From Bacteroidales bacterium (GTDB lineage Bacteria; Bacteroidota; Bacteroidia; Bacteroidales; UBA932), in contig JAGBNC010000009.1 of NCBI GenBank assembly GCA_017634595.1, positions 5,559 through 69,558 on the forward strand: 64,000 nt of DNA. The letters run 5' to 3'. The stretch's first letter is position 1, and each line of letters begins with the position of its first letter. The translations under genes were made by a program, and so were the position numbers. The notes below the pieces were generated by a model, which was not told the DNA's origin, did no database searches, and saw only the letters and a list, made by a program, of their open reading frames with translations. Below, piece after piece: positions 1 through 64,000 of the stretch.

Positions 1-27
1 ATCACAGCCTTGAAAGATTACTTGAAA

Positions 28-822
28 ATGAATAAAGTATTGTATCTGGCGGTCACTTTGGCTGTAATTACCACCTCCTGTGCACAAAGAAGCAGGAAGC
101 CCGTGACAATCGCAAGCACATCTGATACTACTGCATTGGAAATGACAGTGAAAACATCGGTTTTCGATTGCCCCGATTCTTCTCTCGGACCTTGTCGGCT
201 ATGTGACCAGAAACTGACATCTATCGAAGCTGTTTTTTCGGCATTTCCGAACAGGACAGATGAGTTCTTGAATGAGGCAACCGCTGCTGATTTTGACCCT
301 GATACCGTCACGAAAAAGGACACCCTCAAGTGGATAAAACAATCTCAGCCACGATTATCTGCGACCATGCTTGACCGGGCACTTCCAAATCCTACTGCGC
401 GTATGAATGCAAATGCTATCCTCGCTGCTTATTCCAAATTCGATGGAGACACGGATGATGGAAGTGCTTTCAGTGTTGCTTTCAACAATTATAGAGGCTT
501 TGAACTCCCCGGGACTGTCAGCAAAGATCAACTGAACCATTTCGAAAAGGGTTTCTGGGAATGGTACGACAAGAGAATTTCTGTTCCGGAGATTGATGAA
601 ATCGTAAAGATGTCAAGCAGAACGAAAACTGTCACAAAGCCGACGGAAGAGCAACTACACAATCTGAGGTGCGTAATCGAAGCAGAAACAAACATTGATA
701 AAAGAACTATCCTGGCTCTGGAATATATCAAATTATCAGGCGGGCTTGACGGCGTGAATCTGGCATATATACAAAATATCTTCTTGAAGCCTGGATATCT
801 TGGCGGGCAAATGTACAGCTGA
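28..822 (+). CDS. Hypothetical lipoprotein
   Basis: ORF 10..822; ATG at 28 gives MNKVLYLAVTLAVITTS-C, a signal peptide with lipobox. No family recognised. Confidence 0.7.
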   Translation: MNKVLYLAVTLAVITTSCAQRSRKPVTIASTSDTTALEMTVKTSVFDCPDSSLGPCRLCDQKLTSIEAVFSAFPNRTDEFLNEATAADFDPDTVTKKDTLKWIKQSQPRLSATMLDRALPNPTARMNANAILAAYSKFDGDTDDGSAFSVAFNNYRGFELPGTVSKDQLNHFEKGFWEWYDKRISVPEIDEIVKMSSRTKTVTKPTEEQLHNLRCVIEAETNIDKRTILALEYIKLSGGLDGVNLAYIQNIFLKPGYLGGQMYS

Positions 823-1084
823 TACACAGTCCTTCTTCTTTTAGTGTAATTGCGAACAATTACTATGATATGTTAAGAGTCAAGTGTATAGATACATTCG
901 TGCGCCATTGTGTCCAGGAGAAAGACGAAAATGCTGAATGTTTGTTGGAGAATTTGATTTTCTGCGAGATCATTCACCGCATGGGTTCGCTCACGGGAAA
1001 CAGTAGTTTTGCAACAGTCGCGGACTTGTCTTATAGTGCATTTATCCATCCAAGGTCGCTGAAAAAAGAATAGTATTCAGATGA

Positions 1085-1168
1085 TTATTCATCAATCCTT
1101 TCCACTATGAAGATGACAGGTCGCGTACCATCCGAACAGCAACATATCATTTCGTTTTCTTGTTTCAT
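1085..1168 (-). pseudogene. Collapsed TIGR04076-family remnant (27 aa)
   Basis: Reads MKQENEMICCCSDGTRPVIFIVERIDE*, nearly identical to the C-terminus of the remnant at 30814..31101. The 20 bp ending in ATGAAACA (1161-1180) are identical to 30802-30821. Confidence 0.85.
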
Positions 1169-1180
1169 CTAAACGGGAAT

Positions 1181-2143
1181 TTACCTTATAAAATCTATCC
1201 ATTTCTTTCGCACCTCTTTCCCCCTCTGCTCCCACTGCTCACGTGTGGTATCGCCAAGCATTCCGGTTCCTTTCCACCTTTCCCAATTGCCGAACAGGAG
1301 CATCAGTTCCAGACAGTGGCAGGCTCCGAAAAAAGAAGCGTCGGGCCGCCAGTCAAATTCTACGGTTTCGGCCTTGATTCCATTATTCTCTAGTTTTCTG
1401 ACATAACTTCTCGACGGGATGGTTATGCCTATCTGTGTAGCAATCCACCCGATAAGGTAGTGGAACAGATTTCCGGCCCTCTCTGTCCGCCCCAGTTTCA
1501 ATGCAACGAAGGGATATATATCGTCTTTTTGCCAGGAAACCAGCACCTTCTCTAAAGAAGGGATGGTGACTTTCCCCGAGAAATCCGGCTCCAGCGGGCT
1601 GAACGGCATCATTGAAGACGATGCTGCTAGATAGGACTTCTGGGCCGCCAGAACTTCTTCCGTAGTACATTCCGCTGGTCTTTTGCCTGCTATTCTCGTG
1701 AAAGCGGCAAGCATCTTCCGGGCCGACCTAACTGTATTTCTGAAGGTGAAGGGCGCGCTCTGGATAATAGCCCTTCGGCATAGAGCTTCATGGCAGGAAG
1801 AAATAATGGAAGCCACGGAATGCCCCCCGGCAGATTGACCGGCAAGCATTGAGCCGTCATATGCGACTTCCTCTCCACTTCCGGCCAGATAGGCGCCTCC
1901 GTGAATCCACACCAATACGGGACGTGCGCCCTTTCTGGAAGGTGTATATATGCTTAGGAAATGGCAATCCTCCGTTTGCGTGAGTTCATCATGGCCACCC
2001 ATCAGAAAACTCAGACGGAATGAATTCTGGGGACAAGCGGTAAGGGCCCCACTACCTTCCACGGCTCCTGTAAAAGGTTCAAGGACCGGATCTTCGAACC
2101 GTCCGGCCCTAGCATATCGAATGTGATGATACGATTCTACCAT
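1181..2143 (-). pseudogene. Type-B carboxylesterase with in-frame internal deletion
   Basis: PVLVWIHGGAY and GQSAG motifs present, but YDGSMLA is joined directly to GQSAG, so the usual ~60 aa segment (NYRLG...DQ...AALxW...FGGDP) is absent. Likely start MVESY at 2143. Confidence 0.8.
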
Positions 2144-2170
2144 AAGGTGGATAATAAATCGCGTTTTTTC

Positions 2171-2320
2171 TGACTGCAAAATTAAGTAATTAAAGCAAGA
2201 ACGGCAATCCGGCATTTTGTATGCATCGGCCATAGGAACCAGCAGATCCAGGCCCGCCGCAGCCCTTCAGAAACTGCCAATCGGGCCCGGGAACGGCAAC
2301 CCCAGGCCCGCCAATGGTAC
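2171..2320 (-). repeat. 51-bp-unit element with promoter tail, copy 1
   Basis: Reverse complement aligns with 26110-26365: one 51-bp unit, a partial unit and the AT-rich tail containing ATTG-N20-TAATTTTG (2205-2208, 2177-2184). Confidence 0.85.
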
Positions 2321-2578
2321 TATTCACAGAGGAAGTCGATGGCCTCTTCGCGACGGATGCCTGCCTCTGACATAGCCATGTCGTTCATTTCGTTGTGAAA
2401 GCAAAGGTAGAAATGCTCTTTCACAACCCGGTTGCAAAACATTTTTCGTATTTTTGCAGTGTCATGAGAATGAGACTATCTCTATACACGTCCGGGGTCC
2501 GAGGCCGAAAAGAGGTGGCGGGCAGAACACCCGGAAAGGACATTCATTTCAAAGTAAGCCGATTAAAAGTATCTTACC

Positions 2579-3181
2579 ATGTTCTGGGATCATGTTGCCG
2601 GGGTCTATGACCTTTTTGCCAATTACTACAACGCGGGGACGCACAGGGTCCTCTGCAAGGAAGTTGCATCTTTGATTTCCTCCGATGACGAGGTGCTTGA
2701 ATGCGCATGCGGGACAGGTCTGCTCACCCGGCACATTGCTCCCGTCTGCCGACATATCTTGGCGACGGACTTCTCTGAGAAGATGCTGGAGAGAGCCCGG
2801 CATAAATGCCGGGATTATGGCAACGCCTCATTCGAGTACGCGGACATTCTCCACCTTAACTATCCCGACGAATCATTCGACAAGGTCATTGCGGCCAATG
2901 TCATCCATCTGCTGGATGAACCGCTGAAGGCACTTTCCGAACTGGACCGGGTCTGTCGGAAAGGAGGACTGATCATCATTCCGACCTATATGAACCGTGA
3001 GAAGGGAGAAGGTAAGACAAGCGGGTTCGCGACCGCTGTCGGGAAAGCCGGTGCGGATTTCAAGCGGCAGTTCACCTTCTCCAGCTACCAGCAGTTCTTC
3101 GCTGAAGCCGGTTACAAAGAGGCGTCTTTCAAGATGATTGAAGGACGTGTCCCTTGCGCTGTAGCGATTTTGTCTAAATGA
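2579..3181 (+). CDS. Class I SAM-dependent methyltransferase (UbiE-like fold)
   Basis: VLECACGTG motif I, ATDFSEKML, ADILHLNYPDESFDKVI. Confidence 0.9.
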   Translation: MFWDHVAGVYDLFANYYNAGTHRVLCKEVASLISSDDEVLECACGTGLLTRHIAPVCRHILATDFSEKMLERARHKCRDYGNASFEYADILHLNYPDESFDKVIAANVIHLLDEPLKALSELDRVCRKGGLIIIPTYMNREKGEGKTSGFATAVGKAGADFKRQFTFSSYQQFFAEAGYKEASFKMIEGRVPCAVAILSK

Positions 3182-3268
3182 GCCGTAATAACGCAGTTTT
3201 GCCATTTCTATGGCTTTCGATGAGGAAGTCGCATCGTCGGCGGACTCCAGTATTCGTATCTTAGTACC

Positions 3269-3670
3269 ATGAAGTACAAGCACACCAACAGGCCGGGCTT
3301 CTGGCTCGGGTTTATAGACTTCTTCACGGCAGGGATCTTCTTCCTGCTGTACATGCCGCTCGGCGGCCTTCAAGACGAATTGGATGACATCCTTGGCCGG
3401 AGGACGCAGCGCTACTGGGTGGCTTACCTTCTTGGCATCCCGACTCTCTTTGTCTACACGCTAATCTGGATGTCCAGGATAGCCGAGGAGTTGAAGGCTA
3501 AAGCCATTGCGCTTGGCATAGAGGGGCCATATACCTCCTGGTGGCACATGTTCGGCTGGAATGTCTTCGGCCTCCCCTTGATGGGCCCAGCCGTCGCAAC
3601 CTACCGCTTCTTCGACACGCTTAACAAGATTGAAAGAAAGCTCAACGAGTCTTCTCTGGCTTCTGTGTGA
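3269..3670 (+). CDS. Small membrane protein (DUF4234-like)
   Basis: 133 aa with three hydrophobic segments and a T-x-GIF pattern. Confidence 0.6.
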   Translation: MKYKHTNRPGFWLGFIDFFTAGIFFLLYMPLGGLQDELDDILGRRTQRYWVAYLLGIPTLFVYTLIWMSRIAEELKAKAIALGIEGPYTSWWHMFGWNVFGLPLMGPAVATYRFFDTLNKIERKLNESSLASV

Positions 3671-3691
3671 GCTGCTCAAGATCTGTCGGTT

Positions 3692-4303
3692 TCAAAGACC
3701 AAGCTGCGAGAGGAAGTGTCTGAAGATATCAGGACGGCATAGCAGGGGAAACACTAGACCATAGACGGCACCCCAGAAGTGGGCGCTGTGGCCTATGTTG
3801 TCCATGTTGCGCTTGGCCATGTACCAGCAGTACAGCAGGTACAGCGGTGCGAAAATATAACCCGGCACCGGAATAGGAATCAGGTAAATATAAATGCCCA
3901 TCGTGGGCTCGAAAAGGATGGAGGCGAAGAGGATAGCCGATACGGCTCCCGACGCTCCCACGGCGTTGTAGTTCCAGTCGTCCCTGAACTTTACGAGGTC
4001 CCATACGCTGGAGACGGAGACGGCGCTGATATATAGCACAATATACAGAACGCTGCCGAGAGTGTTGCCGAACGCCAGGACAAAATACTGCTCCACAACC
4101 CTTCCGAAGAAGAAGAGCGTAAGCATATTGAAGAAAAGGTGCCCCCAGCCACCGTGGACCAGACCATAGGTCAGCATCCGGTACCACTCCTTCCGATGCC
4201 AGACAGAATATGCGTTGAACAGGAGTTTGTTCCCGTTCAAAGTGCCTGTGAAGCACAATATGCTAACCAAGCAGGTAATAGCTATAAGGATGAGTGTCAG
4301 CAT
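3692..4303 (-). CDS. Rhomboid-family intramembrane serine protease
   Basis: WYR, HLFFNM, catalytic GASG and HSAHFWGA motifs; multiple TM helices. Confidence 0.92.
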   Translation of the reverse strand: MLTLILIAITCLVSILCFTGTLNGNKLLFNAYSVWHRKEWYRMLTYGLVHGGWGHLFFNMLTLFFFGRVVEQYFVLAFGNTLGSVLYIVLYISAVSVSSVWDLVKFRDDWNYNAVGASGAVSAILFASILFEPTMGIYIYLIPIPVPGYIFAPLYLLYCWYMAKRNMDNIGHSAHFWGAVYGLVFPLLCRPDIFRHFLSQLGL

Positions 4304-4596
4304 CCGCGGCCGTCAATACTGCATGCAGCCCCCATGTTCTCCGGGCGCGGCTCAAGTCCCACATCTTTGGAATAAAGCGTGACGGAACCGTCTTCTCTCA
4401 CATAGCAGGGAATACCTACATCTCCAATGGCTTTTGCTTCATCAAAGGCGGGGTTGGAATCCCTCAGGTCCAGGAACTGCTTCAGATTGCGTACATGTTT
4501 GCCGATATCGATTATCTCGAAATCAGGATTGCCTTCCACCTGCTTTTCTACGTATTCACAGTCCGGGCAGGTGTGCATAACGAACATCTTGATCAT
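4297..4596 (-). CDS. Glutaredoxin-related protein
   Basis: N-terminal CPDC and a later GIPC (cis-Pro loop). Confidence 0.8.
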   Translation of the reverse strand: MIKMFVMHTCPDCEYVEKQVEGNPDFEIIDIGKHVRNLKQFLDLRDSNPAFDEAKAIGDVGIPCYVREDGSVTLYSKDVGLEPRPENMGAACSIDGRGC

Positions 4597-4597
4597 A

Positions 4598-5176
4598 CTA
4601 CCATCGTTTTATTAACTCAAGAGCCTCGGATATCGCGGCCTTGATTTTTGTATCAATTTCTTCTTCGCTGCTATAGTCCATGTTCTGAGCTGCAATGGTT
4701 GTCAGCTCTCCGAGATTCCAAAGACTGCCCAGCGCTTTGAGATAAGGCGTGGCCTGCTCACGCGGATCACCGGTGGGAATATCCATTCCCCGCGTAGTGA
4801 TATAAAGCACCTTGGGGGCTTTGCAGAGGCCTATACAGGTCCGGCCATTGTCGGTGAAGGTGATGTCGAAAAGGGATGTCTGTTCGAAGAAGCACTTAAG
4901 TACCGCCGGGAAGCTCATGTCCCAGAAGGGTGCCGCGATGAGAATGCGGTCTGCCCCGGCAATGGCCGTTGCCGCCTCTTTTGCCCATGAAGGAATTGCC
5001 CCCATGCCTCGCTCTTTATACAGACCGGGATTCAGGGGAACGATATCCATATCCGGAAGCTCATATCGGGTAACATTGTACCTTCCTGCCAGCGCCTCGA
5101 TTACGGGCTCTGCGATCCGGAGCGTCCTGGAATCTGACTGACGCACACATGCATCAATGACTACAAGAGATTTCAT
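4598..5176 (-). CDS. FMN-dependent NAD(P)H oxidoreductase (AzoR/flavodoxin-like fold)
   Basis: SRT loop, ADRILIAAPFWDMSFPAVLK, YITTRG. Start taken at MKSLVV. Confidence 0.85.
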   Translation of the reverse strand: MKSLVVIDACVRQSDSRTLRIAEPVIEALAGRYNVTRYELPDMDIVPLNPGLYKERGMGAIPSWAKEAATAIAGADRILIAAPFWDMSFPAVLKCFFEQTSLFDITFTDNGRTCIGLCKAPKVLYITTRGMDIPTGDPREQATPYLKALGSLWNLGELTTIAAQNMDYSSEEEIDTKIKAAISEALELIKRW

Positions 5177-5331
5177 TTCTGGTGGCACGATGAATTAGTC
5201 CTCAAATTTACACATTTTCTGTGATATAGGCACCAGGTTCGGGGTGATATTGGAGTGTCAATGAAAATGCTTAGATTTGCAGAAGGTTATCGTCCCCGTA
5301 TCGCAACTGTTATTATAAAAAGATATTGATC

Positions 5332-5826
5332 ATGAAAAAGTTTCTCATCATTGCAGCCGTTGCCTGCTTGTCACTTCTTGCTTCCTGCACGAAGGAAGTT
5401 ACACACACAGGCGATGAAACCAGAACCTTGTATGGTATCTGGAGGCTTAGTTCAAAAAGCATTGAAACTCCAGCTTCCGACGGTACAGTTAATACCAGAG
5501 ATACTGATTATTCCAGCGTGCATTTCTATCTGGGGCTTTATGAACTCCCTATCCCTCACGCCGTAGCCAAGAAAGGCAGCTTCACTGCATTTGACCTTGA
5601 CGACGTGGATGTGGACTTCAACCGTTTCACATATAATGCTGATCAAAAGAAAATCAGTTTCTCAAAGATTATGAGCCTCACAGAAGGCCTCAAATACAAT
5701 ATGACTCTGATGGGCACATTCGATATTGTGGAGCTGAGCAAGACCAGGCTGGTCATCAAGCAGCAGGGGCTTGGCAATATAGCCACCATTTATTCTTACA
5801 CCAAAGAGTCTGAGGAGAAGAAATAG
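5332..5826 (+). CDS. Lipoprotein, lipocalin-like
   Basis: MKKFLIIAAVACLSLLAS-C lipobox, LYGIW motif, beta-rich C-terminus. Confidence 0.65.
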   Translation: MKKFLIIAAVACLSLLASCTKEVTHTGDETRTLYGIWRLSSKSIETPASDGTVNTRDTDYSSVHFYLGLYELPIPHAVAKKGSFTAFDLDDVDVDFNRFTYNADQKKISFSKIMSLTEGLKYNMTLMGTFDIVELSKTRLVIKQQGLGNIATIYSYTKESEEKK

Positions 5827-5831
5827 GGAAT

Positions 5832-6953
5832 ATGAACACATCATTTCCAGAGATTAAGAAGAACTTCGGATTCGGCTGTATGCGCCTTCCGATGAAAGGG
5901 CCCGAAGTGGACCTTGAAGAAACCTGCCGCATGGTAGATTACTTCATAGAAAACGGTTTCAATTACTTCGATACCGCGCATGGATACCTGGGCGGCAAGA
6001 GCGAGACAGCCTTGAAGGCCTGCCTCACAAGCCGTTACCCGCGTGAAAGCTATCTGCTGGTTGACAAACTCACCAACGGCCTTTTTGAGAAGAGCCCGGA
6101 GGGCATCCGCAAGTTCTTCGCATCCCAGCTGGAAGCTTGTGGTGTTGATTATTTCGACTTTTATCTAATGCATGCCCAGAACAGCGAATACTTCGAAGCT
6201 TTCAAGGCGTGCAAGGCTTACGAGACGGCCTTTGAACTGAAGGCCGAAGGCAAGGTTCGTCACGTGGGCATTTCTTTCCATGACAAAGCAGATGTGCTTG
6301 ACCGCATCCTGACTGAGTATCCGGCAATAGAACTGGTGCAGATACAGTTCAACTACATGGACTACGACGACCCTGGCATCCAGAGCCGCCAGTGCTACGA
6401 GGTCTGCGAAAAGCACGGAAAACCCATAGTCGTGATGGAGCCCGTCAAAGGTGGAACTTTGGCAAAGTTGCCCTCCGATGCGGCAGAGGTGCTTGAGTCA
6501 CTTGGTACTGGAGCGAGTCAGGCGAGCTATGCCCTTCGCTACGTGGCTTCTTTCCCGCAGATAATAATGACATTGAGCGGGATGAGCAACATGCAGCAGA
6601 TGACTGACAACCTGTCTTTCATGAAGGACTTCAAACCTTTGACTGAAAGGGAATTCGCTGCTATTGACAAAGTGAAAGAGATATTCATGTCGAAGCGTCT
6701 CATAGCGTGTACCGGCTGCCGTTACTGTACGGCAGGCTGCCCCATGGAAAGCCCAATCCCTGATCTTTTTGCCGACCTTAATGCCAAGGTGCTTCACAAG
6801 AACTGGAACAGCGAATGGTATTTCATGGTCCACACCCAAGGGCATGGCAAGCCATCCGACTGTGTTGAGTGCGGACAGTGCGAGGGAGTTTGCCCCCAGC
6901 ATCTTCCCATCATTGACACTCTCAAAACCGTCGCCAAGACGTTTGAAAAATAG
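5832..6953 (+). CDS. Aldo/keto reductase with C-terminal 4Fe-4S dicluster
   Basis: FGFGCMRLP, YFDTAHGY, VMEPVKGG, CTGCRYC...CP and CVECGQCEGVCPQ. Confidence 0.93.
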   Translation: MNTSFPEIKKNFGFGCMRLPMKGPEVDLEETCRMVDYFIENGFNYFDTAHGYLGGKSETALKACLTSRYPRESYLLVDKLTNGLFEKSPEGIRKFFASQLEACGVDYFDFYLMHAQNSEYFEAFKACKAYETAFELKAEGKVRHVGISFHDKADVLDRILTEYPAIELVQIQFNYMDYDDPGIQSRQCYEVCEKHGKPIVVMEPVKGGTLAKLPSDAAEVLESLGTGASQASYALRYVASFPQIIMTLSGMSNMQQMTDNLSFMKDFKPLTEREFAAIDKVKEIFMSKRLIACTGCRYCTAGCPMESPIPDLFADLNAKVLHKNWNSEWYFMVHTQGHGKPSDCVECGQCEGVCPQHLPIIDTLKTVAKTFEK

Positions 6954-6977
6954 AAGGAGATATCTCCGTTACAAAAC

Positions 6978-7017
6978 AAATGCTCCCCCAGCCTAGCTAA
7001 GGCCAGGGGAGCATTTT
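6978..7017. terminator. Bidirectional intrinsic terminator
   Basis: AAATGCTCCCC / GGGGAGCATTT inverted repeat between convergent genes. Confidence 0.75.
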
Positions 7018-7029
7018 AGATCTATACTG

Positions 7030-8634
7030 TTAACGAGTCTTGAAGTTGAAACGGATATCAGCGGGGATATTCTCCAGACCAAGATTCAGCACATCGGCAT
7101 CGTAGTCGGAGCCTCTCTTTGAATACTTCTTCTCGAATTCAAGAGCGAATGCTTTGTCTGCGGTAGCCTGAGTCTTGAGCACTATGGCAGAGATGTCGGT
7201 CAATGCCGATACCATCTTGTCATAATCCAGGACATACTTACCGGAAGCTTGCCTGTAGAAGGCGCCCTTCTCTTTCAAATAATTGAAAATAATAATGTTG
7301 GCTCTTCCAAGGGCGGAGCCTTCGCCAAAGCGCTCCGAGCGCACCAGAGAGGCGAAGAAAGTGGTAAGGGCATCCTGCTTGGTGAAGATATGATGGATAT
7401 CATAGTGGTCTTGGAGCTTGCATACAAGCAGCATTCCCACAGCGTTAGCCTTGATTTCCTCGAAGGTAAGTGCTGCGCTTCCCAAAGACCTCTGCGCATC
7501 GTTACCATCGGCAGTCTCCTTGACTCCAAGTCCGTGGGCCACTTCGCGGAAAACAATATTCCAGAAGAATGCCTCGGCGGAAAGATGCTCTGACGTTTCA
7601 GAATCAAGCATAAGCTCACCGGTAGGACCAACGATGCTGTTGTACTTGGCACGGATCACATTCTCCAGCAGAATTGTCCTGGTGCCTTTGTCACGCTGCA
7701 CGTCACTGTCAAAAGGCAGGTTGAGGGCAATAACCTTGATGCCTGCATTGGCCTTGCCGGCGTAGTACAGGGCATCATAAGAATAGATGTTGGAGCCGAG
7801 GCCGGGCTTGAAAGTCCTGTATGAAGGGTCGCCGGGCAGTTCTTCCTGGAACTCGCTGATGCGGGAAACGTACTGCATCAGTTCGTTTGTCTTGCTTTCG
7901 TTCTTGAGCAGAACGTATGCTTCATAGGAACGTTTGAGTCCGAGCAACTGGTCATCGGTTGTCTCGTTGGGACCGATAACAAGATCCATCTTGCTGTCGG
8001 TCATGTCGAGCCAGTCGATACCGCTCTGGTAGTAATTGTCTGTCTTGAGAGCCTGTGCCTTGCTGAGCAGGTATTTCTTTACGCTGGGCTTGATGGTAAT
8101 GTCAGCAGCCGCGTTCAGATAAGAAACGATTTTGTCGATATGCTCTTTATAGACATCGTGATACCATTCGGTATGCAAGGAACCGTCCTCAGCCCTGCGG
8201 ATTAGGGTGTAGGGGCTGTATTTGTCAGGATCATCGAGGGCTTCGAACTCTTCCACCGTCATGTCGGCGGGGTAGAACCCTGCCCCTGAAAGCCTGTCAT
8301 TGTACCCTTGTACGAATGACTTTCCGTCGGCACGGTCCCAAGGGCCGTAGTTAATCTCGGCGAAAGTCCTCTGAGCCGGATCGGAGATGCCGTCAAGCAG
8401 GGCCTTTTTATCGCCGAAGTACTGCTCCCAATACATGGCATCCACCTCATCGGCTGCGAAACGGTACAGATTAAGCACTTCTTTTCCGTTGTCGGAAATG
8501 CCGCTCAAGTCGGGAGCCTCTACGGTGACCACCGTGTAATTATGAACTTTCCTATTGAAAGGAGATTTGGGCTCTTCTTTGCAAGAAACGACTGTCGCAA
8601 GAATCAGAAGCCCGAAAAACAAATGCTTTTTCAT
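7030..8634 (-). CDS. Peptidase M49 (DPP III)-like lipoprotein with degenerate Zn motif
   Basis: Lipobox VVS-C; INYGPWDR, GFYP and AGIKVIALNLPFD family motifs; FREVAHGLG replaces FHEVAHGLG; EEIKA retained. Confidence 0.85.
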   Translation of the reverse strand: MKKHLFFGLLILATVVSCKEEPKSPFNRKVHNYTVVTVEAPDLSGISDNGKEVLNLYRFAADEVDAMYWEQYFGDKKALLDGISDPAQRTFAEINYGPWDRADGKSFVQGYNDRLSGAGFYPADMTVEEFEALDDPDKYSPYTLIRRAEDGSLHTEWYHDVYKEHIDKIVSYLNAAADITIKPSVKKYLLSKAQALKTDNYYQSGIDWLDMTDSKMDLVIGPNETTDDQLLGLKRSYEAYVLLKNESKTNELMQYVSRISEFQEELPGDPSYRTFKPGLGSNIYSYDALYYAGKANAGIKVIALNLPFDSDVQRDKGTRTILLENVIRAKYNSIVGPTGELMLDSETSEHLSAEAFFWNIVFREVAHGLGVKETADGNDAQRSLGSAALTFEEIKANAVGMLLVCKLQDHYDIHHIFTKQDALTTFFASLVRSERFGEGSALGRANIIIFNYLKEKGAFYRQASGKYVLDYDKMVSALTDISAIVLKTQATADKAFALEFEKKYSKRGSDYDADVLNLGLENIPADIRFNFKTR

Positions 8635-8638
8635 ATTG

Positions 8639-10324
8639 TTATAACATTATCATTATCATCAACTGGGCCGCTACAACACGCAGGAACATGGTAAGCGGAT
8701 AAACGGTTGCATAATTGACGGCAATTCTGCCGTTGCCGTACATTTGCTCCGAGAATGAAAGGAGTGCCGGATCGGTGGTGCCGCCGGCCAGGAGACCGCA
8801 GATCTTGAAGAAATCAAGCTTCATGACGTAGCGTGCTATCAATGACACCAGCATCATTGGCACAAGAGTGATTATAACTCCGTACAGGACCCACATGTAA
8901 CCACCTCCTACAAGGCTCTCAACGAAGTGCTCGCCGGCACCGACTCCGACAGCCGCCATAAACAACGAGATGCCGATTTCACGTATCATCAAGTTGGCGC
9001 TCAGAGCGGTGTAGGTGGTAATCCTGAGCTTGGGACCGAAGTGGCCGAGCAGAATAGCAACAATAAGGGGACCTCCAGCTAGTCCAAGCTTCAAGGGCTG
9101 GGGCATGGAAGGGAAGCGGATAGGAATCATTCCTACCAGCACGCCCAGTGCGATGCCGAAGAAAATCGGCACCAAATTAGGCTTCTGAAGGGTCTCAGGC
9201 TGGTTGCCGACGAGTTGAGAAAGCCTGTTGATGCCTTGCTCGGAACCTACTACCTGAATACTGTCTCCCACTTTGAGAATTAAATCAGGGTCTGCCTGCA
9301 GATCAATACCGGAACGAAGGATTCGTGTCACGGTGACACCATACTTCTGACGTATATTGAGCTTGCGGAGGTTCTTGCCGGTGATGGAAGATTGAGTGAT
9401 GGAGAGTCTGCGCGACATGAGTTTTGCGCCCGGCTGCTCCCATTCATTCATATCAACAGGATAGTCTTCGCCGAAGATTATACGGGCCTTTTCCTTATGC
9501 TGTATATCTGTGACAATAAGCAGCTTATCTCCCTCCAAAAGGGGCTGCTTCAAATCGGGCATAGATACCACACCTTTCCTCATCAGGCGCGTAACCACCA
9601 AGTGGTCGGCGTTTTCTTCGCCCACAATGTCGAATAAGCTTTTCCCGAATATTGCCGGGTTGGCCACGATGCAGGCAAGCCTGAAAGCACTCGCTTCTTC
9701 ATCTTCGCCTTGAGAGGCCATGTCTTTCTCCTTGGGCAAGTTGACTCTGAATATGGCTTTGCTCAGGAGTATGACGCCTATGGCTCCCAGCACGCCAAGA
9801 GGATAGGCCACTGCATAAGCAGACGCTATGCCCGCAGATGCATTTGCAGCTTGTGCTGCGCTGCCTCCGGAGGCAAGCGTGGCATCTACCATAGTCTGCT
9901 GGGCTGCACCAAGCCCGGGAGTGTTAGTAACAGCTCCGGACATGATACCTGTCATGATGTCAAGTCTCTCACCTGTAATGAGATGAATGGCATATGTGAC
10001 AAGCACTGCGGCCAGTACCAATCCAATGGCAAGCATGTTCATGGGCAAGCCGTCTTTGCGGAAAGAGTGGAAGAAACCGGGACCGACTTGCAAGCCAATG
10101 GCGAAAACGAACAAAATGAGTCCGAAGTCTTTGATAAAAGAGAGCATTACGGGGTCTATCTTCATGCCTAAATGCCCCAGTAAAATGCCCATAAACAGAA
10201 TCCAAGTTGTTCCGAGGGAGATCCCTTTAAACTTGAATCTGCCGAGGTAAAGTCCAAGGGCAATGACCAGCGCCATGATCAATATTGCTCCGGCTGTGCC
10301 CCCTTGAGTTAGCAAATTTTTCAT
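8639..10324 (-). CDS. AspT/YidE/YbjL-family transporter with TrkA-C domains
   Basis: FVFAIGLQVGPGFF, SGAVTNTPGLGAA, LGLAGGPLIVAILLG, YATVYPLTMFLR; two soluble RCK_C-like repeats. Confidence 0.92.
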   Translation of the reverse strand: MKNLLTQGGTAGAILIMALVIALGLYLGRFKFKGISLGTTWILFMGILLGHLGMKIDPVMLSFIKDFGLILFVFAIGLQVGPGFFHSFRKDGLPMNMLAIGLVLAAVLVTYAIHLITGERLDIMTGIMSGAVTNTPGLGAAQQTMVDATLASGGSAAQAANASAGIASAYAVAYPLGVLGAIGVILLSKAIFRVNLPKEKDMASQGEDEEASAFRLACIVANPAIFGKSLFDIVGEENADHLVVTRLMRKGVVSMPDLKQPLLEGDKLLIVTDIQHKEKARIIFGEDYPVDMNEWEQPGAKLMSRRLSITQSSITGKNLRKLNIRQKYGVTVTRILRSGIDLQADPDLILKVGDSIQVVGSEQGINRLSQLVGNQPETLQKPNLVPIFFGIALGVLVGMIPIRFPSMPQPLKLGLAGGPLIVAILLGHFGPKLRITTYTALSANLMIREIGISLFMAAVGVGAGEHFVESLVGGGYMWVLYGVIITLVPMMLVSLIARYVMKLDFFKICGLLAGGTTDPALLSFSEQMYGNGRIAVNYATVYPLTMFLRVVAAQLMIMIML

Positions 10325-10332
10325 ATCGGCCG

Positions 10333-10340
10333 CAAAGATA
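10333..10340 (-). promoter_or_regulatory. Bacteroidetes -7 promoter element
   Basis: TATCTTTG on the minus strand just upstream of the 10324 start. Confidence 0.55.
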
Positions 10341-10390
10341 CAGATTTTGTTGTATATTTAGCTTGTCTCGATAAGAAATAAAAAGAATCT

Positions 10391-11164
10391 TTATGGACAA
10401 GAACCTTTCATCTTTTTACGGAACGCTGATGGGGTCAGACCTGTCTCTTTCTTGAACAGGCGGGCAAAGTAGGATTGATCCTCTATGCCTACTTCTAGTG
10501 CTATATCGATAATTGGCTGTGTTGTCGTGGCGAGCAGTTTCTTCGAACGCTGAATCCGGACAATGTCAATCCAAGCACCAACGCTGCGTCCGGTGTTTTT
10601 CTTGACAAGCCGGCTGAGGTAATTCTCACTGATCCAGATTTCATCAGCATAGCATGCAATGGTGCCCGGCAATCTGGACGGCTCGAACAGATATTCGAGG
10701 AAGCGCGTTACGGCCGGATGTGTTGAGGCGCGGTGCTCAACTTTTATCCGTGACAGAAGCAGGTCAAGAGCCTTCTCAATGAAGACGCGGTCACCCTTCT
10801 CATATGAAGATGCCAGCATCTCAAACAGCAGGCCCATAAAAGCCCCTTCTTCAAACCAAAAGCCTTGATGAATGGGCGCAGTGAGATACTGGAGCGGTCT
10901 TGTGTCCAACAGAACAGAAGGGGAGAATCCTCCCGTGTATCCCACTGCATCCCGGTAGAAGCTGATGGCGAAGGGTGTCTGCTGCGGTATCAGCAGAAGC
11001 TGCCCGGATTGGCACAGATACGGAGATCCGTCTATATCTGCGAGCACTTCACCAGAGTTAACGTAGATGAAGCCGATAAGCGCCAACTGAGCAGCTGGAA
11101 TTGCGGATGTTTTAGTATATCCGGAAGTGTCCATCCTTCTTATGAAGAACGCAGGGGCTGCCAT
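10391..11164 (-). CDS. AraC-family transcriptional regulator
   Basis: C-terminal double HTH (ENYLSRLVKK...DQSYFARLFKKETGLTPSAFR). Confidence 0.92.
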   Translation of the reverse strand: MAAPAFFIRRMDTSGYTKTSAIPAAQLALIGFIYVNSGEVLADIDGSPYLCQSGQLLLIPQQTPFAISFYRDAVGYTGGFSPSVLLDTRPLQYLTAPIHQGFWFEEGAFMGLLFEMLASSYEKGDRVFIEKALDLLLSRIKVEHRASTHPAVTRFLEYLFEPSRLPGTIACYADEIWISENYLSRLVKKNTGRSVGAWIDIVRIQRSKKLLATTTQPIIDIALEVGIEDQSYFARLFKKETGLTPSAFRKKMKGSCP

Positions 11165-11476
11165 TTAGCTCTCGATTACTTCCAGATAAAAACTCACCGG
11201 ACGAAAACCATCATTGCACGAAATCATTGCGCTCATAGGGTTTTTCATCCATCCGTCGAAAAAGTTGCCTTCACCTTTTGCCAACGACTCAACAAACGTC
11301 CGCATCGACTCCCATGCCGATTCGCACATCCCGAGTGGGCGTTGCCCATCTTCTGAAATCCAACTCTGGCCTATAAGCACATTGCACGTGTGCAAGATTG
11401 GATTCTCATATTTTGCCATAAGGTCCGGATACTCTGTCTTCCGGACAGCCGTAATCTTGACCTTGTTCATCGCCAT
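11165..11476 (-). CDS. TIGR04076-family protein
   Basis: KVKITAVRK...C...PLGMCESAW...CNDGFRPVSFYLE pattern. Confidence 0.8.
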   Translation of the reverse strand: MAMNKVKITAVRKTEYPDLMAKYENPILHTCNVLIGQSWISEDGQRPLGMCESAWESMRTFVESLAKGEGNFFDGWMKNPMSAMISCNDGFRPVSFYLEVIES

Positions 11477-12981
11477 TACACAATATGTAAAGAACCTGCA
11501 GCGAAGAGTACGAGATAACCCAGCACAACGCTGATGGCACCGATAATGACACCCATCTTTATCATGTCCTTCTGCTGTATAAGGTTCGTGGCATAGGCGA
11601 GTGCATTAGGAGGTGTGGATATGGGCAGAATCATAGCGCTGGAGGAGGCTATGGCGACACCAATCAGCACGGTGGATGTCCCGCCGACGGCAGCGAGTTT
11701 GTCTCCCATGGCCATACATACTACCACCAGAATCGGCATGAGCAGGGCTGCTGTGGCGGAGTGGGAAATCAAGTTGGAAAGCCCGTAGCACAGCAATCCG
11801 GACAGAATGACGATCAGAAGAGGGGAGAAGTTGCCGAACGGGATGGCACGGACCACCAGAGCCGCCAGACCGGAACCGTTCATGGCATAACCCATGGCGA
11901 ATCCGCCGGCCACCATCCAGATGACTGACCAGTTGATCTCTTCCAAATCGTATTTGGTGATGATACCGGCCAGCGCAAAGACTGCAAACGGGATAAGGGC
12001 CACCGTGTAAGTGTTGATGCCTGTTACGGTATCCATCATCCAGAGGAGGATGGTGACAATCATGGTGACAATCACAAGGACTGTTTCCTTGCCACGCTTC
12101 ATCTCGCCGTCGATCTTCAGCTCTATGGTCTTCTGTGAGAAGGGGAACAATGTCTTGAGCAAGAACCAGGCAATCAGGATCATGACGATCACCAGAGGCA
12201 CCATGAACAGCATCCACTGACCAAAGCCGATACCAAGATTCAGACCTTCCGGGTCGTTAAGATACTTCAAGGCGATTGTGTTCGGGGGAGTGCCGATGGG
12301 CGTTCCCATTCCGCCGAGATTGGCTGCAATAGGTATGCTGAGAGCCATGGCCGTACGGCCTTTTCCGGCTTCCGGAAGCTGCTTGAAAACAGGCGTGAGG
12401 AAAGTAAGCATCATGGCCGTGGTCGCAGTGTTGCTGATGAACATGGAGAAAAGGGCGGTCACCAGCATGAAGCCCAGCAGTATGTTCTCGCTCTTTTTGC
12501 CGAACGGGGTCAGCAGCACACGGGCGAGATGTACATCAAGTCCGGTTTTGGTGGTAGCGATTGCAAGTACGAAACCACCTATGAAGAGCATCACCACAGG
12601 GTCGGCGAAACTGGCCATAACCTGCTTGTAGCTAAGGAGCTGCCCGGCAGAAGTGGGGTCGCAGATCCATTTGATTCCGGAATCGGAGGTGCAGAGCAGG
12701 AGGAAGACCATGATAGACACGGATGTCGCCCAGGCCGGAACCAGTTCAAACACCCACATCAATGTGGCGTACACGAATATGGCTATTATTCTTTGCTGTA
12801 TCTGGGTAAGCCCGTCAATGCCGAACGACTCGGTGGGCAGGAACCACAGTGCTATTACAATGGCGGCGACAAAAATGAGGCCGAAACTCTTCTTCTTCAG
12901 TACCGAAAGATTCAATCGGTTGCTCTGACGCAATTTATGCATCTGCTCAACCAGATTGAAACCAGTGAAATTCTTGAACAT
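11476..12981 (-). CDS. SLC13/DASS-family permease
   Basis: SMFISNTATTAMML, GTPIGTPPN and PISTPPNALA motifs; many TM helices. Confidence 0.92.
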   Translation of the reverse strand: MFKNFTGFNLVEQMHKLRQSNRLNLSVLKKKSFGLIFVAAIVIALWFLPTESFGIDGLTQIQQRIIAIFVYATLMWVFELVPAWATSVSIMVFLLLCTSDSGIKWICDPTSAGQLLSYKQVMASFADPVVMLFIGGFVLAIATTKTGLDVHLARVLLTPFGKKSENILLGFMLVTALFSMFISNTATTAMMLTFLTPVFKQLPEAGKGRTAMALSIPIAANLGGMGTPIGTPPNTIALKYLNDPEGLNLGIGFGQWMLFMVPLVIVMILIAWFLLKTLFPFSQKTIELKIDGEMKRGKETVLVIVTMIVTILLWMMDTVTGINTYTVALIPFAVFALAGIITKYDLEEINWSVIWMVAGGFAMGYAMNGSGLAALVVRAIPFGNFSPLLIVILSGLLCYGLSNLISHSATAALLMPILVVVCMAMGDKLAAVGGTSTVLIGVAIASSSAMILPISTPPNALAYATNLIQQKDMIKMGVIIGAISVVLGYLVLFAAGSLHIV

Positions 12982-13007
12982 GTTATCGTTATAATTGCTT
13001 TGAAAGA

Positions 13008-14606
13008 TTATTCATAGGTAAAGCGGATGTCAACAGGTATGCTGGCATTCTCCAGGACCCTCTTGTCGGAGAGGCTCTCAGGCCCGGCAAATCCATATTT
13101 GGATATCCAAGCACGGGCGCCCTCGACATCTCCATGGGCCTGCATATCGAGTATCTTGGAGCCGAGGGTCTCCAGGGCCTGCCAAGTCTTGTCGTAGTCA
13201 ATGCTGTATCGGCCTGAAGGGTTCCATATAATAGCCTTGCTTTCCAGCAGGTAGTTATAGACAACGATATTGGCAATGCCGGTAGGATCAGCCGCACCGA
13301 AGCGGGTGGACCTTATGGTGTTGGTGACGAAAGTGGTGAGCACATCCTCCTTCTGGAAAAGGGCGGATATGTGGTACGCTTCAGCTTCCTGAGCGCACAA
13401 CCAGGCTCCCAGTACATTGGATTTGGCTTTCTCCAGTACCAGTGCTTCGTCAGCCAATGCTTCGGCCACGGTGCCCTTGCCGTTGACGGTCTCTTTTACG
13501 CCCAAACCTTTCGCAATCTCACGGAATACGATAGTCCAGTAGAAGGCACTGGCATCAACGTGGGGTTGGAAAACTTCCTCCAGCAGAGCATTCCCCACCG
13601 GATGAACCGTGCGGTTGAACTTTTCGCGGATGATATTGTCGAAGATGATGGTGCGGGTGCCAAGTTTCTCCTGTACCTCTGTATCATAAGGGAAGTTGAT
13701 GCCGATTACTTTGAATCCTGCATTGGTATAGCCACTGCAATACAGCACGTTGCAAGAGAAGATATCGGACTCGGCACCAGGGACAAAATCATGGTTGGCC
13801 GGATCTCCCGGAAGCATTTTCTGCAGCTCCGGCATGCGGGCCGACAGTGCATTGAGCTCTTCGGTACGCTGCAGGTTCTTCAGAAGGACATAGGCGCCGT
13901 AGGATGCTTTGGTTCCGTTGATGGCATCATCCACAGCTTCGATAGGGCCGATCACAAGATCCATCTTGCTGTCGTTCATCTCCAGCCATGCTTTGTAACT
14001 GTTATAATAGTCGTCCGTCTTGAGGCCTTCAATCATTTGGAGAAGATAGTGGCGCACACTCTCCTTGATGGTGACATCGGCGGCTCTTGTAAGATACTCT
14101 TCAATTTTGCCTATATGCTCAGCGTAAGCTTCATGATACCAGACGGTTTTCAGTTTGCCGTCTTCAGTACGCCGGACAAGTGTATAAGGGCTGTTCTTGA
14201 GGGGATTGTCCCATAAACGGAATTCCTCCGAAGTCATGTCGGCAGGATAGAAGCAGGCACCTGCCGGTTTGTTGCCATAGCCCGGAAGAAATGGTTTCCC
14301 GTCTATACGGTCCCAGGGGCCGTAATTGATTTCTGCATAGAGTATTTCGGATGGATCTTCAAGAGCCCCCAGGAAGGCATCCCCGTCACCGAAATACTGC
14401 TGCCAGTATATTTTGTCAACTTCGTCGGCGGCCTTCCGGTAAAGCCGCAAGACTTCTTTTCCATTGTCTGTTATGCCCGTCAAGTCCGGAGCCGGAATGG
14501 TCACTTGGGCATAGTTTTTCACGAGTCTGCCCACATCGGCTCTTTCCTGTGCGCAGGATACTGCGCATAAGCCGGCGAGTAGAAGTAAAACAGTATTTAT
14601 TCTCAT
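13008..14606 (-). CDS. Second M49-like lipoprotein, Zn motif fully lost
   Basis: Paralog of 7030..8634 (EINYGPWDR, MDLVIGP); FREIAKGLG and LEKAKSN replace both His and the distal Glu ligand; lipobox AVS-C. Confidence 0.85.
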   Translation of the reverse strand: MRINTVLLLLAGLCAVSCAQERADVGRLVKNYAQVTIPAPDLTGITDNGKEVLRLYRKAADEVDKIYWQQYFGDGDAFLGALEDPSEILYAEINYGPWDRIDGKPFLPGYGNKPAGACFYPADMTSEEFRLWDNPLKNSPYTLVRRTEDGKLKTVWYHEAYAEHIGKIEEYLTRAADVTIKESVRHYLLQMIEGLKTDDYYNSYKAWLEMNDSKMDLVIGPIEAVDDAINGTKASYGAYVLLKNLQRTEELNALSARMPELQKMLPGDPANHDFVPGAESDIFSCNVLYCSGYTNAGFKVIGINFPYDTEVQEKLGTRTIIFDNIIREKFNRTVHPVGNALLEEVFQPHVDASAFYWTIVFREIAKGLGVKETVNGKGTVAEALADEALVLEKAKSNVLGAWLCAQEAEAYHISALFQKEDVLTTFVTNTIRSTRFGAADPTGIANIVVYNYLLESKAIIWNPSGRYSIDYDKTWQALETLGSKILDMQAHGDVEGARAWISKYGFAGPESLSDKRVLENASIPVDIRFTYE

Positions 14607-14625
14607 GTTGAATAGTTTTAATCTG

Positions 14626-14654
14626 CAAAGATAACAATATATTTACTATCTTTG
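14626..14654. promoter_or_regulatory. Back-to-back Bacteroidetes promoters
   Basis: TATCTTTG on the minus strand (14626-14633) and on the plus strand (14647-14654) between divergent genes. Confidence 0.6.
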
Positions 14655-14729
14655 TTGACCGAATTCAGATATTGACATCTATCCCGTGGTAGCTGTGCTT
14701 TTCTTTTGATTTTGAATAGGAAGCCATAA

Positions 14730-16412
14730 ATGGATTTAACAGCAATCATTACCTCTTTGCTTACGCTCCTTGCAGGAATCGGTGTTTTCCTGATTGCGTG
14801 CCAGATGATGAGCTCGAACCTGGAAGCAGCGAGCTCGGAAAAACTGAAAGTACTCTTTTCCAAAGCTTCCAATAGTAAGTTGATGGGAGTCGGAATCGGC
14901 GCTCTGGGGACAGCCGCTATCCAGAGTTCCGGTGCCACCACGGTCATGACCATCGGCTTTGTCAATGCCGGCATCATTTCCCTCTCGCAGGCGGCCACCA
15001 TCATCTATGGCGCCAACATCGGTACAACTGTTACGGCCCAGATCGTTGCCCTGGGTATGTTTGGCGGCAATTCCGTATCGACAAGCGTCATTTTCTCGGC
15101 CTTCGCCGGGCTCGGTGCTTTCCTGAGCATCTTTGCCAAGAAGAGCGGGCCAAAGACGCTGGGCGGTATTCTTGCGGGATTCGGTATGCTGTTCGTGGGT
15201 CTGGAACTCATGAGCGGTTCCATGGAGACATTTGCGGCGCTTGACGGTGTCAAGACCTTCCTTGCCGGGATTGGCAATCCTGTACTGCTGGTGCTGCTGG
15301 GTGCAGTTTTCACAGCCATTATTCAGAGTTCATCCGTCATGACTTCCATTGCGCTTGCCATGGTGGTGACCGGACTCATAGGGATAGATCAGGGTATCTA
15401 CCTGACCATGGGCTCCAATATCGGATCCTGCGTGGTCGCTGTCATAGCCGGAGTCACTAGCGGGACGAATGCGAAGCGTACCGCGCTCATCCACTTGCTT
15501 TTCAACTGCACCGGCGTTGTCATTTTCATGCTGGCTGCTATGGTCCTGAGCTGGTTTGACATCTCCTACGGGAGTCTGTTTGAAAGGCTGTTCCCCTCGG
15601 CGCCACAGGTTCAGCTGGCCATGTTCCATACTTTCTTCAATACGGCAACAGTGGGAATTATGCTTCCCCTGACAGGTGCACTGGTCGGGCTGGTGTCGAG
15701 GATGATTCCCGAACGCACAGTGCCGAAGGACGCAGAATTCAGCCTCCGATATGTCGATGACAATATGCTTCGTACCCCTCCGGTGGCTGTCTCGCAGGTT
15801 AAACGCGAGATTCTGCGTATGGCCGATATCGCCCTTGAGAACGTGGACCGCGCCTTGAACATGGCTGTTCAGCTTGATTTCTCCTTTAAGAGCCAGTTTG
15901 AGAGTGATGAGCGGCAGCTGAACTTTATCAACCGGGAGCTTGTGGGCTTTGTCGTAAGATTGAGCGGCAGGAGCGGTCTGGGAGAGAAGGACAGAACGTA
16001 CCTCTCCGGAACATTTCGCAATATCCGGGATTTAGAGCGAGTCGGCGATTATGCAGAAAACATCGTTGAATATGCTACCGTACTTGCCGATACCTCGCAG
16101 CAGTTCTCCGACGATGCCAAGTATGAAATCAGTCAGATGAAGAAGCTCCTTCACGAGCTATATGACTATACGATTGACGCTTATCAGAATGAGAGTTTAG
16201 CTTCCCTCGACAAGGCTAATGCTATTGAGGAGGAAATTGACGACTACACAAGAAGAATGGAAGAGGGACATATCACACGTATGGAGAAAGGAATCTGTAC
16301 TCCATCTGTGGGGGCGCAGTACCTGGAGCTTTCTTCCAATGCTGAGCGTATTGCCGACCACCTGATCAATATGGCAAAATCTATCAAATCGCTTAAAGTC
16401 AATTTATTATAA
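14730..16412 (+). CDS. Na/Pi cotransporter with PhoU-like C-terminal domains
   Basis: Two QSS motifs (AAIQSSGATT, AIIQSSS), GANIGTT and GSNIGS, then DLERVGDYAENI and NAERIADH. Confidence 0.93.
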   Translation: MDLTAIITSLLTLLAGIGVFLIACQMMSSNLEAASSEKLKVLFSKASNSKLMGVGIGALGTAAIQSSGATTVMTIGFVNAGIISLSQAATIIYGANIGTTVTAQIVALGMFGGNSVSTSVIFSAFAGLGAFLSIFAKKSGPKTLGGILAGFGMLFVGLELMSGSMETFAALDGVKTFLAGIGNPVLLVLLGAVFTAIIQSSSVMTSIALAMVVTGLIGIDQGIYLTMGSNIGSCVVAVIAGVTSGTNAKRTALIHLLFNCTGVVIFMLAAMVLSWFDISYGSLFERLFPSAPQVQLAMFHTFFNTATVGIMLPLTGALVGLVSRMIPERTVPKDAEFSLRYVDDNMLRTPPVAVSQVKREILRMADIALENVDRALNMAVQLDFSFKSQFESDERQLNFINRELVGFVVRLSGRSGLGEKDRTYLSGTFRNIRDLERVGDYAENIVEYATVLADTSQQFSDDAKYEISQMKKLLHELYDYTIDAYQNESLASLDKANAIEEEIDDYTRRMEEGHITRMEKGICTPSVGAQYLELSSNAERIADHLINMAKSIKSLKVNLL

Positions 16413-16417
16413 AAGAG

Positions 16418-16443
16418 AGGCCCTCGCATCACTGTGAGGGCCT
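16418..16443. terminator. Hairpin between convergent genes
   Basis: AGGCCCTCGCA-TCAC-TGTGAGGGCCT followed by a T-rich tract. Confidence 0.7.
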
Positions 16444-16464
16444 TGTTCGTTTTCTGCCGTTATC

Positions 16465-16902
16465 TCAGAGTTTACCTATGAGTCTTTCGGCCCTAGGGCC
16501 GCGAAGCTCTACAATTTCCGTTGCCGGTTCATAGGCGTAATTGGAGAAGTCGAAAAGTTGGACGTATGCAATGGCAGCAATAGCATTATAGTATGCCTCC
16601 AGGCGGATAACTCCGCCATTGGGATTGATTTTCACTTCCGGTTCTACGTCCTTCCCGTCCAGGAAGCCTTTCAGGGACTCCCTGCAGGCGTGATCCACAT
16701 CAAGCGCTTTTTTCTGGAGTACAATGTTTTCTCCTTCCCGCTTGTAAGCGCTCTTGTAGAAAAGCAGCATCAATAGACCGCAGGCGGCAATGATGGCGCC
16801 CAGTCCGGCGTTGACAAAAAACAGGCCGATGCCAGCGGCCAGAACTATGGCAGATATGATGAAGTCCTTTGAAGTATGGACCTTTTTGAGTTTGATTTCC
16901 AT
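16465..16902 (-). CDS. Hypothetical membrane protein
   Basis: 145 aa; two N-terminal TM helices plus a soluble domain; 2 bp downstream of the antiporter. Confidence 0.75.
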   Translation of the reverse strand: MEIKLKKVHTSKDFIISAIVLAAGIGLFFVNAGLGAIIAACGLLMLLFYKSAYKREGENIVLQKKALDVDHACRESLKGFLDGKDVEPEVKINPNGGVIRLEAYYNAIAAIAYVQLFDFSNYAYEPATEIVELRGPRAERLIGKL

Positions 16903-16904
16903 GA

Positions 16905-17831
16905 TTATAGATTGATAAAAAGATAAGTGTAATAAGCCCCGAAAAGCAGGAGCATCAGAGCCCCTTCCCAGCGGTCAATCCGTTCTCTCCGGCCAGTGTA
17001 GGCCCAAAGAAGCAGAAGCGCTACACTCAGAAGAAGCACTAGCGCATCGGCATACGTAACAGATGCGAAGGAAAGGGGAGTAATGAGGGCCGATGAGCCC
17101 AGAATAAGGAGAATGTTGAAAACGTTCGAGCCCAATATATTGCCAAGCGCCAGCTGATCCCGCCCTTTGAGAGCGGCCACAAGGCTGGTGGCGAGTTCCG
17201 GTAGGGAGGTTCCTCCGGCCAGGATGGTGACGGCGATGAATTTGTCACTGACACCCAGAATCCGGGCCAGAGCCGTAGCCGAATCCACGAACAGGTTGCC
17301 GCCGAAGATGAGCCCGGCCAGTCCTGCAAGGACAAGGAGAATGGCCAGCCAAAGCTTCCTGGGCTTTGACGGAGCAGACTCTTCTTCTGATGGTTTTCCA
17401 CCCCTGAAAGAGGCAAATATATACAAGGCGAACACTATGATAAATAGTGCTCCCTCCAGACGGGACAGGCCGTGAATCATCCCGAAGCCCAGGAAGAGCA
17501 ACGTGACCAATAAAGTCACCGGGATGTCCCTTTTCCTGTTGTCAGGTGTCATCGAGACCGGGCGGAGCAGTGCCGTGAGGCCAAGGATAAACAAGACATT
17601 GAAAATGTTGGAGCCCAGTACGTTGCCCACGGCAACATCGGCATTCCCTTCCAATGCCCCCGTGAGACTTACCACCAGTTCCGGGCACGAGGTGCCGAAG
17701 CCTACTATGGTAAGACCTATCACGAATTCGCTCACGCCGGCCTTTCTCGCTATAGAAGAAGCACCTTCAACAAGCCAGTCAGCGCCCAGGACAATGAGCC
17801 CCAGGCCGACCAGCAGCCAAATAATAGTCAT
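16905..17831 (-). CDS. Calcium/sodium antiporter (CaCA, YrbG-like)
   Basis: Alpha repeats GFGTSCPEL...GSNIFN and GGTSLPEL...GSNVFN. Confidence 0.95.
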   Translation of the reverse strand: MTIIWLLVGLGLIVLGADWLVEGASSIARKAGVSEFVIGLTIVGFGTSCPELVVSLTGALEGNADVAVGNVLGSNIFNVLFILGLTALLRPVSMTPDNRKRDIPVTLLVTLLFLGFGMIHGLSRLEGALFIIVFALYIFASFRGGKPSEEESAPSKPRKLWLAILLVLAGLAGLIFGGNLFVDSATALARILGVSDKFIAVTILAGGTSLPELATSLVAALKGRDQLALGNILGSNVFNILLILGSSALITPLSFASVTYADALVLLLSVALLLLWAYTGRRERIDRWEGALMLLLFGAYYTYLFINL

Positions 17832-17920
17832 TTTGGTTGTTCTGAATAGGATTATTGATTCTTCACTATGTTCAGGATGTTATTCTGTGGAGGCTTTAGG
17901 GCCTACGCAGAACCTGCCTG

Positions 17921-18271
17921 CTAAAGCCTCAGGCGGCAAATGGAGAACAGATACCTTTCAGAAATATAGATTCCGGCCAGATGCACTACGGACTGGGCCA
18001 GGAATGGATGCAAATGGTTGTTGTTGATGACTTTGCCGCATTTGACGATGCGGAAGGTCGAGCGGACTTGCGGATTGACCCGCCTGCCGGATTGTGCTGT
18101 CTTGACGGAAACAGAGTTTGTGCTGTCACTGCCGGCAAAAGTATATCCCTGTGCCGCTATAATGCAGATGTCGCGGTTGTGAGTGACAGCAGAGACCGCA
18201 CTCACTTCTTCCGTCCGTCCTCCGGAAAGGAAGGACAGCAGGACGGAAAATATGAGCACAAATAGCTTCAC
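17921..18271 (-). CDS. Hypothetical signal-peptide ORF upstream of the antiporter (possible leader)
   Basis: 116 aa with a hydrophobic N-terminus; ends YLFSICRLRL; the stop lies inside a 10-bp inverted repeat. Confidence 0.6.
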   Translation of the reverse strand: MKLFVLIFSVLLSFLSGGRTEEVSAVSAVTHNRDICIIAAQGYTFAGSDSTNSVSVKTAQSGRRVNPQVRSTFRIVKCGKVINNNHLHPFLAQSVVHLAGIYISERYLFSICRLRL

Positions 18272-18277
18272 GTCAGC

Positions 18278-18847
18278 CTATTTCTTCATGAGGGACAGGC
18301 CTTCATGCCATGCTGTTCCGATCTTCTCTCCGATAGCGTAATAGTCATTTCGCATCTGGTCGAATGCGAAGGCGTTCAACTTGCCGGCATCGATCTTACC
18401 TTTCTCGTCGAGAACTCGTTCATCTGCCAGGACATTGACTATCTCACCCAGAACACGTAGTCCGTAGGGCTGGTCCTGGAATTCCACCACCTTGCACTCG
18501 AGCGTGACGGGGTAGTCGGTGACTACAGGTGCATTGACATTCTCACTTCCAACTGCATGCAGACCGCTCACAGCGAACTTGTCGGGATACTTGTTGCCGC
18601 TGGCGGTGCCCAGGTAATCGGACTCCTTCAGTGTGTCGGTCCCGGGGATGGAAAGTGTGAAAGCGTTACGTTCGCGCAGGTTCTTAACCGTCTTGTGGGA
18701 GGCTTCGAGGTTCAAGGCCACCATATTTGTATCGACAATCCCGCCCCATGCCATCATCATCACGTCCACGCTGTTGTCTTCGTTGTAAGTGCCGATCATA
18801 TAGGTAGGCATCGGGAATAGATAAGGTTTTGCACCTAAAGACTTCAT
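18278..18847 (-). CDS. Flavin reductase-like protein
   Basis: FPMPTYMIGTY, DVMMMAWGG, NAPVVTDYPVTLECKV. Start taken at MKSLGAK. Confidence 0.88.
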   Translation of the reverse strand: MKSLGAKPYLFPMPTYMIGTYNEDNSVDVMMMAWGGIVDTNMVALNLEASHKTVKNLRERNAFTLSIPGTDTLKESDYLGTASGNKYPDKFAVSGLHAVGSENVNAPVVTDYPVTLECKVVEFQDQPYGLRVLGEIVNVLADERVLDEKGKIDAGKLNAFAFDQMRNDYYAIGEKIGTAWHEGLSLMKK

Positions 18848-19334
18848 GGCTTGAAATATTTTAAAATGTTTATAATTCTTTGTGTGCGTCGCATTCCGGA
18901 TCACAAGGGAGCACAAATTGGTTCATGGTCCAAAGATAAGAAATCTTTTCCAAAGTCTTAGTATCAGATGACATGCATGCCAAGTTTTTTGCCATAACAA
19001 GAAGGATGAATGATTGACATGTAAATTCCAGTTCAATTGCCTGCTACTACTTCTTCGGCGGTGTTTTCGATGCTGGCATGTTCTTCTGGTACGACTACGT
19101 GCTGGCGGTCGTCTGGTTCGTCGTCAACTTCCTCTTCTTCTTCCGTTCCAAGATCTACTGGGGACTCGGAAAGAAAGCAGGTTATGCCTTGACCGAGCAG
19201 AGTGCCTTTGGCGTAGGATTCAAGAAATAAATACGATTTACCAATAAATAAGGATTGACACGCAGCCGTAAAGTTCCGACCTTTGCGCCAAGGCCGACAG
19301 GGAATCCTCAAAACCCCTTGCATAACGGATTGTG

Positions 19335-20189
19335 ATGCGACACAACAGGATCTTGGTGTATGGTGCCGGTGTTATTGGCAGTTATTACGCGACACTACTT
19401 GCCGCCGCCGGCGAGGATGTTTCGTTGCTGGCCCGTGGCCGGAGGCTGGAGCAACTCCGTACTCGGAAGGATATCACCGTTCTGGACCGGGTTGATTATT
19501 GCGACCGCTTCGACTTCATCTTTGTCGCTGTCCGCAGCAATCAGATGCTCTCCGCTCTCGAGGCGCTGCGAGGCAACGTATCTGAAACGCTTGTCACGCT
19601 GGCCAATTCGAACGGCGATTACACGGCCTGGGAGGAGGCCGCCAGGAAGGGGCGTCTCCTGCCCGCCTTCCCGGGAGCGGGCGGATCGATCGATTCCGAG
19701 GGCGTTCTCCATGCCAAACTTACACCGCGGTGGATACAGCCGACGGTCTACGGGGAGATAGACGGCAACCGGACGGAACGTTCCGCCGCACTCGGGGCAC
19801 TTTTCTGCAAGAGCGGTATCCCGTCCTGCGAAGTGAAGGACATATCGGCTTGGCAGCGCTGCCATCTCGGCCTGGTTGTCCCGCTGGCCGATGCCTATGC
19901 GCTCTCCGAAACCCCGGAAGCTGTCTGGAAGGACCGGCCGGTCATCCACCGGACAGCCATGGCACTGCGCAGCAACGTGAAGGCTCTCCGCCGTGAAGGA
20001 GTCCGCCTTGATCCGGTATGGCTGCACGGCATCCGCATTCTGCCCACCTTTGTCGTCGTCAGCATTCTCAGGAAGGTTTTCGCCTCGAAGTTCGCCTCAG
20101 TTTTCATGCGGCCCCACGCTATCAGTGGCCGCGAGGAGATGGACTTCCTGCACGAACTGTTCTATTCAGATTTGCTCATAAATACCTAA
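19335..20189 (+). CDS. Ketopantoate reductase (PanE/ApbA)-family protein
   Basis: ILVYGAGVIGS Rossmann motif, LARGRRL, DFIFVAVR, AWQRCHLGLVVP. Confidence 0.85.
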   Translation: MRHNRILVYGAGVIGSYYATLLAAAGEDVSLLARGRRLEQLRTRKDITVLDRVDYCDRFDFIFVAVRSNQMLSALEALRGNVSETLVTLANSNGDYTAWEEAARKGRLLPAFPGAGGSIDSEGVLHAKLTPRWIQPTVYGEIDGNRTERSAALGALFCKSGIPSCEVKDISAWQRCHLGLVVPLADAYALSETPEAVWKDRPVIHRTAMALRSNVKALRREGVRLDPVWLHGIRILPTFVVVSILRKVFASKFASVFMRPHAISGREEMDFLHELFYSDLLINT

Positions 20190-20255
20190 AAATAAGGATT
20201 GACGCGTCCATATATAGTTGCGACCTTTGTCAGTCTAATCAAGCATTGAATCACC

Positions 20256-20360
20256 ATGGAAAAGATCGGCATCCCACAGATCGGGGGAATCTTGGACATC
20301 GACTGCGGAGGAGGAATCAACATCGTCCGGCACTGGCTGGCAGCAACTGCACTGAAGTGA
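20256..20360 (+). pseudogene. Collapsed class I methyltransferase remnant
   Basis: 34 aa MEKIGIPQIGGILDIDCGGGINIVRHWLAATALK*: a motif-I-like ILDIxCGGG joined to a typical C-terminal HW...A.K end. Confidence 0.6.
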
Positions 20361-20959
20361 TGAAGAAAACCTACGAGCCACTGCCGATGGTCATGAACGG
20401 CCGTTACGCCGTCCTGTTCGGGAAGCTGTCGCCAAAGGAGAAGGAGGACACGCTCTCCCGGATGGCCGAGCTCATCGAGGAGGAAAGCGATTACGAGGAC
20501 AAGGGCAATTACGGCCATTTCTGCAATATCCTTCCCACCATCGCGATCGACGAGGCGCTCCAGAAGAACGGGAAAACGCCGGAGGAGGCCTTCGAGTTGA
20601 TTTCCAAGCATATGTGGGCGGCCCTCACCCCGGAGTCCTTCCGGAAGATGTCACGCTTCCGCTTCTTTATGCCGCTGATGAAAAAGATCATCCCGCTGGG
20701 CTTCAAGTACGGCTCCGGCAAGGGCTGGAAGTACGCCTGGCACAAAGACGATTCGGCCGACATCTACCACTTCGAGTGCCTGGAGTGCCTCTACAAGTAC
20801 GAGTTCGCCAAGCACGGCGTCCTGGAGCGCTTTGGGCCCATGTTCTGCCACAGCGACATCATCAACTACGGCAACCTGCACAACATCGATTTCATCCGGA
20901 CCCAGACCCTGGGCAAAGGAGGGGACTGCTGTGACTTCAAGATGGAATTGATCAAGTGA
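20360..20959 (+). CDS. L-2-amino-thiazoline-4-carboxylate (ATC) hydrolase-like protein
   Basis: C-terminal CLYK...FCHSD...DFIRTQTLGKGGDCCDF pattern. True start at MKKTYEP, not 20018. Confidence 0.75.
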   Translation: MKKTYEPLPMVMNGRYAVLFGKLSPKEKEDTLSRMAELIEEESDYEDKGNYGHFCNILPTIAIDEALQKNGKTPEEAFELISKHMWAALTPESFRKMSRFRFFMPLMKKIIPLGFKYGSGKGWKYAWHKDDSADIYHFECLECLYKYEFAKHGVLERFGPMFCHSDIINYGNLHNIDFIRTQTLGKGGDCCDFKMELIK

Positions 20960-20982
20960 TAATTTAAAAGGGGTAGGACATT

Positions 20983-21480
20983 ATGCTATTAACGTTATTT
21001 CTTGCGATCGCTTTTTGTGCGGCCATCACCATGATGCTGCTGTCGGCGGTGGTTTTCATTCAGGATAAGAAGTTCTTCTCTTCAGCGCCAAAAGAAGCGC
21101 AGGCACTCATCCGGCCGAGGACGGAAGAACTGTTTCACGGTGCGAGGACGATGGGCTGGGTGCTGATGGTCATAAGCATCCTGACGATAATGGGAGTGGG
21201 TGTGGTATCGATCTGGGACGGATTCAGAGAGGGGTACACGTTCGCTAAATTCTTCACAAGGTTTCTGATCATATTTACTGTCTACAAAGCTTATGACATG
21301 ATATTCATCGACTGGTTCCTTCTTTGCAGATTCCGGTTCTTCCAGCATTTCTATCCCGAGGTGGAGAGCGTATTCGATGGCAGGAAGTACGGATTCAACC
21401 TGAAAAGCCAGCTGTTGAAACTTCTCGTCATTTTCCCCGCGGCATCAGCACTTGCGGCGTGGGTTTGTACCATTGTCTGA
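20983..21480 (+). CDS. Hypothetical membrane protein
   Basis: 165 aa with four hydrophobic segments; operonic spacing. Confidence 0.75.
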   Translation: MLLTLFLAIAFCAAITMMLLSAVVFIQDKKFFSSAPKEAQALIRPRTEELFHGARTMGWVLMVISILTIMGVGVVSIWDGFREGYTFAKFFTRFLIIFTVYKAYDMIFIDWFLLCRFRFFQHFYPEVESVFDGRKYGFNLKSQLLKLLVIFPAASALAAWVCTIV

Positions 21481-21497
21481 AAAAGGAACGACACCCC

Positions 21498-22364
21498 ATG
21501 TCCAGAAAAGCATCGCAATTCCAAAAGAAAGCCATGTCGCGCATCTATCGCGGCAAAGAGATCTTCAAGCCCTTGAACACGGGCCGTATCGACGAGCACG
21601 TCTCCTGTATCCGCGAATGGATCGCCAACATCTTCTTCTATACCAAGAACGGCACCACCATCATGATAGATGCGGGTTATAACTATGATCGTCTGGCCGA
21701 GAAAATGTCCTGGCTGGACATCAATCCTGCCGATATCAAAGACGTGCTTATCACTCACCAGGATACGGACCATGTGGGCGCTCTGGAAAGGGACAGCGAC
21801 GGGTTGCTCTCGCACGCCACCCTGCACATCGGCGAAATCGAGAACCGTTATCTTACCGGCGAGGTCCGCCGTAAGGTTTTCTTCGGCTGCTACACACTCC
21901 CGCAGGTATATATCGACAACCATCGCCATCTATTGCAGGACGGTGACGTGTTCTCCATCGGCGACATCAAGGTGGAAGCCATCCTGGTCCCCGGTCATAC
22001 CCTCGGCCACATGGTCTATCTCATTGACGACAAGTACCTTTTCACCGGAGACACCCTATGGTTCGGGGCCGATGGCGGCTACAGTTTCATCAATGTCCTG
22101 GCCGTGGATAACAAACTGGCCAGACGCTCCCTGGCGGATCTGGAGAACAGGCTGCGGAGCAGGGACCTGGCGCCGCTCATCATCACCGGCCATACCGGAT
22201 GGACGGACAATTTGGACTGGGCCTTCGCCCATCGCGGCGAGGTGTGCAATTCACTGCGCCGCAAGCCACGGGTCCATGACCCCGAAGCACCCTATGACGG
22301 ATACGATGAATCTGATGACACCGAGGCGAAAGCGCGCTCCTGCCGTTTGAAGAAGCAGCACTGA
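21498..22364 (+). CDS. MBL-fold metallo-hydrolase
   Basis: IDAGY, THQDTDH, PGHTLGH, LFTGD and a final TGH. Start at MSRKAS. Confidence 0.9.
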   Translation: MSRKASQFQKKAMSRIYRGKEIFKPLNTGRIDEHVSCIREWIANIFFYTKNGTTIMIDAGYNYDRLAEKMSWLDINPADIKDVLITHQDTDHVGALERDSDGLLSHATLHIGEIENRYLTGEVRRKVFFGCYTLPQVYIDNHRHLLQDGDVFSIGDIKVEAILVPGHTLGHMVYLIDDKYLFTGDTLWFGADGGYSFINVLAVDNKLARRSLADLENRLRSRDLAPLIITGHTGWTDNLDWAFAHRGEVCNSLRRKPRVHDPEAPYDGYDESDDTEAKARSCRLKKQH

Positions 22365-22418
22365 TTTTGACCTTGTTAGAATTATGCAGGGTCCTTTTCT
22401 TTTGGTATCTTCGCACTT

Positions 22419-22649
22419 ATGATTCTGAACACCGGAGGACGGACGGATACTGTCCAGTATTATAGCGAGTGGCTGCTGAACCGCTTCCGGGAGGGGTACG
22501 TCCTGTCCCGGAATCCGCTGTTCCCGAACATCGTGAACCGGATTGATCTGAATCCGGAGGTGCTGGATGTGGTGGTGTTCTGCTCCAAAGACTACAGCCC
22601 CATCCTTCCGCGCGTGCCTTCCATTGAGGACAGCATCCGGACTGTTTGA
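22419..22649 (+). pseudogene. DUF1848-family remnant (internally deleted, truncated)
   Basis: MILNTGGRTDTVQYYSEWLLNRFREGYVLSRNP is a DUF1848 N-terminus; PILPR is joined directly to VPSIEDSI; stops at 76 aa. Confidence 0.8.
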
Positions 22650-22725
22650 TTAGAATTCAGTATCTGATGCGCATCGATGCGGAAGCGCCTCGGCTACGCA
22701 GTCGGTGAGTTCATGAAGATAGCGG

Positions 22726-23616
22726 CTAGTACTCAAAGTCTAGGTCGTAATCTAAACTCAGACGCAAAACGGGCGTTTCTGCTACAAGGGTCTTCTTGAC
22801 GTTAGTTATAGGGCTGCCGGAGTAGCTGAAGTCATATACTCTATCCTTGGAAGGAGTTATGTGGGAGGGCAGGTTCTTGCTCAGGCAGTCTATACCTTCA
22901 AAGTCGAAAATTATTCCGGTGTATGGATGAATCAAGAATATGAAACCATGCAGGGGATTGTCGATATTGGTGTATTCGATGTCGTATTCGCAATCATCGA
23001 CACTTTCTTTATCCCCGTCCTTTGTTACTATGTGGCGACTGGTTTTTACTACGTTGCCGCCTTCCCAGGTATAGGTGCGGGTGCCTTTGCGAGTGATCTC
23101 TTTGCCTTCTTCGACCTCATTCTTAGTCCAGGAATCCTCTTCAATTGTCTTAAGAAGGCCGTTTTCCCAGGTGAAGTCCAGGCTCTCCCTTGAGATAAGC
23201 TGGGCGTCGCCGGTTTTTATGGTTCCCTCTGAATGGGCAAGCATCCCTTTATCATCGTATGTAAGTACACGGCTGAAATCCCTACCACCATCACAAATTA
23301 CACGATATATACGGCCGAAGTCATCATATTCGAAAGAGTAAGAAAAGTCCCTGTCGTGATTGTCCAATCCTTCCAGACGGTTTCCTTCCCAGAAGAACTC
23401 ATGCTTCAGGATACGAGCATTTGTCTGCTGCTTCTGCGTTTTCCATTCCTTGCCGACAAAAATTTCAGTCTTGATGCTGGAAGTCTCATAAACATTGGTG
23501 ACTTTTTGATCAGGTTGAGTGCTGGGATAATCCTTCCTGTCGTCATCCTTGGTGCAAGCCGCCATGACAAGAGCTGCCGCCATAATAGAAAGGACAGTAA
23601 TACTTCTGTAATTCAT
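22726..23616 (-). CDS. Beta-rich lipoprotein (DUF4595/YD-like strands)
   Basis: Lipobox VMAA-C; repeated FEYDDFGR / TYDDKG / YTWEGG strand motifs. Confidence 0.7.
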   Translation of the reverse strand: MNYRSITVLSIMAAALVMAACTKDDDRKDYPSTQPDQKVTNVYETSSIKTEIFVGKEWKTQKQQTNARILKHEFFWEGNRLEGLDNHDRDFSYSFEYDDFGRIYRVICDGGRDFSRVLTYDDKGMLAHSEGTIKTGDAQLISRESLDFTWENGLLKTIEEDSWTKNEVEEGKEITRKGTRTYTWEGGNVVKTSRHIVTKDGDKESVDDCEYDIEYTNIDNPLHGFIFLIHPYTGIIFDFEGIDCLSKNLPSHITPSKDRVYDFSYSGSPITNVKKTLVAETPVLRLSLDYDLDFEY

Positions 23617-23771
23617 AATATTTGAGAATAATTGTTAGTTCTACGCTAATGTATTTTGCTCGGCAAAGTTAGCTTTTTTTAACAAATAACGCATCTGAAA
23701 AGCCCTAAAGGCATGATTGCATTCGTAACTTATTGAAAGATGGAACGGTACGGTAGCACCTGACATTGCTA

Positions 23772-24677
23772 TTAGCGTGTCATTTTTTTTCCAAGAAACT
23801 CGGATGGAGTAATGCCGGTCACCTTCTTGAAGAGACGGGTGAAGTGGTGCGGGAACTCGAAGCCAAGGAGAAGGGCGGTTTCGCCAATGTTGTGGCCGTT
23901 CATTAGGAGGTTCTTGCCCTGTTCAATCACAAATGAATGGATGTATCCAATGGCCGTGCCGCCCGTGGATTTGTGAATCACATCACCCAGGTAACGTGGT
24001 GAATAGGCCAACTGCCCCGCGCAGTACTGGACGGAGGGAATGCCGATTTCCATTTGTCTGCCGTCCAGATAATACTCCCGCAGCAGGTTGTGGAAGCGTT
24101 TCAGGATGTCCGATGAGGTCTTGTCTTCCTTGGAGAGCTGGCGTTGATAGATGCGCTGGCAGTATTCCAAGATCAGGCGGATGTAACCCAAAATTACGTT
24201 CCTAAGTGCCGGGGAATCCTCGTTCTCCTGAAGCTCGTGCCTGAGCTGTGTGAGCAGCTGAATGATACGGCCCCATTCCGCCGGTTCCATTATTAAGGTC
24301 TCGGTAGAGAAATAGGAGAAGAAGTGATACTCCTTCATCCTGTATTCCAGATCGGTTCCGCGTACCAGTTCAGGAGAGAACAGCAGAACCCATCCGCTGA
24401 TATAGAGGTCCTCGCCATTGTCTTCCTTGCCGCCGATTTGACCCGGCTCCACAGCGAAGATTGACCCTTCGGCAGCATCGAACATCTTCATGCCATAGGT
24501 GAGTTGCTTGGGAAAGTTTCGCTGTATGAAGAGTCCGTAAACGCCATATCGGTTAAGGCTGGTACGGACTGGCGATACTTCGTCATAGTGGATGATGCTT
24601 ACCAGGGGATGCAATTCCGGAGCCCCTACTGAATGGGCGTAAACATTGGGGCTGGTGATATGGAGAATGCTCTTCAT
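23772..24677 (-). CDS. AraC-family transcriptional regulator
   Basis: HPLVSIIH N-terminus; SPRYLGD...LGFEFPHHFTRLFKKVTGITPSEF. Confidence 0.93.
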   Translation of the reverse strand: MKSILHITSPNVYAHSVGAPELHPLVSIIHYDEVSPVRTSLNRYGVYGLFIQRNFPKQLTYGMKMFDAAEGSIFAVEPGQIGGKEDNGEDLYISGWVLLFSPELVRGTDLEYRMKEYHFFSYFSTETLIMEPAEWGRIIQLLTQLRHELQENEDSPALRNVILGYIRLILEYCQRIYQRQLSKEDKTSSDILKRFHNLLREYYLDGRQMEIGIPSVQYCAGQLAYSPRYLGDVIHKSTGGTAIGYIHSFVIEQGKNLLMNGHNIGETALLLGFEFPHHFTRLFKKVTGITPSEFLGKKMTR

Positions 24678-24805
24678 TGCTCTTTAAAAGGTATGGATTC
24701 ATGCAAATATATGAAGTATTCTGCGATATTGGTAAATATTAGACAAAAATAGGTAAGATAATACAGTGCAGACCGATTACCTTTGTAACATAAAAACACA
24801 GTGAT

Positions 24806-25885
24806 ATGGCTATCAAGAATTTAATCACAGTTTCCATAGCAGCACTGACACTGCTGGCCTGCAATTCAAGCACAACCGAGAATATGAGTACACTGAATCT
24901 TACCCAGGATTGGGACAAGACCTTCCCGAAATCCGAACTTGTAAACCACTGCAAGCTTACCTTCCATAACCGCTATGGCATTGAGCTGGCGGCAGATATG
25001 TATGTTCCCAAGGATGCCGACGGCAAGCTTCCCGCCATTGCGGTGAGCGGCCCCTTCGGCGCAGTGAAAGAGCAAAGCAGCGGCCTCTATGCACAGCACA
25101 TGGCAGAGCGTGGCTTCGTGGCCATTGCCTTCGATCCTTCCTTTACCGGTGAATCCGGCGGTGAACCGCGCAGGATGGCTTCTCCGGACATCAATACTGA
25201 AGACTTCCTGGCTGCGGTGGACTTCCTTTCCACCTGCGAGCTGGTGGATCCTGAACGCATCGGCATCATTGGCATCTGCGGTTTCGGCGGCATGGCAGTG
25301 AATGCAGCAGCGCTCGACCCGCGCATCAAGGCCACAGTGGCATCTACGATGTACGACATGAGCAAGGTGAATGTCGAGGGGTACTTCGCCAGTGAGGATA
25401 CTCCCGCACAGCGTCAGGAAAAGCGCCGCGCTCTGGCTGCCCAGCGCACGAAGGATTATGCCTCAGGAACTTATGAGCGCGCCGGCGGTGTCATCGATCC
25501 GCTTCCTGAAGATGCGCCATGGTTCGTCAAAGACTATCACGCTTATTACAAGACAGCTCGTGGCTATCACAAGCGCAGCGGCAACTCCAACGACGGCTGG
25601 AATGTTATCGGTTGCCAAAGTTTCATGAACCAGCCCCTCCTGGCCTGGGCGCATGAAATCGAGAATCCCGTGCTTCTTATCCACGGCGAGAAGGCCCACA
25701 GCCGCTATTTCAGCGAGTATGCCTTTGAGCGTATGACTGGAAAGCATGTCGTCGGCGAGAGTGCCAAAGCAGGCAACAAGGAACTACTTATCATCCCTGG
25801 AGCATCTCATGTGGACCTGTACGACGATGTGGCGGGAGTGATTCCTTACGACAAGATCGAGGCTTTCTTCAAATTACACAATTAG
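24806..25885 (+). CDS. Alpha/beta hydrolase lipoprotein (YcjY-like)
   Basis: SGPFGAVKEQ, FDPSFTGESGG, nucleophile elbow GICGFG, HGEKAHS and HVDLYD; lipobox LLA-C. Confidence 0.9.
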   Translation: MAIKNLITVSIAALTLLACNSSTTENMSTLNLTQDWDKTFPKSELVNHCKLTFHNRYGIELAADMYVPKDADGKLPAIAVSGPFGAVKEQSSGLYAQHMAERGFVAIAFDPSFTGESGGEPRRMASPDINTEDFLAAVDFLSTCELVDPERIGIIGICGFGGMAVNAAALDPRIKATVASTMYDMSKVNVEGYFASEDTPAQRQEKRRALAAQRTKDYASGTYERAGGVIDPLPEDAPWFVKDYHAYYKTARGYHKRSGNSNDGWNVIGCQSFMNQPLLAWAHEIENPVLLIHGEKAHSRYFSEYAFERMTGKHVVGESAKAGNKELLIIPGASHVDLYDDVAGVIPYDKIEAFFKLHN

Positions 25886-25889
25886 TTCG

Positions 25890-25985
25890 TATCTTTGCAT
25901 CGCGCATCGGAGGCTGGCAGTCGGTACTGCCAAAGCCGGATAAGATGTCGGGACCGCCCGGTTGTCTTGTCCGGCGCTTTTTGTT
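25890..25985 (+). ncRNA. Candidate structured small RNA or attenuator
   Basis: TATCTTTG promoter at 25890, then hairpin GGCAGT/ACTGCC and a long hairpin GCCGGATAAGAT...GTCTTGTCCGGC with a T-tract. Confidence 0.35.
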
Positions 25986-26055
25986 ATAAAAGGGTAGTGA
26001 GAATTATGTCAAAAGAAATGAAAAACCTGGAAAGGGACAGCATCTTTGTCGGCCA

Positions 26056-26080
26056 GGGAGCGCAATCACTGCGCTTCCGG
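26056..26080. repeat. REP-like hairpin, copy 1
   Basis: GGGAGCGCAATCACTGCGCTTCCGG; 24/25 identical to 61762-61786. Confidence 0.7.
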
Positions 26081-26109
26081 GGTTTCCACCAGCACCTCCC
26101 ACCAGCCGC

Positions 26110-26365
26110 CACGTTTGTCATTGCGGCGGGCCTGGATTTGCCGTTTCCGGGCCCGATTGGCGGTTTCTGAGCTCCTGCGGGCCTGGATTTGCCGTTTCCG
26201 GGCCGGATTTGCGGTTTCTGTGCTCCGGCTGGCCTGGATTTGCCGTTTCCGGGCCGGATTTGCGGTTTCTGTGCTCCGGCTGGCCTGGGTCTGCTGGTCC
26301 TTATGGCCGGTGTATACAAAATGCCGATTTGCCGTTTTGTTTTAATTACTTAATTTTGCAGTTAG
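26110..26365 (+). repeat. 51-bp tandem-repeat element with promoter tail, copy 2
   Basis: Units start at 26126, 26177, 26228 and 26279 (partial). Tail contains TTTG (26328)-N19-TAATTTTG (26351). Confidence 0.9.
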
Positions 26366-26387
26366 ATAAATCGGTATTTACTTTACA

Positions 26388-26768
26388 ATGGCTCTTAAAT
26401 TTCCCCGTACTGCTATGATAGTTACTATCGTTATTATTGCTGCCACTTTCCTTGTCGTGGTGGGTGTAATGCTGGCCTATTGGCCCAAGGGCATCTCGGT
26501 CAACGAGAACAACCAAATCCAGTTGGGCACGTACATAGGCAAGCCGCGTCTTATTCCTGCTGATGAAATATCTATCACTGACATGCCAGAGGGCCTGTTG
26601 AACCATCTGATCAGGACCAACGGCATGAGCCTTGGCAAAATCAACTACGGCCACTTCAAGAACACAAAAACCGGGCAGAAGATGTTCCTCTATCTCACCG
26701 GTAAGGAAAGCAAAATCTGCTTTACTTACAATGGGGAGTTATATGTTGTGGATGATTGGCGACAGTAG
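26388..26768 (+). CDS. Membrane-anchored bacterial PH-domain protein
   Basis: N-terminal TM helix; IRTNGMSLGKINYGHFK and FLYLT pattern. Confidence 0.7.
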   Translation: MALKFPRTAMIVTIVIIAATFLVVVGVMLAYWPKGISVNENNQIQLGTYIGKPRLIPADEISITDMPEGLLNHLIRTNGMSLGKINYGHFKNTKTGQKMFLYLTGKESKICFTYNGELYVVDDWRQ

Positions 26769-26780
26769 TTAAAGTCCCTG

Positions 26781-26832
26781 TTTATTGGTATAACAAGGCC
26801 CCAGTAGTCCTAATGGATTGCCGGGGCTTTGT
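26781..26832. repeat. 52-bp hairpin repeat, copy 1
   Basis: 49/52 identical to 62429-62480; all differences fall in the loop. Confidence 0.85.
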
Positions 26833-26859
26833 GAAAATATATATAATGAAAGCGCTTGT

Positions 26860-27441
26860 TTACTGCTCGTCAATGGCGGCTTTTACGTTGGCACGGAACT
26901 GCTTCACATGCTTCTCCACACGGTTGATGCCGCAGAGGGCTACCAGATAGGAGACGCCCGTGGAGATGATACCCAGGCCGATGAGCCAGGAGAGGGTAGC
27001 GCCTGCAACGTCAGGATTCTTGAGGCCGAAGAAGCCAAGGACGGCTCCGGCAATACCCAGAAGGAGAACACCCCACCAGGCGGAGAAGCCGGCCTGCTTG
27101 TAGTCAAAGCTCTGGACGGCAACGATGATGCCCTCGATAAGAACCCACCAGGCGAATATTACCGGCAGGGATACAGTCACGAAGAGATTGTGTCCCAGGA
27201 AGATGATACCGAGGATAATCTGCAGGATGGAGGACAGCATGCGAGTGCCGCTGTTGGGAAGATAGGCCTGCGTCTTGAAGGTAAAGATGAGCTGCGAGAT
27301 ACCGCTGAAGAGGGTGAAGCAACCGATCATCCAAGCAGTTGAAAACAGTGTTGCAGCAGGATTGGCAATGCAAACGATGCCCAGGACGATGAGGAGGATG
27401 CCGGCGACGGCCAGCCAGATTTTGGTACTTGTCTTAATCAT
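26860..27441 (-). CDS. HdeD/DUF308-family membrane protein
   Basis: Repeated GILLIVLGIVC...NP...W..G units; about six TM helices. Start at MIKTST. Confidence 0.85.
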   Translation of the reverse strand: MIKTSTKIWLAVAGILLIVLGIVCIANPAATLFSTAWMIGCFTLFSGISQLIFTFKTQAYLPNSGTRMLSSILQIILGIIFLGHNLFVTVSLPVIFAWWVLIEGIIVAVQSFDYKQAGFSAWWGVLLLGIAGAVLGFFGLKNPDVAGATLSWLIGLGIISTGVSYLVALCGINRVEKHVKQFRANVKAAIDEQ

Positions 27442-27461
27442 GATTAACGAATTATTTGGTG

Positions 27462-28211
27462 TTAGTTTTTGATCCAGGTGATGCGTTCCCAAATTCCACG
27501 CGGAATGAGTCGCCAGAAAAAAGTTGCCACGCGGAAACGCCAGTCAAATGTATAGACGCGTTTTTTGCGTCTCAAGGCTTTCATGATGTGGTCCGTGGCC
27601 TTTTCCTTGGACATCAGCATAGGGTAGTGCTTGTCGGGATTCAAGATATCCGTCGCCACGAATCCGGGCCGGATGTCCGTAAACCGGACCGGGATATGCT
27701 CCATTCTGGAAAGTTGGGCCAGGGCCGAAAGGTAAGTACTCTGCATCCTTTTGGTTGCTGAATACGCAGGGGCTGTCCCAAGTGCCGCGACACCGGCAAC
27801 GGAGGTAATGACCGCCACGTGTGCCTGATTGGCATAAGCATATTCATGGCTCCTGACATAGCCGATGAAATGATCCACCATTCGCACCATGCCTTCGCAG
27901 TTGGTACGTACCGTGCGAATCTCCTTTTCCAGATTCAGCTCCCGGTTCTGGTAGCCAACGCCTGAGGCATAGAAGAACAGATTCGGAGCCCCGGTCTGAT
28001 CCAGAAGAGTATCCAGCGCCTGAACGGAATCGTCACGAGTGACATCCATTGTGGAAATAAACACTTTATCAGCACCATATTGTGAGCGGAAGGCTTCCAA
28101 GGCCCCCGTCCTGCGTCCGGTAATACCAACCTTCCAACCGCCCTCGACGAGGCGGACTGCAACTTCACGTCCGATGCCGGAAGTGGCTCCGATGATGATG
28201 GCTGTGTTCAT
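27462..28211 (-). CDS. SDR-family oxidoreductase
   Basis: IIIGATSGIG, catalytic YSATK, IRPGFVAT. Confidence 0.92.
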   Translation of the reverse strand: MNTAIIIGATSGIGREVAVRLVEGGWKVGITGRRTGALEAFRSQYGADKVFISTMDVTRDDSVQALDTLLDQTGAPNLFFYASGVGYQNRELNLEKEIRTVRTNCEGMVRMVDHFIGYVRSHEYAYANQAHVAVITSVAGVAALGTAPAYSATKRMQSTYLSALAQLSRMEHIPVRFTDIRPGFVATDILNPDKHYPMLMSKEKATDHIMKALRRKKRVYTFDWRFRVATFFWRLIPRGIWERITWIKN

Positions 28212-29050
28212 AATTCTATGACATGCGGTTTGATGTCAGGGTCATGATTGGCGAGGGACTCTACGCATTCAGGAAGCATGCTTTGCTCCCTGATCCACTG
28301 GAGGGACTGGCGCTGGAGTTTCTTGTCCTGGCATACGCCGGAAGTGATCATCTGCTCCCAGGATTTGCGGGCGTAGCCACCGTCGGAGAAGAGCAGGACG
28401 AACTTGCCTTCGTCGTCCTTAATCTTTACGGCACAAAGGCCTGCGCAGTGGCCGGGAATGTTCACCATCACCACGGAGCCGTCACCAAAGAGGTCGTATG
28501 AGCGTCCGACAGGTCCTTCCGTCCCATTCCAGTCGAAGAGTTCCAAGTCCATACCCTTCCACCAGCGCTCCTGATAACGGATGCGCTCGGTCAAACCCTT
28601 CTTGATGCTCGCCATCTCATCGCGGGCAACGAGGATATGTTTGGCTCCCATGAGCTGGGAGAGGCCGTTGGCGTGGTCGCAGTCCAGATGCGTAAGGAGT
28701 ACATAATCGATATCGGAGGGCTTAAGCCCCATCTTGGCCAGCTGCTCATCGATGGCCTGGCCTTTGGCTATTCGGCCCTGATTGACCATATAGAGCTGCC
28801 AGGAACACAGGGACTTGATCTGCGCCTTCCTGTCATAGACTCCGTCCGGGCTCATCTCGCGGTGCCATCCTGTATCGACAAGGATGCGTCCCTTTGGGTG
28901 TTCAACCAGATAGGCGCTCACCGGGAGCCAGATCCAGTCTTTCTTGGGAGTAGTGATGCCGGAGGCTTTTATAATACTGCACTTGTCTCCGCCGAAAGGG
29001 AGATAAGGAGAGACGTGAACTTCGCCTGTATGTAAGACGTGTATTTTCAT
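28208..29050 (-). CDS. N-acyl homoserine lactonase-like MBL hydrolase
   Basis: LVDTG, THLDCDH, PGHC, SDGGY and C-terminal NHD. Confidence 0.8.
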   Translation of the reverse strand: MKIHVLHTGEVHVSPYLPFGGDKCSIIKASGITTPKKDWIWLPVSAYLVEHPKGRILVDTGWHREMSPDGVYDRKAQIKSLCSWQLYMVNQGRIAKGQAIDEQLAKMGLKPSDIDYVLLTHLDCDHANGLSQLMGAKHILVARDEMASIKKGLTERIRYQERWWKGMDLELFDWNGTEGPVGRSYDLFGDGSVVMVNIPGHCAGLCAVKIKDDEGKFVLLFSDGGYARKSWEQMITSGVCQDKKLQRQSLQWIREQSMLPECVESLANHDPDIKPHVIEL

Positions 29051-29127
29051 GATGTTTGTGACTTGGGTACAAAGGTAGAACTTTGTTTTGGGTTAGTGAT
29101 TGCCGATTTGACTGAAAATATTATCTA

Positions 29128-30045
29128 TTGGTAAGAATTAGCTGCGCGTATTTGAAAACTATGAGTAATTTGATTACTTTTGTGGCCGAAATGCGTAGCA
29201 GACCCAATATCGAAGAACTATCTATCGCTTTCCTGAGGGAAGAAGTCAATTACGACGTTGTCGGAGATTACTTCTCCCACGACGACTTCGGTATCATTAT
29301 GGACTACCGTTGGGCGAAAGGTCCTCTTTTGCATGCCGACCGTCCTTACCGTCTGTCGGGAGCACGTCTGATGCGGGTGCTGGAAGGGAGCATCCGGTAC
29401 AGGATCAACCTGCTGGAATATACTGCTTCAAGAGGACAAGTCATCTGGATTCCCGATGCTGCGCTGGTGGAGTTCCTGTCGGCCACGGAGGATTACCGCC
29501 TACAGGCCATCACCTTCAATGACAAACATCACAGGCGGGAGGATGCTAGAGTGTTCACCATATCGGAGGCAGAATGGCATCAGTTGGACAGTCTGGCTAT
29601 TCTAATTCGCAGCGTGGCCGGGAATGAGCCCTTCCCGAAGCATGTTGTTGAAGATTTGATATCGGCCTATCTGGGTATCCTGGAGCAATCGGCCACATTC
29701 AATGCTGCTCCGGCGCCGCTACCGGCGCGCAAAGAGCAGTTGTTCGGGCAGTTCATCTCATTGGTTGGCACACATTTTCGCGAGCACAGGGATACAGCTT
29801 TCTATGCCCGGCAGCTTTGCCTTGCATCGCACTATCTGAGCCCTCTCATCAGACAGGCCAGCGGAGAGTCGCCGTCCACCTGGATCACCAAAGCCGTGAT
29901 CTCCGAGGCAAAAGTTCTGCTTAAACAATCCGACAAGACCGTCCTGCAGATTTCAGAAGAATTGGGCTTCCCAAACGCTCCCTTCTTCTGCCGCTATTTC
30001 AAGCGTGAAACCGGAATGACGCCTAGTGAGTATAGGGAAAGGTAA
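29128..30045 (+). CDS. AraC-family transcriptional regulator (start uncertain, possibly 29161 or 29191)
   Basis: FYARQLCLASHYLS...ISEELGFPNAPFFCRYFKRETGMTPSEYR. Confidence 0.9.
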   Translation: MVRISCAYLKTMSNLITFVAEMRSRPNIEELSIAFLREEVNYDVVGDYFSHDDFGIIMDYRWAKGPLLHADRPYRLSGARLMRVLEGSIRYRINLLEYTASRGQVIWIPDAALVEFLSATEDYRLQAITFNDKHHRREDARVFTISEAEWHQLDSLAILIRSVAGNEPFPKHVVEDLISAYLGILEQSATFNAAPAPLPARKEQLFGQFISLVGTHFREHRDTAFYARQLCLASHYLSPLIRQASGESPSTWITKAVISEAKVLLKQSDKTVLQISEELGFPNAPFFCRYFKRETGMTPSEYRER

Positions 30046-30168
30046 ATCCCCATTTCTCGGTCTGTTTTACTAATCCCTCCATAAGCTCCTACCAAGTTTC
30101 CACCTGCCCGGCTCACTTCTCCCCAAAAATGTGTAAGTTTGTAAGTTTAATACGAGAGACAATAAGAA

Positions 30169-30786
30169 ATGAAAGTTTTAATTATCAACGGGAGCCCACG
30201 ACTTAAAGGAAATACCTCCATTGCTCTTGCAGAAATTGCAAAGACACTTGGAGAAGAGGGTATTGACAGTGAAACTGTGTGGATTGGCAACAAGCCTATA
30301 AGAGGATGCATTGCTTGCAACCAGTGTGGTAAGAAGCCGGGAGCATGCGTCTTCAATGACGATATCTGCAACGAAATAAGTGCGAAATATGCCGCTGCTG
30401 ACGCGCTAATCGTAGGCTCTCCCGTTTATTACGGGCAACCTAATGGTGCACTCTTATCCATCATACAGCGTTCCTTCTATTCCAACGGTGGTAATATTGC
30501 CGGAAAGCCGGCCGCAGCGGTAGCTGTATGCCGAAGAGGAGGAGCAACGGCAGCCTTTGAGACGCTCAACCTCCCGTTCCAGATGATGAACATGCCCGTT
30601 CTCGGTTCTCAGTATTGGAACATTGTCTATGGTCGCGAGCCAGGTCAGGCTGCGCTTGATCAGGAAGGTCTTCAGACCATGCGGGCCTTGGCGCACAATA
30701 TGGCCTGGTTGCTGAAGGCAACGGATGGCAGGCCCGCACCCGGCCGCGGTGACGAGCCGTGGACGCCAATGCATTTCATCAGGTAG
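30169..30786 (+). CDS. Iron-sulfur flavoprotein (flavodoxin family)
   Basis: INGSPR.KGNT, GCIACNQC, GSPVYYG, RRGGAT. Confidence 0.9.
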   Translation: MKVLIINGSPRLKGNTSIALAEIAKTLGEEGIDSETVWIGNKPIRGCIACNQCGKKPGACVFNDDICNEISAKYAAADALIVGSPVYYGQPNGALLSIIQRSFYSNGGNIAGKPAAAVAVCRRGGATAAFETLNLPFQMMNMPVLGSQYWNIVYGREPGQAALDQEGLQTMRALAHNMAWLLKATDGRPAPGRGDEPWTPMHFIR

Positions 30787-30813
30787 CCACAGTACCAGTA
30801 TATTCCCGTTTAG

Positions 30814-31101
30814 ATGAAACATAAAACCTTAAACATAAAGTTAAAGTAACTGTTATTGACAAGAAACTCTATCCTGAATACGCTCGTCAAAACTACAGCC
30901 GATCCTAACAGCGTTGCAGGTGGTCCCAAGATGCCACATTGCTCAGAAGCTTGGGATGCCATCAGCCGATACATATATACTGGTCTGCAAGGCGGCTCTA
31001 TTATGAAAGGCTGGATGAAACATGAAAATGAAATGATTTGTTGCTGCTCTGATGGAACACGGCCGGTCATCTTCAAAGTGGAGAGAATAGGCGAAGAATG
31101 A
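30814..31101 (+). pseudogene. TIGR04076-family remnant with internal deletion and frameshift
   Basis: N-terminal KHKVKVTVIDKKLYPE in one frame joins LNTLVKTTADP...CCSDGTRPVIFKVER in another at CCTGAA (30873-30878). Confidence 0.8.
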
Positions 31102-31250
31102 ATGTACAATAAGAAAATACCTCGATACCAGTTGCGGGTTTCGCATTGCGCTGGAGGTGATGGGCGGTAAATGGAAGCCGTACATCATCTATGAGTTGAC
31201 GCAGGGCCCTAAGCGACCGAGTGAGCTGCAACAGCTGCTACCGCACTCCC
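31102..31250 (+). pseudogene. HxlR-family regulator remnant
   Basis: MYNKKIP, a frameshift, then SCGFRIALEVMGGKWKPYIIYELTQGPKRPSELQ; the C-terminal half is missing. Confidence 0.8.
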
Positions 31251-31346
31251 GGACATGCGTGCATTTTCAAGTTGATGGGAATGTGACCCTCGGCACGGCT
31301 TTCCCCGTTCCGGTTGCCTTTGCTACCAGCACATCCAACCTGCTGT

Positions 31347-31465
31347 CACGTTTACCATTGCAGCGGGCCTGGACTTGCCGTTCCCGGGCCCGATTGGAGG
31401 TTTTTGTGCTGTGGCGGGCCTGGATTGGCGTTTTCCGGGCCAGATTGGAGGTTTCCGAGCTCCGG
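31347..31465 (+). repeat. 51-bp-unit element, copy 3 (no promoter tail)
   Basis: Units start at 31363 and 31414; shares the CACGTTT...CATTGC lead-in with copy 2. Confidence 0.85.
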
Positions 31466-31470
31466 CGGAC

Positions 31471-31551
31471 ATCCTGGACATCACGGCGGCTATCCGTTAC
31501 CTGCGTCATTTCGACAGGCAGATGCCTGGCACAGCGGCGACTACGCACTAA
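31471..31551 (+). pseudogene. Fragment resembling a subtype-B tannase / alpha-beta hydrolase
   Basis: ILDITAAIRYLRHFDRQMPG resembles the D.KAA.RYLR..D..MPG segment of that family. Short, so tentative. Confidence 0.4.
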
Positions 31552-31952
31552 TACAAAACCCTCAAGGACATCGTGAAGGCCATGGTGCCGCCGGTTAGGA
31601 CGATGAGTTGGTCGGGTTCGCGGATGGGGACCTGCTTTTCAGTGAGGTTGTGCTCACGAATGAGTCCGACGATTTCCTTCAGATGGGTGGCGCCTTCTTC
31701 TATTTCACTGCTGCCAAGCTTGCATTCTATAAGGGCGTATCGGCCATCGCCAAGGTGGAGGACCAGGTCGGATTCCAGACCATAGCGGTCGTGATAGTAG
31801 GACAATTCGCCGCCGAGGTTCTGGGAATAGGCTCTGAGGTCCCTTGCGCACATGTTCTCGAAGACGAAGCCGAAGGTTTTGAGTTGAGTTTGCAGGGATT
31901 CAGGTGTTGCGCCCAGATATTCAACCGGATCTTTTGCGGAGTGTCCTTTCAA
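31548..31952 (-). pseudogene. AAA_14/DUF4143 ATP-binding protein remnant
   Basis: FGFVFENMCARDL...YYHDRYGLESDLV...LIECKLG (DUF4143); ATPase domain absent and the C-terminus is cut. Confidence 0.85.
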
Positions 31953-32089
31953 GCCTATAACAATGATCTTGTTTAGATTCTTTCAAAAGCGGCTTTTATA
32001 ATTCATTGATTAAGAAATCATTGGTATGCTTTTTGATAAAACAGGACGAGAAGTGTCCTAACGCTATTATTCGTAACTTTGCACTAATC

Positions 32090-32596
32090 ATGAGAAAGCA
32101 TTACATAATCCTTCTTTTATCGGCATTGTTATTCAGCGCCTGCGGGAATCGAGAGGCGGCTAAGACTTTGGCAGCTGTGGGGGCTTATATCAATCGCTGC
32201 AAAGAATTGGTTAATTCTGCCATTTCAGATGTGTATTCCCGAAGTCATAACAGTCCTCAGGAATTAAAAAACGCGCTGGATGCGTTGAAGTACGGAAGAA
32301 GGGCTGGAGACAGTGTGGGCATTTGGTCTATAACTGGACATTTGGCCGCATGCTATGCGAATATGTACATGTGGGATGATGCAGAGAGGACGTACAACGA
32401 TTTCTTTTCCATGACAGTGTACGACTCCCTAACGTATTACCGCCGAAAAGTCAATCACGCCAAAGCGATATTGCAGGGGCCTCAGCCTAATGCAAAACGT
32501 TGTATTGGGATTCTTGAGGAGGCTGCCGGTCATAATCTCTTGTCTATGGAAGGCTACTGCCTTTTTCCTCTTGATTGCCTTGCTACAGTAAGTTAA
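32090..32596 (+). pseudogene. Truncated TPR-like lipoprotein remnant
   Basis: Lipobox FSA-C and helical TPR-like segments with abrupt joins; TAACTTTG promoter at 32074. Confidence 0.45.
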
Positions 32597-32620
32597 ATTT
32601 ATGTAATATAATGGTAGTAT

Positions 32621-33331
32621 ATGAAAATTAAAAAGTTATTTTTGACCATCCTCTTTACGACATCGGTCCTTTGCCTCAATGCACAAAAAAAAGGTGATAT
32701 TTCGCTAGGCCTTTCTGCCGGGATTTCGTACACAGATGCTACGTCATTGTCAAAGACAACAATTAGCGGAAACACTGATAATAACTCAATTTACTCATTT
32801 GGTGTTTCAGCATCGCCCGAAATCGGTTATTTTATCGTCAATAACTTGAAAATTTCCTTATCAGGCGGCTATGCTCTACAATCCGAGAGAAAAGAGGGCC
32901 GGTATGGAGGAGTGGAACCAAAGATGTCCACAGGTGTTTTCTCCGTTGGCCCAAGTATTTCGTACTATCTGAAGGTAGCGCGGGGGCTGTACTTTACACC
33001 TGAGTTCGGTGCCTTCTATGCATTTGGTACGACAAATCAGCGGGACCTCTCCTTTAGTATTTCAGGTTCGGTATTCGATCCCAGACATAAAACCGCTACC
33101 GTGGACGTTTCTGAGTACTCGGCCAAATTGCATGGATTTGAACTGGCCGCCAGCCTGATTGCCCTTGAATACAAACCCTCAGACAGAATCGGCATTGCTG
33201 TTTCCTTCGGTCAGATTGAATATGTCTCCTTATCGGGAGAAGTAGAAGAAAAGAATATCAGTATTGATAGTCAGACTATTGGCTTTCGAATGAATACTTC
33301 CGCTGTTGTCGGACTGCGCTTTTACCTGTAA
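32621..33331 (+). CDS. Outer-membrane beta-barrel protein
   Basis: Signal peptide, alternating beta strands (SPEIGYF, GPSISYY), C-terminal GLRFYL. Confidence 0.85.
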   Translation: MKIKKLFLTILFTTSVLCLNAQKKGDISLGLSAGISYTDATSLSKTTISGNTDNNSIYSFGVSASPEIGYFIVNNLKISLSGGYALQSERKEGRYGGVEPKMSTGVFSVGPSISYYLKVARGLYFTPEFGAFYAFGTTNQRDLSFSISGSVFDPRHKTATVDVSEYSAKLHGFELAASLIALEYKPSDRIGIAVSFGQIEYVSLSGEVEEKNISIDSQTIGFRMNTSAVVGLRFYL

Positions 33332-33477
33332 GTATACGCAAATTGGACATGCCATCTGTGGTGAACCTTCAAACATTGTCAAAGATTTTCAGTACTTGCG
33401 ATAATTCTTCCGGAAATATTGATAACGGTGCATCGGTGCAAACTACGTACCTTTGCATCAGTTAATTGATTACGACT

Positions 33478-33996
33478 ATGGCAAAGACACTTATCGCATT
33501 CTACTCCCGTCGCGGAGAAAACTGGGTGGACGGCAGCATCCGCTTCCTTCCCAAAGGCAATAACGAGGTTATTGTGGAGAAGATCAAGGCTCAGCTTCCT
33601 GAGGCCGATGTCTTCCAGATCGAAACTGTGAAGAAATACTCCGACGACTATTTGGTCTGCATCGAGGAGGCCAAGCAGGAACTCCGCGCCAAGGCCCGTC
33701 CGGAGCTTACCGCCAAAGTAGAAAACATGGACCAGTACGACACCATCATCCTGGGTTATCCCAATTGGTGGGGCGTGCCGCCGATGGCCGTTTTCACATT
33801 CCTGGAGAGTTATGACTTCGCAGGAAAAAAGATTGTTCCCTTCTGTTCCCACGAGGGCAGCGGCCTGGGCGGCAGCATCCGTCAGATCAAGATGGCCGTT
33901 CCCGATGCCAATCTTACCGCAGGAGTAGCCATACACGGGGCTGCTGCATCCCACTGTGACCGTGAAGTTAACCTTATCTTAGCACAGGCCAAATAA
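33478..33996 (+). CDS. Flavodoxin
   Basis: IAFYSRRGEN, LGYPNWWG, PFCSHEGSGLG. Confidence 0.92.
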   Translation: MAKTLIAFYSRRGENWVDGSIRFLPKGNNEVIVEKIKAQLPEADVFQIETVKKYSDDYLVCIEEAKQELRAKARPELTAKVENMDQYDTIILGYPNWWGVPPMAVFTFLESYDFAGKKIVPFCSHEGSGLGGSIRQIKMAVPDANLTAGVAIHGAAASHCDREVNLILAQAK

Positions 33997-34559
33997 TGAA
34001 ACGTATCATCCTTACCATCATCCTTGCCCTTGCTGCACTGACCGCATCGGCCCAGACCCTCGTCGTCTATTATTCCAAACCGGGTGAAACCTATACACCG
34101 GACGGAATCATCAACCTAAAAAAAGGAAACACTCAGGAAGTGGCAGAGCGCATCCAGAAGCTCGCCGGGGCCGACATCTTCCGCGTGGAGACCGTCAAGG
34201 CCTATCCAGATGACCACATGAAACTCATCGATGTGGCGAAAGAGGAGCTGAATGCCAAGGCCCGCCCGGCAATCAAAGGCGATATCGACATCTCTAAGTA
34301 CGACACCATTTACATCGGCTGGCCGTGCTGGTGGGGGACACTGCCGATGTGCATGTTTACCTTTATCGACAAGCACGACTGGACCGGCAAGACCGTGGTT
34401 CCTTTCACTACCCATGAAGGCAGTGGCTTCGGCAGCGGACTCCGCGACCTGAAGGCCGCCGTCAAGGGAGCGACCGTCACCAAAGGCCTGTCCCTTCGCG
34501 GTACGGACGCCCGCTCCAGTGACGCCCAGATCAAGAAATTCGTGTCCGACGGCAAGTGA
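33996..34559 (+). CDS. Flavodoxin with N-terminal signal peptide
   Basis: MKRIILTIILALAALTASA-Q; VVYYSKPG, IGWPCWWG, PFTTHEGSGFG. Confidence 0.9.
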   Translation: MKRIILTIILALAALTASAQTLVVYYSKPGETYTPDGIINLKKGNTQEVAERIQKLAGADIFRVETVKAYPDDHMKLIDVAKEELNAKARPAIKGDIDISKYDTIYIGWPCWWGTLPMCMFTFIDKHDWTGKTVVPFTTHEGSGFGSGLRDLKAAVKGATVTKGLSLRGTDARSSDAQIKKFVSDGK

Positions 34560-34763
34560 ATTACTACAGCGTATAGACTGACTCCCTGGAAATCACCGTT
34601 GATGGAGATACCGCTCGGATGGAGGGGAGAAGCAGGGTGAATGCGGCGGTCTATTGGACTCGCGGCTCCGCAAAGAAAACGGGGCGTGGCGAATAGCTTA
34701 CAGCAGTGCCTCCACCTACTGAGAAATTTTGATAAGCAAGAAATCTTCTGTACCTTCGCGGGT

Positions 34764-35570
34764 ATGGAAGATTTTTTGATTTACAATACCCTGGGAGACG
34801 GGAAGTATCCGGATGCCTATAAGGAAAACTATCACTGCCACATCCTTTGCCGCAGCGGTGAGATGCATTTTGAAGCCGTGGGAAAGACCTTCACAGCAGG
34901 TCCCGGCGACTTGGTCATATGGCAGATGACCACGGCTGTCTCAAAAGTGCAGTATTCAGCGGACTTCGATGCCGATTTCGTGCTCATTTCCAATCCTTTC
35001 CTGAATCTGTACAATCCGGAGCAGGTGTGGGCCACCAAGGGCTATGTGTATATCAAAAGCCATCCGGTATTCCACCTGGAAAACGACGAGTGGGATGTCA
35101 TTGAGGCCGATTTCGAGCAGTTCCGCCACCGGATACACTCCCGCTTCAATCTCTTTTACGATGACAAGGTGGGACGGGTCTTCCAACTGCTGCTGATGGA
35201 CATGTGGGCCATCTATTCCCGCGAGATGGAAAAGATGGATACAGACGAGACCTCGGCTCGTATCTTCATGAAGTTCCTGTACTTGGTCCAGCAGAATTGC
35301 CGGGAGCAGCGGGAGGTGGCCTGGTATGCCGACAAGCTTTGCGTTACGCCTAAATACCTGTCGGCCGTCTGCCAAAAGATGACGGGGAAAAGCGCCTCAT
35401 ACTGGATTGAGTACTACACCCTCCATGAGATCCTGCTCCTGCTGAACAATCCCGACTTGACCCTAACGGACGTGACCGACAGGATGCATTTCCCGGCCCC
35501 GCCTATGCTTACCCGCTACTTCAAGAGAGTGACGGGGGTTACACCTTCCGAATACAGAGCCGGGAAATAA
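34764..35570 (+). CDS. AraC-family transcriptional regulator
   Basis: VAWYADKLCVTPKYLS...LTRYFKRVTGVTPSEYR. Start at MEDFLI after a TACCTTCG promoter-like element. Confidence 0.92.
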   Translation: MEDFLIYNTLGDGKYPDAYKENYHCHILCRSGEMHFEAVGKTFTAGPGDLVIWQMTTAVSKVQYSADFDADFVLISNPFLNLYNPEQVWATKGYVYIKSHPVFHLENDEWDVIEADFEQFRHRIHSRFNLFYDDKVGRVFQLLLMDMWAIYSREMEKMDTDETSARIFMKFLYLVQQNCREQREVAWYADKLCVTPKYLSAVCQKMTGKSASYWIEYYTLHEILLLLNNPDLTLTDVTDRMHFPAPPMLTRYFKRVTGVTPSEYRAGK

Positions 35571-35694
35571 GCCTCAGTGTATCGATTTCAGATACTGCAG
35601 GTCGCCGTACCAGTATGATGCCGTGCAGCGCCCCGGCGGCCCCAGAAGCTCCAGCTCAATCCGTCATTCCGGATTGCAGCGTACCCTGCGCATG

Positions 35695-35781
35695 TCAGTC
35701 ATGGATTTTGGTGCCTCTGATCCACTTGACGACATCGACAGCCGGCATCTTCACGCCGTTGTTGAGTGTTACTTCTTTCAT
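35695..35781 (-). pseudogene. Collapsed aldo/keto reductase (28 aa)
   Basis: MKEVTLNNGVKMPA (compare TLNNGVVMP in 36313..37260) is fused to a C-terminal-like VDVVKWIRGTKIHD*. Confidence 0.75.
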
Positions 35782-36308
35782 GGTTCGATGGCTTTAATTA
35801 GTTTAGCCGGATTACCGCCAACGACGGTATTGGGAGCTACGTCTTTGGTGACAACGGCCCCCGCTGCCACAACAGCATTTTCGCCAACTGTCACGCCAGG
35901 CAGGATAGTTGCACCGGCGCCAATCCAGGCATTGCGGCAGATATGAACAGGTTTGCAAACCAGCAGCTGGTGGTCGTGCAGGTCGTGATTATTGGAGATA
36001 AGCTGTACGTTGGCGGCAATCATGGCGCCATCATCGATGGTAATGCCGCCTCGGGACATCATCAGGCTTCCGCCCATAACAAGCACATTCTCACCAATGG
36101 TCACTTGATCGGCACAAACCAGATTGATCGGGGGCAGTACGCGGCTACCTTCTCCTATCTTTCCGGCAAAGAGTTCTTTTACCAGGTTGTCATACTCTTC
36201 GGTATAGGGCATCGTATGGTTGATGCTGAATGCCAACTTTACATCGCGCATACCGCGCTCGAATTCTTCCAGTCCGCTTTTGCGGGGATCCACAATAAAC
36301 CCGTCCAT
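35778..36308 (-). CDS. Sugar O-acetyltransferase (hexapeptide repeat, Maa/LacA-like)
   Basis: KPVHICRNAWIGAGATILPGVTVGENAVVAAGAVVTKDV...GGNPAK. Confidence 0.92.
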   Translation of the reverse strand: MDGFIVDPRKSGLEEFERGMRDVKLAFSINHTMPYTEEYDNLVKELFAGKIGEGSRVLPPINLVCADQVTIGENVLVMGGSLMMSRGGITIDDGAMIAANVQLISNNHDLHDHQLLVCKPVHICRNAWIGAGATILPGVTVGENAVVAAGAVVTKDVAPNTVVGGNPAKLIKAIEP

Positions 36309-36312
36309 AGTC

Positions 36313-37260
36313 TTAGTCCCAAATCTCATAGTTCTCCATCCATTCCTTGATCTGCTGATAGTTCAGCGTGAAGTAGCGCTTCTCCTGGTTCAGGGAAGCC
36401 ATCTTGGCCATTTCCGCATCGCTCAGCTCGAAATCGAAGACCTCGATGTTCTCCTGGATGTGCTTGGGATTGGAGGAACCGGGTACGACGCTGAAGCCCT
36501 TCTGGATATGCCAACGGATGATGACCTGGGCAGCGGACTTGCCGTGGGCGGCAGCAATCTCGTTGATGACAGGGTCACGGAGGATTTCTCCCTTGCTGTC
36601 ACGGCCGCCGAGCGGGAACCAGCATTCAATCTTGATGTCATACTTCTTGGCCATTTCCTGCCAGTGTTCACGCTGGGCATAAGGGTGGCACTCGATCTGG
36701 AACATCTGAGGTTTGATACGGGCAGGCTCCACGATGGAGTTGAACAGCTCGTCGTCGAAGTCGAAATCACTGATGCCGATAGCACGCACCTTTCCTGCTT
36801 CAAGAGCGGTCTCCAGGGCCTTCCAGCCACCGTTGTAGTCCCTCAACGGCTGATGCAGATAAACCAGGTCAAGATACTCAAGACCAAGACGCTCCAGCAT
36901 CTTGTCCAGCTGCTTGGGAGTAATATCCTCACCGTACTCGTTGGGCCAGAGTTTGGAAGTAACCCAGATGGAGTCGCGGGGGATGCCGCTGTCCTTGATG
37001 GCACGGCCTACGCTGCGCTCGTTGCCGTATGCGTGAGCGGTGTCAATGTGTCGATAACCGGCTTTCAGAGCAGCCAGCACGGAATTGTAAGTGATTTCCC
37101 CGTCAGGGATAGAATAGACGCCAAGTCCGAACTGTGGCATTACGACGCCATTGTTAAGTGTAAGAGTTGTCTGATTCATGGGTAAAGTGTTTTGTGCTTT
37201 GTTTTGGGTTGAGCAGCTCACCGCAAGGAGGATGGCTGCAAGGCTGAGGATACGTTTCAT
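36313..37260 (-). CDS. Aldo/keto reductase (2,5-DKG reductase-like) with lipoprotein signal
   Basis: Lipobox LAVS-C; HIDTAHAYGNE, WVTSKLW, DLVYLHQP. Confidence 0.92.
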   Translation of the reverse strand: MKRILSLAAILLAVSCSTQNKAQNTLPMNQTTLTLNNGVVMPQFGLGVYSIPDGEITYNSVLAALKAGYRHIDTAHAYGNERSVGRAIKDSGIPRDSIWVTSKLWPNEYGEDITPKQLDKMLERLGLEYLDLVYLHQPLRDYNGGWKALETALEAGKVRAIGISDFDFDDELFNSIVEPARIKPQMFQIECHPYAQREHWQEMAKKYDIKIECWFPLGGRDSKGEILRDPVINEIAAAHGKSAAQVIIRWHIQKGFSVVPGSSNPKHIQENIEVFDFELSDAEMAKMASLNQEKRYFTLNYQQIKEWMENYEIWD

Positions 37261-37263
37261 GGC

Positions 37264-38118
37264 TTACGAGAGTTGAATGTTATACTTTCCGGTCTTGATG
37301 GCGGCGATCATGCCTCCGTCCACAAGGAGGTCGGTGCCGGTGATGAAGGAGGCCTTGTCGCTCAGGAGGAACTCGGCTGCGGAAGCGATCTCGGCCGGGT
37401 TGCCGACACGCTGTACAGGAGAAGCCTCGATCATCTTCTGGTAACCCTCACCGGCAGCATTGAACTCATCGTACGCCAGGGGAGTGACGACGATACCGGG
37501 GCTGATGGTGTTGATGCGGGCGCCGCGTCTGCCCCAGTCGATGGCAGCCTTGCGGACGCGCAGCTGGTTGGCACGCTTGGCCAGTACGTATGCATAACCG
37601 GAGTTAGGGACGGCCGTATCTGACAGGCAGTCCAAGGCTGCCAGTTTATCACTTTCCGTCACAGTGAGTGCTGTCTCCACTTCCTGCGGCAGCGGAGCGG
37701 GCAGCATGTAGCCGGTCATCGAAGATATGAGTATGCCGGCGCCGCCACGGGCCATCACCTTCCCGAAAGAATCCAGGGCGTATGCCGAGCCGATGAGGTC
37801 AAGGTTGATGATATGGGCAGGGTCGGTCTGATGAGGAGATGCACCTGCGGTATTGATGAAGTACATCACGGGGCCAAGGGAGGCGGCCTTTTGGGCAAAA
37901 GCCTCGATGGAATTCTTATCGGAGGCATCCACCTTCATGGTCTCCACGGCATAGCCGCTGAAGCGGAGTTTCTCGGATGCGGCGGCAAGGGCCTTTTCGC
38001 TGATGTCGCCAAGGAGAATTGTACGGTTAGCTGCAATGCGCTCCACAATGGCGGTTCCCATGGAGCCTGCACCCAGCAGGGCTACTACTTCATTGTTCTG
38101 GTTGTAGTTGAAAATCAT
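37264..38118 (-). CDS. SDR-family oxidoreductase
   Basis: GAGSMG, NTAG, catalytic YVLAK, RINTISPG, FITGTDLLVDGG. Confidence 0.9.
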   Translation of the reverse strand: MIFNYNQNNEVVALLGAGSMGTAIVERIAANRTILLGDISEKALAAASEKLRFSGYAVETMKVDASDKNSIEAFAQKAASLGPVMYFINTAGASPHQTDPAHIINLDLIGSAYALDSFGKVMARGGAGILISSMTGYMLPAPLPQEVETALTVTESDKLAALDCLSDTAVPNSGYAYVLAKRANQLRVRKAAIDWGRRGARINTISPGIVVTPLAYDEFNAAGEGYQKMIEASPVQRVGNPAEIASAAEFLLSDKASFITGTDLLVDGGMIAAIKTGKYNIQLS

Positions 38119-38137
38119 ATCTATAGCTGTTTTGAGT

Positions 38138-38878
38138 TTATTCTATGTTGATACTTTCTCCAGGAAGGACAATCATTTTATTGGGCGCGTCAAAGGCTTC
38201 GGCTGCATCTCTGTCGAACATCTCTCCTTGACCGGATGTATCATTGTGATATGGGATATTGTGTTTAGCCTGGATCATCCTGGCGGCGCGGGCAGCTTCC
38301 TCGTTCCCCATGTTGAAGTATCCGTCGGTGCAGAGGAAGGCATAGTCGATGTGCATCTCGCTCATACGGGACATCTGGTCGGTGATAGATGTATCGCCGG
38401 AGACATAGACCTTCTTCCCATTCGTAAAGGTGAGTACATAACCGACGCAGCTGCGCACATCGTGATAACGGTTGAATCCAGCCTCCACGGCCTCTACTTT
38501 CACCCAGCCAAGGTCAAAGGTCTTGTGCTCACCGTCAACGACGGCATCCTTGGCCAGGATGATCCGGCAGCCATCGTTCCGCTTCCCGATCAGGCTCACC
38601 TTGTTGTGGTCATAATGCTCGTGCGTCACGAGAATGAGGTCCGCCGCGAGGTTGTACTGACTCCCAGCGAAGGGATCGATATAGATGACCCTTCCTGTCT
38701 CCGTCACGATGCGGATACTGGCTTGGCCCATGTATAGGAGTTCCACTTTTCCTGTGTTTTGAGGTTCCTCCCGGCCGTCTTCCGGCTGGACAAACGCATT
38801 GCTTTCCTTCCCGCAGGCCTGGCAGGATACTGCGAGAAGGAGAGTAGCCATTATGCAAGTGATGCGTGTCATCATCAA
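38138..38878 (-). CDS. MBL-fold metallo-hydrolase lipoprotein
   Basis: Lipobox LAVS-C; YIDP, THEHYDH, YVSGDT, IPYH. Confidence 0.88.
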   Translation of the reverse strand: MMMTRITCIMATLLLAVSCQACGKESNAFVQPEDGREEPQNTGKVELLYMGQASIRIVTETGRVIYIDPFAGSQYNLAADLILVTHEHYDHNKVSLIGKRNDGCRIILAKDAVVDGEHKTFDLGWVKVEAVEAGFNRYHDVRSCVGYVLTFTNGKKVYVSGDTSITDQMSRMSEMHIDYAFLCTDGYFNMGNEEAARAARMIQAKHNIPYHNDTSGQGEMFDRDAAEAFDAPNKMIVLPGESINIE

Positions 38879-39855
38879 TAGGAAGCGAATCGCTGGTTGC
38901 GTTCAAGGGCATTGATGCGGGACATCTCGTCGGCCGTGAGCTCAAAGTCGAAGATGTCGAAGTCATCGGCAATGTGCTTGGCGTTGGTGGAGCCGGGGAT
39001 GGCGATGACACCGCTCTGCAGGTGCCAGCGGAGGAGGACCTGATAGGTACTCTTGCCGTGGGCGGATGCGATGTCCTTGATGACTTGCAGATTGTTGAGC
39101 GTACGGATGCCGGTGCCACGGCCGCCCAGCGGGAACCAAGCTTCAAGGATGGTACCGAGGGGAGCGATGTGCGACTTCACGTCCTTGCTCTGACGGTAGG
39201 GGTGCGTCTCGTTCTGCAGGACGGCGGGCTTGATGGTGGCAATCTTCATCATGCGGTCCACATCTTCCTCATAGAAGTTGGAGAGGCCGATGGAGTGGAT
39301 CTTTCCGGCCTTGACGCCACGTTCCATGGCTTGATAGGCGTGCTCGTCGCCTGCTGCGCTGTGGTGCAGCAGAAGCAGGTCCACATAGTCCAGCCCCAGG
39401 CGCTCCAGCCGCTCATCCACTTCGTAGTCGGCGTTGGCAAAGCTGGTGGTCCAGAGCTTGGAAGTGACGAAGATTTCTTCGCGCTTGATGCCGAAGTCCT
39501 TCATAGCCCGGGCAATGCCGCGGCCGACGCCTACCTCATTGCCGTAGATGTCTGCGGTGTCAATCAGACGCATGCCCACCTTGAGGGCATTGTACACGGA
39601 CTCTTCGGCCTGCGATGTGGAAAGATAGTATGTGCCTATGCCGATGATGGGCATCTGGTAACCGCTGTTGAGCAGCACGGTCTTAGTCTCAAAATTGAAA
39701 GGGTTGGTCATGTCGTTTGTCTCTTTTCCTGTGTTCTCTTCCGGCTGGGAAGGTGTCTCTTTTTCCGGCTCTTCTGTGACCGGGATGGTGGCAGCGGATG
39801 TGCATCCCCAAGCCAGAAGGCCCATAAGGGCAAGTGTGAGTGTCATTGTTTTCAT
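38875..39855 (-). CDS. Aldo/keto reductase with lipoprotein signal
   Basis: MKTMTLTLALMGLLAWG-C; LIDTADIYGNE, FVTSKLW, DLLLLHH, AIPGSTN. Confidence 0.92.
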   Translation of the reverse strand: MKTMTLTLALMGLLAWGCTSAATIPVTEEPEKETPSQPEENTGKETNDMTNPFNFETKTVLLNSGYQMPIIGIGTYYLSTSQAEESVYNALKVGMRLIDTADIYGNEVGVGRGIARAMKDFGIKREEIFVTSKLWTTSFANADYEVDERLERLGLDYVDLLLLHHSAAGDEHAYQAMERGVKAGKIHSIGLSNFYEEDVDRMMKIATIKPAVLQNETHPYRQSKDVKSHIAPLGTILEAWFPLGGRGTGIRTLNNLQVIKDIASAHGKSTYQVLLRWHLQSGVIAIPGSTNAKHIADDFDIFDFELTADEMSRINALERNQRFASY

Positions 39856-40057
39856 GTCCTTGTAGTTATCTGACGCAAAAGTAATGGGAAACGACCTTTT
39901 TTCCGTTATCAATTTTCCGGTTAATTTTGCTCATTTTTCCGTCCGGGAACCAAAAACAGTAATAATGGTAAAACTAACCGTAAAATAGGTAAAGCCGGAG
40001 AGAGAAGAATTGTACTTTTGCAATACAAATCAGTGTAAATGAAAAAGATAGTAAGCC

Positions 40058-40334
40058 ATGCAGGATTATCGGATACTGAATAATCGGACAGACAGTGTGT
40101 CTCCGGAAGTTTTCCATGCCGACTATCATATTCACTTGCTCCCAAGTATCTCTCCGAAATCAGCAAGAACATCACCGGGAGGCCCGCCATGGACTGGATA
40201 GAAACCTATACGGCTCACGAACTCACCAAACTCCTTTCCGACACGCGCCTTACACTGACGGAAATCGTAGACCGTATGCATTTATCTTCCCAAGCCATGC
40301 TCACACGCTACCTGAAAAGGACTGTAGGAAAGAC
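40058..40334 (+). pseudogene. Collapsed AraC regulator
   Basis: N-terminal FHADYHIHLL (compare YKENYHCHIL in 34764) jumps to PKYLSEISKNITGRPAMDWIE...LTRYLKRTVG. Confidence 0.75.
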
Positions 40335-40425
40335 TTCGTCCTCAAATAAGGCGCAAAATGAGGACGAACTGGCCCAAAATCCCGTTTCGTCCTCAAATAA
40401 GGCCCATATTGAGGACAAGAAGGTT
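40335..40425. repeat. Tandem 51-bp palindromic repeat (second family)
   Basis: TTCGTCCTCA-AATAAGG...-TGAGGAC at 40335 and 40386; each unit is a hairpin. Confidence 0.75.
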
Positions 40426-40450
40426 CCCGAAAGGAAAACGCATATCACCT

Positions 40451-40575
40451 CTCCCGTGTACAGCCTGTGAATACTGCATGCCGTGCCCTTACGGCATCAA
40501 CATCCCGGGCATCTTCCAGCATTACAACAAGTGCGTCACGGAAGGGACTATGGCCACCGATCGCCAAGACCCGGG
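40451..40575 (+). pseudogene. Fragment of an Fe-S aldo/keto reductase C-terminus
   Basis: PCTACEYCMPCPYGINIPGIFQHYN, the same cluster motif type as in 5832..6953. Confidence 0.7.
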
Positions 40576-40732
40576 GAATTTTCCTCTGAACAGATGCCGG
40601 ATTCAATGCTTGGCGTGTTGCCCATCAAAGTATCCGGAGCGAAATATTTCATCTATTTTTAAAGAAGAAGCGATTATATTTCCATTCTTATTGTTAATTT
40701 CGCACAAAATTTGGGTACAATTAATCATAATC

Positions 40733-40855
40733 ATGAAAGAGATAGAAGTCTATTCTGCGCCTAAGTGTAAAATGATTGACTTGCAGTTGGAAAATATAGT
40801 TGCTGCAAGCGGAGAGGGAATCAATTGGGCAAATGATGGTTACGAAAACAGTTAG
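40733..40855 (+). CDS. 40-aa YxAP peptide heading a fimbrillin-like gene
   Basis: MKEIEVYSAPKCKMIDLQLENIVAASGEGINWANDGYENS*; ends 10 bp before the next ATG; similar to 45039..45191. Confidence 0.65.
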   Translation: MKEIEVYSAPKCKMIDLQLENIVAASGEGINWANDGYENS

Positions 40856-40865
40856 TTCTGGTGCT

Positions 40866-42650
40866 ATGAAGATTTCATTTCATTTTCTTGCCACATTGAG
40901 TGTGTTTGCGGCCGTCTCTTGTGTCAATGAGCTGGACCCAGTTTCGGATGGCGAAGGCAATGACGGTCCGGTCATCCTCAGTGCCACCGTCGAGGATAAC
41001 ACCAAGGCCATCGTAAAAGAAGACTCGGGAGCCTTCGAGTTCTCGGCCGAGGACCAAATCCTGGTCTGGAATGGCATCAAGGGCTATTACGGAACCACTT
41101 CCCAGGGCGGAGCCAAGGCCGATTTTACTATGGAAAAAGGCTTCGATCCGGAGCTGAAAGGCTTCGCCGCTTTCCCGCATAATAGGGCGTCATTCCCTAA
41201 CGAGAGCAGAGTGGATTTCTCCTTTCCGCAAACCTATAAGTTCCTGGAAGTGGGCTCCATCAGCGATAATGCTATCCGAGAAGGTCTAAGTATTAATTTC
41301 CCTGTAGGCCCCGACCATGGGAAAGTCCCCTGTCCCATGATTGCTTACTACAACGGAGACGGGAAGCTGAACTTCCGCCACGTAGGGGCCCTTGTCCGCT
41401 TCCGGATTACCAACACCAGCGCTGACACCGCAACCAAGGCGCTGGAAGACCTCGTTTTCACCTTCACCACGCCGGTTACCGGAGACTTCAGCATGAGCAG
41501 AGTACCTACCGGCCCGAACGAGGGTGTCCATGCATCGGACATTACCAAATACGTGGGCTACAGCATCACCGTCACGGAGGTTCCCAAAACAACTGCAGGG
41601 CAATATGTGTACATCACTCTGCCTGTGCCCGTGGACACCGATCCTAACAACGTAGGCATCTTCCAGGTTGCCAGCCGCCGGATCATCAAAACGCTCCACG
41701 GCACCCCGGTTTCCTTGAAACGGGCGGACGGCTACAAGGTGGGCACCTCCCTGGAACTGGATCCGCTGAGCAGCTTCGGCGGACGCCAGATTGCCGGTTA
41801 TCTGCACTATGGGAAGAATGCACATCACGGTGAGGAAATTGACTACGAGATTTACCCTTACCATTACTGGCCCGAACTATCCGTCCACTCTGAGCGGAAC
41901 GTAACTCATTTCGACTATAACAACATCATAGGCACCGATAATGATTACAATGGAATGGTTTGCGACCATCATATAGAGCTTTGCGGCGAAGGGGTGGAGG
42001 TCCGGTACGGCGATTACGGGAAAATCAAAGTTCGCATCCCAAAGGGGCTGGGCAGCGATTGGTTTGATATCCTGGGGGCAGCCAATGTAGAGAATAAGCG
42101 GCCGGGCGCCACGGTTTATGGGACAGGAGGAGCTCACAAAGGCGTACACTACGCCTACGTAACCGTGCGGAATTACAATGGCGATGGAAACCACTGTTAT
42201 GGCTTGCTGCTTTTCCCGGACAACGCCATCATCACCACCAAGCTAAGCGGCTATAATATACAGATAACGGAGTTCGACAAGCTCTGCGCACCTTCCACTA
42301 CCGGAAGCGACGGAAATTATGTTTCCAAAAAGGAAATGAACCGCCTGACGGACCAGGGCTGCTTCTTCATGCCCGCCGGCTTCGCAGATACCTGGGATGC
42401 CGACAACTATGATGAGAGCGATGATCATATGATTGCCAATGGCGATGGATACGTCTTCAAAGGTATCTTGAAAGAGGGCCGATACTGGACGGCGACAAAC
42501 TCTAAATACACTCCGGGGACCGAATATGACCTTGTGCCCCACTATTACTACATGAAATTCTCGGATACCGAACTACCGCACGACGCCGCATTCGTCAGAA
42601 AGTCGACCGGCGTCTACTTCAATGCTGTCGTGCTGATTAAGGCAGACTGA
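40866..42650 (+). CDS. Fimbrillin / type V pilin-like lipoprotein with C-terminal extension
   Basis: Lipobox AVS-C, TKA processing-site motif, PMIAY...LNFRHVGALVRFRI; C-terminal FMPAG...GRYWTA typical of tip-like subunits. True start at MKISF. Confidence 0.75.
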   Translation: MKISFHFLATLSVFAAVSCVNELDPVSDGEGNDGPVILSATVEDNTKAIVKEDSGAFEFSAEDQILVWNGIKGYYGTTSQGGAKADFTMEKGFDPELKGFAAFPHNRASFPNESRVDFSFPQTYKFLEVGSISDNAIREGLSINFPVGPDHGKVPCPMIAYYNGDGKLNFRHVGALVRFRITNTSADTATKALEDLVFTFTTPVTGDFSMSRVPTGPNEGVHASDITKYVGYSITVTEVPKTTAGQYVYITLPVPVDTDPNNVGIFQVASRRIIKTLHGTPVSLKRADGYKVGTSLELDPLSSFGGRQIAGYLHYGKNAHHGEEIDYEIYPYHYWPELSVHSERNVTHFDYNNIIGTDNDYNGMVCDHHIELCGEGVEVRYGDYGKIKVRIPKGLGSDWFDILGAANVENKRPGATVYGTGGAHKGVHYAYVTVRNYNGDGNHCYGLLLFPDNAIITTKLSGYNIQITEFDKLCAPSTTGSDGNYVSKKEMNRLTDQGCFFMPAGFADTWDADNYDESDDHMIANGDGYVFKGILKEGRYWTATNSKYTPGTEYDLVPHYYYMKFSDTELPHDAAFVRKSTGVYFNAVVLIKAD

Positions 42651-42669
42651 TCCTAATCCATCAGCCTTT

Positions 42670-43527
42670 TTACTGCGTCACTTTCGCCATATTTACCGTA
42701 ATCTGGTAGTATTTGCCGGGGGTGAAGCCCACGTCTTCGGCTTTCTCGTATTGATAAACTGCCCCGTCCTTATCCGTAGCAACCAGCTTGATACGGCAGC
42801 TATTGGTGGCCTTCAGCGCCACATAAATCTCGTGGGTATCTCCCGGCAAATTGAGATTCAGTTCGCCGTAGTTGTAGTCCCAGGTGATATTGTCATAGTA
42901 TTCAAGGATGTTGCTGCGAGTGTTACTGTCACTGATGATAAGGCGGACAGGATAGATGCGCTCTTTTGTGGTTGCATCCTGGAAGATAAACTTGATAATC
43001 GCCTGCAATTTGCCTTTGAACTGTAAGGTTGCTAATTCGTCAAAGATGATTTTATTACCTTCTACGCTATAAGTGTCACCGGAAGTCTCGTTAGTACTTT
43101 TTGTAACCACTTCGCAATAGTCGAATTTCGTGGCGATGGTGGCCAGCGTACCGTCCTGGCCCTCATAATTCTGGAGGGCGCTGATATAATAGAATTCCAG
43201 ACGGTCTTTAGCCGGGTCCGGAGCTTCACACATCGTACCCGTAAGCGCTGTTCTATTCGAGGAACTGGCTACGGCCGACAGCGTGCCGATGTAGGTCCTG
43301 ACATCGTATCCAACCTCGTCGTTGTAACGCTTCTTATAGACCTGAACCTCTTCCGTCCCGTCCCAGGTGGCCTTCAAGGTGTTGCCGTCGGGTGTGAGGG
43401 CTTTTGTAGCCAGGTCCTCCTTGGTGGCCTGGATGGTCAGGGTATAGCCCTGGGGCTCGAGTTCGCTATGGGTGCAGGCGGACAGCGCCGCAGCAGCAAT
43501 CAGTATAAGTGCGATATATTTCTTCAT
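42670..43527 (-). CDS. Fimbrillin / type V pilin-like lipoprotein
   Basis: Lipobox LSA-C, ATKA, QAIIKF, C-terminal FTPGKYYQITV. Confidence 0.75.
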   Translation of the reverse strand: MKKYIALILIAAAALSACTHSELEPQGYTLTIQATKEDLATKALTPDGNTLKATWDGTEEVQVYKKRYNDEVGYDVRTYIGTLSAVASSSNRTALTGTMCEAPDPAKDRLEFYYISALQNYEGQDGTLATIATKFDYCEVVTKSTNETSGDTYSVEGNKIIFDELATLQFKGKLQAIIKFIFQDATTKERIYPVRLIISDSNTRSNILEYYDNITWDYNYGELNLNLPGDTHEIYVALKATNSCRIKLVATDKDGAVYQYEKAEDVGFTPGKYYQITVNMAKVTQ

Positions 43528-43539
43528 GGCAGTTACCCC

Positions 43540-45024
43540 TTAATTCCATTCTTCTATGGCTCCTTCGTTATAGCCATCGTTTGTAGTGTAGGCGCCTTCC
43601 ACGGGCGGAACGGCCGACAGAGGGCCAATTTTACGCAGGGACATGGCATAATTTCTATTTCCAACTACTAACTTAAGCGAGCCGGAATCGAAGTCATTAT
43701 CGGTGCCGTTCCTTGGGCCATCGAAATAGAATTCAATAGTTGTATCCGGCATCCTTTCGCGCTTGATGTAGGAGCTGGTCCAGTAGTGTCCGGAATAACC
43801 ATTCTTAAGGTCGTCTTCTGGTTTCTTCCCCTGGTTGGCAACCACATCGCAGGAAGGGAAATAGATGAAACGGTTGGTGAAGCCCGTTTTCTTAGAACGG
43901 AACACGTAGCCGTCCACTATATTGAGGGGCAACCATTCGTGCGACGTGTTATTGAGCAGTTCTTTATACTGGTCCATCGAGGGCCAGTCCGAACGTGTGT
44001 CAATACCGGGCGACCAAACCTGAAGCCGCGCATAGTCCTCGCCATTGTGCTCAACGGCGTCATAAGAACCTACGATTCCGTAGGATGATGTAGCGTTGAT
44101 GTTGTACCAGGCAACGCTGAGGCCCAGATCCACAAGCGCCATCTCGTCGTATTTTTCCAGATACACATTGGACTTGTAGCTTTTTCCGGGAAGAAAACCC
44201 TGCGGCAGAAGCTTATAGCCCCAATACTGTTTGTTGTCTTCTGCAGTGACGATGAAGGTCATCAGATACCGATGCTCCTTGTCAACCGGGTCACTGCCTG
44301 CAAGGGCCACGAAATAATCCTGCCTGGAGGTGCCGTCAGTCAGGCTGGCTTCAATAATGGGCTCGGCCGTGCTTTTTCCTGTGTTGTCAAAACGTCCGTA
44401 ATAGAACGCGACCTCCTTGATGTCCATGGGCTGCCCGCTTGCAGCCAAGCAGAAAGTGAACTTCAGGATGGCCTGGTTGGCCTTCAGAGTGGCCGGACCG
44501 TTGAAAGAGAGGGTATTGGTCTCTTTTACAAAGTGGAGGGTGCTTTCTCCCTTGGCGATGTCAAAGTTCTTGGCGATGTCCGCCAAAGTGCCTTTCGTCT
44601 GCTCCCTATACCCGCTGGCGCCCAAAATCATCATGTTGGCAGCGGGCTTGTCTCCGGTTTTAAGTTTTTCGACATCCCGCTGGTTGTAGTAGAGGCTCAC
44701 CTTGTAGTCTCCACTTGCAGTATACCCCACCGTAAGGTCCCCGTGGAATTGGTTCAGATGCTCCTGGCTGTTGGTGAGGGTGCCCAGATATTCATCCGAT
44801 GCGACCCCTGATGCACTCTCTTTGGCGAATACATAGAGTTTATCGCCTGCGGCGAAACCTGCCGTGATGCCATCCTCATCGGCGGAGAGCGCCTTGGTCT
44901 GCTCCAGGGAGACGTCCAGCGCCACGTGGACCGTGCTTTTGCCCGACGGCTGCTCGAGTTGGTTGGGATTGCAGGAGAGGGCCAGGAAAGCCAGTAAAGC
45001 CAGGTAAATAATTCGTTTTCTCAT
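43540..45024 (-). CDS. Fimbrillin-like lipoprotein with VDLGLS C-terminal domain
   Basis: Lipobox ALS-C, QTKA, QAILKF, PGKSYK, then VDLGLSVAW...GHYWTSS. Confidence 0.75.
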   Translation of the reverse strand: MRKRIIYLALLAFLALSCNPNQLEQPSGKSTVHVALDVSLEQTKALSADEDGITAGFAAGDKLYVFAKESASGVASDEYLGTLTNSQEHLNQFHGDLTVGYTASGDYKVSLYYNQRDVEKLKTGDKPAANMMILGASGYREQTKGTLADIAKNFDIAKGESTLHFVKETNTLSFNGPATLKANQAILKFTFCLAASGQPMDIKEVAFYYGRFDNTGKSTAEPIIEASLTDGTSRQDYFVALAGSDPVDKEHRYLMTFIVTAEDNKQYWGYKLLPQGFLPGKSYKSNVYLEKYDEMALVDLGLSVAWYNINATSSYGIVGSYDAVEHNGEDYARLQVWSPGIDTRSDWPSMDQYKELLNNTSHEWLPLNIVDGYVFRSKKTGFTNRFIYFPSCDVVANQGKKPEDDLKNGYSGHYWTSSYIKRERMPDTTIEFYFDGPRNGTDNDFDSGSLKLVVGNRNYAMSLRKIGPLSAVPPVEGAYTTNDGYNEGAIEEWN

Positions 45025-45038
45025 TGTCCGTCCCTCCA

Positions 45039-45191
45039 TCAGATTTCGTCGAAAGGGCTATAATCGCCATAATCGCCATCGCGGTTGACCATCTGTCCTG
45101 CAGGACTTGCCACGTTGACGGCCCCTGCCGCTTCCAAGGTTACGACCTTGACGACCGGGGCATCATAATTCATTGTGCTTGCTTCTTTCAT
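45039..45191 (-). CDS. 50-aa YxAP peptide heading the reverse fimbrillin unit
   Basis: MKEASTMNYDAPVVKVVTLEAAGAVNVASPAGQMVNRDGDYGDYSPFDEI*; a TAATTTTG promoter element lies upstream. Confidence 0.65.
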   Translation of the reverse strand: MKEASTMNYDAPVVKVVTLEAAGAVNVASPAGQMVNRDGDYGDYSPFDEI

Positions 45192-45417
45192 ATAGGGTAT
45201 GATAGGATTTCAGTATGAGCATTTCGGCAAGAATGCAAAATTACAAAATAAATGGAATGGTTATCCGGGTTTTGTTTGTTTTCCGTCCTGGTCGTTGGAC
45301 AAATCTTCTGGGCCCGAGAAAGGATGATAGAATAGTTTGTTTCCTTGCGCAAAATGTTTTAGGCCAATTTACCGGCTATGCGCAAAATGTTGGCTAATTT
45401 GCCGCGGCGGCAGGAGC

Positions 45418-45675
45418 GGCCTCAACGACCACAGGGTGGACACCCCCGGCCACCGCCTCCGGGCCGACTTCTCCGACGGTGATCCCGACATCGAAGCCCC
45501 GTATTACATCCTCAAACACACCCTCTGCACCGCCGTACTTACCGAGAATGGATTCATGGATTCGCCCCTCAGCCTGGCCTTCCTGGAATCAGCCGAAGGC
45601 AAGAAAGCCATCATAACCCTCCACGTTGAGGGAATCATAGACTTCATCAACCAGCGCGCCAACGAGCCACTATAA
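45418..45675 (+). pseudogene. Collapsed N-acetylmuramoyl-L-alanine amidase
   Basis: LNDHRVDTPG (degenerate NGHGxDTPG) is fused to HRLRADFSDGDPD...YILKHT.C.AVLTENGFMD...LHVEGI. Confidence 0.75.
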
Positions 45676-45868
45676 TTCCTCCCTACTCCACCCCTTTCCC
45701 TCGACACCAAAAGATGTCGGGGCTTTTGTATTTTCAAGACAGAATTTATGACAACTGTCCGTCAATTTGCATTTGTTATTTCATTTTGTTGCTCAATCTT
45801 ATACGTCTTTACATAAAAATCGTTAAATTTGTTAGTTGCATTTTGATTATTTTGAGTTAATACACTAT

Positions 45869-47797
45869 ATGGCCAACCTGTCCAAAATAAAGCGAGACCA
45901 GATGATTGCTTTCCTGGAGAGCCTTAAGGAGTCCCACTCTGACGATGCCTCCATCCAGGCCTTCAACGAGATAGAGAATCATATCCGCGACAAGAAATAC
46001 GGCCTTGTCTGGGAGGAACATTCCGAGGAAGTGGATGACCTTCTGAAAGAGAACATCCCGATTCTTACTGCAGATCCGGAGCGTCGGCTTTGCAAAGATG
46101 CTTCTCTGCCGTGGAATTTCATCATTGAAGGCGACAATCTGCAGGCGCTCTACCTTTTGGAAAAGACTCACAAGGGAAAAGTAGATTGCATCTATATCGA
46201 TCCGCCGTATAACACGGGTGCCAGGGACTGGAAGTACAACAACGACTATGTAGACGGAAGTGATGTATACAGGCACAGCAAGTGGTTATCTATGATGAAG
46301 AATCGCCTTCTTCTTGCCAAGAACTTGCTCAATCCCGCTGACTCTGTTCTTATTTGTACGATAGACGAGAAAGAGTATCTTAGATTAGGTTGTTTGCTTG
46401 AAGAGGTATTTCCAGATGCTCGTATACAAATGGTTAGCGTTGCCATTCATTCTTCGGGCATTGCACGATCGGAGTTTTCACGGACAGATGAATATTATTT
46501 CTTTGTATTCGTAGGCTCCTCTGCTCCTGTTGCAGTCCCGCTTGGTTCAGAATGGCAGTCTGATGGAACAAAACGTCAACAAGATGTTCGTTGGGAGAGT
46601 ATGTTACGATCGGGAAATAATGGTCGACGCATAGACCGTCCGAATTTATTCTTCCCAGCCCTCTTCGAAGAGAGTACCGGTGAGTTTCTGGGCTTTGATA
46701 AACCTGTTCCGTTGGAAGTGTCTGGAGCCGATTATATACCGCCTCTTGGAGCGATTGCGATACTTCCATATGCATCAGATGGGAGCGAGGCATGCTGGCG
46801 TATCTCTGCCAAAAAGGCTCTCGAACTCAAGTCCATTGGAGCCTTTGACTGGAGTCCTATAAAGGATGGAAAGACAACATTGAAATATCTCAAGCCCGGA
46901 GAACTCGAAAAGATTGAAAAGGGTGAGTACCAAGTTGTTGGTCATAAAGAGAATGGTGCAATGATTGTTTCTGCTGAGAATTATTCTCCTAAATGGGTAC
47001 CTGGCACACAATGGCATGTGCCAACACATCAGGCAGGAGGAGCAGGTGGTAGCAGTTTGATTAAGACCGTTCTCAAAACAAAAAGATTTGATTTCCCCAA
47101 GTCATTATATGCCGTGCGGGATACTTTACGCTTCATGACGGCCAATAAACCAAATGCCATAATAGTGGACTTCTTTGCAGGTTCGGGGACAACATTTCAT
47201 GCTGTTAACCTCCTCAATGCTGAAGACGGCGGCAACAGGAAATGTATAATGGTTACGAATAATGAGGTCTCTGTCAATGAGGCCAAAGAATTAAAGGAGA
47301 AAGGATATAAGCCGGGTGATGATGAGTGGGAAAAATATGGGATTGCAAAGTTTGTTACGTGGCCAAGAACAGTATGTTGCATAGAAGGGCACGACGTTGA
47401 TGGAGACTCTTTAAAGGGCACATATACGACGAGTTTAGGCACGGAAATCAAATGCTCTGACGGTTTTAAAGCCAACGTTAAATTTTTCAAGTGCAGCTGG
47501 ACCCCCCGCAAACCGGAAGACTATCTCCTTAGCAACGCTTTGTGCCTGCATATAAAGGAGATGATTGAACTCCAGAATGCCATCGAGGTTGATAATGTGA
47601 AGAATGTTCTCATTTTGAACAAGGAAGACTTCAAGCGTACCATCCTCAACGCAGACGTTCGTCCTCATATTGAACGAGTCTGGGTGAACCAGAACATCAT
47701 ATTCAGCACCGAGGAACTCAAGGCGCTGAAAGAAATAGGCTACAAATACATTCCGAGGGAATTCTTCGGACAAGAACTCAGGGAGGCAGCAGAATAA
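45869..47797 (+). CDS. mod: Type III R-M modification methylase
   Basis: NFIIEGDNL, CIYIDPPYNTG, HSKWLSMM, FPK, VDFFAGSGTT; overlaps the next gene. Start at MANLSK. Confidence 0.92.
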   Translation: MANLSKIKRDQMIAFLESLKESHSDDASIQAFNEIENHIRDKKYGLVWEEHSEEVDDLLKENIPILTADPERRLCKDASLPWNFIIEGDNLQALYLLEKTHKGKVDCIYIDPPYNTGARDWKYNNDYVDGSDVYRHSKWLSMMKNRLLLAKNLLNPADSVLICTIDEKEYLRLGCLLEEVFPDARIQMVSVAIHSSGIARSEFSRTDEYYFFVFVGSSAPVAVPLGSEWQSDGTKRQQDVRWESMLRSGNNGRRIDRPNLFFPALFEESTGEFLGFDKPVPLEVSGADYIPPLGAIAILPYASDGSEACWRISAKKALELKSIGAFDWSPIKDGKTTLKYLKPGELEKIEKGEYQVVGHKENGAMIVSAENYSPKWVPGTQWHVPTHQAGGAGGSSLIKTVLKTKRFDFPKSLYAVRDTLRFMTANKPNAIIVDFFAGSGTTFHAVNLLNAEDGGNRKCIMVTNNEVSVNEAKELKEKGYKPGDDEWEKYGIAKFVTWPRTVCCIEGHDVDGDSLKGTYTTSLGTEIKCSDGFKANVKFFKCSWTPRKPEDYLLSNALCLHIKEMIELQNAIEVDNVKNVLILNKEDFKRTILNADVRPHIERVWVNQNIIFSTEELKALKEIGYKYIPREFFGQELREAAE

Positions 47798-50046
47798 TGT
47801 TTACAGGCGATATCATTCCTTTCCAGTCAAAGCATGAGGAGAGTCTCCTTCGCAAATGTGCAGACCATTACGAAGTCATCCTCTATGCACCTACCGGCTC
47901 TGGCAAGACAGTCCTTGTCAGCCGTTTCATCGATGACTACTTGGACGAGAATCCGAACACGGTATTTCTTTGGCTCTGCCCGGGCGCCGGTGGACTGGAG
48001 AGACAGTCTCAAGACACATTTGAGGCTGTTACTTCCGGCATTTCCGATGGCGATGTATATGATTTTATCAGCGAGCCCAATCCTCGCGGCCGTGTGTATT
48101 TCATCAACTGGGATAAGATTAATAAGAAGTCTAATGTCGTTCTGCGTGAGGGCGAGCATAAAGACCTGATGACAAAGGTCCTGCATTGCCACAACGACGG
48201 GATTGACATCTTTATGCTCATTGACGAGGAGCACAAATATCGCGATACGGCCAACGAATATGTTGCCAACATCCAGCCTGTACACGTACTCCGAATCTCC
48301 GCTACACCGGTCAGCAAAGGCGATGCTGTTGAGGAAATCAAGGACGATGAAGTCATTGCAGCTGGCTTGATTGCTTCCGGCATTTCTATCAATGAAGGTG
48401 TTTCCCGGGCCATCCAAGAGAACAACAACCTGGACGATGACCTCCAGCTGCTTGAGTTGGCAGACAAGAAGCGCAAAGAGATCCTGGCTGAATACGACAA
48501 GCGCGGGCTGAAGATTCGCCCCCTCGTCCTGATACAGTTCCCGAATGGACGGGAAGACTGGATTAAGCGAGTGAAAGACGCTCTTACAGATATGGGGTAT
48601 CCGGAAACCTCTGGACTTGTCGCTTCCTGGTTCAGTGGTGACCATCCAGACAATCCAGAGCAGATTAGCAACCTCGACGGCCAATATGCCTTCCTGCTGT
48701 TTAAACAGGCTATTGCAACTGGCTGGGATTGCCCTCGCGCCAAGATTCTCGTAAAGCTGCGTGAAGGCGGCACAGAGCGATTCAATATCCAAACCGTAGG
48801 TCGAATCCGCCGCATGCCTGAGCGCAAGCACTATGGTCTTGCACTCCTGGATAATTGCTATCTCTACACACTGGATAACGAGTTCACCGAGGGAATGACC
48901 ACCAGCCTCTCGGACTCCTTCTACACCTATCAGTACAGGCGTAAACTGACGGCCCCCAACATCCTTCTTGAAAAAGAGTCATTGGATGGAAGCGACCGCT
49001 TTGCTGTGAATCCTGAGGCTGTCGTCAAAGTAGTGCGTAAGGCCATGTTGAAGGCTTGCGACCTGAACGGCGATGGTGTACTGGAGAAGGATGAGATGGA
49101 GAAAACGAAGGGCTATATCTTCGGCACCAAACTGAAGACTTCGGCCATTGAAGGCGTTGCCCGTACAACCCACGATATGCTGAAGCTGAACAGTATCTTC
49201 GGCGGCGAACACCAGATAAACAATCACGATGATGGCTTCATCATCCGCGACGCCAAGCGTCGTATCGCTGCTGCTATCGGCGTCGATGAGAATATCTCCA
49301 ACAATGCCCTTCGTGTACTCTTTGGCCCTGGAGATTATTACAACCCCATTTTCTCCGACGAGGAGAAGGAGTTTGAGCGTAAGAACAAGCTTCTCACCGA
49401 TATGTCTCTTCGTGAATACAATGCCTTCCTGGTCAACAACAAGGAACGGCTTATAGAAGTCTTCGAACAGATCAGTTTGAACGAGATTGGTGAGATTAAG
49501 GAAACCACCATCAGGAAATCTCAGTGGGGCATCCCGGCCTACCAGTACTACAATCAGCACAAGAAGATGAAGGCCACGAAGGTCTATCAGAAGAATGTGT
49601 ATGATAACTACGGCAACAACATCCTGATTGCCCCAAACCGCACATACACCGAGATTATGTTCGAAGAGTGGTGTGAGGGCTACGACAAGGTGAAACACGT
49701 CTATAAGAACGGTGACAAGGGCGAAGACTTCTTCAGCATCGTTTACCGCCGTGCCTTCCGTAGGAACCACTTCTACCCCGACTATATCATCCAAACTACG
49801 GATGGCAAGATATGGATTCTAGAGGCAAAAGGCGGTATGACCGCTGACGGCTCCTCTAACAATATCGATAAATATGCTGGCAAGAAGTTCGATGCACTGA
49901 AAGAGTATTGCTCCCGTCACCCCGAACTCCACTGGGGCTTTGTCCGCGCTGTTGGCACCCAGCTCTACATCAGTAATACTGAGTGGGCAGAGGATGTGAC
50001 CAACGATGTAGTCTGGAAACCGATAGAATCAATAATCATGCAATAG
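47797..50046 (+). CDS. res: Type III R-M restriction subunit (helicase + PD-(D/E)XK nuclease)
   Basis: APTGSGKT, IDEEH, GWDCPRA, QTVGRIRR, FYPDYII...ILEAKG. Confidence 0.92.
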   Translation: MFTGDIIPFQSKHEESLLRKCADHYEVILYAPTGSGKTVLVSRFIDDYLDENPNTVFLWLCPGAGGLERQSQDTFEAVTSGISDGDVYDFISEPNPRGRVYFINWDKINKKSNVVLREGEHKDLMTKVLHCHNDGIDIFMLIDEEHKYRDTANEYVANIQPVHVLRISATPVSKGDAVEEIKDDEVIAAGLIASGISINEGVSRAIQENNNLDDDLQLLELADKKRKEILAEYDKRGLKIRPLVLIQFPNGREDWIKRVKDALTDMGYPETSGLVASWFSGDHPDNPEQISNLDGQYAFLLFKQAIATGWDCPRAKILVKLREGGTERFNIQTVGRIRRMPERKHYGLALLDNCYLYTLDNEFTEGMTTSLSDSFYTYQYRRKLTAPNILLEKESLDGSDRFAVNPEAVVKVVRKAMLKACDLNGDGVLEKDEMEKTKGYIFGTKLKTSAIEGVARTTHDMLKLNSIFGGEHQINNHDDGFIIRDAKRRIAAAIGVDENISNNALRVLFGPGDYYNPIFSDEEKEFERKNKLLTDMSLREYNAFLVNNKERLIEVFEQISLNEIGEIKETTIRKSQWGIPAYQYYNQHKKMKATKVYQKNVYDNYGNNILIAPNRTYTEIMFEEWCEGYDKVKHVYKNGDKGEDFFSIVYRRAFRRNHFYPDYIIQTTDGKIWILEAKGGMTADGSSNNIDKYAGKKFDALKEYCSRHPELHWGFVRAVGTQLYISNTEWAEDVTNDVVWKPIESIIMQ

Positions 50047-50058
50047 TATTTGAATTTG

Positions 50059-50874
50059 ATGAAGAAATTATTTATCCCAATAATCGCTCTCATAATCACA
50101 TCCTGCGGTTCAAATCCCCCGGTTGCTCCTACTGTCATAGATGAAAAATATGAACCCACTAATGAGGAGCTTTTTGCTGCCTGTGCTGAACTTCAGGGGG
50201 TTGGGCAATTCATAATTGGCAAAACGACGTTCAAGCAGGTTCTTGCTGATAAGGATTTCAAGAAAGCCGCTACCTCTATCTATGACCGTCAGAGTAATAT
50301 GTACAACGGCCACTGGGGGAATGATTTCTGGAACAGGAAGGGAGATAATTATGTCCTGCCCGGAGATCCAAAGGAGAAATGGATGAAGTCGAAATCTGGT
50401 CCAAAGTTAAAACAACTGCCGTCCAGTTCTTTCACTGGGATGACTATTGGAGAGTTAAAGTTTGACCCGTTCGATATGGCTTTCCTTAATGATACATTAG
50501 TGGCTATCTATTTCTATCCGGACGACAAGATTGAAGACGAAGTAATTGCTCATTATAAAGAAAAGTATGGCAACGGACGTGGAAAACGATATTCGTTTGA
50601 CTTAACAAAGTCTGATAGTCAATCGAATATCACGTCAACTAAGACTTTTGATGAGGCGCATACCTGGGAGAATGAACGCGTTGCGTTGGTGTATGAGAAA
50701 CATGAATATTTCCATATGGAACCTAATCGCAAGCCTACTGGAGACTTTAGACATTCCATGTTTATCTACAGTAAGAAGAGATATCCGTTTTTTGAAGAAT
50801 CATTATTGCGTCTCTCATCCGAATATGATACACAGAAAGAGGCAAATAAGAATCAATCACTAAAGTCTTTGTAA
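50059..50874 (+). CDS. Hypothetical lipoprotein inside the defence island
   Basis: MKKLFIPIIALIITS-C lipobox; no family recognised. Confidence 0.75.
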   Translation: MKKLFIPIIALIITSCGSNPPVAPTVIDEKYEPTNEELFAACAELQGVGQFIIGKTTFKQVLADKDFKKAATSIYDRQSNMYNGHWGNDFWNRKGDNYVLPGDPKEKWMKSKSGPKLKQLPSSSFTGMTIGELKFDPFDMAFLNDTLVAIYFYPDDKIEDEVIAHYKEKYGNGRGKRYSFDLTKSDSQSNITSTKTFDEAHTWENERVALVYEKHEYFHMEPNRKPTGDFRHSMFIYSKKRYPFFEESLLRLSSEYDTQKEANKNQSLKSL

Positions 50875-50890
50875 GTCATTGTATTTGAAT

Positions 50891-51853
50891 ATGCCCCGTA
50901 AAAAGACACTACAGGACTTTATAGAAGGTGCTCGTAAAGTGTACGGGGACAAGTATGACTATTCCAAAACAGTATATCAAGGTTCTGACACAAAAATCTG
51001 TGTCATTTGTCCGGAACATGGAGATTTCTGGCAGATTCCCAATAACTACTTGCTAGGTGCAGGTTGTCCCAAATGTGCAGGAAAGTATAACGATCTTGAT
51101 TTCTTCATCGAGCGAGCCCATAAGGTCCATGGCGACAAATATGATTATAGCAAGGCAGAGTATAAAGGAAGCAATACTAAACTCTGCATAATCTGTCCTG
51201 AGCATGGAGAATTCTGGCAAACACCCAGTGGTCATATGCTTGGCCAAGGTTGCCCAGTTTCTGCGGGAAGGTATATGGACACAAATCTTTTCATAGAACG
51301 ATGCACTGAAGTTCATAATGGAAAGTATGACTATTCTCTCGTCGACTACAAAAATGCGACAGAGAAAGTCAAGATCATTTGCCCAAGGCATGGAGTTTTT
51401 GAGCAAGTCGCATCTGCACACTTGTGGGGAAATGGTTATCCCATATGCAACCAGAGTCACCTTGAGAATTATGTGATGAGAGTTCTCAAATCACAGAAAA
51501 TCGAGTTTGAAACACAGAAAGCCTTTGAATGGATGACATTCAGAGGGAAAATGCATCTTGATTTCTTCCTCCCTGAACAAGGAATTGCTATTGAGTGTCA
51601 GGGTGAACAGCATTTTGTGCCTAGTGAATTCTTTGGCGGTGAAACAATGTTTATTGATACACAGGCCAGAGATAAGGCTAAACGTGAATTGTGTGAGGCC
51701 CATGGTATCAAGATGTTATACTTTTCAGACCTCGGTATAGAGTATCCCTACCCTGTAATTGAGAACCCGGATACTCTTCTAATGGAGATTTGGAATACAG
51801 GCGAGCCAGACCCAACTATGTGGAAAGATCCAGAACTGCCACTGTTTGTTTGA
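50891..51853 (+). CDS. Zinc-binding repeat protein with DUF559/Vsr-like nuclease domain
   Basis: Three ~62-aa repeats (YDYS...ICPxHG...GxPxC) followed by LDFFLPEQGIAIECQGEQHF. Confidence 0.8.
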   Translation: MPRKKTLQDFIEGARKVYGDKYDYSKTVYQGSDTKICVICPEHGDFWQIPNNYLLGAGCPKCAGKYNDLDFFIERAHKVHGDKYDYSKAEYKGSNTKLCIICPEHGEFWQTPSGHMLGQGCPVSAGRYMDTNLFIERCTEVHNGKYDYSLVDYKNATEKVKIICPRHGVFEQVASAHLWGNGYPICNQSHLENYVMRVLKSQKIEFETQKAFEWMTFRGKMHLDFFLPEQGIAIECQGEQHFVPSEFFGGETMFIDTQARDKAKRELCEAHGIKMLYFSDLGIEYPYPVIENPDTLLMEIWNTGEPDPTMWKDPELPLFV

Positions 51854-51873
51854 TGTTAACGTAGGTTCTATTA

Positions 51874-53139
51874 ATGGATGCTGAATTATTAAGACCTTAT
51901 CTGGACTGGTATAAAGCCAACTTCGCAAGCATCTTTGCGAAACACGAGGACTATAAGTGGGAGTCTATACAGACTTTCCAGGAAGCTTATCTGCCCGATA
52001 AGGCCAACTACCTTATAATTCTGAAAGAGGGCTTCAAACGGAGTGAGAATCTTCTCAATAGCCGTAGCGTGTATTCCCTGGGCATGATGCTGGACATTAC
52101 CAAGTTCAGCCAGTCACACCCCGATATTCAACCCTCTGGTCTGGATTTGTTCTATGAGCTATTTGAGGGTATCTCTCCAGAAGATACAGGAGACGTGCTG
52201 TTAGGGAAGATTTCCTCTTTCCGAAACCAAATCCGAGCATTTGTCAAGGCCAACCAGCCAGAAAAGCACAATGACTATCAGGACCTCCATGCCGTATCCG
52301 TTTACCTCAACCACCGGTATCCGGATAGGTTCTACATGTATAGAACCTCCGAATTCATGGAATTCAACGCCCTGATTGGTAATGAGTATCCGTATAAATG
52401 GGGCTCCGATCGCAACTACCTGGCTTACCTCGATATGTGCGATGACCTCAACGCCATCCTTCGCCAGGAGCTGGAACTGGATGCGGGGTTCCGTTTGGCA
52501 GTAGAAACTGCTGTCAATTCTGATTCGAAGTATTTCAAGGATGTTGAGAGACGTATCTTGACACAGGATTTCATCTATTCCGTTACCCGCTATTACAAGA
52601 TGGATATGACCGGACGGTATGCGGAACAGATGAAGACAAAGAGCCTGACCACCAAGGTTGATTATGTTGCTGTTGAGGATCTGAAACCTAAGGATCATAC
52701 AACGCCAGTTGCCGCCGGAAGTTCGACTCCTTCAAAGACGGACTACGTCCTCCGTCAGAAAGAAAACAATCGTCTTGGTGCTGCTGGAGAGCAGTGGGTG
52801 TACGCGTATGAAAAGAAGCGTCTCCTTGCTGCTGGACGGAAGGATCTGGCCAAGAAGGTTGAATGGGTTGCTCAGAAAGATGACTCGAAGGGTTATGATA
52901 TTCTCTCCTTTGACGAAGAGGGAAACGAACTGTTCATTGAAGTTAAAACCACTAATGGAGGCATTAAGACGCCGTTTTACCTATCGGCCTTAGAAATGGC
53001 TGTTAGCGGCAGCAACGCTGCGAAATATCGGCTCTATCGCGTCTACGATTTCCTCAAGGCGCCGAAGCTGCGCGTCATCATCGGCAATATCGGCTTACTG
53101 AATCCTCAGCCCACGAATTACATAGTATACACTGATTAA
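51874..53139 (+). CDS. DUF3883 (NO VEIN C-terminal-like) nuclease with N-terminal putative DNA-recognition domain
   Basis: LGAAGEQWV...GYDILSF...IEVKTT...FYLSALE...YRLYRVY; N-terminal EDYKWESIQTFQ and DLHAVSVYL..RYPDRFY. Confidence 0.85.
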   Translation: MDAELLRPYLDWYKANFASIFAKHEDYKWESIQTFQEAYLPDKANYLIILKEGFKRSENLLNSRSVYSLGMMLDITKFSQSHPDIQPSGLDLFYELFEGISPEDTGDVLLGKISSFRNQIRAFVKANQPEKHNDYQDLHAVSVYLNHRYPDRFYMYRTSEFMEFNALIGNEYPYKWGSDRNYLAYLDMCDDLNAILRQELELDAGFRLAVETAVNSDSKYFKDVERRILTQDFIYSVTRYYKMDMTGRYAEQMKTKSLTTKVDYVAVEDLKPKDHTTPVAAGSSTPSKTDYVLRQKENNRLGAAGEQWVYAYEKKRLLAAGRKDLAKKVEWVAQKDDSKGYDILSFDEEGNELFIEVKTTNGGIKTPFYLSALEMAVSGSNAAKYRLYRVYDFLKAPKLRVIIGNIGLLNPQPTNYIVYTD

Positions 53140-53149
53140 TTACCGGCCT

Positions 53150-54052
53150 ATGGACACCCCGAAAATCTCCAAACTCCTTCGCCTGATGAAACTCCTCACC
53201 GGGAATGTGAGCCGGACCATTGACTCGCTGGCCGAGGAACTGGGCGTAACAACACGGACGGTGTACCGCTACATCGACACCATTCGGGAGGCGGGCTTCG
53301 TGGTGAACAAGCTCTACGGCAACGTGTACGCAATGGGCAAAGTGGCCCGGGGCCTCACCGACTTCAAGAAGCTCATCTATTTCACCGACGAGGAGGCCTA
53401 CCTGGCCGCCAGGATGATAGAGGGCATCGACAATAACAATGCCCTAAAGCGGGACCTGCAGCGGAAGCTGGCCAGCGTCTATGACTGCACCAGCATTGCC
53501 AACTATATCGACAATCCCGCCAATGCGGCGAACATCGAGGCGCTGAGCGAGGCTATGAAAAACAAGGTGCAGGTGGTGCTTCGAGGCTATGAATCGGCCC
53601 ATAGCGATGAGACGCGGGACCGCGTGGTGGAGCCGTTCTCGTTTACGGCGAATATGATTGACGTGTGGGCCTACGACGTGGAGAAAGGCGACAGCCGGAT
53701 GTTCAAGGTGATGCGCATCCATTCCGTTGAGGCAACCGAGACGCCCTGGGCCTTCGAGGATAAGCACGAAGTCAAAAAGCCGGATGTGTTCAGGATGACC
53801 GGATCACCGGTAGAGAAGGTGGTCCTGCAGCTGAACACCCGCGCCAAGAGCCTCCTGTTGGAAGAATACCCGCTGGCGGAGAGGGATTTGCATCGCGAGG
53901 ACGGTAAGTGGGTGCTGCGGACCACCGTGAAGGCGCTGGAAGGGGTTGGCCGGTTTGTGATTGGCCTGGCGGCGGATGTGAAGGTGGTGGAGGGGAAGAA
54001 GCTGGTGGGGTATGTGAGGAAGTATGATAAGAAGTGGGTGCAGAAGATATAG
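53150..54052 (+). CDS. WYL-domain HTH transcriptional regulator
   Basis: LAEELGVTTRTVYRYIDTI HTH; YESAHS..RDRVVEPF...WAYD...RMFKVMRI. Confidence 0.92.
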   Translation: MDTPKISKLLRLMKLLTGNVSRTIDSLAEELGVTTRTVYRYIDTIREAGFVVNKLYGNVYAMGKVARGLTDFKKLIYFTDEEAYLAARMIEGIDNNNALKRDLQRKLASVYDCTSIANYIDNPANAANIEALSEAMKNKVQVVLRGYESAHSDETRDRVVEPFSFTANMIDVWAYDVEKGDSRMFKVMRIHSVEATETPWAFEDKHEVKKPDVFRMTGSPVEKVVLQLNTRAKSLLLEEYPLAERDLHREDGKWVLRTTVKALEGVGRFVIGLAADVKVVEGKKLVGYVRKYDKKWVQKI

Positions 54053-54057
54053 GAATA

Positions 54058-55245
54058 TTATCGTCCCAGGAACCATTTCCAGGCAGGAACGATGTGAATG
54101 ATTCCCAGTGCATCCTGGACATCTTCTTCCATATCGCGCGTGACAATGGTCAAGTCCCTGCAGCCCGTTAAGCTAGCAGCTTCACGAATGCCGTTCAACT
54201 CCCGTTCCCGGGTGTCTTTGTCTTTCATATCCCAGCATACCTGAATCAGTTGATTTACGGCAGTTTCGGTCTGGATAACGAAGTCACATTCCTTCTCCCC
54301 AAGGTAATAGCAGATCTTCTGTCCGTCAGGAAGATTCCTGAGCAATTGCAGGAACACGGCGTTCTCTAACAGAATTCCATCATCATCCTTACCTGGCAGC
54401 AAAACAGATTGACGTAGCCCATTATCTACACAATAGTATTTGGGAAGAGCGCTGGTCTCCTTCTTGAAGGATAGGTCAAACTTGGTCACCTTGTAAAGCA
54501 GGAAGATTGAGCAGGTTTTGTCGGCAATATCATACAGGCCGTCTTTGGTGACTTTCCGGCCTTGGGAGCGCATGTCGTTGTAGATAGCGTTGATAGATGC
54601 CGGCTTGGTCATGCCGGCCATCAGACGTTTGATTACGTATTTGACGCGTTCCGGATTGGACAGTTTGTATCGGTCCATCAAATCTCGGAAGATCATGGCG
54701 TTGAAGTATCCTTGCAGGAGTTTATCCTTCATTACGCGACTGGGCTCAAGGACCACTTCCGGATATCCGCCTTCGTGGACAAAGGAATCGAAGGTGCAGC
54801 GAAGAAGCGCTAAGTCTTTCTCCAGATGGCTGTCTGTAGGGATGCCCTTAAACTGACAGTATTCCTTGAAGGACAGAGGATATTCTTTATATTCAAGCGG
54901 CCAGCCCCTAAGTGCGGTATTTAGCTCTTCGGATAGCATATCGGCATTGCTACCGGAGATGAAGATGTGTTTGCTGTAGTGCTTGGACAGGCGCATAACG
55001 AAGAGTTCCCAGCCTTCGATGCGCTGGATTTCGTCGAAGAAGAAGTAAACGTCCTTGATGGGGATATCCGGGAACATCTCCATATAGGCCTCCAGGATGG
55101 TGTTGAAGTCAGAGTTCCATCAGTGTGGATTTCCCACAACGTCGCACCCCTACGGTGGTTATGATCTTCTTAGAATCTATGGGAAGCTCAACTTCACGGG
55201 GATTATAGGAAATAGGAATTTCCTCCTGTTTGAGGGCTATTAGAA
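54058..55245 (-). pseudogene. AAA_14/DUF4143 ATP-binding protein, disrupted
   Basis: Walker A part (LIALKQEEIP...GVRRCGKSTLMEL*) is out of frame with the FFFDEIQ...LLENAVF...ECDFV part (ORF 54058..55083); junction near 55112-55116; no start codon. Confidence 0.85.
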
Positions 55246-55387
55246 TTAAGGAAAGATTTTGTAAAAATTTCCTGAAATTCAGGAAAGATTACATTCCCTC
55301 TTCTTCCCAGGCATGTAGGGTTTTAGTTTTGTAAAATTCTAGGAAAGGTGTATAGATTGCCTTCCGAAAACTCTAGGATTCGTGATT

Positions 55388-55650
55388 ATGAGAAGAAAGA
55401 TATACTACAAGCTTCTCCAGTGGGAGCAAGAGTTACATTGCAAAGGAATTCGCCCGCAATGAATATGACTCATTCATCCTTATCGATTCCAAAAGGAAAA
55501 TGTTACTTCCAGGCATAATATTTCGCCAATAGAAGTTAAAAGTAGCACAAACTACACGCTCACATCGCTGAGGAAGTGCATCAGTACTGGACGGAGCTTC
55601 GTTCGCAAAGCTCATCACGAAGCCGGAGATGTTGGCTCTTTTCATGGTTG
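55388..55650 (+). pseudogene. Multiply collapsed AAA_14/DUF4143 remnant
   Basis: MRRKIYYKLLQW | KSYIAKEFARNEYDSFILID | SRHNISPIEVKSSTNYTLTSLRK, in different frames. Confidence 0.75.
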
Positions 55651-55859
55651 ATGGGGATTAAAGGGTTGAACTTGAGTTATGTTGACGGTCTGTCAATATT
55701 TCGTTGAAATGCTCAATGGCCCAGGCAAGCAGTTCATCCAGAATGGGCAGCACGCTGCCAGCCCGCTCGGTAAGGGTATATTCCACCTTCACCGGAACGG
55801 CGGCAATGACGAAAAATGCCCGGTCGTCAGGCCGGGCATTTTTGTATGTCGAAGGACGA

Positions 55860-57284
55860 TTATTCGGGATCTACCAGCCAGTAGAGCTCCCAGATGGAGT
55901 CGTTGCAGGGGTTGAGGTTCTTTCCGTCCATCACAGAGGTCTGGTTGACATCGATCCAGCGGCTCCACTGGGTGGCGGCGTTGAAGGCGGAAGAGGTATA
56001 GCTTGCGCCATAATCCTTGTACGACTTGTCTAGTTCTTTGGAATACATGGAAATGCCGATGCTGTAGGCGTGATGCTCCGGGAGGATGCAAACACCGCCG
56101 GCATCAGTACGGTTGGCACCGACAATGGCGGTGATACGGGCGTCGTCAATGGCTTTGGTAAGGGATTTTATGAGTTCATCCACCTCTTTTAAGGCAGCTT
56201 CACCCTTGATATTCTTCCGCAGTGCATAGGGAATGTCCAGCAGATCGGCATAGGCATTATCCTTCTCGAATAGATACACCTGATGGGTAGCCATGTCGAT
56301 ATTGTCCTTTTCGTCGGTCTTGTAGTTCTTTACGAGGAAACTCGCCAGTTTTTTCACTTCGGCGTTGATGCCTGCAATCTTATTCGAGCGCCAGCAGCTG
56401 AAGTCGCAGTTTTCCTGGTGAAGGATGCTTGCATCCTTTTCATCGGGAATATTCTGGAAGCATTGAACGTAGATATCTTCCAGTTTCTCCTTATGCAGTT
56501 TGGCGGCTTTCTCGAAATCATCCGGGTATGTATTGATGCCCTCGATCAGGTAGGATACAACCTGCATAATGGTACGGGAAACATGGGAGCTGGCAAACTG
56601 ATAGTCGCAGATGGGAGCCGTCTCGGTAAGCACCTCAATCTGACCCATGAGGCAGCCGAACCAGACGATAGCCTTCAGGTGGGTGTTGGTCTCCTGGAAA
56701 GCGGCTTTGACGGTTTTGCAGGAGAGCCCCTTCAGGTTGTGGTTGTCGTCGTAGATGATGGCCTTGGTGAGCGTTTCATGGTCCAGGTCAAAGCCGCCGC
56801 CGTGGTCTGTGGGAACGAAGATATAATTCTCTGCGGGGACATTCTTCTTGACCCAGTTGATGTATTCTACCAGCGTGGACTGCTTGTACATGGGCACCTC
56901 GGAGGCGTTCTTGTAGATGTATTTTTTGTAACCCTCTTTGGTGAGATCTGTCTTGTCGGTAAGTTCATAGCGGTAGCATTTGCCCCATTCGCCGACTAAC
57001 TGTTTTTTCTCATAGTCAGAATAGGCCTCGCCTGTCTTGGACATGTTCCACTGGACGGCAAAACGCACGTCCTTGTTTCCCACGTTCATCGCTTTGAGGT
57101 ATTCCTCGATACCGAATTCCAGCATGCCGTCTACGTTTCCACCACCGCTGCCGTAGAACATAATGGTGTATTTGGCCGGGGTAGTGTTTACCGGTTCATC
57201 GGTGTTGTCTTTGGTGCAGGAAACAATACTCATGGCCAAGGTGACGCTGATGCCGATGAGTACGGAATGGAAAAAGGTTTTCAT
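55860..57284 (-). CDS. Clostripain (C11)-family cysteine peptidase lipoprotein
   Basis: Lipobox IVS-C, YTIMFYGSGG, catalytic DHGGG and FGCLMG, FASS. Confidence 0.8.
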   Translation of the reverse strand: MKTFFHSVLIGISVTLAMSIVSCTKDNTDEPVNTTPAKYTIMFYGSGGGNVDGMLEFGIEEYLKAMNVGNKDVRFAVQWNMSKTGEAYSDYEKKQLVGEWGKCYRYELTDKTDLTKEGYKKYIYKNASEVPMYKQSTLVEYINWVKKNVPAENYIFVPTDHGGGFDLDHETLTKAIIYDDNHNLKGLSCKTVKAAFQETNTHLKAIVWFGCLMGQIEVLTETAPICDYQFASSHVSRTIMQVVSYLIEGINTYPDDFEKAAKLHKEKLEDIYVQCFQNIPDEKDASILHQENCDFSCWRSNKIAGINAEVKKLASFLVKNYKTDEKDNIDMATHQVYLFEKDNAYADLLDIPYALRKNIKGEAALKEVDELIKSLTKAIDDARITAIVGANRTDAGGVCILPEHHAYSIGISMYSKELDKSYKDYGASYTSSAFNAATQWSRWIDVNQTSVMDGKNLNPCNDSIWELYWLVDPE

Positions 57285-57295
57285 TATAGTTGGGC

Positions 57296-58486
57296 TTAAA
57301 AATTATGCAAAGGTACGTATGATTCTTGTTTTTTCAAGACAGAGATGCCCGGTCGTTCTTGGTTTTCCGGCAGCATCTGCTTCTTGCGTGTCAGGACGGC
57401 TTGGAGGAGGTAAATTATGGCGATGCAGACACCGACGGCGTAAGGAGAAGTGCCTGCCATTGATGCAACGGGGGAGACGACCAGCGGCGAGACAAACTGT
57501 CCTAGATAGAGGGCAGCGGAGAGAAGCGGCATCACAGTTGTAGCCGCCTCCTTGCCAGCTTTCACGGAGCCAATAGTATTAAGATACGGGACACCGATTC
57601 CATTGGCAATGCCGATAAATGCCGATCCAAGCAGGAGCCAGACAAGGCCGCTACCCGTAGCCAGGCACAGATACCCGGCGGCAAACCCCAGCGGGGCGAC
57701 ATACTTCATCTGAGCGGCGAAGCGTTTCATCAAGGCGCCGAAAACCAGTCCTACCAGAAAAGCCACCACGTCCAATCCCACCATCGTGAGCGTTATGCCC
57801 AACTCCGAAAGGGTTTCCGAAGCCGTCAGGGCAAAGTTGGTTGGATAGATGAAGAAGAGAATCATCACCAGGAACATGCCCACCACAGACGGGTGAAAGC
57901 GCCTGAGCAGCGAAAGGGATACTCCTCCACGCCCGGACAGGCGTTCATTAGGCAGGAACGCTGCCACCAGGATAACGGCGATGAGTCCCAGCAGATACAC
58001 CAGAAACGCATAGTTCCAGCTGATTCCGGCCAGCATCCCGGCCAGGAAGGTGGCGACCACACCGCCCATCTGGTTCATGGCAGCCGACAGCCCCATCAGC
58101 CCCGCCTGCTCCTCAGGCGGGAAATAGTAAGCCAGCAGACCGGTGGAAAGCGGCATGATCATCCCGACGCTCACGCCCATCAGGGCACGGAAAAACAGCA
58201 ACAGCCCAATATTGTTCACAAAGAACGCCCCGGCTCCGGAAAGCACGTATAAGGCAAGCCCTGTCAGCGCCAGCGTGCGGGTTTTCATTAGGCGGCAGAG
58301 CCAGGGAAATACCAGGTTCGTGAGGATAATAAAAAGTGCCGGAAGGCTCACGATGAGCTGGATGAGCAGCGGATTCCGTCCTTCGAAATGCGCACTGATG
58401 ACGCCCAGCGCCGGAGCAATGGCAGCACCTGCCATGACGGTCAACAAACTGATGGAGAGAATGGTGTACAGCAATCTCTTTTTCAT
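57296..58486 (-). CDS. MFS transporter
   Basis: About 12 TM helices; FFRALMGVSVG, GGVVATFLAG, ISWNYAF. Confidence 0.92.
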   Translation of the reverse strand: MKKRLLYTILSISLLTVMAGAAIAPALGVISAHFEGRNPLLIQLIVSLPALFIILTNLVFPWLCRLMKTRTLALTGLALYVLSGAGAFFVNNIGLLLFFRALMGVSVGMIMPLSTGLLAYYFPPEEQAGLMGLSAAMNQMGGVVATFLAGMLAGISWNYAFLVYLLGLIAVILVAAFLPNERLSGRGGVSLSLLRRFHPSVVGMFLVMILFFIYPTNFALTASETLSELGITLTMVGLDVVAFLVGLVFGALMKRFAAQMKYVAPLGFAAGYLCLATGSGLVWLLLGSAFIGIANGIGVPYLNTIGSVKAGKEAATTVMPLLSAALYLGQFVSPLVVSPVASMAGTSPYAVGVCIAIIYLLQAVLTRKKQMLPENQERPGISVLKKQESYVPLHNF

Positions 58487-58881
58487 GATATAAACGGTTT
58501 AAATTACAGTGGAGATTGCAGCTCTACCAAGCTGCGAAAAGAGCCTTTTCGCGGGTGCAAAGGTAACATTTTTTTGTCTCCCAGGGTCACAAACGGACGC
58601 ATTTTTTGTGTATTTGCTATGGAATCCGCTATGTATAAGATACATACGAAGATTCATGTCTGATTTAACAACTAGCACAATGCCAAAGACATTCGAAACC
58701 TACAATGCGGAACTCCAGAACAACGTCCTCACCATCCAGAAGGGGAACATCACCGAGGCGGAAAACGCTTCCTACAAGTTCTTCAAGGCCGGTGTGATTA
58801 TCGCAGGCGGCGAGCCGTAGTCTACTGGCCTTTCTAGGCTGCAGGAATGCAAATGACTGCTCGAATTCAACCGATTCAGAT

Positions 58882-59098
58882 ATGATTTCCTACAAGAAGA
58901 TTCAAATTGAAGACTGCAATGTCTTTTATCGTGAGGCTGGATCTCCGGAGAATCCCACCATCCTTCGTTCCAGCGGGAGCAGAAGCCTTCAAGCGCGACC
59001 TGCCGAACGCCGTGGTGAAGTTCGTAGACAGCGGCCATTTTGCCTTGGAATCCCATCACACTGAGATCGCTTGCTATATCAAGGATTTCCTAAGGTAA
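58882..59098 (+). pseudogene. Collapsed alpha/beta hydrolase
   Basis: MISYKKIQIEDCNVFYREAGSPENPTIL is fused out of frame to PSFVPAGAEAFKRDLPNA...DSGHFALE at CCATCCTT (58958-58965). Confidence 0.85.
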
Positions 59099-59124
59099 AA
59101 TCCAGTTTCTCGGTCTGATTAAGC

Positions 59125-59940
59125 TTATATGGTTTTGAGCCCGATGAAGTGCTTGATTCCGGGTGTTTGGCAGTCCCGGTAGTCTTTGTTGATGCGGATG
59201 AGGGTTACATCCGAATATTTTGCAGCCATCCGTTCGAAGGGGAAACGGATAATAGTTGGGGTATTGAAACCGACGCCGTATTCAATCAGTGCCAGTTTTC
59301 CTTTGCCGAGCGATTTCTCCAAAAAAGCGTAGTAGCGCTCTGCCTGCTGATGCCAGCGGTCGTCCTCCACAAAGTACCGGTCCTTGCGGACATTGATTTC
59401 CATCGGCCCGCCGCAGACGGGACACCGAGGAACCAGCGATGAAGGGATGCGGCAGTCTTTCTGCTCAGCGACCATCTGCTTCACAAGCGATTCATTGTTG
59501 TATCGCTTGGGGTGGCAGGCTGTAGCGCACTGCATGAGGCCGTAATCTCCCTGCACTTCAAACACCTTGTCCGGGTCAAAACCAGCCTTGACAAACTGTC
59601 CGTCCACATTGGTGGTAATAACAAAATAGTCCTTCCCCTGTATCATCTCAAGCAGGTGCTTGTACAGCGGTTTCCCTTCTGGGGCGAAGCGGGCATAGTC
59701 AATGTGCCGGGACCAGTAGGCCCATTTCTCTTCCTCGCTCCGGAACGGATAGAACGAGGATGTGTACAGATCCGTGAAGCCGTAGCGTGCAATCATATCG
59801 GCGAAGGCTTTCTCGAAGTCGGGTCCGCCATAGTTGATACCGGCAGCCGTTGACAACCCGGCTCCTGCGCCGATGAGGACGGCATCGGCCTGCGCAATGG
59901 CTGATTCAGCCTTTTGCAAGGGCGATTTGATAAAGCTCAT
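59125..59940 (-). CDS. Class M sirtuin (SirTM-like) ADP-ribosyltransferase
   Basis: IGAGAGLS, YFVITTNVDGQF, VQGDY (Gln replacing the catalytic His), QCATAC...CPVC, EYGVGFNTP. Start at MSFIKS. Confidence 0.88.
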   Translation of the reverse strand: MSFIKSPLQKAESAIAQADAVLIGAGAGLSTAAGINYGGPDFEKAFADMIARYGFTDLYTSSFYPFRSEEEKWAYWSRHIDYARFAPEGKPLYKHLLEMIQGKDYFVITTNVDGQFVKAGFDPDKVFEVQGDYGLMQCATACHPKRYNNESLVKQMVAEQKDCRIPSSLVPRCPVCGGPMEINVRKDRYFVEDDRWHQQAERYYAFLEKSLGKGKLALIEYGVGFNTPTIIRFPFERMAAKYSDVTLIRINKDYRDCQTPGIKHFIGLKTI

Positions 59941-60685
59941 GGTCAATGTCTTTGAAAGTGTTGAAGACGACAGTTTTGACGGACGATTCAGGGTGACTCG
60001 CCATCCAGGAACGGACGGTGGAAACGGCAATCTCGCAGGCCTGGTCATTGGGGAAGCGGAATTCTCCCGTGGAGATGCAACAGAAAGCAATGGATGCCAG
60101 ACCATGCTTGTGTGCAAGATCCAGGCAGGATGTGTAGCAGGAAGCCAGCTGCACTTTCTGCTGGCGGAGGGGCCGGGGAGTCGTCACAATGGGACCGACA
60201 GTGTGAATGACATGCTTTGCCGGGAGGTTGAACCCAGGCGTTATTCTGGCACTGCCCGTTGGCTCTTCCGTGCCGTGCATCATCTTCTCGCACGCAAGCC
60301 TGAGCTGTACGCCCGCCGCCGAATGGATGGCATTGTCAATGCAGCGGTGAAGGGGCACAAAACAGCCCAGCATCTGCGAATTGGCGGCATTGACGATGGC
60401 GTCCACCTTCAGGCGTGTGATGTCGCCCTGCCATTCGCGAAGAGATTGACCTGCAATCTCCACCACCCCTTTCTCCGCCAACTGCGCCTGCAACTCTTCA
60501 TCCTGCACCTGCAGGAACTCCTCAGATACAGGCACCGGCGGCCGCACGTTCATCAGTGCCCGGAAAAAGTCCCGCCTCTCCTGCAGGGAGTCCGGTACGG
60601 GCATATGCCGATACCTGGGATTCTCATCCAGCAGGCATCGGCAAAGCCACTCAAGACGATTATATTCAGAATCCGAATTTTCCAT
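59906..60685 (-). CDS. Zn-binding macrodomain protein-ADP-ribose hydrolase
   Basis: WQGDIT, AIVNAAN, GCFVPLHRCIDNAIH (C-x4-H-x-C), HTVGP, CISTGEF. Confidence 0.92.
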   Translation of the reverse strand: MENSDSEYNRLEWLCRCLLDENPRYRHMPVPDSLQERRDFFRALMNVRPPVPVSEEFLQVQDEELQAQLAEKGVVEIAGQSLREWQGDITRLKVDAIVNAANSQMLGCFVPLHRCIDNAIHSAAGVQLRLACEKMMHGTEEPTGSARITPGFNLPAKHVIHTVGPIVTTPRPLRQQKVQLASCYTSCLDLAHKHGLASIAFCCISTGEFRFPNDQACEIAVSTVRSWMASHPESSVKTVVFNTFKDIDHELYQIALAKG

Positions 60686-60917
60686 AAATCATAACAATTG
60701 ATAATCGACACAAAAATAATAATATACTTTATATTTGTCAAGTAGATACTTTTTTGTAAGTATATAGTTTTTTCGTAAGAAATGGAAAAGAATGTAATTG
60801 ACGCGATATATATGGTGATTACTTTTTTGATAATATTTTTTTTCGGGTAGTTTTTTTATGCTTACTATTGGAAAGTATAAATATCTTCTTTACCTTTGCT
60901 GCATCAAATCACGCGTC

Positions 60918-61268
60918 ATGAAAGAAGTCAATACCGCTTATCTTACTTGTCCCATTCGGAATGTCATCGCCCGTTTCGGCGACAAATGGTCCCTGCTGGT
61001 CCTGTATCACCTGCATAAGTATGGGACCCTTCGCTTTGGCCAAATATATAAGGAAATGAGTGATGTGTCCGAGAAGATGTTGTCGGCCACGCTCAAGAGT
61101 TTGGAGCGGGACGGCCTTGTTAGGCGTAAAGCTTATCCGGAGGTTCCGCCGCGCGTGGAATATTCCCTTACTTCGCTTGGAGAATCCTTGATGCCTCACG
61201 TGGACGGCCTCGTCGGCTGGGCGGTGGAACACTTTCAAGATGTCACGCACGGGAAAGTACTTGTATAA
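60918..61268 (+). CDS. HxlR-family winged-helix regulator
   Basis: CPIR...GDKWS...LRFG...SEKML...LERDGLV.R..YPEVPPRVEYSLT..G. Confidence 0.93.
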   Translation: MKEVNTAYLTCPIRNVIARFGDKWSLLVLYHLHKYGTLRFGQIYKEMSDVSEKMLSATLKSLERDGLVRRKAYPEVPPRVEYSLTSLGESLMPHVDGLVGWAVEHFQDVTHGKVLV

Positions 61269-61279
61269 ACCTCAGAGCC

Positions 61280-61732
61280 ATGAAAGAAGCACTGGATTTC
61301 CTAAAAGAGAACAATGAGGTGGCATTTGCCACCATTGGAAATGGCCGTCCGCAGATGCGCGTATTCCAGATTATGAAGCAGTATGAAACCACTCTCTGGT
61401 TCGCCACTGGTCCACACAAACGCGTCTATGCGGAATTGCAAGAGAATCCCGCTGTGGAGATTCTTTCCCGGAAAGGAAACGTCTCAGTTCGCGTGAGCGG
61501 CGATGCCGTATTTGATATCCCAGACGATATCTGCAAGGAGATCTACAAAACCAATCCTGTCCTGCCCAGGTTATATCCGGACTACAGGTCCCTGGCCTAT
61601 TTCCGCGTAGAGATTGACCGCCTGGATTACTATGACCTTACACCCACTCCGCCAGTCCTCCGCCACTATGACCGCACAACTGGACAGTACGTGGATTTGA
61701 ATCCTTTTGGAGAGAAGAAAACGAAGGTGTAA
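61280..61732 (+). CDS. Pyridoxamine 5'-phosphate oxidase-like FMN-binding protein
   Basis: FATI..GRPQMR, LWFAT...K.VY.EL..NP.VE. Confidence 0.85.
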   Translation: MKEALDFLKENNEVAFATIGNGRPQMRVFQIMKQYETTLWFATGPHKRVYAELQENPAVEILSRKGNVSVRVSGDAVFDIPDDICKEIYKTNPVLPRLYPDYRSLAYFRVEIDRLDYYDLTPTPPVLRHYDRTTGQYVDLNPFGEKKTKV

Positions 61733-61761
61733 ATTCGTGTTTATCAGTGAGATGAATAACC

Positions 61762-61786
61762 GGGAGCGCAATCACTGCACTTCCGG
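61762..61786. repeat. REP-like hairpin, copy 2
   Basis: 24/25 identical to 26056-26080; lies downstream of the PNPOx-like gene. Confidence 0.7.
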
Positions 61787-61964
61787 AATTTTTTATAAGT
61801 AATTCACACCAGCCGTCGCATTTGCCATCGCGTCGGACCAGGTAGGCTATCTCCGACAGACTGTATGGGATGTAAACTATAGTGTCTGGACGAAATAGTC
61901 AGAAAGGTTGGACTAAATAGAAAAGCCGGTTTGTCTGAATCATCGTACCTTTGCTTCCAGATAG

Positions 61965-62345
61965 GTGATGGAACTGTTATACAATGTAATGGACTGCTCA
62001 AAGAACATCTTCCGCCAGATGCTCCAATTGCGTCAACCAGTAAAGGTGGACGTTCATCGCGTGGTGGAGGAAAACTACACTTCACCCATATCGCTTGAAG
62101 AATTGGCCTATCTCTCTGGCCGCTCCCTCTCCAGTTTCAAACGCGATTTCCAGAGCATCTACGGAGAGCCACCTGCCAAATGGATTCGTGAGAAGCGATT
62201 GTCGAAAGCACATCAGATGCTTCTGTCCTCTCAACTGTCCGTTGCAGATGTGGCTTATAGTCTTGGTTTCGATAATCCCACCCATTTCAGCCGTATCTTT
62301 AAACAGCAATATGGATCTTCGCCATCCGCGCTAAGAAATCGTTAA
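61965..62345 (+). pseudogene. AraC regulator, C-terminal half only
   Basis: ISLEELAYLSGRSLSSFKRDF...GFDNPTHFSRIFK; the sensor domain is absent and the ORF starts just after a TACCTTTG promoter. Confidence 0.75.
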
Positions 62346-62428
62346 CAGTATAGCGATGCTCTCTTCGCTATAGCAATTGTCATTCTTTTTCCCTTGCCTT
62401 TTTATTTAAACCGGCAAGTAAATTCACA

Positions 62429-62480
62429 TTTATTGGTATAACAAGGCCCCAGTAGTCCAGTTGGATTGCCGGGGCTTTGT
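62429..62480. repeat. 52-bp hairpin repeat, copy 2
   Basis: 49/52 identical to 26781-26832. Confidence 0.85.
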
Positions 62481-62576
62481 TGTGATGTAGGGAAGAGGTA
62501 GGATCCATCCGGGAACATTCCCGGAACGCGCCATGCCATACCTCTGGACGAGCGCAGACTTTGACCGGATTCTGTT

Positions 62577-62687
62577 TCAGTCCTGGTTCTGGCTCTCGAT
62601 GTAGGCGATGATGCCGCCGTCAACGTGCAGCTGGACAATGGCGGCTTTGCCTTCGTCGCTGAGGAGGAACTCCAGCGAATCCTTGCA
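62577..62687 (-). pseudogene. Amidase C-terminal fragment
   Basis: CKDSLEFLLSDEGKAAIVQLHVDG aligns with SLAFLESAEGKKAIITLHVEG of the remnant at 45418. Confidence 0.7.
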
Positions 62688-62996
62688 GGCGAGAAGCCCA
62701 TCCGTGTTTCCATTTCCATGCGCGGCAAGCGTTACATCACCACCATCGGCTACACCATCACTTGCTACCGCAACGGCACCCGTTACGATGAAGTGTACCC
62801 AAAATATGAGCCGATCGGCACTCACACCGGCCGCAAGACCTTCATCTGCTTCATGCTCTCCATCGGCATCGCCCCCCAGGTCGTCATGAAATTCACCGGC
62901 CATGCCGACTACAAATCCATGAAGCCCTACATCGACATCGCCGAAAAAGCCAAGACCGACGCTATGGATGCGATGGAAAGAGCGCTCGCCGAATAA
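62688..62996 (+). mobile_element. Collapsed tyrosine integrase (arm-binding N-terminus fused to catalytic C-terminus)
   Basis: GEKPIRVSISMRGKRYITTIGYTI is joined to TCYR...PKYE.IGTHTGRKTF...FTGH...MKPY; box I (catalytic Arg) is missing. Confidence 0.8.
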
Positions 62997-63019
62997 GGAA
63001 AAATGTAGCGAGCTTGTAA

Positions 63020-63078
63020 TATTCGTCCCAAAAAGTGTAATGATTTTGAATTATTCGCCCCAAAAAGTGTAAATTTGC
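63020..63078 (+). promoter_or_regulatory. 21-bp direct repeats overlapping the promoter
   Basis: TATTCGYCCCAAAAAGTGTAA at 63020 and 63052 (20/21 identical); the second copy overlaps TAAATTTG. Confidence 0.7.
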
Positions 63079-63102
63079 ATCCAGACCATAGAACGAGCCC
63101 CT

Positions 63103-64000
63103 ATGCTTAAAAGAAAAATAGAAGAAACCCTGGTCCAGTGGAAGAATACGCCGGACCACCTTCCGCTTGTCATCAAAGGTGTCCGCCAGTGTGGCAAAAC
63201 CTTCATCGTACAACGGTTTGCAGAACAGCATTACGAATCCGTTGTGTACGTCAACTTCGCCTTGGAAGCCGGCAAGATTACGGCCTTCCTCGGCAATAAA
63301 GACGTGAACACCATCCTGCTGAACCTCTCCACATTAATGCCTGATGCCAAGTTTATCCCCGGCAAGACCTGCATCATTCTGGACGAGATTCAGGACTGTC
63401 CGGATGCGAGGACTTCCCTCAAATCCTTCAAGCAGGACGGACGCTTCGACATCATCGCCACCGGTTCATTGCTGGGCGTCAAGGGCTACGGCGACAAGAA
63501 GAAAAAGAACAAGAACAAGAAGCTGGGAAAGAATTCCGTCCCCGTGGGCTTCGAAACCATCATTTCCATGTGCCCCCTGGACTTCGAAGAATTCCTCTGG
63601 GCAAACGGCATCCGCCAGGAAGCCATCGATGCCGTCCGGCGATGCTTCGATCAGGAGATTCCCGTTCCCGAAGGCGTCCACCACGCATTCAGGCAACTCT
63701 TCTTCCGCTATATAGTGGTTGGCGGACTTCCTGCAGCCATCAATAAATTCCTGGAAACAAACCACATGGGCGAGGTGGCCGAAGTGTACAAATCCATCAT
63801 CGACGAATACGAGGACGACATGGTGAAATACGCCGACGATGCCGACAAGCCGCACATCCGTGAATGCTTTGAATCCATCCCGGCACAGCTGGCCAAGGAG
63901 AACAAGAAATTCCAGTACGCCACCATCAAAAAAGGCGCCCGTGCCTCCCAGTACCTGGGTAGCCTCCAGTGGTTGGAAGACGCAGGCATCATCCGCCGCT
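63103..64000 (+). CDS. AAA_14/DUF4143 ATP-binding protein (runs off the window)
   Basis: MLKRKI...GVRQCGKT, IILDEIQ, IIATGSLLG, VGGLP; open to the window end, so missing from the ORF track. Confidence 0.92.
   Translation, partial: MLKRKIEETLVQWKNTPDHLPLVIKGVRQCGKTFIVQRFAEQHYESVVYVNFALEAGKITAFLGNKDVNTILLNLSTLMPDAKFIPGKTCIILDEIQDCPDARTSLKSFKQDGRFDIIATGSLLGVKGYGDKKKKNKNKKLGKNSVPVGFETIISMCPLDFEEFLWANGIRQEAIDAVRRCFDQEIPVPEGVHHAFRQLFFRYIVVGGLPAAINKFLETNHMGEVAEVYKSIIDEYEDDMVKYADDADKPHIRECFESIPAQLAKENKKFQYATIKKGARASQYLGSLQWLEDAGIIRR

Follow-up and report, generated by a model that had tools for sequence, protein, structure and literature searches.

Does a compact run of six genes, opening with a type III restriction-modification (R-M) pair and closing with a WYL regulator, form a defence island, and do the three genes in its middle add to the defence, singly or as one system? 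These questions were raised by a sequence-only reading of a 64,000-nucleotide stretch of a Bacteroidales contig (JAGBNC010000009.1), hereafter the window. That the locus is a defence island was borne out: the type III R-M pair is intact, a WYL gene is present, and a search of 24 genomes of the same genus turned up no relative of the DUF3883 gene. With moderate confidence, we read it as a horizontally acquired defence operon of ~8.4 kb with four independent layers, namely the type III R-M system, a DUF3883 nuclease, a Zn-repeat gene and a lipoprotein. Overall, the island is of an ordinary kind and carries one moderately new enzyme design, in which an N-terminal domain, here called X, is joined to a DUF3883 nuclease.

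Layout of the island and its type III restriction-modification pair

Positions 45869-54052 hold six co-oriented ORFs, at the coordinates given by the sequence-only reading. The genes and the elements at the two edges are as follows.

45337-45675, plus strand: N-acetylmuramoyl-L-alanine amidase remnant, C-terminal ~50 residues of the domain (Pfam Amidase_3)
45699-45722, plus strand: terminator-like hairpin, 3' of the amidase remnant (consensus scan only)
45824-45831, plus strand: Bacteroidetes-type -7 promoter box TAAATTTG (pattern search)
45869-47797, plus strand: Mod, type III methyltransferase, 642 aa (PADLOC MTase_III, E 2.4e-149; Pfam N6_N4_Mtase)
47797-50046, plus strand: Res, type III, 749 aa (Pfam ResIII, E 1.9e-11; PADLOC REase_III, E 4e-12)
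50059-50874, plus strand: lipoprotein, 271 aa from ATG (signal peptide; lipobox ...LIITSC, ITSC)
50891-51853, plus strand: Zn-repeat homing-endonuclease-like gene, 320 aa (PHROG matches, motif)
51874-53139, plus strand: DUF3883 protein, 421 aa (NOV_C (DUF3883), E 1.1e-19)
53150-54052, plus strand: WYL transcriptional regulator, last gene of the operon (Pfam HTH_11, E 1.6e-9; WYL, E 5.1e-6; WCX, E 4.1e-5)
54058-55083, minus strand: AAA_14/DUF4143 ATPase gene without its N-terminus and without the Walker A part (Pfam)
55385-55487, plus strand: N-terminal AAA_14 scraps spread over two frames (intact homologues from L005 as tblastn queries)

The close packing of the genes was likewise confirmed, with gaps of 10-20 nt throughout, except for a 1-nt stop/start overlap of mod and res. 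The consensus of Bacteroides promoters is TAnnTTTG, and the -7 box TAAATTTG, 38 nt 5' of the Mod ATG, is its sole plus-strand match within 45700-54052 (Mod starts at ATG; its ORF is open from TTG 45836). Because this lone box precedes Mod and no gap exceeds 20 nt, the six genes probably form one operon that would be transcribed as a single unit.

Both edges are marked by broken genes, as had been claimed. The amidase remnant, which forms the left edge, covers Amidase_3 positions 125-173 of 174 (E 3.9e-5; 24.2 bits, just under the gathering score of 27). The homology of a related locus, L106, to the window begins within this remnant at 45635, and comparable amidase remnants adjoin the related islands L101 and L109. 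On the right, the decayed AAA ATPases proved to be an AAA_14/DUF4143 gene that lacks its N-terminus (only positions 62-129 of the 129 in the AAA_14 profile are matched, along with DUF4143), together with the N-terminal scraps; the shortened gene is the right edge of the island. Flanking direct repeats were considered as att sites of the island and rejected, as none was convincing. The PADLOC search proposed by the sequence-only reading returned matches for Mod, Res, the nuclease part of the DUF3883 protein and the WYL regulator, but not for the lipoprotein or the Zn-repeat protein.

Mod and Res constitute an intact type III R-M system, as the sequence-only reading had it, with both the motifs and the family matches of the two proteins in agreement. 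The translation of Mod contains IDPPYNTG (DPPY) and the AdoMet motif DFFAGSGTT (FxGxG). That of Res contains the SF2 helicase motifs GSGKT, DEEH and QTVGRIRR and, at the C-terminus, the PD...ExK nuclease motif YPDYII...ILEAKG. In a related locus, L014, Res is 95% identical to the island protein and Mod is ~97-100% identical over residues 1-180 and 540-642 and only ~45% over residues 181-540. The central target-recognition region of Mod is thus swapped relative to L014, a change that is read as a change of R-M specificity. Phase-variable simple repeats were looked for in mod and none was found.

The pair resembles systems of the EcoP15I type in its mod-res order with a stop/start overlap, in the DPPY and FxGxG motifs and swappable central target-recognition region of Mod, and in a Res whose SF2 helicase part precedes a PD-(D/E)xK nuclease at the C-terminus. 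It differs in that Res is short (749 aa) and scores weakly against family models, with E 4e-12 for REase_III and 21 bits against a cut-off of 564 for the NCBIfam type III model; a sequence search of solved structures gave no match for Res. The hallmarks of type III systems are ATP-dependent cleavage at two inversely oriented unmethylated sites and hemimethylation by Mod. In the island, Mod would methylate host sites, and the helicase-nuclease Res would cut invading DNA left unmethylated.

The lipoprotein and Zn-repeat genes

A duplicated 13-nt junction brackets the lipoprotein gene:

50046-50058, plus strand: junction repeat copy 1, GTATTTGAAT(T/A)TG (direct-repeat family D10), directly 5' of the lipoprotein start codon
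50881-50893, plus strand: junction repeat copy 2 (family D10), directly before and including the start codon of the Zn-repeat gene

GC content falls to 0.40 over the lipoprotein gene, and its product matched nothing in Pfam, NCBIfam, PADLOC or PHROGs. The AF2 model (pTM 0.82) showed no significant fold match in the PDB by Foldseek. The family counts 71 members, which lie in unrelated neighbourhoods and without either nuclease, and the gene is missing from all eight related contexts, including L014. Given this absence from related loci, the unrelated neighbourhoods elsewhere and the duplication of the junction around the gene, we regard the lipoprotein as independent cargo in the variable slot that separates Res from the gene after it. 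It would have been dropped into a slot that the Zn-repeat gene also uses. Two other ideas about its origin were discarded: prophage cargo was not supported, with none found in IMG/VR viral contigs, and replacement of the N-terminal half of a 635-aa Zn-repeat protein was rejected for lack of similarity.

The Zn-repeat protein consists of three treble-clef Zn repeats followed by a C-terminal nuclease domain. A domain search gave matches to the CapR/DUF723/DUF4379 zinc-repeat families, and PHROG matches were obtained to phrog_559 (E 2.1e-64), phrog_9084, a 'homing endonuclease' (E 3e-20), and phrog_7140 (E 2.5e-8). The C-terminus had been described as DUF559-like, which we could not confirm, as it matched neither DUF559 nor Vsr in Pfam; the predicted nuclease activity rests instead on the motif LDFF...IECQGEQH and on the PHROG homing-endonuclease families. 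A sequence search of solved structures gave no match. The protein matched 40230 representative clusters and was found in 1010 phage records at 2433 places overall, some of them annotated as homing endonuclease, with several copies per phage genome.

The gene is missing from four of the eight related contexts. Free-standing homing endonucleases are recognised by site-specific cleavage of the empty allele. Where L010 carries the whole Zn-repeat ORF (6804-8745, 1941 bp), L098/L100 have just 12 bp, and the sequences on either side are 82% and 76% identical. This clean presence or absence between syntenic genes, and the abundance in phages, indicate that the Zn-repeat gene is a selfish insertion of a phage-type free-standing homing endonuclease, which would have lodged in the spacer 5' of the DUF3883 gene. 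It resembles the phage Zn-ribbon homing endonucleases (PHROG 559/681/9084) in its repeat array of variable number with a C-terminal nuclease and in its intergenic presence/absence insertion. Unlike them, it resides in a bacterial defence island, and in the window it has been cut short and its Zn sites are damaged. The full-length form found elsewhere has 635 aa and eight repeats, of which the window copy keeps three as a chimera of repeats 1 and 6, so that its shortening is attributed to recombination between these two repeats. Each remaining repeat has also lost a conserved ligand residue (NNY, CPVS, GYPIC), a feature unique among the five copies. The window copy is shortened and decaying. 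Its ORF is still open, and some function may remain.

The three middle genes had been put forward as additional defence components. This holds for the DUF3883 gene, which is a credible layer, but not for the lipoprotein, which looks like cargo, or the Zn-repeat gene, which looks selfish. Their further interpretation as one new multi-gene back-up system coupled to the type III R-M pair was not supported and seems to us highly improbable. The genes are co-oriented, closely packed and probably co-transcribed, and in four contexts (window included) the Zn-repeat gene directly neighbours the DUF3883 gene across a spacer that is always 20 nt long; against this, the lipoprotein is absent from 8/8 related contexts and, where it does occur, neither nuclease accompanies it, the Zn-repeat gene comes and goes as a clean insertion (missing from 4/8), and in other loci the lipoprotein slot is filled by small accessory genes that are unrelated to one another. 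It is also improbable, if somewhat less so, that the Zn-repeat nuclease has been domesticated for defence, as an effector whose zinc-finger array reads phage DNA for the nuclease to cut. An open ORF with an intact nuclease motif and the recurrence of the gene in four island contexts (window included, 77-90% identity) would fit such a role, but its presence/absence polymorphism, the great abundance of the family in phages with multiple copies per genome, the loss of five of eight repeats and of ligand residues in all those remaining, and the lack of a PADLOC match speak against it.

The DUF3883 protein and the WYL regulator

Two domains were delimited in the DUF3883 protein:

52756-53088, plus strand: DUF3883/NOV_C PD-(D/E)xK nuclease domain, residues ~295-405 (Pfam, PADLOC)
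51874-52623, plus strand: N-terminal all-alpha X domain, residues 1-250 (hhalign, BLASTP)

The catalytic D/E/K residues of the nuclease are intact, and none of D342, E356 and K358 varies among 22 diverse homologues of 29-93% identity. The X domain gave no match in Pfam or to any known reader family. It aligned with the N-terminal domain of a McrB-family GTPase at an hhalign probability of 100% (E 1.7e-69, 226 columns) and with a McrB family protein by BLASTP (E 9e-18), so that X is clearly homologous, judging by these alignments, to the N-terminal domain of McrB-family GTPases. Its fusion partners are AAA_5/McrB, EVE, HNH and NOV_C; those of the McrB type are genuine McrB homologues, with E values as low as 2e-92 for NCBIfam McrB, and EVE-X-NOV_C and HNH fusions also exist. 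In a Foldseek comparison of the DUF3883 protein model with the PDB and BFVD, X (pLDDT ~90) had no fold match and only the nuclease domain gave weak resemblances. Among the scored candidates, 1709 proteins belong to the X-DUF3883 family at E <= 0.001. Full-length members were found at only two loci in viral contigs and at none on plasmids.

In close relatives of the DUF3883 gene (57-93% identity), all eight distinct contexts adjoin a methyltransferase-based system, in a set drawn from few look-ups that favoured long contigs, mostly from rumen and gut metagenomes. The gene immediately follows a type III, type IIG/ISP or SNF2-NOV_C/DUF1156/DUF499 system, or lies beside a divergent BREX operon. 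In L012, it stands between another NOV_C gene and a Mrr_cat gene. In a more distant clade (~30% identity), R-M-like neighbours were present at about one third of 28 loci, and remote members of the family are often solitary, with housekeeping genes around them. The neighbourhood analysis called for by the sequence-only reading thus favoured the DUF3883 gene, beside methyltransferase systems in 8/8 contexts, but not the lipoprotein, whose contexts are unrelated. Of the three middle genes, the DUF3883 gene is the conserved core, and the sole one consistently linked to methyltransferase-based systems. Its position beside methyltransferases predicted to be active would be tolerable only if the nuclease has a target other than the m6A marks that they set.

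Co-location of type IV and R-M genes is a familiar pattern in defence islands, and the reader domains of type IV enzymes are of the PUA, EVE, SRA, DUF3427 or McrB-N type. Enzymes combining a reader with DUF3883, namely YenY4I and the McaZI/BwiMMI/EfaL9I group, are modification-dependent or restrict T4gt and are often encoded beside methyltransferases (Lutz et al., 2019; PMC6765204). Like them, the island protein unites in one polypeptide a putative sensing domain at the N-terminus and a DUF3883 domain at the C-terminus, and it shares their location in defence islands often beside methyltransferases. Unlike theirs, its N-terminal domain is not PUA, EVE or DUF3427 but an unannotated all-alpha domain shared with McrB. 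In McrB homologues, X holds the N-terminal slot of the DNA-recognition domain, with unambiguous homology. In contrast to McrBC, the island protein has neither an AAA+ GTPase nor a McrC partner, and the nuclease is fused directly to X; moreover, X is unrelated to the N-terminal domain family of E. coli McrB, as it does not match MrcB_N/DUF3578. Since the partners of X (McrB, EVE, HNH) make up the usual type IV domain set and the protein resembles the published reader-DUF3883 enzymes, it is most likely a stand-alone type IV-like restriction nuclease that complements the R-M system, and we infer that its activity would depend on DNA modification. The X domain would probably bind a target DNA feature and the C-terminal PD-(D/E)xK domain cut the DNA, so as to cover phages whose modified DNA escapes R-M. 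As X coexists with an EVE domain in some relatives, it might alternatively be a scaffold or a DNA clamp.

A rival, which we hold to be unlikely though worth weighing, is that the protein is a defence nuclease of the PD-T4-1/PDC-S36 kind with a trigger other than DNA modification, perhaps a protein of the phage, DNA ends or intermediates of replication, and that it might act by abortive infection with a WYL repressor holding it in check. PADLOC matched the nuclease part to PDC-S36 (E 5.1e-46) and PD-T4-1 (E 4.2e-18), the island protein shares with both a single-gene design of ~400 aa with a C-terminal DUF3883 nuclease, a WYL gene directly follows the DUF3883 gene in four contexts (window included), and X has no known reader fold. 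PD-T4-1 itself is a validated single-gene system that protects E. coli (PMC9519451); the term PDC-S36 was not found in the literature searched. However, these matches are confined to the nuclease domain (PDC-S36 positions 111-263 of 280; PD-T4-1 positions 234-343 of 383), a full-length match fails and the N-terminal part matches neither profile; the type IV company kept by X and the Mrr and NOV_C neighbours in L012 point the other way too. We consider improbable, and less likely than this, that the protein is not autonomous but coupled to the methyltransferase system upstream, where it might guard against anti-restriction proteins or read methyl marks as 'self'. The adjacency in all eight close-clade contexts, to four different kinds of system, would agree with such a coupling, but distant members often stand alone, the co-location of type IV and R-M genes is already a known pattern, and the lack of kinship among the partner systems makes a specific protein-protein link unlikely.

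The WYL gene starts 10 nt after the DUF3883 gene. Its identification as a WYL-HTH regulator was upheld by the HTH_11 (wHTH, residues 9-53), WYL (128-194) and WCX (222-290) matches, and by the PADLOC WYL model (E 6.2e-21). The protein is 74-86% identical to the WYL proteins encoded after the DUF3883 gene in L010, L098-100 and L106-108, and the gene is missing in four of the eight related contexts. In domain order (wHTH, WYL, WCX) and in co-location with defence systems, it resembles the BrxR/CapW family, in which BrxR is encoded at the head of its system and represses the island promoter via inverted repeats (Picton et al., 2022; PMC9122601). In contrast to BrxR, the island gene lies at the 3' end of the operon. 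A sequence search of the PDB at E <= 0.01 gave no BrxR match, returning only PafC (E 1e-3) and PH1932, and no inverted-repeat operator was found upstream of Mod (45660-45880). By analogy, the WYL protein may be a ligand-sensing regulator of the BrxR/CapW type that controls the operon or the DUF3883 gene.

Implications for the assembly of defence loci

Among the three middle genes, one appears to be cargo and one a selfish element, which calls for caution in assigning function by guilt-by-association. Within the close clade, the DUF3883 gene is usually the last defence gene, directly after a methyltransferase-based system. The tail cassette comprises the DUF3883 gene, preceded in some loci by a homing endonuclease gene and trailed in some by a WYL gene, and is found after methyltransferase systems of four unrelated kinds. 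Its conservation shows the modular assembly of defence loci and suggests that homing endonucleases may help to move neighbouring defence genes; the one in the spacer could aid the spread of the cassette between methyltransferase loci. We tentatively propose, as a possibility rather than an expectation, that X is an undescribed reader of a DNA feature or modification reused across nucleases, and that X-DUF3883 was recruited beside m6A-type systems against hypermodified phages. Evolution would then have plugged the X reader into McrB GTPases, HNH and DUF3883 nucleases, and in rumen and gut Bacteroidales X-DUF3883 would systematically sit beside type III, IIG/ISP, DUF1156/DUF499 and BREX systems. 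The combination of X with DUF3883 could extend the type IV, modification-dependent toolbox by a new specificity module, including for the mapping of modified bases.

Organization of the island and its type III restriction-modification system

The sequence-only reading had claimed a defence island of six co-oriented genes at 45869-54052, bounded by an amidase remnant on the left and decayed AAA ATPases on the right. As listed below, all six genes were present, with spacing ranging from a 1-nt overlap up to 20 nt. Its domain calls (Mod, Res, Zn repeats, NOV_C and WYL) were recovered by family scans, and the flanks were as described.

Genes of the island (ORF listing and translation) and its flanking features in the window
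Left flank: Amidase_3 C-terminal remnant (Pfam)
45869-47797, plus strand: Mod
47797-50046, plus strand: Res
50059-50874, plus strand: lipoprotein
50891-51853, plus strand: Zn-repeat nuclease
51874-53139, plus strand: DUF3883 protein
53150-54052, plus strand: WYL regulator
54058-55083, right flank: AAA_14/DUF4143 gene without its N-terminus
55385-55487, right flank: AAA_14 N-terminal scraps

Both intact and broken AAA_14/DUF4143 ATPase genes recur at the borders of variable islands in these Bacteroidales genomes, for example at 54058-55083 and 55385-55487 in the window and at 3139-4485 and 11851-13194 in locus L005; they may be markers of insertion hotspots or parts of a mobile element. Left of the island, three large ORFs (40800-45039; 616, 285 and 499 aa) had no match in Pfam or PHROG, and a Sir2-family gene lies to its right (59125-60117, E 1.1e-7).

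The Bacteroidetes -7 promoter box reads TAnnTTTG. Its sole plus-strand match in 45700-54052 is TAAATTTG at 45824-45831, 38 nt 5' of the Mod ATG, and this lone box together with the tight spacing suggests that the six genes form one transcription unit. Relatives of the DUF3883 gene were absent from the 24 same-genus genomes searched; this gene is therefore accessory DNA, and probably so is the whole island. GC content falls to 0.40 across the lipoprotein and Zn-repeat genes, compared to about 0.50 in the surroundings.

Mod matched the PADLOC MTase_III profile (E 2.4e-149) and its translation contains DPPY and FAGSGTT motifs. Res matched ResIII (E 1.9e-11) and REase_III (E 4e-12), with GSGKT, DEEH, QTVGRIRR and the C-terminal nuclease motif PDYII...ILEAKG in its translation; it is short and matches curated type III models weakly. 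The type III system looks intact. In comparison with the metagenomic related locus L014, Res is 95% identical, and Mod is near-identical over residues 1-180 and 540-642 but only about 45% identical over 181-540, as is typical when a specificity domain has been swapped. No simple-sequence repeats hinting at phase variation were found.

Lipoprotein and Zn-repeat genes

The lipoprotein carries a signal peptide and a lipobox, and had no match across the family libraries (Pfam, PADLOC, NCBIfam and PHROG). Its AF2 model was confident (pTM 0.82) and had no match in the PDB, and no relatives were found in viral contigs. The family is small (71 proteins), and homologues were observed adjoining a DpnII-type R-M system between two AAA_14/DUF4143 genes, in a resolvase islet and in a block of unknown genes. 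L014 lacks the gene, with Res next to the Zn-repeat gene, and so does every other related locus. In other loci, unrelated small genes fill the same slot. A 13-nt junction, GTATTTGAAT(T/A)TG, is duplicated in the window before the start codons of the lipoprotein gene (50046-50058) and of the Zn-repeat gene (50881-50893); the two copies, 835 nt apart, bracket the lipoprotein gene and may be the footprint of small cargo genes entering the slot. Being absent from related loci and having its homologues in unrelated places, the lipoprotein is cargo.

The Zn-repeat protein showed CapR/DUF723/DUF4379 repeat matches and strongly resembled phage endonucleases of the PHROG families phrog_559 (E 2.1e-64) and phrog_9084, "homing endonuclease" (E 3e-20). 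Matches extended to 1010 phage records at 2433 places and to 40230 representative clusters of highly variable length. Its island relatives are 635 aa long with 8 repeats, of which the window copy retains the first 16 and last 317 residues. Repeat 1 of this copy combines parts of repeats 1 and 6, so five repeats were lost through inter-repeat recombination. In each remaining repeat a conserved ligand position is substituted (NNH to NNY, CPVC to CPVS, GCPIC to GYPIC), and none of the 4 relatives carries these substitutions. We then compared L010 with L098 and L100, related loci sharing an upstream type IIG gene (82% nucleotide identity) and downstream DUF3883-WYL genes (76%). The whole 1941-bp Zn-repeat gene of L010 (6804-8745) corresponds to 12 bp in L098/L100 (2401-2414), a clean presence/absence polymorphism between the type IIG gene and the DUF3883 gene. 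This difference argues decisively that the putative Zn-repeat nuclease is a selfish gene of the homing-endonuclease type, and the lost repeats and ligands indicate that it is decaying in the window; its suggested part in a back-up defence system was not borne out.

Genomic company of the DUF3883 gene

Eight further distinct contexts contained close relatives of the DUF3883 gene (57-93% identity), all of them from rumen or gut metagenomes; the arrangements are listed below.

Gene order around the DUF3883 gene in related loci (L handles)
L014-17: type III Mod-Res, 8-repeat Zn-repeat gene, DUF3883 gene
L012/13: a different type III system, NOV_C gene, DUF3883 gene, 108-aa gene, Mrr_cat gene
L010/11 and L107: type IIG, Zn-repeat gene, DUF3883 gene, WYL gene
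L098-100: type IIG as in L010/11, DUF3883 gene, WYL gene, without the Zn-repeat gene
L106/108: type ISP-like methyltransferase, 193-aa gene, Zn-repeat gene, DUF3883 gene, WYL gene
L101 and L109: SNF2-NOV_C, DUF1156, DUF499, DUF3883 gene
L102-105: BREX operon, divergent from a 198-aa gene and the DUF3883 gene

A methyltransferase-based system adjoins the DUF3883 gene in all 8 contexts, and the gene usually lies directly 3' of it in the same orientation. In L101 (140-9990) and L109 (668-9990), three genes immediately 5' encode a SNF2 helicase that itself ends in a NOV_C domain, a DUF1156 protein and a DUF499 protein, a set that looks like a methyltransferase-based defence system. The promoter region 5' of Mod (45635-45832) is 78% identical to 3821-4018 of L106, where it precedes an unrelated R-M gene, the type ISP-like one; the Zn-repeat, DUF3883 and WYL genes are also common to both loci (87% identity). 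Promoter identity despite unrelated R-M genes points to cassette exchange: the ends of the locus look conserved and its R-M middle looks exchangeable.

The WYL regulator matched HTH_11, WYL and WCX, the wHTH-WYL-WCX architecture of BrxR/CapW-type regulators (PMC9122601). Its gene lies 10 nt 3' of the DUF3883 gene in four contexts including the window (74-86% identity), and is encoded last in the row rather than first. No close solved relative of the protein and no inverted repeat 5' of Mod were found. Past the WYL gene, L098 (4574-8680) holds co-oriented genes for a protein of 270 aa, a HIRAN-domain protein, a protein of 165 aa and a DUF4236 protein of 796 aa; these may form a further defence module controlled by that regulator.

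Among 28 distant genome loci (about 30% identity), the methyltransferase company is looser than in close relatives. The 103 neighbours tallied included ResIII (4), Eco57I (3), SNF2 (3), N6_Mtase (2), Fic (4), integrase (2) and one McrB-like gene, the remainder including many housekeeping genes. The DUF3883 gene therefore appears able to stand alone.

The X domain and the proposed role of the DUF3883 protein

The DUF3883 protein matched NOV_C (E 1.1e-19), and the residues D342...E356-x-K358 are invariant in 22 homologues of 29-93% identity. In its AF2 model (mean pLDDT 83.7), an all-alpha N-terminal domain (X, residues 1-250, pLDDT about 90) is joined by a disordered linker to an alpha/beta nuclease domain. 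X had no fold match in the PDB or BFVD and no family in Pfam. It aligned to the first 250 residues of an 865-aa "McrB family protein" from a relative's genome, and a search seeded with that region retrieved 73 proteins, most of them AAA_5 McrB-like GTPases with or without EVE, together with several NOV_C fusions and one HNH fusion. The McrB identity of these GTPases was backed by NCBIfam (E down to 2e-92), and Pfam architectures included X-EVE-AAA_5 and EVE-X-NOV_C. The X regions of the DUF3883 and McrB sets aligned as profiles with a probability of 100% (E 1.7e-69, 226 columns).

By homology and context, the X domain most likely recognises a feature of the DNA, probably a modified base distinct from the m6A of the neighbouring systems, with the PD-(D/E)xK domain making the cut. 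Fusions of a reader to DUF3883 (YenY4I and the McaZI group) are modification-dependent enzymes or T4gt restrictors and tend toward islands with methyltransferases (PMC6765204). The main alternative is a modification-independent nuclease resembling PD-T4-1: the PADLOC single-gene profiles PDC-S36 and PD-T4-1 do match the protein, but over its nuclease part only, the remainder being unmatched. In this scheme, unmodified foreign DNA is the target of the type III system; if X reads a modification, the X-DUF3883 enzyme would cover phages that modify their DNA to escape that system. The WYL protein would tune expression upon sensing a ligand.

Overall, these results support a defence island with the DUF3883 protein as its conserved core. 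The proposal of a back-up layer is plausible for the DUF3883 gene, but the three middle genes do not make up a single system. What is new is only the X-DUF3883 design and its regular placement adjoining methyltransferase systems. Finally, the presence/absence of the Zn-repeat gene prompts the thought that homing endonucleases might assist the movement of neighbouring defence genes.
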